The translations under genes and the position numbers were made by a program. Shown here one piece after another: positions 1 through 57,039 of a stretch of 57,039 nucleotides of DNA; the stretch's first letter is position 1; each line of letters opens with the position of its first letter. The notes below the pieces were generated by a model, which searched no databases, had not been told where the DNA came from, and saw nothing but the letters and a program-made list of their open reading frames with translations. The stretch is from assembly GCA_038231435.1 (NCBI GenBank), contig JBBRLJ010000033.1, positions 1 through 57,039 of the forward strand, given 5' to 3'. This stretch comes from Planctomycetota bacterium. Its GTDB lineage: Bacteria > Planctomycetota > UBA11346.

Positions 1-2
1 CA

Positions 3-303
3 GGGGCTTCGCCCCTACGGCCTGCGGCCTACCCCACGGGCTTTGTCGTGGCTCGTTTTCGCCGGAGCCGGCGAAAACGTGGGCGGATCGGCTACGCCGA
101 TTGTATCCGCCCACCGCCACTCGGCGCCCGCCCCATCGCGGAGCGATGGGGCCCCCGTTAATCACGACCGCGGCGAAAGCCGCCGAGCGCCGAGCTCCGG
201 TTTGCGTGAACAATGGGCGCAGCCCATCACGCAAACTTTTTGACCGCCCGGCGGGCAAAAAGAGGAGCGACAAAGCTCGTGGGGGCCTGGGGGCAAAGCC
301 CCC
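3..303. repeat. Palindromic REP/MITE-like element, copy A
   Basis: 17-bp inverted repeats CCCCACGGGCTTTGTCG (32-48) and CGACAAAGCTCGTGGGG (268-284, one mismatch). Flanking hairpins GGGGCTTCGCCCC (3-15) and GGGGGCAAAGCCCCC (289-303). Several internal stem-loops. Homologous to 56690-57039. Confidence 0.85.
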
Positions 304-313
304 GCAAAAAAAG

Positions 314-892
314 TCAGAACCAGATGCCGGCTGAGAGCGTGAAGCCGCTGGTGTCGACTCCGGTCTTGCCGCTGTAGAACCATGCGCCTTCCAGGATCAT
401 GCCCGCGCCGATGGCGTAACCGACCATCGCCTTGCCGGCGATCTTCCAACCGCGATCGACGCGGTTGAATGCCGGGGTGTGGAGTTCGACGCGGTTGTAG
501 ACGCTGCCGACTCCGTAGCCGATGTAGCCGTCGCCCAGGATCCCGTAAGCACGCTCGCTGTAGCAGGTGCTCACCGAGTCGATGCGACTGGATCCGCCCA
601 GGGTGTGCCGCCAATCGAGATCGATGCCGGCGCTGCCGATCAGTCCCTGGTCGCCGGAGACGTAGCCGAAGCCGCCGTGGATGCCGTTGTCGGCGGTCAG
701 TTGGCGGGACTCGGAATGGCTCAGGCGGGCCAAGCCGCCCATGACATAAAACGGCTGGTGCGCGAAATTGTCGCCGAGCGAACCTTGTTCAGCCGCGGCG
801 GGGACGGACATGCCGATCACCGTCAGCAATGGGAGCAATGGCAGCAATGGTCGCATCGGTTGCCGGCCCATCGGGAATGGCTGACTGATCAT
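314..892 (-). CDS. Small outer-membrane beta-barrel protein
   Basis: Signal-peptide-like N-terminus (LLPLLPLLTVIGMSVPAAA), alternating beta-strand pattern, C-terminal aromatic residue (LSAGIWF). ATG overlaps the cdaR stop (ATGA); alternative start 856. Confidence 0.65.
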   Translation of the reverse strand: MISQPFPMGRQPMRPLLPLLPLLTVIGMSVPAAAEQGSLGDNFAHQPFYVMGGLARLSHSESRQLTADNGIHGGFGYVSGDQGLIGSAGIDLDWRHTLGGSSRIDSVSTCYSERAYGILGDGYIGYGVGSVYNRVELHTPAFNRVDRGWKIAGKAMVGYAIGAGMILEGAWFYSGKTGVDTSGFTLSAGIWF

Positions 893-2037
893 GGCTGAGG
901 GCCTTCCGGCGCCGGTGTCGTCTGGGGCGCCGTGCCGGGCGGTGGGGTGGAAACGGGGGGTTCCGGCGGCGACACGTCCTCGGCAGGAGCGGGCAGTGGC
1001 TTCAGCGGCTCGGCTGCCGGCGGCGCGTGCACTTCGGCGGAAGGTTCTGGAGCCGGCGCGGATTCGGCCGGCGGCGCCGGCGACACGGTCGCGCGGACGG
1101 TGGTCGGATCGAAGGTCAGCCACGCCGGCGCCAGCAGCGACACCGGCACTTCGTGGGTTCCCGCCTCGAGCGCATGGCGCAGATCGATGTAGGCGGTGAT
1201 GTCGGTCTCCGGCTGGAGCTTCTTCAGCAAGTTCTCGGGCCCACGCACCGTCAAGGTCACCTGCGGCTGCGACAGGTCGACCTGGAAGCGCCCGATGGCG
1301 TCGCGCGGAATCAATATCTGCAGTGGCAGCGATGAGACCGGCATGCTGCTGGGCACCGGCCTGAGCGTGATCGTCGCTGATGGACTGCGTTGAACCTTGT
1401 ACGGCAGGTTGGGTACCGGGCGCAACGCCACCGTCTGCACCTGCTCGGTGGCCCCCTTTGGATCCACGAATCCGAGGTCCACCGGCTGGAAGCGCACCCG
1501 GTTCTTCATCTGGTGCTGACGCTCGACCACGTCGGCTGCCGCGCGAACCCTTACCAGGCTCACGTCCAGACGCGCCTCGGCCTCGAGTCCGGTCGGTACG
1601 TTCGCGAGCACCGGCGGCTCGGCCGGCATGTCGTCCTCGACGATGTAGTCCCAATGGACGGTGATCTCGCGCAGGTTCTCGGGCTCGGTGCGGACGATGC
1701 GGATGTCACTGGGCAGACCGAGGGTGGCGCTGGTGACGGCGAAATCCTGCTGTCGGTTCTTGAGCGCGTCCTGGCGCACTTCGATCCTCGGGAGCAGCAG
1801 ATCGTTGGCCGGCATGTCGCCCCAGCGGCTCGACGGAACGCTGAGCGTGACCCTGAACTCCTTCGGGCTGATCAGCGTGATCTCGTAGTTGTCGCCCAGT
1901 CCTGTGACCGAGGCCTCGCGCAGCTGCACGTCGACGGTGCGGTCGCTGCGCACCTGGCCGCTGGTGTAGATCCACAGCGCGACCGCCAGGACCAGCGCCA
2001 CCAGCTTGAGCTCCCAGTGCGAGGTGATGAAGCTCAT
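889..2037 (-). CDS. cdaR: CdaR/YbbR-like diadenylate cyclase regulator with Pro-rich tail
   Basis: N-terminal anchor 'WELKLVALVLAVALWIY'; YbbR-type repeat 'VTLTVRGP...DITAYIDL...GTHEVPV'; lies downstream of cdaA. Confidence 0.8.
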   Translation of the reverse strand: MSFITSHWELKLVALVLAVALWIYTSGQVRSDRTVDVQLREASVTGLGDNYEITLISPKEFRVTLSVPSSRWGDMPANDLLLPRIEVRQDALKNRQQDFAVTSATLGLPSDIRIVRTEPENLREITVHWDYIVEDDMPAEPPVLANVPTGLEAEARLDVSLVRVRAAADVVERQHQMKNRVRFQPVDLGFVDPKGATEQVQTVALRPVPNLPYKVQRSPSATITLRPVPSSMPVSSLPLQILIPRDAIGRFQVDLSQPQVTLTVRGPENLLKKLQPETDITAYIDLRHALEAGTHEVPVSLLAPAWLTFDPTTVRATVSPAPPAESAPAPEPSAEVHAPPAAEPLKPLPAPAEDVSPPEPPVSTPPPGTAPQTTPAPEGPQP

Positions 2038-2135
2038 CGCGCTGCTCTCGTGGCTGGAATCGTCGCTGGACTCGTCGCTGGATTCAGCGCAGAGTTCATC
2101 ACAGGTCTCGTGGCCAGACTCATCCCAGGGCTCAT
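2034..2135 (-). CDS. Putative 33-aa micro-ORF built from degenerate 12-bp tandem repeats
   Basis: MSPGMSLATRPVMNSALNPATSPATIPATRAAR. Its start overlaps the cdaA stop and its stop overlaps the cdaR start (both ATGA). Confidence 0.45.
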   Translation of the reverse strand: MSPGMSLATRPVMNSALNPATSPATIPATRAAR

Positions 2136-2920
2136 CGTGTCGCCTCGCGGCGGGCGCCGCGGAAGATGCGGCCGAGCAGGATCTCGAGATCCTGGCGCGA
2201 CAGGCCGCGTGTGAGCCCACCCTTGTCAGCCATGCTGATCGCCCCGGTCTCCTCGGAGACCACCAGGGCGAGGGCGTCGGTATCCTCGGAGATGCCGATC
2301 GCCGCGCGGTGGCGGGTTCCGGACAGCGACTTGAACTCGACGTTGTTTGTCAGCGGCAGGATCACGCCCGCTCCGGCGATGCGCCCGCCACGCAGGATCA
2401 CCGCGCCGTCGTGCAGCGGCGAGTCCTTCCAGAACAGGGCGGTCATCGATTTGGCGGTGAGCTCGCAGTCGAGCGGGCTCGAGAGGATGTAATCGTCGAG
2501 GTTGTCGTTGCGCTCGATGACGATGAGCGCGCCGATGCGGCGCGACGACATGTACACCAGGGCGTCGAGCAGCTGCGGAACGGCGCCGTCGCCGCCGGTT
2601 GATTCCTGATGCGGGAAGAATCCGCCGAGGCGCGTGAACAGGCGGCGCAGCTCGGGCTGGAACACCACCACCAGGATCAGGGCGCTGAAGCCGATGGACG
2701 CCTGCAGCAGCCAGGTGATGGCGTGCAGCTGGAATAGACGCGCGATCATCCACGCGGTGACCACCAGGGCCAGGAACAGCGAGATGCCTTTGATCTTCCC
2801 GCCCGCGCTGATGCGTTCGAGCGCGAGCAGCAGGAAGTAGATGAGGACGGCGAGGATGCCGATCTCCAGCGCCGAGCGCAGGTAGAACGGGAGATCGGAG
2901 AGATCGACGCGCTCGAGCAT
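2132..2920 (-). CDS. cdaA: Diadenylate cyclase CdaA/DacA
   Basis: Three N-terminal TM helices, 'FQPELRR', catalytic 'PLHDGA' and 'GTRHRAA', 'VVSEETG'. Confidence 0.95.
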   Translation of the reverse strand: MLERVDLSDLPFYLRSALEIGILAVLIYFLLLALERISAGGKIKGISLFLALVVTAWMIARLFQLHAITWLLQASIGFSALILVVVFQPELRRLFTRLGGFFPHQESTGGDGAVPQLLDALVYMSSRRIGALIVIERNDNLDDYILSSPLDCELTAKSMTALFWKDSPLHDGAVILRGGRIAGAGVILPLTNNVEFKSLSGTRHRAAIGISEDTDALALVVSEETGAISMADKGGLTRGLSRQDLEILLGRIFRGARREATR

Positions 2921-2921
2921 C

Positions 2922-3851
2922 CTAGACGTCCTCGCCCCGGGCGTCGGGGACGCGCAACGCCATGCCGGTGGACTGCCCGCCCGAGCCGGAGTGCGCTCCA
3001 GCGAGCCGGCACGCCGCCACCGCTCCTGCCACGTCATGGACGCGTAGCAGCGAACAGTCCGCGGCCACCAGGGCGTGCAGGATATGGCTGGCGGCATCGC
3101 TCGAAGCTGGGCCGCGCTCGCCGAGGACCTTGGCGATGAACGATTTGCGGCTCAGGCCGACCAGCAGCGGGCGATCGAACGCCCGCCCGAGCCTGGGCAG
3201 CGAGCGCAGCAGCGCGAGGTTGTGCGCGACGGTCTTGCCGAAGCCGATTCCCGGGTCGAGCAGCAGCATCTCGGTGGTGACGCCAGCCGCCGCTGCGGCT
3301 TTCATGCGCTCCGCGAAGAACGCCTCGACCTCGCCCACCAGGTCGCGGTAGTGCGGGGCCCGCTGCATAGTCGCCGGGTTGCCCTGCATGTGCATGAGCA
3401 CCAGCGGGCATTGGGCCTCGGCAACGACCGCGAACATCGCGGGATCGGCGCCAGCGCGGATGTCGTTGACCATGCTCGCGCCCGCCGCCAGCGCCTCTCG
3501 CGCGACCTCGGCCTTGCAGGTGTCGATGCTGATCGGAACCGTGGGCAGGCGCTCGCGCAGCGCGCGGATCACCGGGAGCACGCGCGAAAGCTCCTCGGCC
3601 TGCGACACCGGCAGCGATCCGGGCCTCGAACTCTCGCCCCCGACATCGAGCCAGGCAGCGCCGGCGGCGACCATGGCCAAGCCGACTGCGACCGCCGCCG
3701 CCGGCTCGTCGGACAAGCCGCCGTCCGAGAAGCTGTCAGGAGTCGCGTTGATGATGCCCATGACTTCCGCCGGCAGCCGCAGCGTCATCGGGCGCCGCGC
3801 TGGAAGCGTCCACGAGCGCGCGGCATCCATCGGGTAGGAGTCTACCGCCAT
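2922..3851 (-). CDS. folP: Dihydropteroate synthase
   Basis: 'MGIINATPDSFSDGG', 'DVGGESSRPG', 'LMHMQG', 'DPGIGFGKT', 'SRKSFI', 'RVHDV'. Start uncertain (3788-3857). Confidence 0.97.
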   Translation of the reverse strand: MAVDSYPMDAARSWTLPARRPMTLRLPAEVMGIINATPDSFSDGGLSDEPAAAVAVGLAMVAAGAAWLDVGGESSRPGSLPVSQAEELSRVLPVIRALRERLPTVPISIDTCKAEVAREALAAGASMVNDIRAGADPAMFAVVAEAQCPLVLMHMQGNPATMQRAPHYRDLVGEVEAFFAERMKAAAAAGVTTEMLLLDPGIGFGKTVAHNLALLRSLPRLGRAFDRPLLVGLSRKSFIAKVLGERGPASSDAASHILHALVAADCSLLRVHDVAGAVAACRLAGAHSGSGGQSTGMALRVPDARGEDV

Positions 3852-3995
3852 CGCCACAAATGATGGCGGACGCCAAGGATAGGAGAAGCGGGGAATTGCG
3901 CCGCGAGGTCAAGGCTCGTCACCTACGCGGCGTGAGCGCCGCCGGCCGCCGCTCGCCGCGAAGAAGTGGTCAGCGCAAGCGGACGACCGCGACGA

Positions 3996-4619
3996 TCATT
4001 TCGCCTGCTGCCAACACAGCGAGCCGCTGGTGCCATCCTCGTCGAGAAACACATAGATCACGCCGCCGTCGCCGAGCTTGAAGTCGACCACGTCGCCGCT
4101 CAAGCGGTGATGGAACCGCTGCGGCCGACCGACCAGCTTCTCGACGTCCATGGGTGCGTTCGCCCACAGCGGGAATCCGCCGAGCTTGCTGCAGTCGCAA
4201 CCGAGCTCGTCCACCAGATCGACCCATTGGTCGGAAGCGGCCAAGTCCAGGCCGGTCGGATCGACGTCCAGATCGATCGGCTCGTCGATCTGGGCGCCGA
4301 TGGCGATCTTCGCTCCCTTCCAGTCGCCCGGGCAGACGCCGTTGATCACCGAGAGGCTCAGCGCGTCCTTCGCCACCACCACCACGGCGTTGTCCCCCTT
4401 GTGCGGCAGGTAATCGAAAGTCTCGGCCGGATCCGAACGATCCATGAACGCCAGGACCATCTTGTCGGAGCCGATCGCGAGCGGCACGGCCGACACCAGC
4501 GCCATGGTCTTGCCCGTGCGCTGGCCCTTCGGATGCGCGTATCCGCGCTTGACGTGGCCGCCGAGCTGGCCGACGGCGAGCTGGGGGTTGGGAGTGCGGA
4601 CGATGGTATGGCTGATCAT
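3996..4619 (-). CDS. DUF1963/YwqG-like protein
   Basis: C-terminal 'KLGGFPLW' and 'FKLGDGGVIYVF...WQ' motifs typical of the YwqG family. Confidence 0.6.
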   Translation of the reverse strand: MISHTIVRTPNPQLAVGQLGGHVKRGYAHPKGQRTGKTMALVSAVPLAIGSDKMVLAFMDRSDPAETFDYLPHKGDNAVVVVAKDALSLSVINGVCPGDWKGAKIAIGAQIDEPIDLDVDPTGLDLAASDQWVDLVDELGCDCSKLGGFPLWANAPMDVEKLVGRPQRFHHRLSGDVVDFKLGDGGVIYVFLDEDGTSGSLCWQQAK

Positions 4620-4934
4620 GACGGGCTCGTGGGAGCCCCCAGTGTGCGCGCGCGGACGATCCTGCAATCTGGCGACGCACGTCCTTGCTCAGCGTGCGGA
4701 CGCGAGCACCGCGTGCTCGGCCACGCATCGCTTGCACCGTCTCTCTCTCTTTCTCGTCTCAACTCTTCCCGCGCGCGCGTCGGCGTCGCGCGGCGACGTC
4801 GATCATCACGGACGCCGCTCGATGATGGTCGCGACGACACTGAGTCGTTGTCGACGACGCATGCGCGGGACGAGTGTCGGAGTGCTCGGAGCGCTCGACT
4901 CGCACACGCATCACGCAGGGAGTAAAGAAAGAAT

Positions 4935-4963
4935 TTGCGATTTCACATAAACCGAGTTATCCT
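4935..4963 (+). promoter_or_regulatory. Sigma70-type promoter for the small basic peptide genes
   Basis: TTGCGA-N17-TATCCT, preceded by an A-rich tract (AGTAAAGAAAGAAT) in otherwise GC-rich DNA. Confidence 0.55.
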
Positions 4964-4997
4964 CGCCATATCATCCTTACTCCAGAAGGACTCGTCC

Positions 4998-5123
4998 ATG
5001 CCTCCGAAGATGCCTCCGAAGATGAAACGCTCCGCCAAGAAGAAGACCGCCCGCAAGTCGGCGAAGAAGACGGCGCCGCGCCGTTCCTCGAAGAAGAAAA
5101 AGAAGGCTGGCAAGCGGAAGTGA
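4998..5123 (+). CDS. 41-aa Lys/Arg-rich basic peptide (histone H1/protamine-like)
   Basis: RBS AGAAGGA upstream; MPPKMPPKMKRSAKKKTARKSAKKTAPRRSSKKKKKAGKRK; mostly AAG codons, matching the genome bias. Confidence 0.65.
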   Translation: MPPKMPPKMKRSAKKKTARKSAKKTAPRRSSKKKKKAGKRK

Positions 5124-5263
5124 TCCGCTCAGCGCCTCGCGCACCGCGCGAGGCGCGCTCGTTGCCACACGAGCGCGTCGGTACCCGACGCCACCCGCCA
5201 ACACCAAACACTCTCAGTCGTCTATCACCCGCGGCCTCACGGCCGCATACCGAAGGAGCCTCC

Positions 5264-5338
5264 ATGGCCGTCAAGAAGTCCAAGAAGTCCAAGACCAAGG
5301 TCGCCAAGCGCAAGGGCGCCAAGAAGAAGAAGAAGTAG
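5264..5338 (+). CDS. 24-aa Lys-rich basic peptide
   Basis: Strong RBS GAAGGAG; MAVKKSKKSKTKVAKRKGAKKKKK; all Lys codons AAG. Confidence 0.65.
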   Translation: MAVKKSKKSKTKVAKRKGAKKKKK

Positions 5339-5384
5339 TCAGTCCGTCCGCGGGATCCTCTCGCGGAACGGCTTCGAGCCGAAG

Positions 5385-5419
5385 GAGACGCGCCGCCCGC
5401 GGGCGCGTCTCGCTGTTTG
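5385..5419 (+). terminator. Probable intrinsic terminator
   Basis: Stem GAGACGCGCC...GGCGCGTCTC followed by a weak T tract (GCTGTTTG). Confidence 0.45.
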
Positions 5420-5674
5420 TCCAGCGACTCCCGCACGATTCGGCATCGCTTCGGTCGCGCATCTCCAGCGACCATGCAGTCAGGCGCCTGTACACGATCG
5501 ATCGCCAGCAGGGCTGATCGACGCCTTTTCTGCCCCACTCCCCAATCTGCCAATGTCGCTGCAAATCCAGGGCTTTGCCGTGGAAAAGCCCCTCCTCGTC
5601 GCGCTTCGCCGGCCCACCGACGAAGCAGTGGCCAGCGACCAGCGATCGGATATGGTGCGTCTTTCCCATTTCAC

Positions 5675-5795
5675 TCCACCGATCCGCGCCGCCTACCGCT
5701 GCCTCAGGGTCGCCATGGCGTCGCGGGCGGGGTGGCGCCGGAAACAGCGCCGCCTCCCATGACACCAGGCCCGCGGGCCTGGCCGAGGAAAGGTT
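5675..5795 (+). ncRNA. Moco RNA motif (molybdenum cofactor riboswitch candidate)
   Basis: Motif-order match directly upstream of moaA: CCGATC...CCTA...CATGG...GGGT-ggcgc-cGGAAAC-agcgcc-GCCTCCC...GGAAAGG, with the last block overlapping the RBS. Confidence 0.8.
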
Positions 5796-5799
5796 GGCC

Positions 5800-6720
5800 A
5801 TGTACCTGCGCGTGTCCCTCACGGACCGTTGCAACCTGCGCTGCGTCTACTGCCTCCCCGCGGACGCGCGGTTCGAGGACGGCCGCGCCACCGATGCCGA
5901 GCTGATGCGCCTGACAGCACTCGTCTGCCGAGCGGCTGGAGTGCGCAAGATCCGCCTCACCGGTGGCGAGCCGACCCTCTGCCCCGCGCTCGCCGACCAC
6001 GTGCGCCATGCCCGCTCGCTGGTCGACACGGTCGGACTGACCACCAACGGCGTGTTGCTCGAGCCCCTGCTGCCATCCCTGCGCGACGCCGGACTCAACC
6101 GGCTGAACATCTCCCTCGACGCGATCGATGCGACCGGGTTCGAGCGCCTCGCCAGGCGCGAGGGCTTGGATCGGGTCGTGTCGTCGATCCGGGCGGCCAA
6201 GCGCGCGGGCTTCTCGCCGGTCAAGATCAACGCCGTGGCCATGCAGCTCACCGATTACCCCTCCATGGTGCGCTTTGCGGCCTGGGAGGGCGTGCACCTG
6301 CGCTTCATCGAGTTGATGGCGATCGGCGAAGCACGGCCATTCCAGCCCCGCGAGCACGTGTCGGCCGGCGAGATGCGCCAGCGCATCGCCGTTGCCGGAA
6401 TCGCTCTGAGCGAGGCCCGCGAGCGCGACGAACCCACGTCGCGCGTCTGGACCATCGACGGCCAGGATCCGATGGACTGCAGCGTCGGCTTCATCACCAC
6501 CGTCAGCGCCCCCTTCTGCGCCACCTGCGACCGCCTGCGCCTGTCCAGCCGCGGCAAGCTGCACACCTGCCTGATGGACGATCACGGCCACGACCTGCTC
6601 GCCGACCTCCGTCGTGGGGACGACGACGCGGTGCTCGCCACGGTGCGCCACGCGGTGGGGATGAAGCGCCCGCCGGCGCTGATGGAACGGATCGGCGTCA
6701 TGGCCGGCATCGGCGGCTGA
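5800..6720 (+). CDS. moaA: GTP 3',8-cyclase MoaA
   Basis: Radical SAM 'YLRVSLTDRCNLRCVYC', 'LTGGEP', C-terminal 'FCATCDRLRL...C', ends 'IGG'. Confidence 0.97.
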   Translation: MYLRVSLTDRCNLRCVYCLPADARFEDGRATDAELMRLTALVCRAAGVRKIRLTGGEPTLCPALADHVRHARSLVDTVGLTTNGVLLEPLLPSLRDAGLNRLNISLDAIDATGFERLARREGLDRVVSSIRAAKRAGFSPVKINAVAMQLTDYPSMVRFAAWEGVHLRFIELMAIGEARPFQPREHVSAGEMRQRIAVAGIALSEARERDEPTSRVWTIDGQDPMDCSVGFITTVSAPFCATCDRLRLSSRGKLHTCLMDDHGHDLLADLRRGDDDAVLATVRHAVGMKRPPALMERIGVMAGIGG

Positions 6721-6969
6721 ATGCCATCGGCCACCGTACTGTACTTCGCCGGGCTGCGCGAACGGGTCGGGTGCGCCTCGGAAGAGGTCGAACTGCCCGC
6801 GCGAGCGACGCCGGCGGCCATCCTAGCCGCGCTCAGCGACCGGCACCCCGCCTGCGGCGAGGCCTTCGCCTGCTGCCGCATCGCCGTGGATTGCGACTTC
6901 ATCGTCGGCGAGGTCGACATCCGCGACGGCGCCGAAGTCGCGGTGATCCATCCGGTGAGCGGCGGATGA
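6721..6969 (+). CDS. moaD: Molybdopterin synthase sulfur carrier MoaD
   Basis: 'VLYFAGLRE', C-terminal 'PVSGG', 82 aa. Confidence 0.93.
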   Translation: MPSATVLYFAGLRERVGCASEEVELPARATPAAILAALSDRHPACGEAFACCRIAVDCDFIVGEVDIRDGAEVAVIHPVSGG

Positions 6970-7412
6970 CGTCGCTCGAGGCCGCGGGCGCTCCGCTACG
7001 CGACGCTCGCATCGTCGCCGGCCCCGTGCCTGGCGATTCCGGCGCGGGGATCGCACTCGCCAGCCACGGCGCTGTCGCCTCGTTCCTGGGCATCGTCCGC
7101 GACCACAGCAAGGGCAGGGCGGTCGCCGGGCTGCGCTACGAGTGCTATCGCCCGATGGCCGAGAAGGTTCTCGTCCAGCTGATCGCCGAGACCGCAGGGC
7201 GCTTCGACCCGGGAATGGCGGCCGCCGTCGCCCACGGCACTGGCGAGATGGTTCCGGGCCAGGCCGCGCTCTCGATCCATGTCGCCTCGGCGCATCGCGC
7301 CGCGGCCTTCGACGCCTGCCGTCATCTCATCGAACGCATCAAGCACGACCTACCGGTGTGGAAGCTCGAGCGCTACGCCGACGGCACTCAGGCTTGGCTC
7401 AAGGGCTCGTGA
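6966..7412 (+). CDS. moaE: Molybdopterin synthase catalytic subunit MoaE
   Basis: 'GAVASFLGIVRD', 'LRYECY.PMA', 'SAHRAAAF', 'PVWKLE'. Confidence 0.95.
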   Translation: MTSLEAAGAPLRDARIVAGPVPGDSGAGIALASHGAVASFLGIVRDHSKGRAVAGLRYECYRPMAEKVLVQLIAETAGRFDPGMAAAVAHGTGEMVPGQAALSIHVASAHRAAAFDACRHLIERIKHDLPVWKLERYADGTQAWLKGS

Positions 7413-7622
7413 ACGCCTCCTGAACACTGTTCCTACCGTCCATGGGGACCGGCTAGCCATCCACCTGCCGGCTCCCTGCTTCCCAGGCGCGGCGCGGCCT
7501 TATCAATCCACCACCGCCTTCCTCATCACCCACCTTGTCGCGCATCTGCGCCATCATCTCGACTAGATAGCGCCGCCCGGCGGCGAGTGACCCGTTCGAG
7601 CTCCGTCCACCAGAGGAATGAG

Positions 7623-8138
7623 ATGCCATCCCCCCGCCGAACGCGTCGCGTCCCACCGAGCGGCCCTCGCGGCCTCAGCCACCTGGATGCGCGCGGCGAG
7701 GCGCGCATGGTCGATGTCGGGGCCAAGGCCGTGACCAAGCGCTCGGCGACGGCCCGCGCGGTGGTGGTGCTGCCCGAGAGCTGCCGCGCCGCGCTCGCGG
7801 CCGGCGGCGACACGCGCAAGGGCAACGTCCTCCAGGTCGCGCGCCTGGCCGGGATCATGGCCGCGAAGCGCACCAGTGAGCTCATCCCCCTCTGCCATCC
7901 GCTGCCCCTGGACGGGGTCGACGTGGCGTTCGCGCTTACCGGCGACCGCCTGCGCATCACCGCCAGCGCCCGCTGCTCGGCCAAGACCGGCGTCGAGATG
8001 GAGGCCCTCACCGCCGCGTCGATCGCCGCGCTGACCGTCTACGACATGCTCAAGGCCCTCTCCCACGATCTGGTGATCGCTTCGATCGAGCTGGTGGCCA
8101 AGGACGGCGGCCGCAGCGGCCGGATCTCGCGGCCATGA
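7623..8138 (+). CDS. moaC: Cyclic pyranopterin monophosphate synthase MoaC
   Basis: 'LSHLD..GEARMVDV', 'LIPLCHP', 'TGVEMEAL', 'YDMLKA'. Confidence 0.97.
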   Translation: MPSPRRTRRVPPSGPRGLSHLDARGEARMVDVGAKAVTKRSATARAVVVLPESCRAALAAGGDTRKGNVLQVARLAGIMAAKRTSELIPLCHPLPLDGVDVAFALTGDRLRITASARCSAKTGVEMEALTAASIAALTVYDMLKALSHDLVIASIELVAKDGGRSGRISRP

Positions 8139-9421
8139 TCTCGTACGCCGAGGCGGTGGCGGCGATCGCCGGACTGGCGCCCTCCACGCGCGATGAGCGC
8201 GTGCCGATCCATGACGCCCAGGGCCGCATCCTGGCCGAGGATGTCCGGCTGGCGGGTGATCAGCCACCGTTCGACCGCTCGACCATGGATGGCTACGCCG
8301 TGGTCCTCGGAGCCGGCGGGGACCGCTTCCAGGTCGTCGCCACCGTCGCCGCCGGAACCACCTACGCCGGCGAGCTGCGCCCCGGCCAGGCGGTGCGCAT
8401 CATGACCGGCGCGCCCTGTCCAGGCGGCGCCACGGTGGTGCCCATCGAGGCTACTGACGGCGGCGAGCGCGAGGTCCGCGTCACCGACCCACGGGCTCTG
8501 ACCCCTCGGCGCAACATCGCGATTCGTGGCGAGGACGGCCGCGCCGGCGCGACCGTCCTCGCGCGCGGCACGCGCCTCGGCCCCGTGACCGTCGCCGTGG
8601 CCGCCATGGCTGGCCTGCGCGCGCTCACCGTCCGCGCCCGACCGCGCGTGGCCTTCGTCACCACCGGCGATGAGGTGGCACGCTCGGCGAACGGTCAGGA
8701 CGACGTCCGTGGCGCGGGAGCGCCGTCCGCTGCCGAGAGCAGCGAGAGCGCCGAGATCGCCGACTCCAACGGCCCATTCCTATCGGCGTTCTGCTCGGCA
8801 TGGGGTCTGCCGTCCGTGCATGCGCACGCGGCCGACGACGCGCTGTCCCTGCGCGTCGCCCTAGAGGATGCGTGCGCCGCTGCGGACATCGTCGTCACCA
8901 CCGGCGGCGTCAGCGCGGGCGACAAGGATCTGGTTCCCCCCACCGCGTCCGCGCTCGGCTTCACCACCGTCTTCCATCACGTGGCGATGCAGCCGGGCAA
9001 ACCGGTATTCCTGGCGCGCCGCGACGGCTGCGTGCTGGTGGGCCTGCCCGGCAACCCGGTGAGCGTGGTTGCGACCGCGCATCTGGTGCTCGGGCCGGTG
9101 ATCGCACGCCTCGGCGGCGGAGCCTCCTCCGCCTGGCGGGGGCTACCGTTGGCCATGCCATGGAAGCACACCGGCAAGCGCCAGCTCTTCCTGCCCGCGC
9201 GACTCGTCCGCGATGCGGGCATTTCTGCTGATGGCGGCGAGCGCATCGAGCCGATCCGCTGGAACGGCAGCGGTGACCTCATCGCGGCCGCCGCGGGCGA
9301 TGGCCTGATCGATCTCGCACCCGGTTTCGAGGCCCAGGCGGGCCACGTGGTGCGATTCCTGCCGTACGTCGGCATGGCGGCGGGCCAATGGGGCCTGATG
9401 CCCGGACGAGCGCCCGCCTGA
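8135..9421 (+). CDS. moeA: Molybdopterin molybdotransferase MoeA
   Basis: 'PPFDRSTMDGYA', 'RIMTGAP', 'TTGGVSAGDKD', 'QPGKP', 'LPGNPVS'. Confidence 0.96.
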   Translation: MISYAEAVAAIAGLAPSTRDERVPIHDAQGRILAEDVRLAGDQPPFDRSTMDGYAVVLGAGGDRFQVVATVAAGTTYAGELRPGQAVRIMTGAPCPGGATVVPIEATDGGEREVRVTDPRALTPRRNIAIRGEDGRAGATVLARGTRLGPVTVAVAAMAGLRALTVRARPRVAFVTTGDEVARSANGQDDVRGAGAPSAAESSESAEIADSNGPFLSAFCSAWGLPSVHAHAADDALSLRVALEDACAAADIVVTTGGVSAGDKDLVPPTASALGFTTVFHHVAMQPGKPVFLARRDGCVLVGLPGNPVSVVATAHLVLGPVIARLGGGASSAWRGLPLAMPWKHTGKRQLFLPARLVRDAGISADGGERIEPIRWNGSGDLIAAAAGDGLIDLAPGFEAQAGHVVRFLPYVGMAAGQWGLMPGRAPA

Positions 9422-9515
9422 GCTGGTCAGGCCATCATGCCGATGGTCTGTCAACCTCCGCCCTGCCGATCGTCATGCCGACCGTCATGCCGACCGTCGT
9501 GCGCCCTTATCGATC

Positions 9516-11837
9516 TCAGGCTGAATGCGGCCTGCGCTGCGGATGCGCCGCCACCCTCGGTTCGTCGGTGGCGGGATCATGCCTGAGGGTCAATGCCTGG
9601 CCTGGCCTGGTATCGAGGTGCAGGATCTCACCGCTGCAGGGAACGCCATCGAGCAGGAAGTGCTCGCCCAGGCCGTGCTCGATCACCAGCGCGCCACCCT
9701 TGGTGCAGACCACGCGGATCTCGACCAGCCGCCGGCGCCGGGCGGTCGCACCGATGGTGAAGGCACCCTCGACCAGCACGCCGTCGAAATCCAGCGTCGC
9801 CCACTTCTCGGGCAGCGACGGTAGCACCACGATGCGATCGCCGCGGCACTGCACCAGCAACTCGAGGATGGCGGTGACCGCCCCGAAGGTGGCGTCCATC
9901 TGCATCATCTCGTTGTGTACTGGCCGCAGGCCATGCAGCACCGTGCGGTTGGAGAGCATCACCGACGTGCCCGGAGCATCGGCGTTGTGCAGGGTACCAT
10001 GCCCGAGATTGGTGAACACGTCCTTCATCCAGTGCAGCCAGGCCACCGCCGCATCGCCGCTATCGAGCCGGGCGCAAATGATCGCCGCCCATGGCACGCA
10101 CCAGCCCGACCACATGCCTGCGCCGGTGCGCACCCAGTGATCGATGGAATGGCGCACCGCTTCCTGGTGCGGCACGTCCGAGGGCTCGATGGTGCGGAAC
10201 GGATAGATGGCGGCGAGATGGCTGTGGTGGCGATGGCTCTCCTCGAGGTCGGTGCCCTCCCACAGGCCGATGCGTCTGATGGCGGTGCGGTGGTGCCAAT
10301 CGCCCTTGCCCCCGACCAGGGTGTAGGGCGGCAGTTCGGCGCGCACCCGGCCCCAGCGCGGGTCCTCGGGATACCCGAGCAGCGCCGCGGCGCGCGGCAG
10401 CGCGCGGGCCACGGCGTGCAGCGCAGCGAGCTGGAAGCTCGCGTCGCGGCCCCAGGCATCGATGTTGTCGCCGCGATATTCGGGACTGACCGAGACCGGC
10501 AGCGAGAGCCGGCGCTTGCCGTCCGTCTCGAGCTCCTCGAGCATCGCCCAGTAGCCGTTGAAGGCGCCGACCAAGAGCGGCCAGGCGATGTCGCGCGCGA
10601 CCCGCAGCTCGAGCCCGTGGCGGTAGTGCGACCACGCCAGCAGAGCCATCCAGGCGGTGCAGCCGTGGTCGATCATGCCCGTCCAGTACGAGCCGACGGC
10701 GGCGCACCGGTCATCGACCGCGTGCGGCAGCATCAGCGCGTCCTTGGCGCCGAAGAAGTGCTCGGCATTCTCGCGCAGGCGCGGCATCCAGCCTGCGATC
10801 ATCTCCCACAGCGGCTCCAGATGTGCGAGCCGGTTGGTGCCCAGGCATGGCCAGTACACCATCTGCACATTGATGTTGAAATGGTAGTCGTTGGACCACG
10901 GCGGCAGCTGGTACTCCTCCATCCACGGGCCTTGGAGCGTCGCCGCCACGCCGCCGGGCGTGGTCATGCCCGCCTGCTTGTAGACACCGTAGTCCCACAG
11001 GTGCTGGATGCCCGCGTCGGGCACGCGCACACGCGGGACGTCGTGCCAGTAGTCGGCCCACCATTCGTCGGCGCGGCCCGCGAATACGCCGACCTCGGCG
11101 GCGCGCGCCAGGGCGACGGCGCGCTGCTCGGTATCCGTTCCGAGCGCGGTCGCGACGACGATGCGGTGACCGTGCTTCTCCCATGCCAGGGCCAACGGCT
11201 GATCCTCGGGAAGCTCCTGGATGAAGCCCCCGCCCCGCGGCGAATCGAAGTGCCGCGGCGGCGAGACGCCGACTTTCTCGAGTTGGCGGGAGACGTGATG
11301 CCAAGTGGGGAAGATCTCGACGGCCACTCCACCAAGCTCGGCGTCGTCGCAATCGAGCCATGCCATCTCGGCGTCCATAGCCTGGCGGATGGTGACGCCA
11401 GCGGTGGCCCCCGCCTGGTTCTCGAAGGTGACGCGCAGCGTGCCGGTGGCCGTGGCCAATTCGGCGCGCGACGGCCGGAAGCCCTTGCCGACGACCAGTT
11501 CGATGCGTCCACCGCCGAGCTGCTGCGGATGCTCGGGAATGCCGTCCCGGCGTTCATCGCGCGCGAACACCTTGCGGATGCCGGCCTCGTCGTGCGACTC
11601 GAGCAGCCGGCGCACCTCGGCGTAGGTGGTACGCGAGGCGAAGAGGTTGCCGCCGCGGTGATCCCAGAAGCCGGCGCGGCTGACGGTGATGCACAGCCGC
11701 GCATCTCCCCACACCATCAGGCCCTGGACGCCATTACCGATGAGCACGCCACAGTGGGTACGCGGCAGGGGGAATTCCCAGGTCAGGATTGGCGGCGCTG
11801 ACGTCGGGGACGAGGTCGGGTGCGGGGCGTCGGGCAT
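9516..11837 (-). CDS. Glycoside hydrolase, GH95 (alpha-L-fucosidase-like) fold
   Basis: 'LQGPW...PPWSNDYHFNINVQMVYWP', 'SVSPE', 'HRHHSHL', 'QMDATFG', 'VLPSLP..W'. Confidence 0.8.
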   Translation of the reverse strand: MPDAPHPTSSPTSAPPILTWEFPLPRTHCGVLIGNGVQGLMVWGDARLCITVSRAGFWDHRGGNLFASRTTYAEVRRLLESHDEAGIRKVFARDERRDGIPEHPQQLGGGRIELVVGKGFRPSRAELATATGTLRVTFENQAGATAGVTIRQAMDAEMAWLDCDDAELGGVAVEIFPTWHHVSRQLEKVGVSPPRHFDSPRGGGFIQELPEDQPLALAWEKHGHRIVVATALGTDTEQRAVALARAAEVGVFAGRADEWWADYWHDVPRVRVPDAGIQHLWDYGVYKQAGMTTPGGVAATLQGPWMEEYQLPPWSNDYHFNINVQMVYWPCLGTNRLAHLEPLWEMIAGWMPRLRENAEHFFGAKDALMLPHAVDDRCAAVGSYWTGMIDHGCTAWMALLAWSHYRHGLELRVARDIAWPLLVGAFNGYWAMLEELETDGKRRLSLPVSVSPEYRGDNIDAWGRDASFQLAALHAVARALPRAAALLGYPEDPRWGRVRAELPPYTLVGGKGDWHHRTAIRRIGLWEGTDLEESHRHHSHLAAIYPFRTIEPSDVPHQEAVRHSIDHWVRTGAGMWSGWCVPWAAIICARLDSGDAAVAWLHWMKDVFTNLGHGTLHNADAPGTSVMLSNRTVLHGLRPVHNEMMQMDATFGAVTAILELLVQCRGDRIVVLPSLPEKWATLDFDGVLVEGAFTIGATARRRRLVEIRVVCTKGGALVIEHGLGEHFLLDGVPCSGEILHLDTRPGQALTLRHDPATDEPRVAAHPQRRPHSA

Positions 11838-12016
11838 GACGCCGAGCATGCGCCGAGCGCGATGATGGCAATGCGGCGAAGCACCAGGCCGGGACACAGC
11901 GTGATGCCGCGAGATACACGCCGGACCCACGACCGGCATACGGAAACCGCTGTCAGCCAGGCCAGGGCTCGGCTGTCCGCGCAGCGTTATGCCGCATTGC
12001 GCTACGCCGCACTCCG

Positions 12017-13147
12017 TTACGCAGGAACCTCGAATCTGGGAATGTCGGATGAATTTCCCGGCGCGGGCGCCACGCCCGCGCTCCAGGGCGCCCGCGCGGG
12101 GGCGACGCGGCCCCCGACCAGCAGCGCGTACAGGCGAGGCACGTACACGCGCATCACCCAGGCGACGATGGCGAGACCGACGATCATCGCCGTCCCCGTG
12201 CCGAGCCAGATCGCGAACAGGGCGGCGCTGCCGTTGCCAGCGACCTCGATGAGGATCTTGCGGGTGATGGTCAGTAGCGGCTCGTGGCCCATGTAGATGA
12301 ACAGCGCGTAATCCGCCATCGCAAGCAGCGTCGGGCCGCGCAGCCAGCCGGCCAGGTCGTCGTACACCAGCCACAGCGCCGGCAGGCCGATGAGCACCGC
12401 GGTGTTCATGATCCACTGCGATTCCTGGAAGCGCGTGTCGACCCACCAGCAGTGGTAGGCCATCAGGGCGAGCGCGACGCCGAGCATGCCCCAGCGCAGC
12501 GGTTTGGGCACCGCGGGGATCGTCGGCTGGCGCACCGCGAGCGCGACGCCCGCGCCGAAGAACAGTAGGTCCTGGGCCTCGCGCAGCTCGATCGAGGGCA
12601 CGGAATAGTACAGGGCCGCGGCGCCTGCGAAGTAGAGCACCATGCTCCAGTTCCGCTTCATGGCGGCCACCACCAGCGGCGAGAGCAGGGTGAGCAGGAA
12701 GAGGTCGCGCATGTACCACAGCGGATGCGGGATCGGATCGAAGGTCATCAAGTCGAGGACGTGCGGCACGTCGGCCAATACGATGTGGTCGCGGCCGAAG
12801 TACGGGGACAGGGATGGGATCTTCTGCAGCATCCACATCACCAGCAGCCACCCCGCGCTCCAGATCAGGAACGGCACCAGCAGCGAGCCCACGCGCTTCC
12901 CGACCTCCTTGGGCCAAGCCGCCAGGAAACCGGCGCGCGCGCAGAGGAAGTATCCGGAGGCGATGAAGAAGAACGGCACCGACAGGCCGCGCAGCCCGTA
13001 ATGGAAGAAGGACTCGCTGTAGCGCACCCAGCCCGCGGCCGGCGCGTCGGCGAACTGGAGGTTGTGCGCGTGATGGAAGACCACGGCCACGGTCAGGATC
13101 AAGCCGATGATCTTGATCTTGTCGCTGGTGTACGCGCTGATCGCCAT
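12017..13147 (-). CDS. Acyltransferase family 3 membrane protein
   Basis: 'VVFHH', 'VPFFFIASGY', 'KRVGSLLVPFLIWS', 'LWYMRDL', 'IYMGH'; about 10 hydrophobic segments. Confidence 0.88.
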   Translation of the reverse strand: MAISAYTSDKIKIIGLILTVAVVFHHAHNLQFADAPAAGWVRYSESFFHYGLRGLSVPFFFIASGYFLCARAGFLAAWPKEVGKRVGSLLVPFLIWSAGWLLVMWMLQKIPSLSPYFGRDHIVLADVPHVLDLMTFDPIPHPLWYMRDLFLLTLLSPLVVAAMKRNWSMVLYFAGAAALYYSVPSIELREAQDLLFFGAGVALAVRQPTIPAVPKPLRWGMLGVALALMAYHCWWVDTRFQESQWIMNTAVLIGLPALWLVYDDLAGWLRGPTLLAMADYALFIYMGHEPLLTITRKILIEVAGNGSAALFAIWLGTGTAMIVGLAIVAWVMRVYVPRLYALLVGGRVAPARAPWSAGVAPAPGNSSDIPRFEVPA

Positions 13148-13472
13148 GGCTTGTCCCCTACCCGTACGCCCAAACCCAAAGCGGCGACGCGGTGATCCGG
13201 GGATTCTAGCTAGCGGAACATTCAGGACCAAGTCCGATGGACCATGTTCTCCACACGGCGGACGGGCGGAGCATCGCGGCCCGACCGGAGCCGGGGCGGA
13301 AACGCAGCCGCACGGAGATCCATCGGGAAAAGTCAGGGCGGCATCGACCCCAGCTGACGCCAGCTACGTGCCACCGCCATCCGGTGATGTCGCGGCCTGC
13401 GATGGATCGCCAGAAGACGGATCGTCCGGGGAAGATTGACTCGGCTCGCGGTCGACGACCGGCCGTGGCGCT

Positions 13473-16175
13473 CTACCGTTCGACGACCAGATAGATGGCG
13501 TTCCTCGGCAGGACGATGGTGGAACCCTTGGCCTCGACCGGCTTCAGGGCGTAGCCGTTCTCGTCGAGCTGGGTGACCTTCGCGAACGGGGCCTTGAAGG
13601 ACACGGTGGCGTCGACCTCGCGCAGATTCAGCGGCGCGCCGCCCATGTCGGTCACCTTGTACTCCTTGGCGTCGAGGTCCCCTTCCTTGGCCACAGCGAA
13701 TTTCCAACCGTAGGCCTTCTCCTCGGTGAACGCCTGGACCAGGATCTTCCTCGAGGTCGCGAGCGGGAGGTCGTCGAGGCTGATGACGTGGACAGTGCCG
13801 TACTCGTTGCGGGATTCGATGGTCACGTCGCCCAGCCGATACGTCCCGACCTTGGCGAGGAAGCCGCAAACTCCCTGGCTTTTTGCCGTATCCACCGTCG
13901 AGACGCCGTTGCCCCAGTCGAACAGGGTCTCGCCGGTGATCGAGCGCGCGGTCTTCTTGTCTCGATCGATGTACCTCGAGAGATCCTCCGCCTTCGGCAC
14001 GTCGCCCTTGGCGATCTTCGCGGCTGGAGCCACCGTGCGCGTGACCTTGCCGACGAACGGCGCCATGGGATCGACCGCGCCGTTCGCGTCCGGCGGCCCG
14101 GCCTGGCGCGCGGCAGCATCGGAATTCGAGCCGAACTTGGTGCAGCCATCGAGCGCGAACTGGCTCTCGAGCGTCAGCACCTGGTGCACCACCGCCGGCG
14201 CCTCCTTGACGTCGCCGCGGCGGAACTGGAGCGCGTAGGCCGGCGACTGCTCGACGACCGACGGCACCATTACCGGGATGTTTGAGGTGATCGGATCCCA
14301 ATACGAACTACCGACGCAGAAGAAGTACCACGCGTCCATGCCCTGCAGCGCGCCGTAGGTGCTGCAGAGGTATGCCATCTCGGCGGTGCGCGGGTTCGGC
14401 TTGAACCAGTTGATCTCGGTCTGGGTATGCGGGAAGCCCTCCTCCTGGATGAAGGGAATGCAGGAATGATTCGGCGAATACATCGCCGTCTGCATCCGGA
14501 AGGTCGACCCCACGGCGGTATCGCCGTGGCCGAAGTACCCATGGCGGTCGATGATGTCGCACGCCTGGTAGGTCCAGCGTTCGATGCCGTCGAGCAGGCG
14601 ATCGTCGGCGGTGCACCAGCCGGTCGCGGTCATCAGGCCGCCGTAACCGAGCTCCTTCTTGAAGTAGTCGCGGCCCTCAGCGAACCAGTCGCGTTGCAGT
14701 TCGGCCAGGAACTGCACTTGGTTCTGCATGCGCTTCTTCTTGTCCGGGCCGAACTTGAGGGCGCCATCGGAAGTCATGCTCCACGCCGCCATGACCTCGG
14801 CGGTCCCCTCCGCGGCATTGTCGTGGGGATTCTTCTGCCCGGGGAAGTCGGCGAATGCCTTGTCGAGCGAGCCGTACTTCCTCGTGAGCCAGGTGCCGAA
14901 TTTCTTCTCGAGCTCGGACCAGTACTTGGGCGGGATGTTGTCGGGATTGAGCGTATGGAAGAACAGGTTGTCCTCGTTGTTGATCTCGGCGATCATCACC
15001 GCCGGATCCTTGGCCATCGGCAAACCATCGTAGGGATTCTTCGCCGTCATCATCGCCTTCGCCCAGGCGCGCCACATGTCCTGCATGCGCGGCTCGAAGA
15101 ACATCATCGCGAACGGCGGATGATGATCGCCCTTCAGGTTCTCGTATCCCTCCAGGCCGTGCCTGGTCTTGTCCTTGTCGCCGTAGCCGAGCACGTAGTA
15201 CCACGAGATGTCGCTGTAGATGCCCTGCTTCTTCAATGCGGCGATGCAATAGTGCAGCTCGTCGAGATATTTCACGTCGATCGCGAACGCGTCCGTCGCT
15301 TTGGGGTCGAATATGTTCTGGTGGAAACGCACCAGGTTGACGCCGGACTTGGCCATGCGCGCGGCCAGGTAGTCGATCTCCTCATGGCTCTGGCTGGTGG
15401 TGCCGCGCACCCAATTGACCGCCCAGAATCGCACCGGCTTGCCCTTTCCATCCACGAAATCATCGCCTTTGGCCTTCACCCAGCCGCTGTCGCCCGCGCT
15501 CTTCTCATTGAGATAACGCAGGTCGAGGATCGCCTCCTTGCCCGGACCATGGGTGAACTGGTCGAGATCGGGCTCGAAGGGGAACCAACCGTCGTCGTGC
15601 TTGCCGCTCTTCTCGCCCGGCTTGGCCTTGCCGGCGGGGACGAATGGTTTCGGGGTGAGCAGGAAGCAATCGAAGCACGCGGTCCCCTCGTCACCCTGCT
15701 TCACGTCGGTCAGCTGCAGTTCGAAGACGTGTGTGCCCTTGGTCAGCTTCACCTGTCCGAGATTGCACCAGTTGGCCTCGACGAATTTCGCGAGCGTGTA
15801 GCGATCGGCGAGGGCGATGCCGCGCGGGCACTGGGCCCATTCCTGGCTGTCGAAGCGCCACTTGAACGGGCCGTGCTGCCAGAACTTGCGCGCCCAGAAG
15901 CTGTAGGTGCCGTCCGCGGGGACCTCGACGTCGTAGGTCGCGAACAGGGGATCCGGTCCCTGCTTGGCGTTGTTGGCGAGCCAATCTCCGCCGCTCAGCC
16001 CGTCGCGAGTGGTCGGATAATCCTTCGCGGGGAAGCCGCCGTTGTTGAAGTTGGTCTTGGCTGGCGCCTCGCCTTCCCACCACGCGAAATCCTGGGCGCC
16101 GCGCGCCGATCCCGCGCATGCGAACAGCGCGCACGCGAGCACGGCCGAGGTAAGCAGGCTTGGGCGTTCGATCAT
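13473..16175 (-). CDS. Secreted glycoside hydrolase-like protein (N-terminal beta-sandwich plus clan-A TIM barrel)
   Basis: Signal peptide; 'VRFWAVN', 'GVNLVRFH', 'NPYDG...DPAV...EINNED' (NE acid/base motif), 'DRHGY'. Confidence 0.7.
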   Translation of the reverse strand: MIERPSLLTSAVLACALFACAGSARGAQDFAWWEGEAPAKTNFNNGGFPAKDYPTTRDGLSGGDWLANNAKQGPDPLFATYDVEVPADGTYSFWARKFWQHGPFKWRFDSQEWAQCPRGIALADRYTLAKFVEANWCNLGQVKLTKGTHVFELQLTDVKQGDEGTACFDCFLLTPKPFVPAGKAKPGEKSGKHDDGWFPFEPDLDQFTHGPGKEAILDLRYLNEKSAGDSGWVKAKGDDFVDGKGKPVRFWAVNWVRGTTSQSHEEIDYLAARMAKSGVNLVRFHQNIFDPKATDAFAIDVKYLDELHYCIAALKKQGIYSDISWYYVLGYGDKDKTRHGLEGYENLKGDHHPPFAMMFFEPRMQDMWRAWAKAMMTAKNPYDGLPMAKDPAVMIAEINNEDNLFFHTLNPDNIPPKYWSELEKKFGTWLTRKYGSLDKAFADFPGQKNPHDNAAEGTAEVMAAWSMTSDGALKFGPDKKKRMQNQVQFLAELQRDWFAEGRDYFKKELGYGGLMTATGWCTADDRLLDGIERWTYQACDIIDRHGYFGHGDTAVGSTFRMQTAMYSPNHSCIPFIQEEGFPHTQTEINWFKPNPRTAEMAYLCSTYGALQGMDAWYFFCVGSSYWDPITSNIPVMVPSVVEQSPAYALQFRRGDVKEAPAVVHQVLTLESQFALDGCTKFGSNSDAAARQAGPPDANGAVDPMAPFVGKVTRTVAPAAKIAKGDVPKAEDLSRYIDRDKKTARSITGETLFDWGNGVSTVDTAKSQGVCGFLAKVGTYRLGDVTIESRNEYGTVHVISLDDLPLATSRKILVQAFTEEKAYGWKFAVAKEGDLDAKEYKVTDMGGAPLNLREVDATVSFKAPFAKVTQLDENGYALKPVEAKGSTIVLPRNAIYLVVER

Positions 16176-16549
16176 GGAAGTTCCTCGGGGTGCTCGTCGG
16201 GGATGTTTGTCGGGGATGGTCAGGGACGCATGGCACTCGCGCGTCTGCCATCGGGAGTGGTGTCAGTCTAGAATGCCAGAACATCGCACCTGTGACGGAT
16301 TCACGGATTTCAGCGGCTGATGCGGCGATTATCGGCGCTTCTTCGAGCCTCGTCAATCTCCACCGCGCCGCCTTCGACGAGGTGTCCCATTCGTCGGCTT
16401 ATCACGAATTGTCACGAACGCGCGGAAGACGTCACCTTTTGTCCTGCCTCGGGCACGGCGGCATCACGCATGTGCTGGCGGCGGACTTTTTCACCACTCG
16501 TGCTCATCCGTGCGTTGGAATCGAGCCGGCATTACCGACCGCCGGGCGA

Positions 16550-16762
16550 TCAGGCGCGCGGGCGACGTCGGCGGCCGACATCCGAAAGCAGGACCAGCAG
16601 CTCCTCGAGCGTCTTCGCGATCCCTCGGTATCCGTCCACGTCCATCGGCTTGATCAGGAAAGCATCCGCCTTGCGCGCGAGGCAGAACGCCCGTCCCTCG
16701 GGATCATCAGTAGACGTGAGGATGGCCACGCGCAGATCCGCGAGGCGCTCGCGCCTCGAGAT
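16550..16762 (-). pseudogene. C-terminal remnant of a response-regulator receiver domain
   Basis: Translates as ...LADLRVAILTSTDDPEGRAFCLARKADAFLIKPMDVDGYRGIAKTLEELL...*. It has the conserved T/S and KP but lacks the N-terminal half with the phospho-acceptor Asp. In frame immediately after the FecR-gene TAA. Confidence 0.65.
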
Positions 16763-18193
16763 TTATCTTTCTGGACTTACGGGTGCCTGATTCGGGTTGG
16801 TATCTTGCGCTAGGTCGCGCAATGACTGCTGTTCGTGGATCTGGCGTACGAGCTCGTCCAGCACCGGTCCAGAGACCGCGTCTCGGCCTGTAGAATTCCC
16901 CGCGGACCCGGAGGACCTGGCGGCTCCCTGCCGTGCGGACGAGGCCAACGCACCTTTGGCCGCGGCTTTGATCGCCACCGCCGAATCCGGACTGAGCACC
17001 AGCGCTATCGCGATGATAGCGTCGGCCGCCGCTGGATTCGCGGAAATGGCCGCGGCGACGATGTCGGCCGCATGTTCAGGAGCTACGGTCAATGCCGCCA
17101 CGGTGAGATCGGTCGCGAGGTCGGGCTGGTTCGCCACCGCCGATGCCACCATTTCGCCGATCCGGCCCGGAGCCGCGGTGATCGCGGCGGACATGATGTC
17201 CACCGCATGATCCGGCGATGCGAACACCGCCTGGCCGACGATCTCGGACGCCGCCTCCGGCGATGATCCGATCACCGCGCCCACGAACAGCGCGGCATTT
17301 TCCGGATTCGCCAGCACTACCGCCGCGACAGCCTGGCCGCCGGCGATCGGGTCGGCGCGCGCCACGTCGGCCGCCAGCGCCGCGCCGGCGCCGAGATCCT
17401 CGGCCGCGGCCAAGACCACGAGCCTCTCGCTGATGTCGTCGCGATGCCAGCTGCGCTCGCCCAAATCGGCGGTTTCTCCGGCCTTTCCCGCAAAGGATGC
17501 GCCGCGCAAGCCACTGGTGAATTCACGGGTCTCGGCCGTGGTTCCGTGATTGAGCTGGGTTAGCAGGCTCTGACGCGAACCCACGGGCAGATCGATCTGC
17601 GGACGTTCCGACATCGATAGGATCGGGCCGAAACCCGCGCCGATCCACGACGACGCCTGGCGGGAATTCAGCGCCAGCCATTGTCTCACCGAGCGCGCAG
17701 CGGCCCTCGCCCCGACCGCGATGCTACCATGGACGAGCGCGGCGTACGATTCATCGCCCTTCACGTGCTCGACCACCAGCAGGGTGCCGACGATCCGCAC
17801 CGCCATTCCGCCTGATCGGATCTCGACATCGCTGTACCGCGCCTTGTCGGCGAGATCGATCTGCACCGCGCCGTGGTCGAGGACGATCACCAACTCGTGC
17901 GCTCCGTCGTGATCCTCGACGCTCAAGGACAACGAGGTTCCGGGCGCGAGCGACAGCACGCCAGAGGCCGGCGCACTGAGCTCGATGCGCGCCGGCTTGG
18001 TATCCTCGCTGGTCACCGCCTGGCCAGATGCCACCGACGTCCCGGAGTGGGCGACCGCCCCGGCCACCGAAACGCCGCCCGCGCGCCATGATGCCAGGGC
18101 CGCGTCAGCGGCCGCGAGTGGCGACAGTCCTGAGATGATGATGGCAGCCAGGGTGGCGACGACCGGGCCGCCCGAGGTGATGGAGGTGCGCAT
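16763..18193 (-). CDS. Exported FecR-like domain protein with Ala-rich 15-aa helical repeats
   Basis: Signal peptide; FecR-like pattern 'LDHGAV...VRIVGT...ALVHGSIAV'; C-terminal repeats of type 'P..A..IV.AA'. Confidence 0.65.
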   Translation of the reverse strand: MRTSITSGGPVVATLAAIIISGLSPLAAADAALASWRAGGVSVAGAVAHSGTSVASGQAVTSEDTKPARIELSAPASGVLSLAPGTSLSLSVEDHDGAHELVIVLDHGAVQIDLADKARYSDVEIRSGGMAVRIVGTLLVVEHVKGDESYAALVHGSIAVGARAAARSVRQWLALNSRQASSWIGAGFGPILSMSERPQIDLPVGSRQSLLTQLNHGTTAETREFTSGLRGASFAGKAGETADLGERSWHRDDISERLVVLAAAEDLGAGAALAADVARADPIAGGQAVAAVVLANPENAALFVGAVIGSSPEAASEIVGQAVFASPDHAVDIMSAAITAAPGRIGEMVASAVANQPDLATDLTVAALTVAPEHAADIVAAAISANPAAADAIIAIALVLSPDSAVAIKAAAKGALASSARQGAARSSGSAGNSTGRDAVSGPVLDELVRQIHEQQSLRDLAQDTNPNQAPVSPER

Positions 18194-18325
18194 GATTAGA
18201 GGTTACACCACATACAGGCGGTGGCGCCAGATCGACTCGTGGAGTCGCCGGCCCCGAGCGTGCCCGTTTGACGCTGGAAACGAGCAGATCGTGCTGCATC
18301 GGCCTGGATCGCTCCGCTCCAGGCC

Positions 18326-18982
18326 TCACCCGCCGGATCGGCGCTGGCGCTCCAGCCGGCGCCATTCGGCGATGCGGGCATGGTCCCCCGAGAGCAATTC
18401 CTCGGGCACCGTCAGGCCACGGAATTCGCGCGGGGCCGCGTAGCAGGGATGATCGAGCTCGCCCGCGGCCGAAAAGCTCTCCGATACCGCGCTGTGCTCG
18501 TTACCGAGCGCGCCGGGACGCAGGCGCGTGACCGCGTCGGCGAGCACCAGGGCCGCGAGTTCGCCGCCAGTGATCACCAGGTCACCGATCGAGAACAGCT
18601 CTGGCTTGTAGAGCTCGACGACGCGTTCGTCGATGCCTTCGTAGTGGCCGCACAGCACGATCAGGTGCCGTTCCTGCGCCAGCTCGCGCACCCAGCCCTG
18701 ATCCAGGCGGCGTCCCTGTGGGCTGGTCATCAGTAGGCGGGGCCGCGGGCTGGTGGACAGCAGGAAGTCGATGCAGGCGGAGATCGGCGGGGCCAGCAGC
18801 ACCATTCCTGGACCGCCTCCGAACGGACGGTCGTCCACCTGGCGATGGCGACCCCCCGCCCAGGCGCGCGGATCCACGGTGGAGATCTCGACCAGCCCGC
18901 GTCGACGCGCCCGCCCGACGATGCTGGTGTCGAGGTAGCTCGCGCACGCTTCCGGATGGACAGTGATGATGTCGATCTTCAT
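18326..18982 (-). CDS. trmD: tRNA (guanine37-N1)-methyltransferase
   Basis: 'VDDRPFGGGPGMVL', 'SPQG', 'CGHYEGIDERV', 'SIGDLVITGGE', 'LLSGDHA.I..WR'. Confidence 0.97.
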   Translation of the reverse strand: MKIDIITVHPEACASYLDTSIVGRARRRGLVEISTVDPRAWAGGRHRQVDDRPFGGGPGMVLLAPPISACIDFLLSTSPRPRLLMTSPQGRRLDQGWVRELAQERHLIVLCGHYEGIDERVVELYKPELFSIGDLVITGGELAALVLADAVTRLRPGALGNEHSAVSESFSAAGELDHPCYAAPREFRGLTVPEELLSGDHARIAEWRRLERQRRSGG

Positions 18983-19040
18983 GTGCGTGTGGTGCGTGGT
19001 GCGTGGGTGGTGACTTCCACCACCCACTGAACGCCAAACA

Positions 19041-19355
19041 CTATTCCAAATGGAAGACTTCGGAGAGGTCGCGGGAAATTGGGCTGTTGTCAGCGTTGGA
19101 AGGCATCACGTCGCGCATGTGCTTCCACCACTTCTGGCACTGGGCGGTAGCGGCGATCGCGCGCCAGCGCTCCTCGCTTTCGATCTCGGCGTAGGCGAAG
19201 AGCTGGTGGGTCTCAGGGTGCAGGAAGATGGAGTAGTTGTGCACACCATGCGCACGCAACAGTTCGAGCATCTCGGGCCACACCGGACTGTGGCGCCGCT
19301 CGTACTCGGCGTGGCAGTCGGGATTCACACCCATGACAAAGGCTTTGCGGATCAT
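19041..19355 (-). CDS. rhaM: L-rhamnose mutarotase
   Basis: 'MIRKAFVM...EYERRH..VWPE', 'NYSIFL', 'CQKWW.HM', 'EVFHLE'. Confidence 0.95.
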
Positions 19356-19365
19356 TTTTTTTTCG

Positions 19366-19405
19366 TGTGTGTGGTGTGCAGTGTGTGGTGTGCAGTGTGT
19401 GGTGT
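19366..19405. repeat. Heptamer-based tandem repeat (GTGTGTG-GTGTGCA)n
   Basis: Seen directly; a related GTGCGTG array lies at about 18983-19010. Confidence 0.8.
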
Positions 19406-19539
19406 TGGCGACATCCGTCGGCGCGTGACGCGCTGACGCAATATCCGTTATTGGACAGGAAGAAAAGTGATGACCGGAAGCCTCTCGCTGCGCATTCCCT
19501 CAACCACAGACCACCCGCCCCACACCACCCACGCGCGCG

Positions 19540-20031
19540 TCACCGCGCGCCCAACGCCCGCCGCCACCGCGCCACCCAGGTGCCTGCCACCGGCGTGATC
19601 TGATCCTCGACGAGATTCCCCCGCGCGCATTCGAAGCCCTGGCGCATCTCCTTGATCTGCCCGCGCGAACGGTTGAAGCGTGTCGCCAGATCGACGTCCT
19701 GGCCGCCGTCGAGGAACGCGTCGGCGAGGGTGCGCAGATCCTCGTCCTTCCATGCGCGCCCGGGCGCGCGCGACGCGCGCATCGGTCGCTCGGCCGAGGT
19801 CGGCTTGGGCAGCGCCTCGAGCGACTGCTCGGCGTCCTCGGCATCCTCGCTCGACGCCTCGTGCGTGATCACCGCGACATGATCGAGGTTCAGCAGCAGG
19901 TTCCCGCCCTCGGTCTCGAGCAGCACCCACCCCTCAACCGTCCGCCGCACCGCCCCTCGATACACCGGTCCCTGCGCCAGCTGCACCGCCACGCGACGTC
20001 CAGGCGGCAAGAACGGTCTGAGATCCGGCAT
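19540..20031 (-). CDS. Hypothetical protein: Sm/Hfq-like N-domain plus Myb-like HTH
   Basis: 'VAVQLAQGPVYRGAV...WVLL...LLLNLDHVAVI' resembles an Sm-fold pattern; 'GRAWKDEDLRTLADAF..G...DLATRFNRSRGQI' resembles a SANT/Myb-like HTH. Confidence 0.55.
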   Translation of the reverse strand: MPDLRPFLPPGRRVAVQLAQGPVYRGAVRRTVEGWVLLETEGGNLLLNLDHVAVITHEASSEDAEDAEQSLEALPKPTSAERPMRASRAPGRAWKDEDLRTLADAFLDGGQDVDLATRFNRSRGQIKEMRQGFECARGNLVEDQITPVAGTWVARWRRALGAR

Positions 20032-20147
20032 ACGCCAGCGAGCGTGGCGCCTCACCCGACTCTTTCCAGGACCAGCCCCCGCACGTGATTCATCCGTACG
20101 AAGTACCGGAACCCCCGCTCACCTGCCCCGTCTACCCATCCTTCCCC

Positions 20148-20204
20148 CTGCCTCCAGGGGGCAGCGCGGTCGCGCGTTGTTGGGGGGCCACAGCCCCCCC
20201 AACA
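20148..20204. repeat. REP-like hairpins
   Basis: GTTGGGGGGCCACAGCCCCCCCAAC resembles the GGGGGC-NNN-GCCCCC core of the terminal elements; adjacent CTGCCTCCAGGGGGCAG hairpin. Confidence 0.55.
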
Positions 20205-20437
20205 GAGAGTTGACATCACCGCACCGCCCCCCACGCTTTGCGCACGATTTCAGCAGAGTCTCCCGCCGTTCGGGAGCCTGCGCCCCCCGCCTGACTTTCC
20301 CGCCGTTCGCCGCATGCGCGGAGCTCAAGCATTGAGCTGGGAAAGCCTCGCGGTCCCCCTCCAGGAAGCTCCCGCCCCGCTCGTAGCGGACCCTTTGCGA
20401 ATTCGGACCCTGATCCGCCCCTAATTTTCGGATGTGA

Positions 20438-23137
20438 ATGCCGGCTGAAACCCTGGCCATCATCGATGGCCATTACTACGCGTACCGATTCTTCTTCGCG
20501 ATGCCGTTCCTCTCGGGACCGGGAGGGCGCCCCACCGGCGTCACCTTCGCGTTCGCGAACCTGTTCCTGAAGCTGCGCTCGAATCCGGCGATCTCGCACT
20601 GGGCCTTGGCCTTCGACCACTCGGACGCCACCTTCCGCGACGCCATCGCGGCCGACTACAAGGCCCACCGCGACCCCATGCCAGACGACCTGCGCCAGCA
20701 GATCGCCGATGTCGAGACGCTGTGCGCGGCGACGCGCGTGCCGCTGATCAAGGCGGCGGGTTATGAAGCCGACGACGTCCTCGCCACGCTGGCCAAGCAG
20801 GCCGCCAACACCGGGCTCGACGTGCGCATGTGCTCGCGCGACAAGGATGTCGACCAGGTCATCACCGACCGCATCTCGGTCTGGGACACCTTCGACGATC
20901 GCGTCATCGGTCCGCAGGAGCTGCTCGCCGACAAGGGCCTGACGCCCCAGCAGGTGATCGACTACCTGTGCATGGTCGGAGACAGCTCGGACAACATCGA
21001 GGGGATCAAGGGCGTTGGCGCGAAGACTGCGCTCAAGTTGCTCGGCGAATACCAGACGCTCGACAACGTCCTGGTCAATGTCGGCAAGCTCAAGGGCAAG
21101 CTGCGTGAGAACGTCGAGGCCTTCATCCCCAACCGCGAGAAGACCCGCGATCTGATCACCCTGCGCGACGTGCCGCAGATGCCCACGATCGAATCGCTGC
21201 GCATCGATCGCGACTATTCCGGTGACGAAGCGGTCTACGCCTCGTTCGGATTCAGCCGCGCGCGCTTCTTCCCGGCGATCGCCGCGCCGCAGGTCACCAA
21301 GACCCGCTTCCACATCGTCTCGCTGGCCTCGTTCGAGACCTGGCTCGCCGGCGTGCGCGCGCAGGAGAAGCCGCGGCTGGCCATCGGCATCGAATGCACC
21401 TCGGCGGATCCGCTCAGCGCGGAGATCGTCGGCATGTCCTTCGCCGCTGGCGCCATCCCCGGCAAGGATAAAGCCGAGGTGGATGGCGATGGAGCTGTCG
21501 ATGTGAATAGAGAGGCGGTCTACCTGCCCTTCCAGGGCATCGACCACCCGCTGGTCTCATGGGAGGCGGCCTTCCCGATCCTCGAGCGCCTGTTCGCCGA
21601 TCCGTCACTCGGCAAGATCGCCCACGACATGAAGCACCTGGTGCGCGTGCTCGAGCGCAACCGGCTGCGCATCGAGGGGATCGCGGGCGACACCATGCTT
21701 GCGAGCTGGCTGCTCGATCCGTCGCGCGAGAGCCACTCGCTGGATTTCCTCACCAAGGTCTTCCTCGGCGAGGAGAAGGCCCCCTCGACCAGCACGCTCA
21801 CCCCGCGCAACCATCCCACCCTGGCCCAGGTGGCCGTCGCCGCCACCGCCGAAATCGCCTGCGAGGATGCGCAGTGCGCGTGGCGCCTGACGCGCGTGCT
21901 CGAACCGCGGCTCGAGGAGAACCACCTGCTCGCGGTCTACCTCGGGCAGGAGCTGCCGCTCGCGCGCTGCCTCGCGCACATCGAAAGCGCCGGACTGGGC
22001 ACCGATCGCGCCACCCTGCTCGCCACCCAGCGGCACCTCGAAGCCTACCTCGAGCAGGTGATGGCCGCGATCCGCGGACACGCCGGGGCGAGCTTCAATC
22101 CGGCGAGCCCCAAGCAGATCGCCGAGCTCTTATTCGAGAAGCTCAAGCTGCCGGTGCTGCAGAAGACCAAGACCGGCCCCTCCACCGACGCGTCGGTTCT
22201 CGAGGCCCTGCGCCACCACCACGAGCTGCCCGACCTGCTGCTGCAGTACCGCGCGCTGTCGAAGCTCATCGGCACCTACCTCACGCGCCTACCGGACTAC
22301 ATCAACGCCAAGACCGGCCGCATCCACACCCGCTTCAGGCAGACCGGCACCGAGACCGGGCGCCTGAGCTCCGACCAGCCCAACCTCCAGAACATCCCGA
22401 AGAAGAGCGACCTCGGCCGCGAGATCCGCGGCGCGTTCATGCCCGGCCCGGGACGGGTGTTCATCGCCGCGGACTACAGCCAGATCGAACTGCGCGTGCT
22501 CGCCCACCTCTCTGGCGACGCCACCCTCAAGGCAGCCTTCGCCGGGGATGTGGACATCCACCGCTTCGTCGCCGCGCAGGTCAACGGCGTCGACGAGGCC
22601 TCGGTGACCCCGCAGCAGCGCAACGCCGCGAAGGCGATCAACTTCGGCATCATCTACGGCCAGAGCGCCTTCGGCCTCGGCCAATCGCTCGGCATCCCGC
22701 GCGGCGAGGCACAGCGCTTCATCGACGGCTACTTCGCGCGCTTCTCGAGCGTGCGCGCCTACATCGACGGCGTCATCGCGGCGGCAGCGGCCAGCGGCTG
22801 GGCAGAAACGATGGCCGGACGCCGCCGCTTCATCCCCCAGCTCGGCAGCTCCAACCGCAACGAGCGCATGCAGGGCGAGCGCATCGCCCTGAACAGCACC
22901 ATCCAGGGCAGCGCCGCCGACCTCATCAAGAGCGCGATGCTGCGCGCCGAACGCATGCTGCCCGCCGGTTCGATGCTGGTATTGCAGATCCATGACGAGC
23001 TCCTGGTCGAAGCCGAAGCCGCCATCGCCCCAACCGCGGCGGAAGCCCTGCGCGAAGCCATGATCGGCGCCTGGAAGCTCGATGTCGCCCTGGTCGCGCA
23101 GGCGCGTACCGGCAAGACTTGGCTGGAGGTCTCCTGA
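20438..23137 (+). CDS. polA: DNA polymerase I
   Basis: 5'-3' exonuclease 'EADDV', 'GDSSDNI.G'; polymerase 'TGRLSS..PNLQNIP', 'DYSQIELR', 'AKAINFGIIYG', 'QIHDEL'. Confidence 0.98.
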   Translation: MPAETLAIIDGHYYAYRFFFAMPFLSGPGGRPTGVTFAFANLFLKLRSNPAISHWALAFDHSDATFRDAIAADYKAHRDPMPDDLRQQIADVETLCAATRVPLIKAAGYEADDVLATLAKQAANTGLDVRMCSRDKDVDQVITDRISVWDTFDDRVIGPQELLADKGLTPQQVIDYLCMVGDSSDNIEGIKGVGAKTALKLLGEYQTLDNVLVNVGKLKGKLRENVEAFIPNREKTRDLITLRDVPQMPTIESLRIDRDYSGDEAVYASFGFSRARFFPAIAAPQVTKTRFHIVSLASFETWLAGVRAQEKPRLAIGIECTSADPLSAEIVGMSFAAGAIPGKDKAEVDGDGAVDVNREAVYLPFQGIDHPLVSWEAAFPILERLFADPSLGKIAHDMKHLVRVLERNRLRIEGIAGDTMLASWLLDPSRESHSLDFLTKVFLGEEKAPSTSTLTPRNHPTLAQVAVAATAEIACEDAQCAWRLTRVLEPRLEENHLLAVYLGQELPLARCLAHIESAGLGTDRATLLATQRHLEAYLEQVMAAIRGHAGASFNPASPKQIAELLFEKLKLPVLQKTKTGPSTDASVLEALRHHHELPDLLLQYRALSKLIGTYLTRLPDYINAKTGRIHTRFRQTGTETGRLSSDQPNLQNIPKKSDLGREIRGAFMPGPGRVFIAADYSQIELRVLAHLSGDATLKAAFAGDVDIHRFVAAQVNGVDEASVTPQQRNAAKAINFGIIYGQSAFGLGQSLGIPRGEAQRFIDGYFARFSSVRAYIDGVIAAAAASGWAETMAGRRRFIPQLGSSNRNERMQGERIALNSTIQGSAADLIKSAMLRAERMLPAGSMLVLQIHDELLVEAEAAIAPTAAEALREAMIGAWKLDVALVAQARTGKTWLEVS

Positions 23138-23433
23138 CCAACGAGCCCTCGCCAGCACCCGTGCAGCCACGCGGCGATTCCGCTTGGACCGCCGCGTTCG
23201 ACGCCGAACGTCAATGTCGCGCACGGTTTCCATCGCGGTTGCGGCATGATGCCGCCCGTGATCGAACGATTGGTCGATCGATCCGCGCGCACGCCCCCCG
23301 CCAGCCCGCATCCGCGTCCGCCCAGCCCACTCGCGGCGGCGATCGCATTCCCGAATCCAACCTCTGAACCCCATTCCCTGAACTTCCAAGCCCAGACTCA
23401 CCTGAACCGACTCCCCAGAACGACAAGCACACC

Positions 23434-25917
23434 ATGAATCCCAAAATGCAGCCTCTTCCCTCCGATAATGCCGATCCGCGCGGCTCGCACGCCGATGCGC
23501 CCACCGCCGCCGGCCGTGGTGGCCGCCACCGCCGCGGTCGCGGACGTCCGCCGAAGGAGCGCACCGGCTCCGCGCCTGCCACCGACGAGCCAGTCGATGA
23601 GGATGTCGACGGCGATGGTGGCGATTCCGATGGCGCCTCCTCCGCGGCACCCACCGCACCCCAATCGTCCGATGGCTCGCTCGTAGTGCCACCCGGCAAG
23701 AACGTGGTCATCGGCATCACCGGCGAACCCGGCGCCGGTAAGAGCGCGCTCGCCCGCCAGCTCGCCGGACTCGGCGCCTCGCTCATCGACGTCGACGAAC
23801 TCGGCCACGAGCTGATCGAGACCACGCCGGTGAAGCGCCGGCTGGTCGAGGAATTCGGCGACGACATCGTCAGCGATGAAGGCGAGATCGACCGCCGCAA
23901 GCTGGGCAAGAAGGCCTTCGCCAACGCCGCGAGCACTGCCAAACTCAACGAGATCGTCCACCCCAAGCTCGCCGCCAAGGTCAAGACCCTGGCCAAGAAG
24001 GCCGGCAACTTCGTCGTCATCGACGCGGGACTGCTCCATGAGCTCGGTCTCGGCGAGCTCTGCACCACCACCATCTACGTGCGCGCCTCTCGCGAGTCGC
24101 GCGTCGCCCGCGTTGCCGAACGCGGCTGGGACGAAGCCGAGCTCGCGCGCCGCGAAACCGCCATCGGCAACGCCGACGTGAGGCGCAAGGCCTGCCAGCT
24201 CGCGGTCGACAATTCCGGCGATCCGGCGCTCCTCGCCGGCTACGCCAAGACCATCCTCGCCCGCCAGCTCGGCATCGACCTGTCGGCCCTGCGCCGTCAG
24301 AAGGAATCGTCGAATCAGGATCGCGGCGCTGAAGACCAGGATGGTGACGAGGACGATGGCGGCGACATGGGCGGCGACAGCCAGCCCGCGCCGGTGCAGC
24401 GCAACGAGCCGCCGCGCGGCGACCAACGCCAGGGCTTCCAGCCGCAACAACGCGATCAGCGCGATCAGCGCGATCAGCGCGAAGGAAATCGCCCCGACCA
24501 GCGCGGCGACGGCCAGCGCGATGGCGACCGCCAGCGCTTCCAGGAGCGTGGCCCTCAGGGCCAACAGCAGGGCGGCCAGCAGGGCGGCGGCCAAGGCGGT
24601 GGACAGGGCTTCAACGATCCCAACCGTCCGGCGATCAAGATCATCCTCGACGACTACCTCAAGCGCATCCTGCCCGATCTCCAGGCCGAGGCGGACAAGC
24701 TCGAGGTCCGCGACGTCAAATGGCAGAAGAAGCACGATCTGATCTGCGAGATCCTGCGCCGCGTCGGCAGCGGTCGCGCAGACGAGATCGTGGTCGAGGG
24801 CTACCTCGAGATGGTCAAGGACCAGCACGCCTACATCCGCAGTCCGATCAACAACTACCTGCCGGTGAACACCGACACCTTCATCGCCCTGGCGCAGCTC
24901 CGCCGCTACGGCCTGAAGGAAGGCATGCACGTCACCGGTACCGCCCGCGTGCCGCGCGGCAACGAGCGCTGCCCACAGCTGCTCGCCATCCAGACCATCA
25001 TGGGTGAGCCGGAGAACAAGCGCACCGCGGTACAGGATTTCGAGCACCTGGTGCCTCTGCACGCACACGATCGCCTGTTCATGGAGCTGCCCAACGATCC
25101 GACCGATCTCAGCCTGCGCATCATCGACCTGGTGGCGCCAATCGGCAAAGGCCAGCGCGGACTGATCGTCGCCCAGCCCAAGTGCGGCAAGACCGTCTAC
25201 ATGCAGAAGATCGCCAAGGCGATCACCACCAACAATCCCGAAGTGGTGCTGATGGTGCTGCTGGTGGATGAGCGCCCAGAAGAAGTCACGGACATGCAGC
25301 GCTCGGTGAAGGGCGAGGTCATCGCCTCCACCTTCGACCAGCATGCTTCACGCCACGTCCAATGCGCCGAGATCGTCATCAACAAGGCCAAGCGCCTGGT
25401 CGAACGCGGCAAGGATGTCGTCATCCTGCTCGACTCGATCACCCGCCTGGCCCGTGCCTACAACACCATGGCGCCGAATTCAGGCCGCATCCTCTCGGGC
25501 GGCATCGACTCGAACGCGCTGATCAAGCCGAAGCAGTTCTTCGGCGCGGCGCGCAAGATCGAGAACGGCGGCTCGTTGACCATCCTCGCGACCGCGATCG
25601 TGGATACGGGCTCCTTGATGGACACGGTGATCTTCGAGGAGTTCAAGGGCACCGGCAACATGGAGCTGGTCCTCGACCGGCGCTTGGCGAATCGGCGGGT
25701 CTTCCCCGCGGTCGACTGCGCCCAGTCGGGCACGCGCAAGGACGAGCTGCTGATCAAGGATCCCGAGGAGCTCAAGCGCGTGTGGGCGCTGCGCAAGTTC
25801 CTGGCCGACCGCAATGGCCAGGACGCGGTGGAGTTCATGCGCTCGAAGCTCAAGAACTTCCGCACCAACGTCGAATTCCTGATGTCGATCGATCCAGAGA
25901 AGATGTCAGGCTGGTGA
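23434..25917 (+). CDS. rho: Dephospho-CoA kinase (CoaE)-transcription termination factor Rho fusion
   Basis: One open frame. CoaE part: 'IGITGEPGAGKS', 'IDVDELGH', 'IDRRKLG', 'IVHP', 'DAGLL' (~23698-24290). Q/G/R/D-rich linker. Rho part: 'PIGKGQR', 'QPKCGKT', 'DERPEEVTDM', 'LDSITRLARAYN', 'FEEFKGTGNME'. Confidence 0.93.
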   Translation: MNPKMQPLPSDNADPRGSHADAPTAAGRGGRHRRGRGRPPKERTGSAPATDEPVDEDVDGDGGDSDGASSAAPTAPQSSDGSLVVPPGKNVVIGITGEPGAGKSALARQLAGLGASLIDVDELGHELIETTPVKRRLVEEFGDDIVSDEGEIDRRKLGKKAFANAASTAKLNEIVHPKLAAKVKTLAKKAGNFVVIDAGLLHELGLGELCTTTIYVRASRESRVARVAERGWDEAELARRETAIGNADVRRKACQLAVDNSGDPALLAGYAKTILARQLGIDLSALRRQKESSNQDRGAEDQDGDEDDGGDMGGDSQPAPVQRNEPPRGDQRQGFQPQQRDQRDQRDQREGNRPDQRGDGQRDGDRQRFQERGPQGQQQGGQQGGGQGGGQGFNDPNRPAIKIILDDYLKRILPDLQAEADKLEVRDVKWQKKHDLICEILRRVGSGRADEIVVEGYLEMVKDQHAYIRSPINNYLPVNTDTFIALAQLRRYGLKEGMHVTGTARVPRGNERCPQLLAIQTIMGEPENKRTAVQDFEHLVPLHAHDRLFMELPNDPTDLSLRIIDLVAPIGKGQRGLIVAQPKCGKTVYMQKIAKAITTNNPEVVLMVLLVDERPEEVTDMQRSVKGEVIASTFDQHASRHVQCAEIVINKAKRLVERGKDVVILLDSITRLARAYNTMAPNSGRILSGGIDSNALIKPKQFFGAARKIENGGSLTILATAIVDTGSLMDTVIFEEFKGTGNMELVLDRRLANRRVFPAVDCAQSGTRKDELLIKDPEELKRVWALRKFLADRNGQDAVEFMRSKLKNFRTNVEFLMSIDPEKMSGW

Positions 25918-25935
25918 TCAGCCCGCTCCGCGGCG

Positions 25936-28900
25936 TCAGGGCACGAGCACAGGTGGATCCGATGGGATCCACCCTGCCGGATGCTCGGCGCTGTCGATCC
26001 GTGTGCGCATGAAGATCGCCTCGACTTCGCTTGGCCGCCGGTCGAAAGACGGCAGCGCGAGGTATTCGCGGTAGCAGTCGGCCGCTGCCGCGGCCTCTCC
26101 GGCGAATTCGTGGTGCAGGCCACGGCCGAAGAGCAGCTGAGCCCGCACCCTCAGCTGGGCCGGCTGGGCCATGAACGCCGGCTCATCGATGTCGCCAGCG
26201 ATGAATGCCGCCAGATGCCACAGGCGCTGGCCGTATACGTGCTTCAGCGAAGCGATGATGTGCGCGTACGCCACACGCGCGTCCACCCTCGCCCCGCCGA
26301 TGCGCTCGAGCAGCGCCGGCATGAGCCAACGTGCGAACATCTGATTGCCGTCCTCCATGTCGGGCTGTGCGCGCGCGAACCTGGCGAGCACGCGGGAGCA
26401 GCCGTCGGGGTCGCCCTTGCGGAAATAGGCCAATGCGATCGTGGCGCAGCATCCGGAATCGAAGGGCGCCGCACGCAGCGCGTCCTCGAATCGGCCAAGG
26501 CCGATCAGCGCGCGGGCGCGCGGGGACCCATGGGAATACTCGGCGAGCACCTGATCGTAGCGGCGCAGCCCGAGGAGCGCCCATGAGCGCTGAGTCGATC
26601 CGAAATCCGCCCTATTCGTTTCGACCGGATGGGCGTCCAGGAATTCCTGGAAATGTCCTGCTCTCAACGCGTCATCGTCGAGCAGCCAATGGCGCGGGTC
26701 TTCGGCACGGATCGCTGCATAATCCCCGATGTTGTCCAGCGCGTACAGGCGATCCTCGGTGGAGAAGCGTGCATCGTAGGCGATCTCCCTCGACTTGCCC
26801 ATCTCGCGCATGGCCTGGGCGACGATATGGAGGTCTAGCGGGAAGCGGGCGACGACCTCCTGGAAACGTCCCTGGTGGAACAGGGCATGCGCCAGGAATA
26901 CACTCTCGTGACCCGGGCACGTATCGAGGATGCGCTGGTATGCGCCCATGCGCTCGAGGACCGGATACGACTTGAGCATGAACGGATTCTTGTCGAGCGT
27001 CGATCCGTAGGCGTCCGCCCAGCCCTGCAATTCGTCCTGGTTGCGCCGGATGATCTCGACGATGTCGTCGGCATAGAGTGAATCGCCCAGCTCGCGGATG
27101 ATCCGGGGTTCGAGTGCGGGAAGCCGCTCCGCTCCCATCTCCATCAGGACCTGGCGAAGGATGGGATGTCCCGAGAACGCCTTCAGCTGCGCGCGCAGCT
27201 TGGCCGCCAATGTCGCATCGGAAACCTTCAGAGCATGCTCGAGCCGCTCGTACATGGCAAAGGGCGCCAACTCGTGCCGCGGATGCTCAAGCGCGAAGCG
27301 TTCGAGCAGGGCCATGCCGTCATCCGCCAGTCCGGCCTTGAGATCGGACACCGCGAGTCGGAAGAGCGCGATCGGAGCGAGATCGGTATCGGGATAGGCT
27401 TCGAGGATCTCGCGGTATTGCACCGCCGCCTCAGCGTAGTCCTTGAGCTGGTATAGCCGGTCGCCGACTTCCATGGGCGAGATCTTCTGCGCCAACGGCT
27501 GATGGCTCACGACCACGTTGTCGATATCGAGCTGATTCGTCCCGTAGGTGTCGAATCCGAAGGACTGGCCGATACCACCGCCGAAGTTCTCGGCATCGAT
27601 GTAATCGATGACGGTCTCGCCATCGACCGACAGGCGGACATGGCGGTCCTGGCGTTCCATCGCGAAACGGTACCAGCGATCGGGGGCCAACGGCTCGCGG
27701 CCGCTGACGAAGACCAGGTTCACGAGGTTGCGGAAATCGCCCTTGGTCAGCGCGCAGCTGCCCGCTTCGCCGAAACCCCCGATGTGAAAGGTGAATCCAC
27801 CATCGCGGTCGTCGCCGCCAATGAAGCAGTTCAGATCGCGGTTCCGGCCTACGCAGCGGTAGTCCCAGGCGACTCGGATGTTGCCGCGCAGGCGATGCCG
27901 CCAGGCCACATCGAGCAGTGTGCCATTGCTGAGCATTGTGAAGGTTCCGCCTCCAACTCGAAATAGCCCCCTGTCGGTGATCTCGATCGACTCGAATTGG
28001 GCGTCCAGTTTGCTCGCGGATTTCACCCGACCAGTCCAGCGATTCGAGAGTTCTCCGAGCGATGCGCTTTCGAAGTCCTCTCGCGCCACCTCTTGCCACC
28101 CAGATCTCTCCTTTCCCTTTTCCTGCCATACATACGCGCCGGCGCCAGCCAACGCGATGATCGACGCAGCGGCCGACCAGAACACTTTGCCGTTTCGGCG
28201 GTGCCAGCGCCGGAACCGGCGCCACGGTGAATCGCGGTGCACGCTGACCGCGAGACCTGCCTGGTAGTGCTCGAGATCGCGGCGCAGCGCGTCGACCGAG
28301 GCATATCGACCAGCGGGTGATGGAGCCAGCGCTTTGATCGAGATCTCCAGCAGTTCAGCCGGCAGCGCCCGCCTTTCCTGCTCATCCGGTAGCCGGATTC
28401 TCGCTCCGCGCTTCATCTCCCAGAACTTGTCCGGATCGTCGGACCAGGTCGGCAGGCGCAGGGTGAGCGCGTGGAAGAGGGTCGCGCCGATCCCGTACAC
28501 ATCGCTCGAACGGTCCGCGAACTCGTTGCGGGCCTGTTCCGGGCTCATGTACAGCGGCGTCCCGTAGATGCGCGCGGTGATCTTTCCCTGCGCGTCGACT
28601 CGCACCGCGCTCCCCCAATCCAAGACCAGTACCTCTCCGAAATCGCCGAGCATGATATTGTCGGGTTTGATATCCTGATGCACGATGCCCTGGTGATGCG
28701 CATACGAGACGGCGTTGCAGACGTCGATCATGATGCTGACGATGGCGTTGAACGATGGGAGTTTAGCATGCCGCCGCTCGGGCGTCGAAGCGGCGATTGC
28801 CGCGCCTAGGGAGACGCCGGCGATGCGGCTCATGCTGAAGTACGGCTGGCCCTCGTCGGTGACGTCCATCTCGTACACCGGCAACACGTTCGGGTGCTGC

Positions 28901-29271
28901 AATGAGGCGGTGATCCTCGCTTCCTCGACGAAGCCGCCGACATCCTCGGCGCTACCCACCAACTCGGGATTCAGCACTTTCACGGCCACCAGGCGTTCGA
29001 GGTTGCGGTCGAGCACCGAATACACCTGGCCGGTCGCGCCCATGCCGAGGAGCTCCTCGACGCGAAAGCGCTCGCCTCCGGCGGCCGCCTGACCCAGGCC
29101 ATCTGGAACCCGGCGCCTAGTCCTGCTGGTGTTCAACCGCGGAGATCCAGGCGGCTCGTCCGGCCCTCGCGGGCCCGACCGATCCTGGCCGAATTCCTCG
29201 GCGGACTGGGTGCGGGCCCGCGCCGCGAGCGCGGCACCGTCCGCGCCGGAGGTCCCCGGGTCGGCCGTCAT
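25936..29271 (-). CDS. Membrane Ser/Thr kinase with extracytoplasmic beta-sandwich and TPR-like repeats
   Basis: 'LGMGATGQVY', 'VAVK', 'HQDIKPDN', 'DWG', 'GTPLYMSPEQ', TM helix; ATG overlaps the paralog's stop. Confidence 0.9.
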   Translation of the reverse strand: MTADPGTSGADGAALAARARTQSAEEFGQDRSGPRGPDEPPGSPRLNTSRTRRRVPDGLGQAAAGGERFRVEELLGMGATGQVYSVLDRNLERLVAVKVLNPELVGSAEDVGGFVEEARITASLQHPNVLPVYEMDVTDEGQPYFSMSRIAGVSLGAAIAASTPERRHAKLPSFNAIVSIMIDVCNAVSYAHHQGIVHQDIKPDNIMLGDFGEVLVLDWGSAVRVDAQGKITARIYGTPLYMSPEQARNEFADRSSDVYGIGATLFHALTLRLPTWSDDPDKFWEMKRGARIRLPDEQERRALPAELLEISIKALAPSPAGRYASVDALRRDLEHYQAGLAVSVHRDSPWRRFRRWHRRNGKVFWSAAASIIALAGAGAYVWQEKGKERSGWQEVAREDFESASLGELSNRWTGRVKSASKLDAQFESIEITDRGLFRVGGGTFTMLSNGTLLDVAWRHRLRGNIRVAWDYRCVGRNRDLNCFIGGDDRDGGFTFHIGGFGEAGSCALTKGDFRNLVNLVFVSGREPLAPDRWYRFAMERQDRHVRLSVDGETVIDYIDAENFGGGIGQSFGFDTYGTNQLDIDNVVVSHQPLAQKISPMEVGDRLYQLKDYAEAAVQYREILEAYPDTDLAPIALFRLAVSDLKAGLADDGMALLERFALEHPRHELAPFAMYERLEHALKVSDATLAAKLRAQLKAFSGHPILRQVLMEMGAERLPALEPRIIRELGDSLYADDIVEIIRRNQDELQGWADAYGSTLDKNPFMLKSYPVLERMGAYQRILDTCPGHESVFLAHALFHQGRFQEVVARFPLDLHIVAQAMREMGKSREIAYDARFSTEDRLYALDNIGDYAAIRAEDPRHWLLDDDALRAGHFQEFLDAHPVETNRADFGSTQRSWALLGLRRYDQVLAEYSHGSPRARALIGLGRFEDALRAAPFDSGCCATIALAYFRKGDPDGCSRVLARFARAQPDMEDGNQMFARWLMPALLERIGGARVDARVAYAHIIASLKHVYGQRLWHLAAFIAGDIDEPAFMAQPAQLRVRAQLLFGRGLHHEFAGEAAAAADCYREYLALPSFDRRPSEVEAIFMRTRIDSAEHPAGWIPSDPPVLVP

Positions 29272-32200
29272 CGAGCCGCCTGGACGGCGAGCGCTTGGAG
29301 CCGCCAGGCACGGAACATCTCCTCGCAATCGCTGCACGACCGCTTCCATGGGGGGAGCGCCGAATAGGCGGTGTAGCATTCCAGCGCCTGCGCGCGGTCG
29401 CCATGGAGCTCGGCGCGCAGGGCCCTGGCCAGCAGCAGCCTGGTGTCGAGGCTGGTGCGGTTCGGCTGTTCCCTGAAGCGCTGTTCGTCGATGTCGCCCG
29501 CGATGTAGGCGGCGGTATGCCACAGGCGCTGGCAGAAGGTCTCCTTCATGTCCCGCAGCACGCGCGCATACGCCTGCCTCGGATCCACGGCTTCGCCGGA
29601 AATGGCGCGCAGGACCGGAGCCATCAGGTAGCCCGAGAATTCGACATCGTCATCGTCGAGATTGGGCTGCAGGCGATCCAGGACCGCCTGGATTTCTCGC
29701 CAGCGCTGCGCATTGCCGTCGATGAAGATCCCCAGCCCGGCCATCGGGCACGCGACCGTGTCCGCGGGATTCGCCACGATCGCTTCCTCGTAACGCTTCA
29801 AGGCCACCAACGCGCGAGCGTGAGCGGCGGGATGGTGGTAGTCCCGCAGTACCTCGTCGGCGCGGCCGAGTGCGATCAGGGCCTCTGCCCGCTGCGTGTA
29901 GCCGAATTCGAACTCGTTCGACGGACTCTGCACGACGGCGAGGACCTCGGACCCACGCCCAGCGCGGGACTTCATCCGGTTCAACGCCCACGCGGATGGC
30001 TGCTCGGCTTCGAGCCGGGCGATGTCGCCGCTGAGGAACAGGGTCCACTCGAGATCGCCGGTGGGCAGTCCCGGCAACGCCAAGGCCTCGTCGAATCGTC
30101 CGAGGTTGTTCAGCGCCTGGGCGCGGTGGCCGGAATCCTTCGGGAAACGCCTGATCACCTCCTCGAAACGTCCCATGCGCATCAGCGCACGCGCGACGAT
30201 GCTCTCCTGTTCCGCGCAATGCGCGAAGATGAAGGCGTAATCGCCGTAGCGCTCCAGCACTTCCGGGGCGGAGCTGGTGAACGGATTCTTGTCGAGCGAA
30301 GTCCCATAATCCTTCGCCCACCGCTCAAGCACGGCGTACTCCTCCTCGATGCGCCGCACGATGTCCTCGGGATATGGGAGATCCCCGAACACCACGGCGG
30401 GCGTGGCGCGCAGCATCGGCAGCTGCTCCTGCCCGATCTCGATCAGCACCTGGCGCAGGATGGGATGACCCTTGAATGCGATGAGCCCTGAACGGATGCG
30501 CGCCACCGCCTCCTCGGACTTCCCGGCCCGGGCGAGCGCTAGGCGTTCGTACATGGAGAACGGCACCAGCTCGTGGCCCTGGTACTCCTTCTCGAAATCC
30601 GCCAGCTTGCGCTCGGCATCCTCGCGGTGATTCCGGCGCGAAGCGCAGATGCCGAGCTTGAACAGCGCCTGCGGTCTGAGGCTGGTACCGGGATACGACG
30701 CGGCGATCTCGGCGTATTGCCGCTCTGCCTCCTCATACTGCTGGAGCTGGAAGAAGCGGTCGCCGACCTGGATCGGCGAGATGCGCTGCGCCAGGGACTG
30801 GTGGTAGACCTTGACGTTGTCGATCACCAGTCGCGAGTCCGAATAGGAGTCGAAGCCGAAGCTCTGCTCGATGGCACTGCCGAAGTCCTCGGCGTCGATG
30901 TAGTCGACGACGCGATGGCCGTCGATGAACAGGCGCACGTGGCGATCCTCGTGCTCCATCGCGAAGCGGTACACCCTGCCGACTGCGAGCGGACTCGGAC
31001 AGATGTCGTGGACCAGATGGATGTAGTTGTTCCCCTTGGTCAGCACCACGCTGGAGGGATCGCCGAAGCCTCCGACATGGAAGGTGAAGCCGTCCTCGCG
31101 GTTCCTGCCGGCCATGAAACAGTTGAAATTGCGGTTGTTCAGCTCTGACGAGTAGTCCCATTCGACGCGGATGTTGCCGCGTAGGCCCGGCACATACGCG
31201 ACGTCGACGATGGGTTTGCGGTTGCCGAGCTTCGGCACTGGCTTGTCGGTGGCGACGTGGAGCGCGCCATCGTGGACGGTGAAGAAATCGCCGTCGGTGA
31301 GCGGCGCATCGAAGAAGGTCATATTGGAGTTGTCGGTCCGGTAGCGACCGACCCAGTGTTCGGCCAGCGCTTCCGCCGGCCTGGAGAAGTCCTCGATGCA
31401 GACCGGACGCCAGACCGTGAGTTCCTTGATTTTGTCGATGGCGACTACCCCCGCGGCCGCGGCAACCAGCGACGCGGCCGCCGCGGAGATCCAGAACACC
31501 TTGGCGTTGCGTCTGTGCCAGCGCCTGAAGCGGCGCCACAGGGAATCGCGATGCACGCTGACCGCGAGACCGGCCTGGAAGCGCTCGAGGTCGCGCAGCA
31601 TGGCCTCGAGAGCGGGATAGCGGTCGCCGGACACCGGAGCCATCGCCTTGAGCGCGATCTCGAGCAGCTCAGCCGGCATCGCCGCCCGCTCGGCCTCGTC
31701 GGGCGGCGCGATATCGCCTCGCCGCTTCATGTTCCAGAACGCCTCCGAATCATCCGACCAGATCGGCAGCCTCAGGGTCAAGGCGTGGAAGAGGGTGGCG
31801 CCGATGCAGTAGATGTCGCTGGTCGCGTCCGAATGCTCCCGCCGCGCCTGCTCGGGACTCATGTACAGCGGCGTGCCGTAGATCCGGGTCCGCACCTTGC
31901 CATCGGCATCCATGCGCACCGCGCTCCCCCAGTCGAGCACCAGCACCTCGCCGAAATCGCCGAGCATGATGTTGTCGGGCTTGATGTCCTGGTGCACCAA
32001 TTTCTGGTGATGCGCATACGAGATGGCGTGGCAGACCGCGAGGATGGTACTGACCACCGAGTTGGCGGTGGCGATCTTGGCGTGCCTGGCGCCGGGTGAG
32101 GACTGGGCGATGACCGAGCCGAGCGAGCAGCCTTCGATGCGGCTCATGCTGAAGTACGGCTGGCCCTCCTCGGTGACGTCGATCTCGTGCACGGGCAGCA

Positions 32201-32612
32201 CGTTCGGATGCTGGAGCGAGGCGGTGATGCGCGCCTCGTCCACGAACCCGGTGACCTGGTCGTGATCGTCGATCAATTCGCGGTTGAGCACCTTGATGGC
32301 GACCTGCCGACGCAAGTTGCGATCGAGGACGGAATAGACCTCGCCGGTCGCTCCGACGCCCAGCAGGCTCTCGACCTGGAAACGCGCGTCGCCATCCGCC
32401 GAGGACGTGCCGCCACGGCGCAGGCGGCGCGTCACGTTGATGCCGTTGAGCCTCGGCCAGTCCGCGCCGGCGGGCGGTGTGGCCAGCGGTTCCACGCCGG
32501 CGGCGCTGAACTGCTCCGCCGACACCGTTCGTCCGTATGGACCGGTCGCGCGAGTATCGCTATCGCCCGGGCCGGCCCGTGGGGACGAGGTCCCTGCCTC
32601 AGGCTGGTCCAT
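29268..32612 (-). CDS. Membrane Ser/Thr kinase, tandem paralog
   Basis: Same motifs and architecture as 25936-29271; start chosen at MDQPEAG (uncertain). Confidence 0.9.
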   Translation of the reverse strand: MDQPEAGTSSPRAGPGDSDTRATGPYGRTVSAEQFSAAGVEPLATPPAGADWPRLNGINVTRRLRRGGTSSADGDARFQVESLLGVGATGEVYSVLDRNLRRQVAIKVLNRELIDDHDQVTGFVDEARITASLQHPNVLPVHEIDVTEEGQPYFSMSRIEGCSLGSVIAQSSPGARHAKIATANSVVSTILAVCHAISYAHHQKLVHQDIKPDNIMLGDFGEVLVLDWGSAVRMDADGKVRTRIYGTPLYMSPEQARREHSDATSDIYCIGATLFHALTLRLPIWSDDSEAFWNMKRRGDIAPPDEAERAAMPAELLEIALKAMAPVSGDRYPALEAMLRDLERFQAGLAVSVHRDSLWRRFRRWHRRNAKVFWISAAAASLVAAAAGVVAIDKIKELTVWRPVCIEDFSRPAEALAEHWVGRYRTDNSNMTFFDAPLTDGDFFTVHDGALHVATDKPVPKLGNRKPIVDVAYVPGLRGNIRVEWDYSSELNNRNFNCFMAGRNREDGFTFHVGGFGDPSSVVLTKGNNYIHLVHDICPSPLAVGRVYRFAMEHEDRHVRLFIDGHRVVDYIDAEDFGSAIEQSFGFDSYSDSRLVIDNVKVYHQSLAQRISPIQVGDRFFQLQQYEEAERQYAEIAASYPGTSLRPQALFKLGICASRRNHREDAERKLADFEKEYQGHELVPFSMYERLALARAGKSEEAVARIRSGLIAFKGHPILRQVLIEIGQEQLPMLRATPAVVFGDLPYPEDIVRRIEEEYAVLERWAKDYGTSLDKNPFTSSAPEVLERYGDYAFIFAHCAEQESIVARALMRMGRFEEVIRRFPKDSGHRAQALNNLGRFDEALALPGLPTGDLEWTLFLSGDIARLEAEQPSAWALNRMKSRAGRGSEVLAVVQSPSNEFEFGYTQRAEALIALGRADEVLRDYHHPAAHARALVALKRYEEAIVANPADTVACPMAGLGIFIDGNAQRWREIQAVLDRLQPNLDDDDVEFSGYLMAPVLRAISGEAVDPRQAYARVLRDMKETFCQRLWHTAAYIAGDIDEQRFREQPNRTSLDTRLLLARALRAELHGDRAQALECYTAYSALPPWKRSCSDCEEMFRAWRLQALAVQAAR

Positions 32613-32718
32613 CCACGAGGATACCACGGGATCGGGCCCATGCGCAACGCTGTGGCCGATGAGCCCCATAGGTCGATCGATCGGTCGGTCGAGGGCTGAT
32701 GGGCTGATGGGCTGATGA

Positions 32719-33615
32719 TCAGCTTGGCGGGACCAGCACCTGGACGGTCCCGCCATGGATCACTCGGTAGTGGCCTGGCCCAGCGATGAGCGGCTCGCCA
32801 TCGATCTGCATCGCCACCGCGTGGAGGATGTGCATGTCGACGCGGCGATGCGCGCCGAGCCGGTGGGCACGGCGGATCCCGCCCATCGCCAGGCCCATCG
32901 CCAGGCCGGCAGGCAGCGCGAAGGCGTCGAGCGATCCGTCGTCGGGTAGGATGCCCGACCCGAGCCGGGTCCCGCCTGCGTAGCTGGCGATGTTCGCCAG
33001 CACCACCGCCCCCGACCAGGCCGGCACCGCGATCGGGCCGGCGGCATGCAGTCGCACCGCGCCCGCGACTGGGCCGCCCCGCTCACCTAGCGAGACCATC
33101 CCGTAGAGCACCTTGTTCACCGTCGGCGAGCGGAACATGGCGGGATGATGCCGCCGCAGCGCGTGGAAACGGTGCGCTACGCGTGCATCGTAGCCGACGC
33201 TGAGGTAGTTGAACCAGGCGCGTTCGGGATGCCGAGCCCCCTCGGGAGCGCGCAGTACCCACCGGTCGATGCGGCGCGGGACTCCCGCGCGCAATGCCGA
33301 GAACACCAAGCCGCCACTGGATCGGCAGCCCATGCTGCGTGCGAGATCGTTGCCGGTGCCCAGAGGAACGATGCCGATGGGCACCGATCCACCAGCGCGC
33401 CACGAGGCCTCGAGCACGCAGGCAGCCGTGCCATCGCCGCCACAGGCGACCACTGCCCCGTCCTCGTCCCGGCTGCGTCGGATCGCCCGATCGATGTCGA
33501 CCCCCGCCAGGGGCAGCACCCGATCCTCTGGAAACAGCGTGCGCAAATGCTTCATCAACCACCTGCCGCGCCTGCCGCCGCTCTCGGCGTTGACGATGAA
33601 GATCAGTTCGCGCAC
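32719..33615 (-). CDS. Diacylglycerol kinase family protein (eukaryote-type catalytic plus accessory domains)
   Basis: 'FIVNAESGG', 'CGGDGT', 'PLGTGNDLAR', 'NYLSVGYDA', 'NIASYAGG', 'DDG', 'MQIDGEP'; GTG start inferred. Confidence 0.88.
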   Translation of the reverse strand: MRELIFIVNAESGGRRGRWLMKHLRTLFPEDRVLPLAGVDIDRAIRRSRDEDGAVVACGGDGTAACVLEASWRAGGSVPIGIVPLGTGNDLARSMGCRSSGGLVFSALRAGVPRRIDRWVLRAPEGARHPERAWFNYLSVGYDARVAHRFHALRRHHPAMFRSPTVNKVLYGMVSLGERGGPVAGAVRLHAAGPIAVPAWSGAVVLANIASYAGGTRLGSGILPDDGSLDAFALPAGLAMGLAMGGIRRAHRLGAHRRVDMHILHAVAMQIDGEPLIAGPGHYRVIHGGTVQVLVPPS

Positions 33616-34015
33616 GCGACGGAGGATGCTCCGGAGATGGCAATGGGAAGATGTGTTGCACCGGCTGGCACGCGCGCGGTTCGGCGGTCGACCAGCGGGA
33701 CAGCGGGACACCTCACTGACAGATCCGACGAGTCCGACGAGTCGGCGCCGGCGCCATCGCTTTGATTCATCGGTTGCATTCACTTGGACGAGACGGTCGG
33801 AAATAGGCACGCATGCGCTCCGCATCCGAGCCCGAACTGACAAGTCGCCTTGACTGCTCGCCATCCCGTCACTATGTAGAGAGCAGGTGTAAGCCGAATC
33901 CTAGGCGCTATTTGCTCGGGCACCTCCTGCCTGGGAGCGCTATGGAAAGCTCGGCATCGGCCGACCATGGCCGGCGTGCCGGATCGGTGCGCATCGCCAC
34001 CAGGAGACCACGCGG

Positions 34016-34876
34016 GTGGAATCAGAACTCGAACGCCTGCGCAAGAAGGTGGAGAATTTCCCCTCCGCCTCCCTCTACAACCGGCTTGCCGAGCTTGCCC
34101 GCAATGCGGGTGGCAACGACGAGGCCGAGCAGGTGTGCCGCCGCTGCATGAAGGAGTTCCCTCGCAACGGCCAGGCCTACGTCATCCTGGCCGAGATCGA
34201 GTCGTCTCGCGGCAAGCGCGACGACGCCCTGAAGCTGCTGCAGACCGGCATCGAGCGCGACCCGCGCAGCGTCAACGGCTACATGCTGCTCGCGGACATG
34301 ATGGTCTTCGACAAGGACGTGCCGAAGGCGATCGCGAACCTGAGGCAGGTGCTCGCGATCAAGCCGAACGATGCCGCCGCCACCGCCAAGATCGCCGAAC
34401 TCGAGAAGGCCCACGGCATCGCCCCCTCGCCAGCCGCGGCCGCTGGCGCCGCTGGCAAGAGCTCGCTCGGGAATGAACCCCTGATGCCGTTCCAGGGTCC
34501 CATGACCACCGCGATCAAGGCCTCCACGGGCTCGCGCACCGCGACACTCGATGCGCTGTGCGCAGAGCCCGGAGTGCGCGGGGCCCTGGTGGTGGACATG
34601 CACGGCCGCGTGGTCGTGACCAAGAATCTCGCCGCCGGCCAGGACGAGCTGCTCGCCGCGCTGTCGGCGGACGTCGCCCGATCGGCCCAAGCGGCGCTGA
34701 CCGTGGTCGGCATCGAGAAGCTCTCGACCTGGGCGCTGACCGGCGGAGCCGGACAGGTGCTCACCTTCCAGCGCGATCGCGCATTCAGCGTGGTGGTGCT
34801 CGCCGATGTCACGGTCCGTCCGGCCATGCTCGAGCTGCGCGCCCGCCAGACCCTCATCGACCTCGGGGCCGCCTGA
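34016..34876 (+). CDS. TPR-repeat plus Roadblock/LC7 domain protein
   Basis: N-terminal TPR-like helical repeats; C-terminal 'PGVRGALVVDMHGRVV' roadblock; RBS AGGAG. Confidence 0.82.
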   Translation: MESELERLRKKVENFPSASLYNRLAELARNAGGNDEAEQVCRRCMKEFPRNGQAYVILAEIESSRGKRDDALKLLQTGIERDPRSVNGYMLLADMMVFDKDVPKAIANLRQVLAIKPNDAAATAKIAELEKAHGIAPSPAAAAGAAGKSSLGNEPLMPFQGPMTTAIKASTGSRTATLDALCAEPGVRGALVVDMHGRVVVTKNLAAGQDELLAALSADVARSAQAALTVVGIEKLSTWALTGGAGQVLTFQRDRAFSVVVLADVTVRPAMLELRARQTLIDLGAA

Positions 34877-35229
34877 TGAACGACCTCCTGCAACAGCTCA
34901 ATCGCGTGCGCGGCGTGGGCGGCACCATGCTGGTCTCCGGAGAGGGCCTGGTCATGGCATCCGCCCTGCGCCAGGGCACCGACGAGAACCAGCTCGCGGC
35001 CTCGATCGGCAACCTGCTCGAGGGCACCAACAAGATCTGCTCCAACTACCAGCTCGGCAAGCTCGCCGCGTTCAACGCCGCCTCGGAGCTGGGCGGCATC
35101 GTCGTGCTCTCCACCGGCCCGGCGTTCCTCGCGATCGTCATCGATCCGTCGGCGAATCTCGCCCTGCTCCAGCTGGAGACCAAGCCTTTCGTCGAACGCA
35201 TCACTCAGCGCCTGACGTTGGCGACCTGA
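34876..35229 (+). CDS. Roadblock/LC7 domain protein (MglB/MglC-like)
   Basis: 'LQQLNRVRGVGGTMLVSGEGLVMAS', 'ANLALLQLE'; 117 aa; start overlaps the upstream stop. Confidence 0.88.
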   Translation: MNDLLQQLNRVRGVGGTMLVSGEGLVMASALRQGTDENQLAASIGNLLEGTNKICSNYQLGKLAAFNAASELGGIVVLSTGPAFLAIVIDPSANLALLQLETKPFVERITQRLTLAT

Positions 35230-35269
35230 CGCACGCCGGACCGCCGACCCCCCACGCATCGGACAACCC

Positions 35270-36853
35270 ATGGTTCAGATCAATTTCGGCCAACGCGAAG
35301 TGAGTTGCAAAGTCGTCTTCTACGGACCAGGCATGTCCGGGAAGACGACCAATCTCGAGATCATCCATAAGAAGGCGCCGAAAGACGCCGTCGGCGAAAT
35401 GGTGTCGATCGCCACCGAGACCGACCGCACGCTGTACTTCGACTTCCTTCCGCTCGATCTCGGGCAGGTCGCCGGCATGCGCACCAAGTTCCAGCTCTAC
35501 ACCGTGCCTGGGCAGATCTATTACAACGCCACCCGCAAACTGGTGCTCCAAGGTGTGGACGGAGTGATCTTCGTCGCCGACTCGTCTCCCGAGAAGATGC
35601 CGGAGAACCTCGAATCGCTGCAGAATCTGCGCGACAATCTCGCCGAGATGGGTCTCACCCTCGACGACGTGCCGGTGGTCCTCCAATACAACAAGCGCGA
35701 TCTGCCGACGGCGATGTCGATCCCCGACATGAACGCGCAGATGAACCCTATGAACGCTCCGGTGTTCGAGGGCGTCGCGCGCGAGGGCAAGGGCGTGTTC
35801 GCCACCCTCAAGGAGATCAGCCGCCTGGTGATCGAGAAGCTCAACAAGGAGCATGCGCCGGCGTCCACCCGCCGGCGCACAGCCACCAATCTCGAAGGCA
35901 AGAGTCCCTCGCAGGGCGTGCCGGTACAGAGCCCGAGCGGCGCCAACAAGCTGCCGCCGATGCAGGCGGGCGTGCCCACCGGCGTCGCGCAGCGCCCGCA
36001 GGTACCCCAGCAACTCCCGCAAGGCACCTCGACCACTCCGCTCGGTCAGCAGCGCCTTCCCCAACGCCCGGCCGCCCCAGCCACGCAGATCCAAGGGCGC
36101 CCTGGTTCTGAACGCGGCGTTCCCGTGGTGCCTCCGCGCTCGCAAGGCGTGCCGCCACGCCCGAACTACACGCCGACTCCGGCGGGAGGCAACGCGGTGG
36201 TGCCCCCACCCGAGGACCTCAGCCCCAAGGACAAGCATCTCGCCAAGGCCAAGCCGCCGGCTATCGACAAGCGTGCCGCCGGTGCCAATCCGGATCTCGG
36301 TTCGACCGATCCCAATCTGCGCCGTTACCAAGAGAACAAGTCGGGCGGCGGAGCCGTCCGCGCCATGTTGCTGGTCCTGATCTTCCTGGTCATCGCCATC
36401 ATCATCCTCTTCATCCTGTGCATGTTCGTCCCGGCGGTACGCGCCCAGCTGCCGCCGAACATGCAGCGCATGTTCATGGGCGAATCGCAGGCCCATTCCG
36501 CTGCCCTGCCCATGGCGAGCTCGGCCGAGCCGGTGGCCAGCGCGCCAACGACCCCAGCAGCGCCGGTGGCGCATACCCCTGCGCCCGTCCTCCCCGACGC
36601 GCCGGCGGTGGCGGCTCCGGCCGCCACCGCTCCCATCGCCGCGGCTCCGACCGCGGCAGCTCCGGTAGCCGCCACCCCGCCGACTCCGGCTCCCGCCGCC
36701 GCGCCTACGCCGTCACCTGCTCCCCCGGTCGCTGCCGCCCCCGCCGCCACCCCGGCTCAGGAAGCACCAGCACCGACTCCGGCACCCGTGAACACGCCGG
36801 TCGCCGAGCCTCCAGCGGCTCCTCCAGCCACGACCCCGGCGGGGAGCCCGTAA
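35270..36853 (+). CDS. mglA: MglA-family small GTPase with Pro/Gln-rich linker, TM helix and Pro/Ala-rich tail
   Basis: 'KVVFYGPGMSGKTTNL', 'DRTLYFDFLP', 'LYTVPGQIYY', 'YNKRDL'; hydrophobic stretch 'MLLVLIFLVIAIIILFILCMFV'. Confidence 0.92.
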   Translation: MVQINFGQREVSCKVVFYGPGMSGKTTNLEIIHKKAPKDAVGEMVSIATETDRTLYFDFLPLDLGQVAGMRTKFQLYTVPGQIYYNATRKLVLQGVDGVIFVADSSPEKMPENLESLQNLRDNLAEMGLTLDDVPVVLQYNKRDLPTAMSIPDMNAQMNPMNAPVFEGVAREGKGVFATLKEISRLVIEKLNKEHAPASTRRRTATNLEGKSPSQGVPVQSPSGANKLPPMQAGVPTGVAQRPQVPQQLPQGTSTTPLGQQRLPQRPAAPATQIQGRPGSERGVPVVPPRSQGVPPRPNYTPTPAGGNAVVPPPEDLSPKDKHLAKAKPPAIDKRAAGANPDLGSTDPNLRRYQENKSGGGAVRAMLLVLIFLVIAIIILFILCMFVPAVRAQLPPNMQRMFMGESQAHSAALPMASSAEPVASAPTTPAAPVAHTPAPVLPDAPAVAAPAATAPIAAAPTAAAPVAATPPTPAPAAAPTPSPAPPVAAAPAATPAQEAPAPTPAPVNTPVAEPPAAPPATTPAGSP

Positions 36854-37368
36854 TGGTCAGCGAAAACGAGGCCCTGAAGTTGCGGCGACTGGTCTTTTAC
36901 GCCGCCGACATCGACAAGATCAATGGCGTCCTGCTCGCTTTCGTGAAGAAGGCCAACGCGCAATCCGCCCTGCTCATCGACCAGGAAGGCCACATGGTGG
37001 CCCGTCAGGGATTCCACCAGAGCCACGATTCCAGCGCTCTCGCCGCGCTCGTCGCGGGTAGTTTCGCCTCGACGCGCGAGGTCGCCAGGCTGCTCGGAGA
37101 GAAGGAGTTCCGCGTCCTGTTCCATCAAGGCACGGGCCAGAGCATCCACATCACCCTGCTCGGCGAGCGCACTCTCCAGGTCTGCGTGTTCTCGAGCCAG
37201 GTGAAGCCGGGAATGATCCAAGTGCTGTGCAAGGAGCTCTCGACCCAGCTCGAAGGAGTCCTCGTCGAAGCGTCGAAGCGCGCCCCGAGCGATCAGCAGC
37301 AGACCCTGGGCGCCGGATTCTCGGAAGCGATGAAGGACCAGCTCGACTCGCTGTTCGGCAATCTCTAA
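36853..37368 (+). CDS. mglB: MglB-like Roadblock protein (GAP of MglA)
   Basis: 'ALLIDQEG', 'ALAALVAGSFAST..VARLLGEKEF..LFHQG', C-terminal helix 'DQLDSLF', as in myxobacterial MglB. Confidence 0.88.
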   Translation: MVSENEALKLRRLVFYAADIDKINGVLLAFVKKANAQSALLIDQEGHMVARQGFHQSHDSSALAALVAGSFASTREVARLLGEKEFRVLFHQGTGQSIHITLLGERTLQVCVFSSQVKPGMIQVLCKELSTQLEGVLVEASKRAPSDQQQTLGAGFSEAMKDQLDSLFGNL

Positions 37369-37676
37369 ATCAGCGTCCGTCATCCGTCGTCGTCAGCCGG
37401 AGGCGGAGGGAACGTGAGCGAGGATCGATTCCGGACGTTTTCTCATCGCGGTGCCAGGGTCCGCCACTCGGCGTGAACGCGCCCGTCCACATCTGGAATG
37501 AGCGGAACGGCCGCGCTCGCGACCGACGTGCGAAACGACCGCGGTGGATCACCCGCCCGATGGCCCTCGCGGGGTTGGAAAGCGCTTACCCTACTGGGTT
37601 TCCCGCCTAGTCTGGTGTATCCTTCCAAGCACGCCGCTCGCGCTTTTCCCGCTCACACCGACACTCGGATACACCG

Positions 37677-40600
37677 ATGGGCTTCCAAGGCCAGCTCAGC
37701 TCTGTCAACCTGACTGACATCTTCCAGACGCTGAACATGAATCGGCAGACCGGGACGCTCGCGGTGTCCGGGCCGGTGACGAGCGTGCACATCTATTTCG
37801 ACCAGGGCCAGATCGCCATGTGCTCGGCGCCCGTGGTGAACAACCGTCCGTACCTGCTCGATGCCATGGTGCACAAGGGCCAGCTCGCTGCCGAGAAGGC
37901 CGACGAACTCAGCCAGCAGCTGCGCGCCTCGAACCAACCGCTGAGGGATCTGGTGCTGTCGTCCGGAGCGGTGGCGGACTACGAACTCGACGAGATGAGC
38001 GCGTGGTGCATCGAGGAGCTGGTGTGCCCGGTGTTCGAATGGCAAGAAGGCGACTTCACCTTCATCGACGGCGCGCCAGTCCAGGAGTTGACCTCACTCG
38101 ACGTGGTGGCGATGGGCAACGCGATGGTGCAGACCACGCAGCTGGTGATGGAAGCCACGCGCCGCATGGACGAGTGGAAACGCATCCGCGAGGTCATCAC
38201 CGACCCCGATGCCCTGTACATCGTCGACAACGATGGCCGCGCCAATCTCAAGAACGTGCAGACCGACCCCGAGATGCTCAAGGTGCTGCGCTACCTCGAC
38301 GGGCGCCACTCGCTGAATGCCATCGCCATGTCCGTCGGCGTCACCCGCTTCGACACCTTCGCGATCGTCGCCCAGCTCGTCCTCGCTGGCGTTGCGCGGC
38401 CGAAGACCGCCCAGGAGGTGGTGGACGACGCCGTCTCGCTGATGCAGCAGGGCGACATGCAGCAGGCCAAGGAGCTGCTCGACAACGCCATCCGCCAAGC
38501 CCCGATCCCCGAGGTGATGCGCCCTCTCGCCGAGTGCTGCGTGAAGCTCAACCAGGCCCCGCGCGCGGTCGAGCTGTACCTCGAACTCATCCAGATGGCG
38601 CAGGACCAGGGCGATCTGCCCAACGCGCTCGCCGATCTCGACACCGTCATCAACCTGTCGCCCGACGATCCGGATCTGCATTTCGAGCGCGGCCAGATCC
38701 AGGCCGAGCTCGGCCAAGTCGAACCCGCCGCCGCCTCGTACGCTACCGCCGCGCAGACCTACCTCGCGCGCAAGGATCTGCCGCGCGCCATCGACGCCTG
38801 CCATCGCGCCAAGAATCTCCTGCCGCGTTCCCCAGAACCGCACCGCTACCTGGCGCGTGCGTACCTGCTCGAGGGCCAGACCGAGAACGCGGTGGTGGAA
38901 TACAAATCGCTGTGGCATGCCCTGCTCACCGGCGAGCGGCCGAAGAAGGCGCTGGATACGCTGCGCGCGATCCTCGATGCCGACTGCAAGTACAACAACG
39001 TCAAGGACCAGGTCCTCGGCCATGCGCAGAATTCAGAGGCAATCAAGACCAGCAAGGCGGCGCGCATCCTGGTCTACGTCGCGATCGTCGCGCTCGCGGC
39101 CACCGCCATGGTCTTCGGCTGGGAATATTACCACGGGCACGTCATCAAGCAGTACGGCGAGAGCAAGGTCAACGACTTCGAGGCCACTCTCACCAGTGGC
39201 ATGCAGTCCGGCCGCCATCTCCAACTGCTCGAGGAGCTCGACGATCTCAAGACCAAGTACGGGACCAACTCCGAGGTCAGCCGCCGCCTCGAGGAGCGCC
39301 GCACGCAGATCGAGAAGGACTTCGAAGCGCGCGCCGGCCTCGAGTTCCAACGCGCCGACGCCGCGCGCGAAGCCGGCAAGTACGAAGAGGCCGAGGCCAT
39401 CATCGGCGAGATGAAGGTGAAGTACCAGAACACCCAGTCGGCCTCGAACGCCGACACCATCCTCGAGGCCATCCACTTCGAGCGCATCAAATCGCAGGTA
39501 TCGACGAAGATGAAAGAGGCCGAGAGCCTCTGGAACAACCTCAATTGGGACGGCGCCATCGCCATCCTCCAGACCATCCTCGACCGTAAGGATCTGCCCG
39601 CCTCGCTGCGCGAGGACTACACGCGCTCGATGGCCGAATGGTCCGACGCATCCAAGAGCGCGCAGAAGCTCTACGAGCGCGCCCAGCGCTATGAACAGAA
39701 CGGATCGAAGCACGAGGTGCTCACCGCCTTCCGGCGCGCCGCCACCGGCCAGGGCGAGCAGTGGGCCGACAAGGCCCGCGCCCGCGTGCTCTCTATCGAG
39801 CTCGAGATGGCCCACGACCTCGGGAAGCTCGCCGCCGACGCCGCCAACCGTGGCGACGACCAGGCGACCTTCACCCAGGTGGACGAGCTTGCGACGCTGG
39901 CCAAGGAGGCCTCAGGCCGCACCGTCGGCGACTACTACGCGACGCTCGAGCTGCCCTTCACCCTGCAGATGGACAGCAACCGCGTGCAGCTCTCGATCAA
40001 GCGGCCAGGAGCCGAGGAGAGCCGTGTTTCGGCGCCCGCTGGCAAGCGCGGCAGCTGGTCGGAGCGGATCACCTACCGGGTCAACGAATCGGTCACGGTC
40101 GAGGCCTCGCGTCCGGGATTCTCGCCGCAGAAGTTCTCAATCGACGTGAAGGGACGCAAGACCCAGGCCGTGGTCTCGCTTTCACGCGGTTGGCGCTGGC
40201 GCACCGACCTGTCGGGAGCCTCAGCCACCCGCCCCATCGTCGCCCAGAAGCTGGTGCTGCTCGGCACCGACAAGGGCACCCTCGAGATGATCGACCCGGT
40301 GCTGGGTGCGAACCGCGAGGTGAAGTTCCCGAACAACATCGCCGAATTCACCGTCGCGCCGTTCGTCTACCAGGATCGCGCCTACGCGGTGCTCGACGAC
40401 CACGTCTTCGCGGTGGATCTCAACAGCCGCGTGCGGCTGTGGCAGTGGCCGCAGTCCTTGAACGCCCAGGACCGCCTCAACGGCCACCTGTGGGTCCAGG
40501 AGCACGAGATCAAGCCCGGCCAGCTGCTGGTGTTCGCGGCGACCATCAAAGCTGGCCTGCAGATCATCGAGGTCGACCCCACCGGCGCGACGCGCGCCTA

Positions 40601-41267
40601 TCCCAAGCTGGCGTCCGACGCCGACATCACCGGCGCTCCATTCGTCGACCATCCCGCCGGGATGTCGATCCTGTACGTGCCCGCCGGCACCAGCCTGATC
40701 GCCTACGACATCTCCGAGATCACCGAGCTCAGCCCGCCGCGCAAGCTCTACACCCTGCAATCCCGCGGCGATCTCATCGGCAAGCTGGTCAAGGCCAAGG
40801 TCGCAGACCGCGACTCGCTGATGGTCAGCGACATGTCCGGCGTGGTCATGGCGTTCGACTGCGACCGCAACGTGCCGGACAGCAAGCGCGTCGTCGCGGC
40901 CTGGCCGATCGACGGCACCTCGCCATCGACACCCGTGCTGCTCCCCGGCCAGCCGGTCGCATTCGTCTCGGTCGCCGAGGGGCGCATCGTGGCGATCGAT
41001 CTCGCGCACCCGGGCCAGCTGCTCTGGCGCTTCCCCGCCCAGGGCAGCTTGGGCACCCTGCCCGGGTCCCCCGCCATCGGCGCGCACGGCGTCTATATCG
41101 CCGATGGCAAGGGTCTGCTGCACTGCCTGGATCCGCTGACCGGCAGCGAGCGTTGGAAGGCCGATGTCGGCGGCGCCGCGGTGGGCGGCGTGTTGGCGTA
41201 CGACGGCCGAGTGTTCGTGCCCACCAAGGCTGGGCAGCTGGTCTGCTTCGAGGAAGGCGACGAATAG
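37677..41267 (+). CDS. DUF4388 (PATAN-like)-TPR-TM-PQQ/BamB-like beta-propeller protein
   Basis: 'FQGQLSSVNLTDIFQTL...TGTL...IYFDQG...FEWQEGDFTF...LVMEATRRMDEW'; TPR repeats; TM at about 39065-39123; PQQ-like repeats 'LHCLDPLTGSERW'. Confidence 0.85.
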   Translation: MGFQGQLSSVNLTDIFQTLNMNRQTGTLAVSGPVTSVHIYFDQGQIAMCSAPVVNNRPYLLDAMVHKGQLAAEKADELSQQLRASNQPLRDLVLSSGAVADYELDEMSAWCIEELVCPVFEWQEGDFTFIDGAPVQELTSLDVVAMGNAMVQTTQLVMEATRRMDEWKRIREVITDPDALYIVDNDGRANLKNVQTDPEMLKVLRYLDGRHSLNAIAMSVGVTRFDTFAIVAQLVLAGVARPKTAQEVVDDAVSLMQQGDMQQAKELLDNAIRQAPIPEVMRPLAECCVKLNQAPRAVELYLELIQMAQDQGDLPNALADLDTVINLSPDDPDLHFERGQIQAELGQVEPAAASYATAAQTYLARKDLPRAIDACHRAKNLLPRSPEPHRYLARAYLLEGQTENAVVEYKSLWHALLTGERPKKALDTLRAILDADCKYNNVKDQVLGHAQNSEAIKTSKAARILVYVAIVALAATAMVFGWEYYHGHVIKQYGESKVNDFEATLTSGMQSGRHLQLLEELDDLKTKYGTNSEVSRRLEERRTQIEKDFEARAGLEFQRADAAREAGKYEEAEAIIGEMKVKYQNTQSASNADTILEAIHFERIKSQVSTKMKEAESLWNNLNWDGAIAILQTILDRKDLPASLREDYTRSMAEWSDASKSAQKLYERAQRYEQNGSKHEVLTAFRRAATGQGEQWADKARARVLSIELEMAHDLGKLAADAANRGDDQATFTQVDELATLAKEASGRTVGDYYATLELPFTLQMDSNRVQLSIKRPGAEESRVSAPAGKRGSWSERITYRVNESVTVEASRPGFSPQKFSIDVKGRKTQAVVSLSRGWRWRTDLSGASATRPIVAQKLVLLGTDKGTLEMIDPVLGANREVKFPNNIAEFTVAPFVYQDRAYAVLDDHVFAVDLNSRVRLWQWPQSLNAQDRLNGHLWVQEHEIKPGQLLVFAATIKAGLQIIEVDPTGATRAYPKLASDADITGAPFVDHPAGMSILYVPAGTSLIAYDISEITELSPPRKLYTLQSRGDLIGKLVKAKVADRDSLMVSDMSGVVMAFDCDRNVPDSKRVVAAWPIDGTSPSTPVLLPGQPVAFVSVAEGRIVAIDLAHPGQLLWRFPAQGSLGTLPGSPAIGAHGVYIADGKGLLHCLDPLTGSERWKADVGGAAVGGVLAYDGRVFVPTKAGQLVCFEEGDE

Positions 41268-41477
41268 CCATCGAGGCCATCGCGCCCGATCGCCGGCAAG
41301 GCCTCCCCTCGCAACCATCGACTCGGTTGACCACGCCAATAATCCTGTCCGGACGTTACAAGACCCGTGCGTCTCATCCCGAAGTACTTGCGCCCAAATG
41401 CCTTCGGTGGTGTCATGCCAGGGTGCTGGTGGGCAACGCCACGGCTGAGATGCGGTAGAACATCCCCTGGAGCCGGC

Positions 41478-42017
41478 ATGACGCGCAAGGGTTTCACGTT
41501 GATGGAGTTGCTGGTGGTGATCGGGATCATCATGATCCTGCTCGGCATGCTGTTTCCCGCCATGAACATGGTGAAGAAACAGGCGATGAAGACCAGGTGC
41601 CGGAGCCAGATCGCGCAGGTGACCGTCGCCTGCGAGCACTACCGCCTGCTCAATGGCGACTACCCCGACAGCCTCCTGATCAAGTCCACGCTGATGCCAG
41701 CCGCCACCCCGAAGACCGCCGACACCATCAGCGAGAGCGATTGGGTGGCCGTCGCCGGTGAACTTCTCCCGCTGCTCGCCAAGTCCGATCGCGATCCGTT
41801 CGGCGTGACCGGCTATTCGCTGCTGGACCCGTGGAAGGTCAAGGTCCTGCGCTACCGGCCGGTGAAGTATTATCCGTACCTCGCCGGAGCGCCGATCGCC
41901 ATCGACACCGACGCGCCGCCACATCCGGATTCGTTCCAGATCTGGTCGGCCAGCGCCGACGAGATCGACCAGCACGGCGACAAAGACACCGACGACATCA
42001 CCAATTGGAAGCAGTGA
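41478..42017 (+). CDS. Type II secretion/type IV pilin-like protein (GspG-like)
   Basis: Prepilin site 'KG^FTLMELLVVIGII', 'Y...NGDYP', 'LDPW', 'IWSA..D....DDITNW'. Confidence 0.9.
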   Translation: MTRKGFTLMELLVVIGIIMILLGMLFPAMNMVKKQAMKTRCRSQIAQVTVACEHYRLLNGDYPDSLLIKSTLMPAATPKTADTISESDWVAVAGELLPLLAKSDRDPFGVTGYSLLDPWKVKVLRYRPVKYYPYLAGAPIAIDTDAPPHPDSFQIWSASADEIDQHGDKDTDDITNWKQ

Positions 42018-42025
42018 TCCGGCCC

Positions 42026-43339
42026 ATGCGCAGCGGACCGGTCACTCTGCGAAGGGCGCCATCCACAGCCACGCGGCTGGGCGGGGGCTTCACGCTGATC
42101 GAGCTGCTGGTGGTGATCGGCATCATCATGATCTTCATGGGCATCTCGATCGGCGCGATCCTGCACACCCCGCGTGTCAACGCCCTGGTGGGCACCGAGC
42201 ACATGGTCGCCGACGTGGTGCGGCAAGCCCGCCACGCCGCACGCAGCTCGGGCACTCCGGTGACCATCGAGATCAGCCAGACCGATCGCTCGGTGCTCGG
42301 CGTCAGCCAGCTGATGCTGTGGAACGAGACCTTCGAGGAGACCGCGATCCCGCCACAGTTCTCGGTGCTGATCGGTCGTTCCGGCAAGGGCCTCACCAGT
42401 CTGACCGGCCCGCCGAAGACCTCGCTCGCGCCGATCCCGCTCGACCGCTCCAAGCGCCTGGCCCGCCGCACCGCGCGCGGCCGCACCGAGGGTTTCTACA
42501 TCTCGTGCAGCGTGAAACCCGGTCCGGCGAGCGACAAGGCGATCGTGCCGCTGATCCTGGTCGGCAGCGACGACGAGGACCAGTGCACCTGCGGCTTGGT
42601 GCTGCAGGGCTTGCGCCGGAAGATCCAGCACGTCGACCATGTGCCGGTGCTGCCCACCACGCCGGCGCCATACGAGCCGACCTTCGACTGCTGGGAGATC
42701 CTCGGCTGGGTGAACTCCGAGAGCTCCGGCAAGAAGTGGGTGAGCTCGATCAACGACGTGGCCGCTGGCGGCGAGGTCGAGACGCTGTCCGGCACGGTCC
42801 GCGACACGCCCGCGCTGTTCGATGGTCCCGATATCGCCGCGCCCATGAATGGCGACAGCTGGGACGAGGTCGGCATGCTCTACGACGGCGAGCGCCTCGA
42901 GCTCTACCGCAACGGCGTGCTGGTCGGCGCCAAGCCTTTCGAAGGCGGCTACCTCAGGGGCGCGACCGTGGCCACCGACGACAGTGTCCACCTCGGCCAC
43001 GGCAAGTTCCCCACCAGCCTGAGCCTCCTGCCGGTCGCCGATCAGGAAGTGGAGCTGGGCGGCATCATCGACGACGCGCGCCTCTACCGGCTCGCCATCG
43101 ACCGCGCCGGCACCCTCCCGGCTGGCGTGACGCCGCAAGCGAGCTACCGCATCACCGTGCATCCCGACGGCCATGTGCAGGCCAGCAGCTACGGCGAGAG
43201 TCCCGCGACCATTCCCGTCGCCACCAGCGACCTGAAGTTCGCCATGTCCGGCGGCGTCGCCACGCGCGGAGACCAGCTGGTCACCGTCAACCTCAGCGTC
43301 GATGGGGTCGTCACCAGCGCGACCACCACGGTTCCCTGA
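42026..43339 (+). CDS. Prepilin-like protein (GspH/FimT-like) with LamG-like domain
   Basis: 'GG^FTLIELLVVIGII', 'RQARHAA', 'W..VGMLYDGERLELYRNG', 'GIIDDARLY'; GTG at 42014 is an alternative start. Confidence 0.85.
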   Translation: MRSGPVTLRRAPSTATRLGGGFTLIELLVVIGIIMIFMGISIGAILHTPRVNALVGTEHMVADVVRQARHAARSSGTPVTIEISQTDRSVLGVSQLMLWNETFEETAIPPQFSVLIGRSGKGLTSLTGPPKTSLAPIPLDRSKRLARRTARGRTEGFYISCSVKPGPASDKAIVPLILVGSDDEDQCTCGLVLQGLRRKIQHVDHVPVLPTTPAPYEPTFDCWEILGWVNSESSGKKWVSSINDVAAGGEVETLSGTVRDTPALFDGPDIAAPMNGDSWDEVGMLYDGERLELYRNGVLVGAKPFEGGYLRGATVATDDSVHLGHGKFPTSLSLLPVADQEVELGGIIDDARLYRLAIDRAGTLPAGVTPQASYRITVHPDGHVQASSYGESPATIPVATSDLKFAMSGGVATRGDQLVTVNLSVDGVVTSATTTVP

Positions 43340-43420
43340 TCCGTGATCTCCATGCCACGGACAGACGTTCATCCGCCAGCCCCTCGACGGCCAGACTCTC
43401 CTCGGATACCACGGACAGAC

Positions 43421-46400
43421 ATGCCACGTTCCGGTGCCGCCCTGATCCTCGCCCTGGTGCTGCTCGCGGCCCTGCTGCTGCTCGGCCTGCCCTTCCTGTA
43501 CACGCAGTCCTCCAGCCTCGCAGGCACGCGCTCGTTCGCCGACAGCAAGGTCGCGCAGATCGGGCGCGACAGCGCGGCCAACATGGCCACCGCGATCGCC
43601 GCCTATGCCGAGACCCCGTCGCTGCGCGCGGCCCTGCCGGGAAGCCCGACCGCGGCGTGGACCAGCCTCGCCGAGACTTATGCACCGTGGGCTCCGGTGG
43701 CAGGATTCGCCGCGCCCATCAATCCCGATACCCCCGCCGGCTACAAGGCAGCGGTGGTGCCGCTCGACGCCGGTCCGAACGGAGACGGCTCGATCGGACT
43801 ATTGCCCGAGGGCTTCCCGCTCACGCCGACGGCGTACAACGCGGTTCCCCTGCCTTCGGAGACCAAGCAGCGCACCTACCTGGGCGCGATCGTCACCGAC
43901 GAGGCGGGCAAGCTCGACCCCAACGACATGGGGCCGGTGGTGTGGCAGAAATTCCTCGCGGCCCTCGGGATCACCGACTGGGATGACAACGAGGTGGTGC
44001 CAGCGCCATACCCGTACGACTCCGACACCGTCGGCCAGCTCGCCCAGCATCTCGCCAGCGTGCGCTTCAATCTGCCCGACCGCCGCATCACCGATCTCGA
44101 GCAGCTGCTGCGCGCCAATCCCCAATCGCAGCACCCGCTGTTCCGCCACCGCCTTACCCGCGCCGAGCTCGAGCGCATGCGCCCGTACCTGACGCTGCAC
44201 AACCCGCGCCAAGGCCGCGACGGCTTCATCGATCTCGGCACCGTGGTCGCGCGCGATACCATCCACGACACCTTCTGGCTCGACAGCGTCCCGGATCCGA
44301 AGCATCCGCTGCTGGGCATAGGTTCGGTGGTGGCGAGCGAGACCCAATATGCGACTCCCCCGCAGGCGCACATCATCGGCATGGTCAATGGCATCGCGGA
44401 AACCGGCGAATCCGAACAGGTGGTGCACGGCAAATCCCTGTTCGTCCCTGATCGCGTCGCCAATCCGTTCGCCGCGGTGGGATCGGCCATCGCCATCGAG
44501 GCGCCCGCGCCGCTTAACATCCACCAGCTGGCGGTGGTGGTGCGCAAGACCCTGAACAACGGTTCGGCCGAGAAGCCCGTCGACGATGGCGGCACCCCGG
44601 TCGACGATTCGGTGGTGCGCACCATCGGCCAGCAGGCCGGCGCCAACCCGCCGTCGAGCCTCGGACATTTCCTCACCGTGCCCGGCGCGACACCGACCTA
44701 CGGCAACCTCTTCGGCCTCAGCTACACGCTGAACCTGCCCGTGAATTCCCCCGCATTCACCGTGGCGAACGAACAGCCGCCGCTGGGCATCAGCTCGATG
44801 GGCATCTTCACCATCGAAGCCGCCGCCACCGTCACCGACGTGCTCGGCCGGCAGACCGCGCAGGAGCTGCGCCGCGACGTGATCCAGGCGGTGCCGCAGG
44901 AATACCTGCTCGAGCGCCGCTGGATCACCCAGGGCGATCTGCACACCCTGATCGCACAGCGCTACGCCAGCCAGATGCAGGCCTGGCCGACGGCGTACGA
45001 GCGCCGCCTCGGCGCCGCGGGCGCGCCGATCTTTCCCGACGACCTCGACCTCGGCGTCACGCCTCCTCCACCCATCACCGCTGACTCCGGCATCCGCCCG
45101 CGCGTGCTGCCCGACATCGCGGCGCTCGCCGCCACCGCCCCCAACGTCGAGGAGCTGCGCAATACCCACGTCGCCGTCGATTGGCGCGTCTCGTTCGGCG
45201 GCGAGAAGATGGCCCTCGACGCCGACATCTTCAGCGCCACCACCACCGTCGCCACGCCCGACGCGCCGTACAAGCCGGTGGCTCCCGCGGCGGCGGCCGT
45301 CGACATCACGCCCGACGGCTATGACCACCAGCTCAGCGCCGATCTCGCCTACCGGCTGCACGGGCAGACGCTCCCAGTCGCGCCTGCCTCGAACAACGTC
45401 GGCTTCCTCACCGAGCGCCGTCCGGTCGACCCGGCCATCGATTCGCACGAGCTGACCTCTCGGCACCTCAGCTTGTGGTTCAAACCCAAGAACGACTGGA
45501 CCGGCGGCGGCGTCATCCCGATCTGCGAAGCGCGCATACCGGTGGCGACCGCGATCCCGCAGCTCGGGCAGGTCGCGGCGGCCGCGGGCGCCGACGACAG
45601 CCAGAACTACCTCGGGCTCTATTACGACGACAGCAAGGAGATGCTGATCCTGGCGTTGGCCCCGCCCAGCGCCGAACACGACGTCGATTACAGCCCCGGC
45701 GGCGCCACCACCTACCCGCCAGACAACGTCACCTCGATCACCTCGATGACCATCGACGAACGCTCGCTGTCGAGCTTCTTCATCCCGACCGACGCGAAAC
45801 CGTTGTGCCCGAAGGACCCGAACCTCCTCGGCTTCTCGTCCCTCGGCAAGGCCAACCGCGTCCTGCACTGCTACTGCACGCCGAAATCAGACACCAAGCC
45901 GCACTTCCGCCAGAACCAGTGGTACCACCTGCAGGTGGCGCTCGCGAGCGACCGCGCCGAAGGCGCGGACATCATCCTCGACGGCGTCGTCGGCCAAGAG
46001 CTGGCGCACCGCGCGGTGGGATCCACCGCCGTGCTCGGTGACCACTTCACCCTGCCCAGCGCGATCCTCCAGACTCCCCTGCCGTATGCCGTGAACGACG
46101 CGAGCATGACGCTCTACGTCGCCGACATCGCGCTCACCACCCCCATGGGCATCCCGTTGACCCAGCTCCTGCCGGCGCGCGGTTTCGTACGCATCGACGA
46201 CGAGTACATCCGCTACGATTCCATCATCGGTTCGAACCTGCACGATTGCATGCGCGGGCAGCGGCAGAACACCTTCGTCACCGGCGCCGATCCACTGAAG
46301 CAGTATCCCAACATCCAACAGCACCTGGTCGGCGCGCTGGTGGTGCCCGGCGGCTACCGCCTGGGCCTGGACACCGGGCGCATCTACCGCGGAGGCTGCG

Positions 46401-48970
46401 CCCTGCAGCAGGACTTCGCGAGCGGAGATCCGATCATCGGCAGCGCCCACCCGTGGGAGATCTGGGGCAAGGTCGACAAGTCGCAGATGCCGGTTTTCGG
46501 ACCCGATCGCCGTCTGAATACCACCGACGACATCCCCATCCACAACGTCCCCGTGCCCTTCCCGCCACTCGGCGGAGTGGTGATGATCACATTCAAAGGT
46601 CAAACCGAGTTCCGGTACTACACCGCCTCCTCTGGCACCACACTGACCGGAGTGCAGACCATCGAGACCTGGCCGGTGATGCCGGCCGGCAGCCCGACCT
46701 CCGCCGCGCCCAACGCGATCACCGTGCTCAGCACCGATGCGGGCGAGCCGACCATCGAACTCGTCGGCATGCCGGTCACGGGCGCCGATCCGCTCGAGGC
46801 CGGCCGCTACACCCAGAGCTACGTGGGCTCGAACGCCTTCCTGCTGCAAGTGCAGGAGACCACCGGCCGCATCGAATGGGTGAAGTACCACTTCATCCTT
46901 GGCGCCGACGCGGGGATCGCGCCCACCACCGGGTTCTTCCTGAACCTCGATGGCTTCACCTACAAGCCCGATCCCCTCACCTCGTCGCGCGGCATCGGAC
47001 GGACCGACTTCGGCGCCAAGGTCGGCAGCTATGTCGGCCCCCTGTCGATCTTCGCCGCCGGCAGCCAGGTGCTGCCGGTCCAGACCGAACTGGGTAACCA
47101 CGGCCACTGGGTCGCCACCGGCGATCTGGTCACGCTGCTGCCGAAGGTCTTGCCCGGCACCGAGAAACCCTTCCAGGCGGCCATCCGCTACGCCGCGACC
47201 GATGCCTACCCCCAGCCGACCCTGCCGGTGAACGACCCGCTGCAGATCGATTCGAAGAACGAGTACTTCGCCTTCTCGGCACCGCTCGATCCCGTGCTCA
47301 CCGGCGGCGCCTGGACCGCGCCGATCGTGGCCGCGAAGTACGACCTGCTCTGTGGCACCTGCTGGAGCGGCGGCGACCTGACCCCACGCGAGACCCCGGT
47401 CGGCGTCACCAGCGCCATCGACGAGCCACGCGGCCAGCTGCCGCGGCTCGACCTGTGGGCGGACGGCTACCTGCTCGGCGACGGCAGCTCGGCGCGTATC
47501 TTCTTCGGCAGCCAGGACAGCGAACGCCCGAGCGTCGGCGCTGGCGTGTCGACAGCGCTGACCATCGACGACATCTGCGCTGGACCGCTCGCAGGCGCTC
47601 CGGGGAACATCGACGGCCACGAGCTGAGCACCGGCTCGCCAGCGCGTACCAATGTCGTCACCAACGGCATCAAGCGCTTCTTCGATGCGTCCGGCGCCGA
47701 GAAGCTCAACGTACTGCCCGCCGACCTGGGCATGTTCGCCCAGGCGACCACCCCGCTGTTCGATTGGGCTCACGGCAAGATGGGCCTGGTCGACATCGAT
47801 GGCGAGGTCTTCGCCTATCAACAGCTCAGCGATGCCGACGCGCTGATGATCGCCGGCAAGTACAACCTGCTGCCCGAGAACGCCACCAACCCCACCGACC
47901 AGAACCAGGTGAAGAACGGCGGCCTGTTCGCCAAGCTGGTCGGGCGCGGCCTGCTGGTGGTGGACACCGGCGTCTACACCCACGTCATCCCGGACGGCCC
48001 GCTGGTGGCCAACAACCAGATCCGCCGCCCACTGCTGAGCGCGAAGCGCCTGCCTGTCGGGCCGGTGCTGCAGCTGGCCGAGGCGCTGACGGCAGGCAGC
48101 TGGTTCGCGCTCCAGGACGCCATCCCCGTCGGGCCCATCCAGCCGCGCACGCTCTTCGCTCCCGCGGCGCTGTTCTGCGACCCGACCGGCGTGGTGGCCA
48201 AGAACGAGGTCATCCAGTTGATCGGGCCGAAATTCCACCGCGACTATCCGGTGGGATCGCCAATGGCCCAGGAAGGCAAGTACACCACCGCCGCCTGGCT
48301 GCGCGGCATGTACAACACGCCTGTCGCCGGCAGCTGGAGCGGGGCCGCGGACCCCAAGCCGATCGTGATCGGCTGGTGGCCACGCCTGCCGAGTGCGCTG
48401 CCGAACGGCGCGCTCACCAAGGAGCACTTCCGCAGCCGCTCCTACGCCTGGGTGGGCTTCCCCTTCAGCCTCTATGGCGCGTATTTCGATCAGACCCGGA
48501 TCGCCATGCTGCCGGCGCCGTACAGCACCATGTCCCTGGCCGAAGCGACCGAGGATCCGAACCACCGCTTCCTCGACGGCTCTGGCAATTCCTACTTCAC
48601 CGTCCAGGCGCGCGCGCTGGCCTATGAGAATATCTGGTCGGGCCCAGGCGTGCCCGCCACCCCAACCACGCCCTGGTATCCGGCGATGGACTGGTCGCAA
48701 CAGACCGGGGTCGAGCTGTCGCTGGGCTTCCCGATCGGAAATATCTTCCTTCCCGTCGTGGATGCCGAGATGTGCTTCACCGAGCCGTCGACGCGCGACG
48801 CGCGTCCGGTGGATGGCGCCGAGATGCGCATCACCTGGCAGTACGCGAACGGCCCCTCGCCGAAGCTCGATGATCTCGCCGACGCCACCGGCCGCTGCCC
48901 GGCCATCACCTCGGCGCGACTGCGCTGCCTCGCTCCTGTTCGCGTGTTGGCGAATTCGAGGTCGCGATGA
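43421..48970 (+). CDS. Giant GspK/PilX-like minor pseudopilin with a large beta-rich C-terminal region
   Basis: 'RSG^AALILALVLL' (no Glu5, as in GspK/PilX); GspK-like motifs 'IVTDEAGKLDPN' and 'MRPYLT'; LamG-like 'LSLWFKP' and 'QWYHLQV'. Start between 43343 and 43421. Confidence 0.75.
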   Translation: MPRSGAALILALVLLAALLLLGLPFLYTQSSSLAGTRSFADSKVAQIGRDSAANMATAIAAYAETPSLRAALPGSPTAAWTSLAETYAPWAPVAGFAAPINPDTPAGYKAAVVPLDAGPNGDGSIGLLPEGFPLTPTAYNAVPLPSETKQRTYLGAIVTDEAGKLDPNDMGPVVWQKFLAALGITDWDDNEVVPAPYPYDSDTVGQLAQHLASVRFNLPDRRITDLEQLLRANPQSQHPLFRHRLTRAELERMRPYLTLHNPRQGRDGFIDLGTVVARDTIHDTFWLDSVPDPKHPLLGIGSVVASETQYATPPQAHIIGMVNGIAETGESEQVVHGKSLFVPDRVANPFAAVGSAIAIEAPAPLNIHQLAVVVRKTLNNGSAEKPVDDGGTPVDDSVVRTIGQQAGANPPSSLGHFLTVPGATPTYGNLFGLSYTLNLPVNSPAFTVANEQPPLGISSMGIFTIEAAATVTDVLGRQTAQELRRDVIQAVPQEYLLERRWITQGDLHTLIAQRYASQMQAWPTAYERRLGAAGAPIFPDDLDLGVTPPPPITADSGIRPRVLPDIAALAATAPNVEELRNTHVAVDWRVSFGGEKMALDADIFSATTTVATPDAPYKPVAPAAAAVDITPDGYDHQLSADLAYRLHGQTLPVAPASNNVGFLTERRPVDPAIDSHELTSRHLSLWFKPKNDWTGGGVIPICEARIPVATAIPQLGQVAAAAGADDSQNYLGLYYDDSKEMLILALAPPSAEHDVDYSPGGATTYPPDNVTSITSMTIDERSLSSFFIPTDAKPLCPKDPNLLGFSSLGKANRVLHCYCTPKSDTKPHFRQNQWYHLQVALASDRAEGADIILDGVVGQELAHRAVGSTAVLGDHFTLPSAILQTPLPYAVNDASMTLYVADIALTTPMGIPLTQLLPARGFVRIDDEYIRYDSIIGSNLHDCMRGQRQNTFVTGADPLKQYPNIQQHLVGALVVPGGYRLGLDTGRIYRGGCALQQDFASGDPIIGSAHPWEIWGKVDKSQMPVFGPDRRLNTTDDIPIHNVPVPFPPLGGVVMITFKGQTEFRYYTASSGTTLTGVQTIETWPVMPAGSPTSAAPNAITVLSTDAGEPTIELVGMPVTGADPLEAGRYTQSYVGSNAFLLQVQETTGRIEWVKYHFILGADAGIAPTTGFFLNLDGFTYKPDPLTSSRGIGRTDFGAKVGSYVGPLSIFAAGSQVLPVQTELGNHGHWVATGDLVTLLPKVLPGTEKPFQAAIRYAATDAYPQPTLPVNDPLQIDSKNEYFAFSAPLDPVLTGGAWTAPIVAAKYDLLCGTCWSGGDLTPRETPVGVTSAIDEPRGQLPRLDLWADGYLLGDGSSARIFFGSQDSERPSVGAGVSTALTIDDICAGPLAGAPGNIDGHELSTGSPARTNVVTNGIKRFFDASGAEKLNVLPADLGMFAQATTPLFDWAHGKMGLVDIDGEVFAYQQLSDADALMIAGKYNLLPENATNPTDQNQVKNGGLFAKLVGRGLLVVDTGVYTHVIPDGPLVANNQIRRPLLSAKRLPVGPVLQLAEALTAGSWFALQDAIPVGPIQPRTLFAPAALFCDPTGVVAKNEVIQLIGPKFHRDYPVGSPMAQEGKYTTAAWLRGMYNTPVAGSWSGAADPKPIVIGWWPRLPSALPNGALTKEHFRSRSYAWVGFPFSLYGAYFDQTRIAMLPAPYSTMSLAEATEDPNHRFLDGSGNSYFTVQARALAYENIWSGPGVPATPTTPWYPAMDWSQQTGVELSLGFPIGNIFLPVVDAEMCFTEPSTRDARPVDGAEMRITWQYANGPSPKLDDLADATGRCPAITSARLRCLAPVRVLANSRSR

Positions 48971-50088
48971 CCCGCCTGCTGACCCATCCGGTGCGCGCCT
49001 CGTCGCGCGCGGGCTTCACCCTGGCCGAGATCCTGGTCTCGATCCTGATCTTCACCATCGTCTCGCTGGCGATGGTCACCATCCTGCTGACCTCGACCAA
49101 TGTCTTCCGTGCCGGGGAATACGGGCGCGCGTCCACCGACGAGGCGATCTCGGCCCTGGGCATCATCGACGACGATCTCAAGCGCATGGTGCCCGAGAAA
49201 GCGGGCGGTTTCTTCTGCTGCCGCTTGTTCTCCGGCACGGTGCCGCCGGCTGCGACTCCTCCCAATGGCAATTGCGCGGTTGCCTTCCTGATCACCGATC
49301 CGGATCCGGACGCGATCACCATCTCAGGGGAAAAAGCCCGCAAGCTGGCGGTCTACTGGGTGACCACCGTCGTCATCAACGGGGTCGACGGCTCGCCGCA
49401 CCGCGAGGAGCAGCTCTACCGCGCGCTCTCGCCGATCGCCAGCGAGGACGACGAACCGGGTCCCGGAGATCCGCCGCTCCCGCCGACCGTCCTGAATGTC
49501 GACGTGGTCAACCGCTACCTCGCCCTCCAGGATCCGTCCGGCGTCAGCGCCACCGCCCCCGTACCCCTCCCGAACTGCCTGCTGCGCGCGAAGCCGGTGA
49601 TCATCGCGCGCAACTGCCTGCATTTCAGCGTGTGGGTCTCCAACGCCAACAGCCGCCGCCAGCCGATGAACCCCACCGGGACCACCGACAATTGGCTGAA
49701 GGACACGGCAAACATCGAGATCGCGCCGACTCTCGCGGGAGCCGACTACTGCACCGAGACGGTGCCGGGCTTCGTGCCCGATCCCTTCCCGATGGCCGTG
49801 CGCTTCTCGGTCACGCTCGCCTCGGGCCGCTATGGCCCGAGCGGCTACGTGATCGAGGACCAGAATCCCAACATCAGGATCGCCGGCGTGCAGGGCGTGC
49901 CCACGGTGCCCGGCGCCATGGTGCGCATCGATGACGAATGGGTGCAGTACCGCGACTACGTCGGCGGCGTGCTCCAGGTCGACCCTGCCATGCGCGGCGC
50001 CCGCCGCAGCACCATGACGACGCACCTCCGCAACGCTCCGGTGCGGCTCGGCCAATCGTACACCCTGGTGCGCACCTTCGCGCATTGA
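48967..50088 (+). CDS. Prepilin-like protein (GspJ/PilW-like)
   Basis: 'AG^FTLAEILVSILIF', 'IIDDDLKRM'; ATGA overlap with the upstream gene. Confidence 0.85.
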   Translation: MTRLLTHPVRASSRAGFTLAEILVSILIFTIVSLAMVTILLTSTNVFRAGEYGRASTDEAISALGIIDDDLKRMVPEKAGGFFCCRLFSGTVPPAATPPNGNCAVAFLITDPDPDAITISGEKARKLAVYWVTTVVINGVDGSPHREEQLYRALSPIASEDDEPGPGDPPLPPTVLNVDVVNRYLALQDPSGVSATAPVPLPNCLLRAKPVIIARNCLHFSVWVSNANSRRQPMNPTGTTDNWLKDTANIEIAPTLAGADYCTETVPGFVPDPFPMAVRFSVTLASGRYGPSGYVIEDQNPNIRIAGVQGVPTVPGAMVRIDDEWVQYRDYVGGVLQVDPAMRGARRSTMTTHLRNAPVRLGQSYTLVRTFAH

Positions 50089-50223
50089 CCGTCAGCGCGC
50101 TTGCGCTGCGCGCAGCCTGCTGACCTGCCGCACCCTTCGCCAGGATTGCTGGCATGGCGATGCCGCAGTGCAGCGACCACCGCCGACGCGGCCCTCGAGC
50201 CATCGTCCCCTTCCGCTTCGCCC

Positions 50224-51045
50224 TCATCTCTGCCACGGGGTTATCGGATCGACGGCTTCGTCGCCCTTCACCTCCTCGGCGGCCATGGTCCTGCCGTCGT
50301 GGTCGAGGGCGACGACGGTGAATGCGTAGGGATGGTGATCGCGAACCAGGGCGCCATGTTCCCAGAACGGGATGCGCACGTGCTCAATGGTCGAGACCAC
50401 GGCGCCGCGGCCATCTCGTTCGATGCCCGCCTGGTTGTTCACCGAGTAGGTCATCTGCTCGCGGGTGAACACGGCGATCGGGGTGACGCCGTTGCCGCTG
50501 AACACCTGGACGGACTCCAGCTGCGCCAAGGGGCCGTGGGTCGCATCGGCGGGCGCATCCGTGGCGTGGGTATCGAACGTGCAATGCAGGTAGATGACGA
50601 GCTTCCCGAAATCCTTTGGTCCGGCATATACCGTTGTGGGCGTGTCGGCGGCTGTGGCCCCAGGCTGCTGCACGGTGGGCTGGTCGAAGGCGAGGCTCGC
50701 GCGGACATTGGCGCCATGTGACGCCCAGGGCTCCTGGATCCGGAACGAGACCGGCTTGGCCTGGGCAACGCCGGAATCGGGAGCCGCAGCAGTGGCCGGG
50801 TCGGTGCTTTCGTCGGCGCGTTTATCGGCGTGCGGATCGGCGTGCGGATCGGCGGTAGACGAGGCAGCTGCCGCGTCTCCGGAGGCTCGGGGCGCAGTGA
50901 CCGGGGCCGCATCGGACGTGTGAGGGCGATCGGTAGGCCTCGACTCGCCTGGATCCTCGTCGCGGACGCACCCGGAGCTGGCGAATGCGGCGCAGAAGAC
51001 CGCAGCGATGGCGAGGAGGGAAGGTGAAACAGGGGAGCGGAGCAT
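50224..51045 (-). CDS. Hypothetical lipoprotein
   Basis: Signal peptide ending 'FASSG-C', low-complexity linker, globular C-terminal domain; start uncertain. Confidence 0.55.
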   Translation of the reverse strand: MLRSPVSPSLLAIAAVFCAAFASSGCVRDEDPGESRPTDRPHTSDAAPVTAPRASGDAAAASSTADPHADPHADKRADESTDPATAAAPDSGVAQAKPVSFRIQEPWASHGANVRASLAFDQPTVQQPGATAADTPTTVYAGPKDFGKLVIYLHCTFDTHATDAPADATHGPLAQLESVQVFSGNGVTPIAVFTREQMTYSVNNQAGIERDGRGAVVSTIEHVRIPFWEHGALVRDHHPYAFTVVALDHDGRTMAAEEVKGDEAVDPITPWQR

Positions 51046-51362
51046 GTGAACGTCCATGGGTGGCGAGGAATGCGAGATACTCCACGCTATCTGGATGCGA
51101 GACATCCGTTCGCCTCTCCCGTCAGACCTGACACGAGCCTTCTCGCCAACCAGTCGGGCCAGGACGGCCTCTGACATGGAAATCCGACACCGGATCGTCA
51201 CGGGATACCCTTGGTTGCAGATGCGGCAGTCGGCTCATCGCCCTGGACTTTCCGCTTCGCGCACTCGCTACGCGGCTCTGTCGTCACAGAGCATGAGTTG
51301 GCGCTGTCCAATGGTGGCGATTCGGCAGGAACGATTCGTGAGGCCAGTGCATACGGTCCCGT

Positions 51363-51983
51363 GTGATCGCCAGCGACAGCCTTGATGAAGTCCTCGCACC
51401 GGTGAACGACCTGGTCCTGCTGGTGGACGACAATCCCGGCGACCTCGCCCTGATGGCCGAGGCGATGAAGGATATCGCCGGCCGGATCTCACTTCAGTCG
51501 GCTTGCGGCGGAGCGGAGGCGATACGCTACCTCCAGCACGTCGGGGCTGGCGAAGCGGCCGCCCCTGCCCTGATCATCCTCGACATCAATATGCCCGGGA
51601 CTGACGGATTCGCCGTCCTCATGCACGTGCGCAGCACCCACCAGTTGCTGATGATCCCGGTCTTCATGCTCAGCTCGTCGGAGCTCGCTGGCGACGTGAG
51701 CAAGTCCGAACGACTTGGCGCCGACGGCTACCTGCAGAAGCCGGACCACTACGACGACTTTCTGCGCATGGCCCACAAATTGTCGGCTTGGATGAATCGC
51801 GGACCTCGCAAGCCGCCAAGCGATCGGCTTGACTGTCCGCTCGCGCGGCGTCGCGCCTCGCTACGCTTGACGTGCGCCTTCTCGCAGTCGCTGAGAACCC
51901 GGTCGTCGCGCCGCATCGTGGATGCCGCGTACACCCCCGACCCCGAGGAGCCCGAATTCCGTCGCATCGCCGATCTGCTCTGA
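51363..51983 (+). CDS. Receiver-domain response regulator (Rcp1-like) with C-terminal tail
   Basis: 'LLVDDNPGD', 'LIILDINMPGTDG', 'IPVFMLSSS', 'GYLQKP'; true start may be GTG 51402. Confidence 0.85.
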   Translation: MIASDSLDEVLAPVNDLVLLVDDNPGDLALMAEAMKDIAGRISLQSACGGAEAIRYLQHVGAGEAAAPALIILDINMPGTDGFAVLMHVRSTHQLLMIPVFMLSSSELAGDVSKSERLGADGYLQKPDHYDDFLRMAHKLSAWMNRGPRKPPSDRLDCPLARRRASLRLTCAFSQSLRTRSSRRIVDAAYTPDPEEPEFRRIADLL

Positions 51984-52057
51984 TCGCGCCTGGACCTTGT
52001 CTCCATGAAGGGAGCTCCGTGAAGGGCTCCTGGCGCGTACAGATCAGTTCGACGTGC

Positions 52058-53350
52058 TCATCCAGGCACGGTGGCTTGATGCTCACGTTGGATTCCGGGC
52101 GCTCCCGGTTCATCGCGCACGCTGAACGCCACCGCGAGCCCGAGGAACAGCGCGTACGCCGGCGTCGAATGCCCCGCGAGGTTCTCGAACATGCCCGCCG
52201 CGATCGCCGAGGCGATGAGGGCGCTCGCCAGGCGGGCGCGCTCGCGGCCCTGCCCGCGGCGGCGGAACGCCCACCACGCCAGGCTCCAGAGCAGTGCCAG
52301 ATAGAGCGCGAGCGCTGGCAGGCCGTGCTCGGCGGCGATCGACAGGAAACTGTTATGTGCGTGCGGCGAGGCGCCGTCGTCGAAGCCGTTGGGCAGGTCG
52401 GGAACGACGCGAGGGTAGTATTCGCGATACAGATCCTTGTAGGCTTCTGGGCCGCCGGATCCGACCAGGGGGTGCGCCTCGATGATCGCAGCCGAGGTGC
52501 GCCAGATCGACCAGCGTTGATCATCGCCGCGCAGCATGGCGTGGAACTTCGCGGGCTGGATCGACCACATCGCCAGCAGCAGCGCGCCGCCGACGAGCAG
52601 CCCGACGACGCTCGCCCGCAGCAGCGAGCGTCGGCCGCGCATCGCCAACCAGGTGAAGATGCCTACCACCGCGCCGATGTACGCGAGCCGGGCCCGGCTG
52701 AGTACCAGGGCCACGCCGCTCGCGAGTGTCGCGGCCACGCGCGCCCAGCGCGGCATCAGTCGTGGCAGCGGTAGCGGTGCTTGCAGGCACAGCAGGGCGA
52801 CGCACATCAGGAAGCCCTGGGTGAGCCGCAGCCCTTGGAATCCCTGGCCATCGGCGAAACGCGGCTTGGTGGGATCGATGCGCAGCGGCGCCTTGGTGAT
52901 GTCGAAGCCGATGACGAACTGCAGGCAGGCGAGCAGGCACGACGCCGTGATGATGACGATGAATCCCACCACGGCGTAGCCCAGGACGCGCCGGTCGGCG
53001 AAGGCCACCATGCCCAGGTAGAGCGCCATCCAGGTGTACATCAGGCCATAGCCATGGATCGGGTCGGGATGTGCATTGCTGAGGACGGTGGTGAGAACAC
53101 TCACCGCGATCCAGGTGCTGAAAGCCAGTCCCCACGCGAAGCCCGGCAGGCGCAGGAGCGGCGGCCGGCACATGAGCGCGCCGACGGCGGCGACCCCGAG
53201 GCAGATGTTGCAGGCCGCGATCGGCAGCGGCACCGTCGCCAGCGCCGCGGCCGACCCCACCTGCAGTAGCAACAGGCCGATGCGACGGGGCGATGACCAG
53301 GGCAGCGCCGAAATGCGATCAGAGAAGTCCGCCGCGGGCTCGGCGGGCAT
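52058..53350 (-). CDS. O-antigen ligase (Wzy_C) family membrane protein
   Basis: Multiple TM helices, 'SRARLA', 'RWSIW...HPLVGSG', 'HAHNSFL...EHGLP'. Confidence 0.85.
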   Translation of the reverse strand: MPAEPAADFSDRISALPWSSPRRIGLLLLQVGSAAALATVPLPIAACNICLGVAAVGALMCRPPLLRLPGFAWGLAFSTWIAVSVLTTVLSNAHPDPIHGYGLMYTWMALYLGMVAFADRRVLGYAVVGFIVIITASCLLACLQFVIGFDITKAPLRIDPTKPRFADGQGFQGLRLTQGFLMCVALLCLQAPLPLPRLMPRWARVAATLASGVALVLSRARLAYIGAVVGIFTWLAMRGRRSLLRASVVGLLVGGALLLAMWSIQPAKFHAMLRGDDQRWSIWRTSAAIIEAHPLVGSGGPEAYKDLYREYYPRVVPDLPNGFDDGASPHAHNSFLSIAAEHGLPALALYLALLWSLAWWAFRRRGQGRERARLASALIASAIAAGMFENLAGHSTPAYALFLGLAVAFSVRDEPGAPGIQREHQATVPG

Positions 53351-53522
53351 CACGCCGGCACCGCCGAGCGGCACCGTCCGTCGCACCATCGCTTCACCGG
53401 GCGGCTCCATGGCGCGGCAGGATACGGCAGGGCCGTCCTGCCGCCACTGCCACGCATGGTCCATGCATGGTCGAGCCAGGCGTGCTTGACCAGCATGGCG
53501 CGCGAGGCGAGGGTGCAGGCGC

Positions 53523-54578
53523 ATGGATATCACCGGATACCTGCAGCTCGATCACTCCAGCCCCGCGGATCTGGTGGTGGTGGGCGCCGTGATCGTGATC
53601 AGTTGCCTGCTGTCGTGCGACAACGCAGTGGTGATGGCGCTGCTGGTGCGCGAGCTCCCCCGCGAGCTGCAAACGAAGGCGCTGGGCTACGGGATCATCG
53701 GTGCCTACGCCTTCCGCATCGCCGCGCTGGTGCTGGCCACCTGGATCATGGGCATCTGGTACCTGAAGGTCGCTGGCGGCGCGTACCTCCTGTATCTGGC
53801 TATCGCGCACTTCCTGCGCCCGCAGACCGACCAGACACGGCCGGTCAGGAAACTGTTCGGACTGAACGCCTTCTGGAGCACGGTGGTGGCCGTCGAGATC
53901 GCCGACGTGGCATTCTCGGTGGACTCGATCGCCGCGTCGATCGCACTGTCCGACAAGCTGTGGATCCTGATCCTGGGCAGCACCATCGGCATCGTGGTCA
54001 TGCGCTATGCGGCCCAGGGAGTGGTCCGGCTGCTCGAACGCTTCCCGCGCCTCGAGGCCGCGGCCTTCGTGGCGATCGGGGTGATCGGGTTGCAGTTGCT
54101 CCTGGAGCTGCCGATCGACGTGCTGCGCCCATCCCGCCCCCTTCCGGTCGGGACGATCTACGCTACCGCCGGCGAATACCGCGCCGCCGTCGAAGCCTTC
54201 ATCCACCGCCCCCTGGCGATCGGAAGCGTGTTGGTGGTCAACATCGTCGCCCCCGAGCAGCCGTCGCTGGCGATCATGCGCGACGAGTGGCTGCGCCGCG
54301 AGAGCGCGCGCGGCATCGACAGTGGCAGTGGCAGTGGCAGCGACGCCCAACCAGGCGCGGGCGATCCGCCCGCCGAGATCCAGCTGCGCGCCGAGCACCA
54401 GGCGCGGCGTGCCTACAACGAGGCGCTCTCGGACTGGAACTTGCACTATCGGCCGTTCCTCGACTTCGAGAGTTGGTTCTCGAGCCTGCTGGTCATGACG
54501 GTGTTCGCCGTCGGCTTCATCAGACCAGCTCGGCGGATCCGGACGGGGGCCAACGATGAGACCGGCTCCGCGCCGTGA
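53523..54578 (+). CDS. TerC family membrane protein
   Basis: 'LLSCDNAVV', 'GAYAFR', 'GGAYLLYL', 'DVAFSVDSI.A', 'GIVVMR'. Confidence 0.92.
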   Translation: MDITGYLQLDHSSPADLVVVGAVIVISCLLSCDNAVVMALLVRELPRELQTKALGYGIIGAYAFRIAALVLATWIMGIWYLKVAGGAYLLYLAIAHFLRPQTDQTRPVRKLFGLNAFWSTVVAVEIADVAFSVDSIAASIALSDKLWILILGSTIGIVVMRYAAQGVVRLLERFPRLEAAAFVAIGVIGLQLLLELPIDVLRPSRPLPVGTIYATAGEYRAAVEAFIHRPLAIGSVLVVNIVAPEQPSLAIMRDEWLRRESARGIDSGSGSGSDAQPGAGDPPAEIQLRAEHQARRAYNEALSDWNLHYRPFLDFESWFSSLLVMTVFAVGFIRPARRIRTGANDETGSAP

Positions 54579-54687
54579 GGCGCGCGGCCGGTCTTCTCTG
54601 ATGAATCACTCGATGAATCGATCGATGTCCGACGCAGACAATCGATGATGCCCTGGCCGCAGCCGGCGGCCAGGGCATCACCCGCGG

Positions 54688-55278
54688 CTACTTGGCCTTG
54701 GCGAGGTTCTGGTTCGCGAAGTCCCAATTGGCCAGGTTGCCGAGGAAGACCTCGATCCACTTCGGGCGCAGATTGCGGTAGTCGATGTAGTAGGCGTGCT
54801 CCCACACGTCGATGGTCAGGAGCGCGGTCTGATTGTGCTTCATCGGCAGGTCGGCATTCGCGGTCTTGGTGACCTTGAGCTTGCCGCCCTCGGATACCAG
54901 CCAGGCCCAGCCCGAACCGAACTGGGTGGTGGCGGCTGCGGTGAACTCCTCCTTGAACTTCGCGAACGAGCCGAAGTCGCTGGTGATCCTCGCCGCGATG
55001 TCGCCGGTCGGCTCGCCGCCGCCCTTAGGCTTCATCGAGTTCCAGAAGAAGGTGTGGTTCCAGATCTGCGCGGCGTTGTTGAACACCGGGCCTTCGGACG
55101 TCTTGATCAGGTCCTCGAGGCTCTTCGAGCCATCGGCCTTCTTCTCGTCGATCAGCTTGTTGAGGTTGACGACGTAGGCGTTGTGGTGCTTGCCGTGATG
55201 GAACTCGAGGGTCTCCGCGGTCAGGTGCGGGGCGAGCGCGCCCTTGTCGTACGGGAGCGGGGGAAGGGTGAAGGCCAT
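54688..55278 (-). CDS. sodB: Superoxide dismutase [Fe]
   Basis: 'HHGKHHNAYV', 'NNAAQIWNH' (Fe-type), 'FGSGWAWL', 'DVWEHAYY'. Confidence 0.95.
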   Translation of the reverse strand: MAFTLPPLPYDKGALAPHLTAETLEFHHGKHHNAYVVNLNKLIDEKKADGSKSLEDLIKTSEGPVFNNAAQIWNHTFFWNSMKPKGGGEPTGDIAARITSDFGSFAKFKEEFTAAATTQFGSGWAWLVSEGGKLKVTKTANADLPMKHNQTALLTIDVWEHAYYIDYRNLRPKWIEVFLGNLANWDFANQNLAKAK

Positions 55279-55449
55279 GGTCGTTCTCCTGAGGTTGCCG
55301 CCGTCGGCGGTGGAGCGCAGGCTAGGCGCGCGGAGACCGCTCCACAAGCCCAGCATGCGGGAATCGCGACGTCTTTTGCTGGTATATGGGAATTCTTCCA
55401 GAGATTCGGAATGACATCGGCACCGCCGGCGTCATTCCGGAGGAACACC

Positions 55450-55995
55450 ATGGACGCCCTCGCCGACAACTTGCGCCGTCTACGCAAGCAGGCCAAACTC
55501 ACCCAGGCCGAACTCGCCGAGTTGTGCGGGCTGCCACGCGCAACGCTCGCGAACATGGAGCAGCCTGGCAGCAATCCCGGCGTGCAAACGGCTGTCGCCG
55601 TGGCCAAAGCGCTGGCGGTGAGCCTCGACGAGCTGCTGTCGCCGGCGCCCGAGCACCGCCACTACAAGGTGACCCCGAAGGAGATGCAGGAGTACCGCGC
55701 CGAGGGCGGCCGCTTCGTCGCGCGCCTGGTATCGCCGATCGCGTCCAAGGGCGTGCACATGCACCAGGTCACCATGCAGCCCGGCTGCCGCTCGGTCGGC
55801 AGGCCGCATCCCCTCGGCGCGCAGGAGTTCTTCATCACCATGACCGGCACCGCTATCGTGCGCATCGAGGAGGAAGCGGTGGAGCTGCCAGCGGGATGCC
55901 TGGTGCAGTTCCCGGGCCATCGCCGCCACATCTACGAGAATCCCGGCGAAGGCGTCGCCACCGCGATCTCGGTGGTGGTATTCCGCATGGGCTGA
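55450..55995 (+). CDS. XRE-family HTH regulator with cupin domain
   Basis: 'NLRRLRKQAKLTQAELA...ANME...NPG'; cupin 'PH..GAQEF...H.YEN'. Confidence 0.92.
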   Translation: MDALADNLRRLRKQAKLTQAELAELCGLPRATLANMEQPGSNPGVQTAVAVAKALAVSLDELLSPAPEHRHYKVTPKEMQEYRAEGGRFVARLVSPIASKGVHMHQVTMQPGCRSVGRPHPLGAQEFFITMTGTAIVRIEEEAVELPAGCLVQFPGHRRHIYENPGEGVATAISVVVFRMG

Positions 55996-56063
55996 GATGA
56001 GCCATGAGCGGCCTTCCCCTGCTTGCCGCCGGCCATCTACTGCGGCCTCGGACGGGAGGGCGC

Positions 56064-56684
56064 ATGCTCAAGCGGGTGGAGCAAGGGATCGAGTCCATGG
56101 TGTTCTGGAGCCGCTGGCTCCAGGCCCCCCTCTACGTCGGGCTGATCATCGCGCAGGTCGCATACACCTGCAAATTCATGGTCGAGCTGTGGCACCTGAT
56201 CCAGCACACCAGCACCTGGGACGGCAAACTCTTCCTCGGCGGCGTCCTCGAACTGATCGACTTCGTGATGGTGGCCAACCTGATCATCATGGTGGTCATC
56301 GGCGGGTATGCCACGTTCGTCAGCAAGCTCGACCTGGTCGACAACGCTGACCGTCCCGACTGGCTCGATCACATCGATCCGGGCTCGATCAAGATCAAGC
56401 TCGCCGGATCGCTGATCGGCATCTCGAGCATCCAGCTCCTGCAGTCCTTCATCCAGATCGGATCGCTCAGCGTGGGCGACGTCGCGGTCGGGGATTCGAT
56501 CGTCACCGCCGCGCAGATGGACCAGAAGCACGAGCAGATGAAGTGGCAGATCGTCCTGCATCTGGTGTTCCTGGTGTCAGTGGTGATGTTGGCGATCACC
56601 GAGTTCATCATGCACCGACGCCATCGCCCCGGCGAGGAGCCGCGCGCGTCCGACGAGGACCTGGCCGGCGCCAAGACTGTCTGA
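56064..56684 (+). CDS. UPF0114 (YqhA) family membrane protein
   Basis: 'SRWLQAPLYVGL', 'ELID..MVANL', 'GGYATFVSKL', 'KIKLA.S.IGISSI.LL'; RBS GGGAGG. Confidence 0.9.
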   Translation: MLKRVEQGIESMVFWSRWLQAPLYVGLIIAQVAYTCKFMVELWHLIQHTSTWDGKLFLGGVLELIDFVMVANLIIMVVIGGYATFVSKLDLVDNADRPDWLDHIDPGSIKIKLAGSLIGISSIQLLQSFIQIGSLSVGDVAVGDSIVTAAQMDQKHEQMKWQIVLHLVFLVSVVMLAITEFIMHRRHRPGEEPRASDEDLAGAKTV

Positions 56685-56689
56685 AAGTC

Positions 56690-57039
56690 GGGGGCTTTGC
56701 CCCCAAACCCCCACGGGCTTTGTCGGGCTCGATGTCTCCGCTGCGCTGCGACATCGTCGGCGGATCGGCTGCGCCGATTATATCCGCCGACCGCCCCTCG
56801 GCGCCCGCCCCATCGCGAAGCGATGGGGCCCCCGGGCATGAACGTTATGTGAATGGTCACGCGTTTTGGACATGGGGCACTGCCCACTCTCAAGCCGTGG
56901 CGAAGCCACCGGCCGCTCCTCGAACCGGAGCGTAAGCGACCGGGCGCCGAGGGGCGGTGGGCGGATACAATGGGCGGAGCCCATCCGCACACGTTTTCGC
57001 CGGCTCCGGCGAAAACGAGCCACGACAAAGCCCGTGGGG
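56690..57039. repeat. Palindromic REP/MITE-like element, copy B (truncated by the window end)
   Basis: Perfect 17-bp inverted repeats at 56709-56725 and 57023-57039. The left arm is a diverged direct copy of 32-156; the right arm is a near-identical inverted copy of 32-130. Confidence 0.88.

Follow-up and report, generated by a model that had tools for sequence, protein, structure and literature searches.

A five-gene MglA–PATAN unit of Planctomycetota and a giant-tip pilin set stand side by side in one family

Nine co-oriented genes in which an MglA/MglB-type polarity switch is followed by a set of prepilins raise the question of whether they encode one machine or two neighbouring modules. 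The genes lie in the window, the whole 57,039-nt stretch of DNA analysed here, whose assignment to a planctomycete our results support. All nine open reading frames between positions 34016 and 50088 are present on the + strand, and the co-orientation, overlapping stop/start codons and gene order described by an earlier sequence-only reading are confirmed by the open reading frames, the domain matches and three overlaps, TGATG at 34874–34878 (g1/g2), TAATG at 36851–36855 (MglA/MglB) and ATGA at 48967–48970 (K/J). In addition, g2 is separated from the MglA gene by 40 nt and G from H by 8 nt. We divide the nine genes into module 1 (g1–g5, 34016–41267) and module 2 (G-H-K-J, 41478–50088), and regard them as two modules, not one proven machine (Table 1).

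Table 1. Genes and intergenic gaps of the nine-gene block, in window coordinates
Feature	Position	Strand	Evidence
g1, N-terminal TPR repeats and C-terminal Roadblock/LC7 (286 aa)	34016..34876	+	TPR_14 E 5.6e-11; Robl_LC7 above cut-off at 34544-34765
g2, stand-alone Roadblock (117 aa)	34876..35229	+	Robl_LC7 E 1.2e-8
g3, MglA (527 aa)	35270..36853	+	Group-1 GTPase 1-197, Pro-rich linker, TM ~366-384, Pro/Ala-rich outer tail
g4, MglB with C-terminal helix (171 aa)	36853..37368	+	E 6e-24 to M. xanthus MglB, residues 12-169
MglB-g5 gap	37369..37676	.	308 nt in window
g5 (1196 aa)	37677..41267	+	DUF4388, TPR and PQQ_2 matches; structure model pLDDT 87
g5-G gap	41268..41477	.	210 nt in window; 44-305 nt in relatives
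G, GspG-like prepilin (179 aa)	41478..42017	+	N_methyl; TIGR01710 51.5 bits, under cut-off 88.85
H, GspH/FimU-like prepilin with LamG (~437 aa)	42026..43339	+	N_methyl; weak Laminin_G_3
K, giant GspK/PilX-type tip pilin (1849 aa)	43421..48970	+	start from homologue alignment
J, GspJ/PilW-like prepilin (373 aa)	48967..50088	+	N_methyl; TIGR01711 24.5 bits, under cut-off

The three Roadblocks, membrane MglA, MglB and DUF4388-TPR-TM-PQQ protein of the earlier reading are all recovered, with their domains and the TM helix. g3 matches the solved MglA proteins of Thermus and Myxococcus (3t12, 6h17, 5ymx) with an E-value of 1e-86. Specifically, G1 (GPGxxGKT), R53, G3 (TVPGQ, with Q82) and NKxD are invariant in 31/31 aligned sequences, R53 being the intrinsic Arg finger. 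The TM helix is found in 24/24 family sequences and in 29 of 32 out-of-family orthologues, the other 3 having no anchor. At 527 aa rather than the ~195 aa of Myxococcus and Thermus, the TM-tethered g3 breaks the small, single-domain, soluble pattern of Group-1 MglA; in the reference survey table, 449 of 488 MglA sequences are shorter than 240 aa. By its sequence, g3 is a Group-1 MglA whose catalytic motifs are intact and whose C-terminal part carries a membrane anchor; residue roles and numbering come in part from the available portion of PMC4316618. An MglA-tail ORF of genome G017 has an unrelated N-terminus and was rejected as an MglA, and G017 was entered only in the joint counts for MglB, g5 and the pilins.

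The start of g4 overlaps the mglA stop, coupling the two genes, and its alignment to M. xanthus MglB takes in the C-terminal helix, identifying g4 as a true MglB orthologue, with 64 bits against the NCBIfam Thermus MglB model (cut-off 200). Only three Roadblock matches occur in the whole genome, those of g1, the conserved first gene of the Mgl block, g2 and g4. The best solved-structure matches of g2 are generic Roadblock/LC7 proteins (7f8m, 7yh1); no MglC-named chain stands among five matches to E 1, and g2 is not detectably MglC, although Roadblocks diverge fast. The MglA/MglB systems of Myxococcus xanthus and Thermus thermophilus (with MglC and SgmX) likewise have full GTPase motifs, an MglB C-terminal helix, extra Roadblocks and TPR partners, but the present unit has three Roadblocks in one operon, one of them TPR-fused, and includes a gene for a trans-membrane PATAN-TPR-propeller protein. 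The Bdellovibrio MglA-Bd2492 hub, as given in the available part of PMC3983030, resembles it in a TPR partner and envelope-assembly-like neighbours, TamAB there and a BamB-like propeller here; Bdellovibrio has lost mglB and has S21, whereas the present unit retains mglB and has G at the corresponding position. The actinobacterial conservon (Group-2 MglA) is unmatched, as no CvnA-type kinase domain is found in the nine genes and the MglA is Group-1-like.

g5 crosses the inner membrane: PATAN and TPR lie on its inner side, and an arm of TPR, sandwich and propeller lies outside. The inside part comprises PATAN/DUF4388 with a winged-helix-like region (1–240; PF14332, 83.5 bits, cut-off 25) and cytoplasmic TPR (244–448), followed by the TM helix (~464–482), while the outside part comprises TPR-like helices (489–755), a beta-sandwich (757–832), at whose position homologues carry PEGA, and an eight-bladed BamB-like propeller (836–1193). 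The N-terminal DUF4388 is shared with the cyanobacterial PatA-type regulators described in the available part of bioRxiv 2021.06.11.447907, but g5 fuses PATAN to TPR, a TM helix and a large outer arm; its model contains no C-terminal receiver fold, the TPR, TM, helices, sandwich and propeller following PATAN instead. The best 50 structure matches of the propeller are eight-bladed BamB/WD40-type proteins, with PilY1 not among the matches listed, and the cytoplasmic N-terminus and TM helix are unlike a tip adhesin such as PilY1. TPR arrays in g1 and g5 recall MglA effectors of the SgmX/Bd2492 type, a likeness for which TPR alone is not diagnostic. Complex prediction for MglA(2–197) with GTP, Mg and g5(2–455) scored 0.00, gave no answer and is evidence neither way. 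Several g5-type paralogues occur per genome, and proteins of this type may therefore serve in signalling more generally. Two prepilins precede the g5 gene of G059; they are not G/H orthologues, and we note them as a weak lead.

Is module 1 a unit beyond this locus? Across 161 Planctomycetota genomes, a g5-type protein and MglA were both present in 91, neither was found in 60 and 10 were discordant; like all those we made across genomes, these counts run high because the genomes are related and because most of the sequences behind the profiles come from the source family. Of the 88 MglA genomes outside the family, at least 44 have g5 no more than 6.5 kb from mglA. Among the 36 out-of-family loci that were read, g5 stands beside the Mgl block in 24 and is detached in 12, and 20 further mglA neighbourhoods were judged from coordinates; inside the family, g5 is detached in 13 of 30 genomes. 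The conserved Mgl-g5 unit is borne out by this co-distribution and adjacency over the phylum, and the five genes of module 1 form a real unit in much of Planctomycetota. That mglA/B genes lie near PATAN genes has been noted in general terms in the portion of PMC4316618 available; there, a fixed five-gene Planctomycetota order does not appear, and the string 'planctomyce' has 0 occurrences in the main text. MglB and g5 are probably on one transcript, because their spacing is just 8–24 nt in 5 of 15 relatives measured.

The module 2 genes encode three prepilins and a giant K. The structure model of K (pLDDT 62) contains a GspK fold (~33–494), in keeping with the GspK/PilX-like prepilin of the earlier reading, together with a LamG/ConA fold (~580–990) and a phage-tail-like beta domain (~878–977). 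It aligns with 3ci0_K at VIA Z 12.1 (rmsd 3.5, 228 residues), with XcpX at Z 11.8, with the JBD30 baseplate at Z 8.4 and with the large K-type pilin ComZ of Thermus (6qvi) at Z 5.8; Foldseek also places XcpX among the best matches. Sequence searches with K returned no Pfam, NCBIfam or PDB match. In the ESM Atlas, K meets only unnamed or LamG-bearing clusters (0.89–0.90) and its residues 1000–1849 only sub-0.8 leads, and profile comparison of the K halves gave a probability of 26%. K has no E5, and the N-terminal start GAALILAL is kept in 23 sequences. J carries the phage-tail-like domain again at its C-terminus (318–355, E 4e-5 with the repeat profile). H starts at 42005 or 42026, and LamG scores above cut-off in its G058 orthologue. 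The four-gene Verru_Chthon cassette is unmatched: H matches TIGR02596 over its 60 N-terminal residues only (25.5 bits, cut-off 70), and K has no NCBIfam match at E 0.01.

The prepilin motifs of G, H and J, and a K with a GspK fold and no E5, are as in the GspG-H-I-J-K and type IVa pilus tip sets, and G scores best against GspG and J against GspJ, as would be expected of ordinary type II secretion pseudopilins with unrelated Mgl neighbours. We consider that assignment very improbable, given that all family scores fall under curated cut-offs, that K is about six times the length of GspK and carries lectin-like domains, that the usual cassette partner is a PilM-like gene in a genome with retraction ATPases, and that module 1 would be left unaccounted for. 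Furthermore, module 2 differs from those sets in its order, G-H-K-J(-I), in a K of 1400–2400 aa with LamG and phage-tail-like domains, in the LamG of H, in a displaced I in the source family and in the absence of machinery genes from the locus. No GspI/PilV-type member is present at the locus; an I-type gene follows J in G058, G116 and G134, and the best I-type match of the own genome is a solitary gene on contig C31 (E 6.6e-9), single-copy in 37 of 41 family genomes. The PilM-like gene usual to the cassette is also located elsewhere. Consistent with the earlier reading, no assembly ATPase, platform or peptidase gene lies within the window and all are encoded elsewhere: the genome carries 3 MshEN-PilB, 5 PilT-family, 2 PilC, 4 PilM and 5 secretin genes and one prepilin peptidase gene, so that the type IVa pilus set (PilB, PilT, PilC, PilM, secretin, prepilin peptidase) is complete at genome level.

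Whether the two modules are linked was judged from their joints. Outside the family, none of the 76 genomes with both has the pilin set within 10 kb of mglA (the nearest, with a weak K match, is 15 kb away), and in 5 of 7 loci viewed the set sits in its own PilM-like operon. Within the family, the blocks are linked: all nine genes occur in order on one contig in seven genomes (G000, G007, G012, G016, G023, G031:C55 and G035), and Mgl-g5-pilin contiguity is found in 11, both patterns occurring on either side of the deepest PolA split. The earlier reading would have been refuted by Mgl and pilin blocks unlinked in related genomes and transcribed independently; half of this holds. By hand counts over testable genomes, the MglB/g5 joint is kept in 17/30, the g5/G joint in 16/24 and an unrelated lipid-kinase neighbour in 16/22; the Mgl-pilin join is ancestral in the source family and breaks as often as an unrelated neighbour. 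Contig G031:C38 (= L039) is near-identical to window positions 24670–57039 and is joined to the polA of another genus; it is probably chimeric, was rejected as a further locus and was left out of all counts. A g5 paralogue on C37, near a G paralogue, was likewise rejected as a second Mgl-pilin link, being divergent and one gene apart.

The earlier reading had taken the nine genes as one dedicated machine in which the Mgl switch, acting through g5, would position and gate the giant-K filament; on this view, g5 would have replaced the TPR gene that stood before G in the ancestral operon. The retained nine-gene order and contiguity agree with this, as do a TPR gene at the position of g5 before G in out-of-family loci, a g5-G gap of just 44 nt in G003 and G005, and K or J matches in 84 of 96 MglA genomes. 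Where blocks are broken, g5 stays with the pilins in G003, G005, G033 and G010 and with Mgl in G006, G022, G030 and G025. The g5-G gap of 44–305 nt in relatives leaves space for a separate promoter, and G-H-K-J is probably transcribed by itself; a scan for promoters and terminators (0 promoter-like and 7 terminator-like sites, the same as shuffled sequence) was uninformative around this gap, where no sigma-70-type promoter match was found. The linkage of 0/76, joints no firmer than the lipid-kinase control, the I-type and PilM-like genes located elsewhere, K or J in 24 of 65 genomes without an MglA match and ~14 other multi-pilin cassettes in the own genome make a single dedicated system unlikely. 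We regard the K/J enrichment with MglA and the seven intact blocks as largely historical.

We somewhat favour a reading in which two independently conserved Planctomycetota modules have been neighbours since the family ancestor, and module 1 is a polarity switch acting on pilus motors. With all catalytic motifs kept and a conserved anchor on a long flexible linker, MglA would cycle GTP while on the membrane, MglB would be its GAP, and g1 and g2 would form a pair of additional Roadblocks to position or adjust the GAP, a task that MglC/RomY perform in Myxococcus. g5 would mark an envelope site and, through PATAN, recruit or gate PilB/PilC, the extension motor of a type IV pilus machine whose genes lie elsewhere; the output would be directed surface movement or polar adhesion, contact-dependent predation, another output suggested earlier, being unsupported by this analysis. 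The MglA-g5 and g5-PilB/PilC contacts, and hence the pilus output, are inferred by analogy, PATAN (= DUF4388) binding PilB1 and PilC in Synechocystis according to the available part of bioRxiv 2021.06.11.447907. Module 2, with the displaced I-type gene, may supply the pilin/tip set of one of several type IV filament variants, in which K would be a GspK cap that includes lectin-like and tail-like domains for binding. That module 1 is coupled to this particular tip set seems doubtful to us.

Module 1 might instead have a non-pilus output, such as a division or budding site without FtsZ, focal-adhesion-like crawling, or placement of outer-membrane assembly via the BamB-like propeller. In Myxococcus, gliding complexes are anchored by GltJ, which binds MglA-GTP on the cytoplasmic side (PMC11135422, available part); g5 has a similar trans-envelope receptor layout, a membrane protein whose cytoplasmic part is a candidate MglA-GTP reader and whose outer part reaches the envelope, but the two have no common domains (ZnR-GYF there, PATAN-TPR here), making this an analogy only. 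Neither FtsZ nor flagellin was found in the own genome. In addition, PilT is present in 158 of 161 genomes, and near-universal pilus genes cannot explain where module 1 occurs. Against these points, PilT copies are expanded in MglA genomes (mean 5.6 in 96, versus 2.8 in 65 others), every PATAN domain characterised so far acts on the pilus motor, type IV pili are affected by each of the two MglA-TPR pairs that have been characterised (PMC7519303 and PMC3983030, available parts), and WD40 and designed propellers score as well as BamB against g5, so that the eight-bladed similarity is generic. We judge a non-pilus output improbable and retain the pilus-motor reading.

The two modules are joined in this family only, and their joint holds no better than background gene order; for this reason the value of the window lies below the earlier estimate. 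We found no paper describing either module. The MglA switches of Myxococcus, Thermus and Bdellovibrio have been studied as small, soluble proteins that shuttle from pole to pole; module 1, present in over half of the sampled Planctomycetota, is a defined five-gene candidate for setting polarity, and the giant-K cassette adds another unit that is widespread and lacks annotation. Module 1 also offers a way to test whether PATAN domains generally link polarity signals to pilus motors, a point left open in the available part of the cyanobacterial study (bioRxiv 2021.06.11.447907). Among the deep-branching planctomycetes in culture, some crawl, and they divide by drawing their poles away from each other, by an unknown mechanism (PMC11481906, available part). 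It is a rather unlikely possibility that a Ras-like polarity machine confined to the membrane, made of anchored MglA, three Roadblocks and a trans-envelope PATAN-TPR-propeller receptor, is at work in much of Planctomycetota, links a landmark or cue from outside to type IV filament motors and, in the source family, directly steers a giant-K-capped filament; if true, this would give a first molecular handle on directed surface movement in deep-branching, FtsZ-less planctomycetes.

Open reading frames place all nine genes on the plus strand in the order proposed by the sequence-only reading, with overlapping stop and start codons at g1/g2, mglA/mglB and K/J. Module 1 comprises genes for a TPR-Roadblock protein (g1), a Roadblock protein (g2), MglA (g3), MglB (g4) and a PATAN/DUF4388-TPR-propeller protein (g5); the pilin cassette comprises the prepilin-type genes G, H, K and J. 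g5 is flanked by gaps of 308 nt on the mglB side and 210 nt on the G side. The window is one entire contig of a 5.2-Mb genome that is 88% complete.

The GTPase domain of g3 matches the solved MglA proteins of Thermus and Myxococcus (E 1e-86), and all 31 aligned sequences keep G1, the residue at the arginine finger position, TVPGQ and NKxD unchanged. In addition, g3 carries a proline-rich linker followed by a hydrophobic helix. All 24 distinct sequences from the family of close relatives share this arrangement (one of them duplicates that of the window), as do 29 of the 32 complete orthologues outside the family; the latter count leaves out three sequences truncated at contig ends, two second paralogues and one that was not called. 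The match of g4 to MglB (E 6e-24) extends through the C-terminal helix and marks it as an orthologue. Across the genome, Roadblock matches are confined to g1, g2 and g4, and none of the five matches to g2 (up to E 1) is named MglC. Long frames resembling a second, kinase-like MglA fusion of this genome (table) occur in many family genomes. Some genomes with module 1 have an unanchored MglA together with numerous further MglA paralogues, giving up to 11 matches (L169 of G044, G110 and G077).

The predicted model of g5 (pLDDT 87) begins with PATAN/DUF4388 and a helical region, followed by a TPR array up to residue 448. Beyond a poorly modelled hydrophobic segment (transmembrane, residues ~464–482) lie TPR-like helices, then a beta-sandwich, which is PEGA in homologues, and an eight-bladed propeller, which is BamB-like but resembles many others too. 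Relatives of g5 in databases are labelled by domains alone.

G, H and J have prepilin motifs with scores under curated cut-offs, and no sequence-family match was found for K (1849 aa). Nevertheless, the model of K residues 1–1009 (pLDDT 62) matches GspK (Z 12.1 over 228 aligned residues, rmsd 3.5) and also XcpX (Z 11.8); LamG-type and phage-tail-like domains come after the GspK-like part. Outside the family, in five of seven loci viewed, the cassette is preceded by a conserved series of genes (one CBM-like, one PilM-like, two small ones and one encoding TPR), and an I-type pilin lies 3′ of J in three genomes (G058, G116, G134). The best I-type match in the window's own genome is a solitary I/V-type prepilin gene, single-copy in 37 of 41 family genomes, which is a candidate for a displaced fifth subunit of the cassette. 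In several family genomes an additional H-K pair occurs that lacks both G and J (L115–L120).

Coordinates of the modules and of other features (G000, the window's own genome; C, contig; L, stretch of DNA compared)
Feature	Location	Observation
Module 1	window 34016-41267	g1 to g5
Pilin cassette	window 41478-50088	G, H, K, J
REP-like repeat, ~100-130 nt	window 32-157 and 56692-56807	on many G000 contigs, often at contig ends
Dephospho-CoA kinase and Rho domains	window 23434-25917	single long ORF; ORFs of like length in relatives suggest a real fusion
Two ~1100-aa Ser/Thr kinase-TPR genes	window 25936-32756	tandem, upstream of lipid kinase; none seen at the equivalent place in upstream regions of relatives read
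Second MglA	L002:7517-11833 (G000:C17)	fused to protein-kinase-like domain, TM helix and long outer part; 1439 aa
Tandem g5 paralogues	L001:5296-12947 (G000:C37)	DUF4388-TPR-zinc ribbon-TM-PEGA-propeller, 1341 aa; the other more diverged, 1133 aa; one gene away from closest G paralogue, which is on the opposite strand
Short DUF4388 protein	G000:C51:28323-29077	adjoins CheW genes; PatA-like chemosensory setting
Solitary I/V-type prepilin	G000:C31:35606-36184
Two other prepilin genes	L110:10697-12735 (G059:C41)	another family; right before g5-type gene of Mgl block; sole case in 36 loci
Near-identical to window 24670-57039	L155-L157 (G031:C38)	runs on into polA of another genus; probable chimeric contig

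Module 1 is phylum-wide. Among 161 Planctomycetota genomes at least 85% complete, MglA orthologues and g5-type proteins each occur in 96 (both in 91, neither in 60, one only in 10). Outside the family, 88 genomes have MglA, and at least 44 of them place a g5-type gene no more than 6.5 kb from mglA, judging from matches listed for 66 genomes. By hand count, the TPR(-Roadblock), Roadblock and MglA core recurs in 34 of 36 out-of-family loci, and a g5-type gene adjoins it or lies one gene off in 24 of 36, upstream, downstream or both. Of 15 relatives in which the mglB-g5 gap was measured, five have one of 8–24 nt. All these counts are descriptive, since related genomes do not count as independent and the profiles are biased to the family of the window's genome.

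The sequence-only reading joined both modules into one dedicated polarity-pilus machine, and such linkage is seen within the family: seven genomes carry all nine genes on a single contig, and eleven have Mgl, g5 and pilin genes contiguous. Three of the seven lie in a deep clade of the PolA tree (FastTree, one marker), so the nine-gene order is ancestral in the family. Among genomes where the block is broken, four keep g5 beside the pilins and four keep it beside Mgl. However, by hand counts that omit genomes cut by contig ends, the mglB-g5 and g5-G joints (17 of 30 and 16 of 24 testable family genomes) are kept no better than the adjacency of g1 to an unrelated divergent lipid kinase (16 of 22), which spans the deep split too; terC, 3′ of J in several family genomes, is another kept neighbour. 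The g5-G gap ranges from 44 to 305 nt in relatives. Across the survey, K-type matches occur in 84 of 161 genomes and J-type in 93, with K-J pairs at most 9 kb apart in 58; K or J matches occur in 84 of 96 MglA genomes versus 24 of 65 without MglA. Yet neither lies within 10 kb of mglA in any of 76 out-of-family genomes holding K/J as well as mglA, many of whose contigs are short, and the 36 loci read directly agree with this separation. We take the join to be an old rearrangement, whether or not the cell makes use of it.

The assembly ATPase, platform protein and prepilin peptidase, expected outside the window, are indeed encoded elsewhere: the genome has three MshEN-PilB, five PilT-family, two PilC, four PilM and five secretin genes and one prepilin peptidase. 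It also has CheW genes, and prepilin motifs give 68 hits in it; there are about 14 multi-pilin cassettes (on C1, C7, C9, C11, C12, C18, C19, C26, C27 and C30, many with 1000–1350-aa pilin-like proteins unrelated to K); FtsZ and flagellin were not found in this 88% complete assembly.

MglA-GTP acts through TPR proteins on type IV pili in Myxococcus and Bdellovibrio (PMC11580455, PMC7519303, PMC3983030), DUF4388 is PATAN, a Synechocystis example of which binds PilB1 and PilC (bioRxiv 2021.06.11.447907), and GltJ exemplifies a membrane protein able to read MglA-GTP (PMC11135422). Together with its GAP and two accessory Roadblocks, anchored MglA would form a membrane-confined switch, and g5 would be its trans-envelope partner, relaying switch state to a pilus extension motor. 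PilT copies average 5.6 per genome with MglA versus 2.8 without, a weak hint of pilus output that kinship inflates. On balance we favor a pilus as the output of module 1, and regard a non-pilus output as rather unlikely. The parts, their anchors, conservation and linkage are shown directly, and the interpretation of the sequence-only reading is partly supported; specific control of the giant-tip pilin set by module 1 is doubtful.

PMC4316618 remarks broadly on mglAB lying near PATAN genes, and records two MglB at some Group-1 loci; its main text makes no mention of planctomycetes, and its supplements could list long MglA sequences. A term search of the main text of a 2026 preprint on phagocytic planctomycetes (10.64898/2026.10.26.761892) returned no Mgl, Roadblock or pilus terms. 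Titles and abstract openings on MglA, Roadblock, DUF4388/PATAN, planctomycete pili and minor pilins, with few subscription papers among them, yielded no description of either module. Planctomycetota add a previously undescribed, phylum-wide module of membrane-anchored MglA with a PATAN-TPR-propeller partner, and an undescribed giant-tip pilin cassette that is joined to it in one family.
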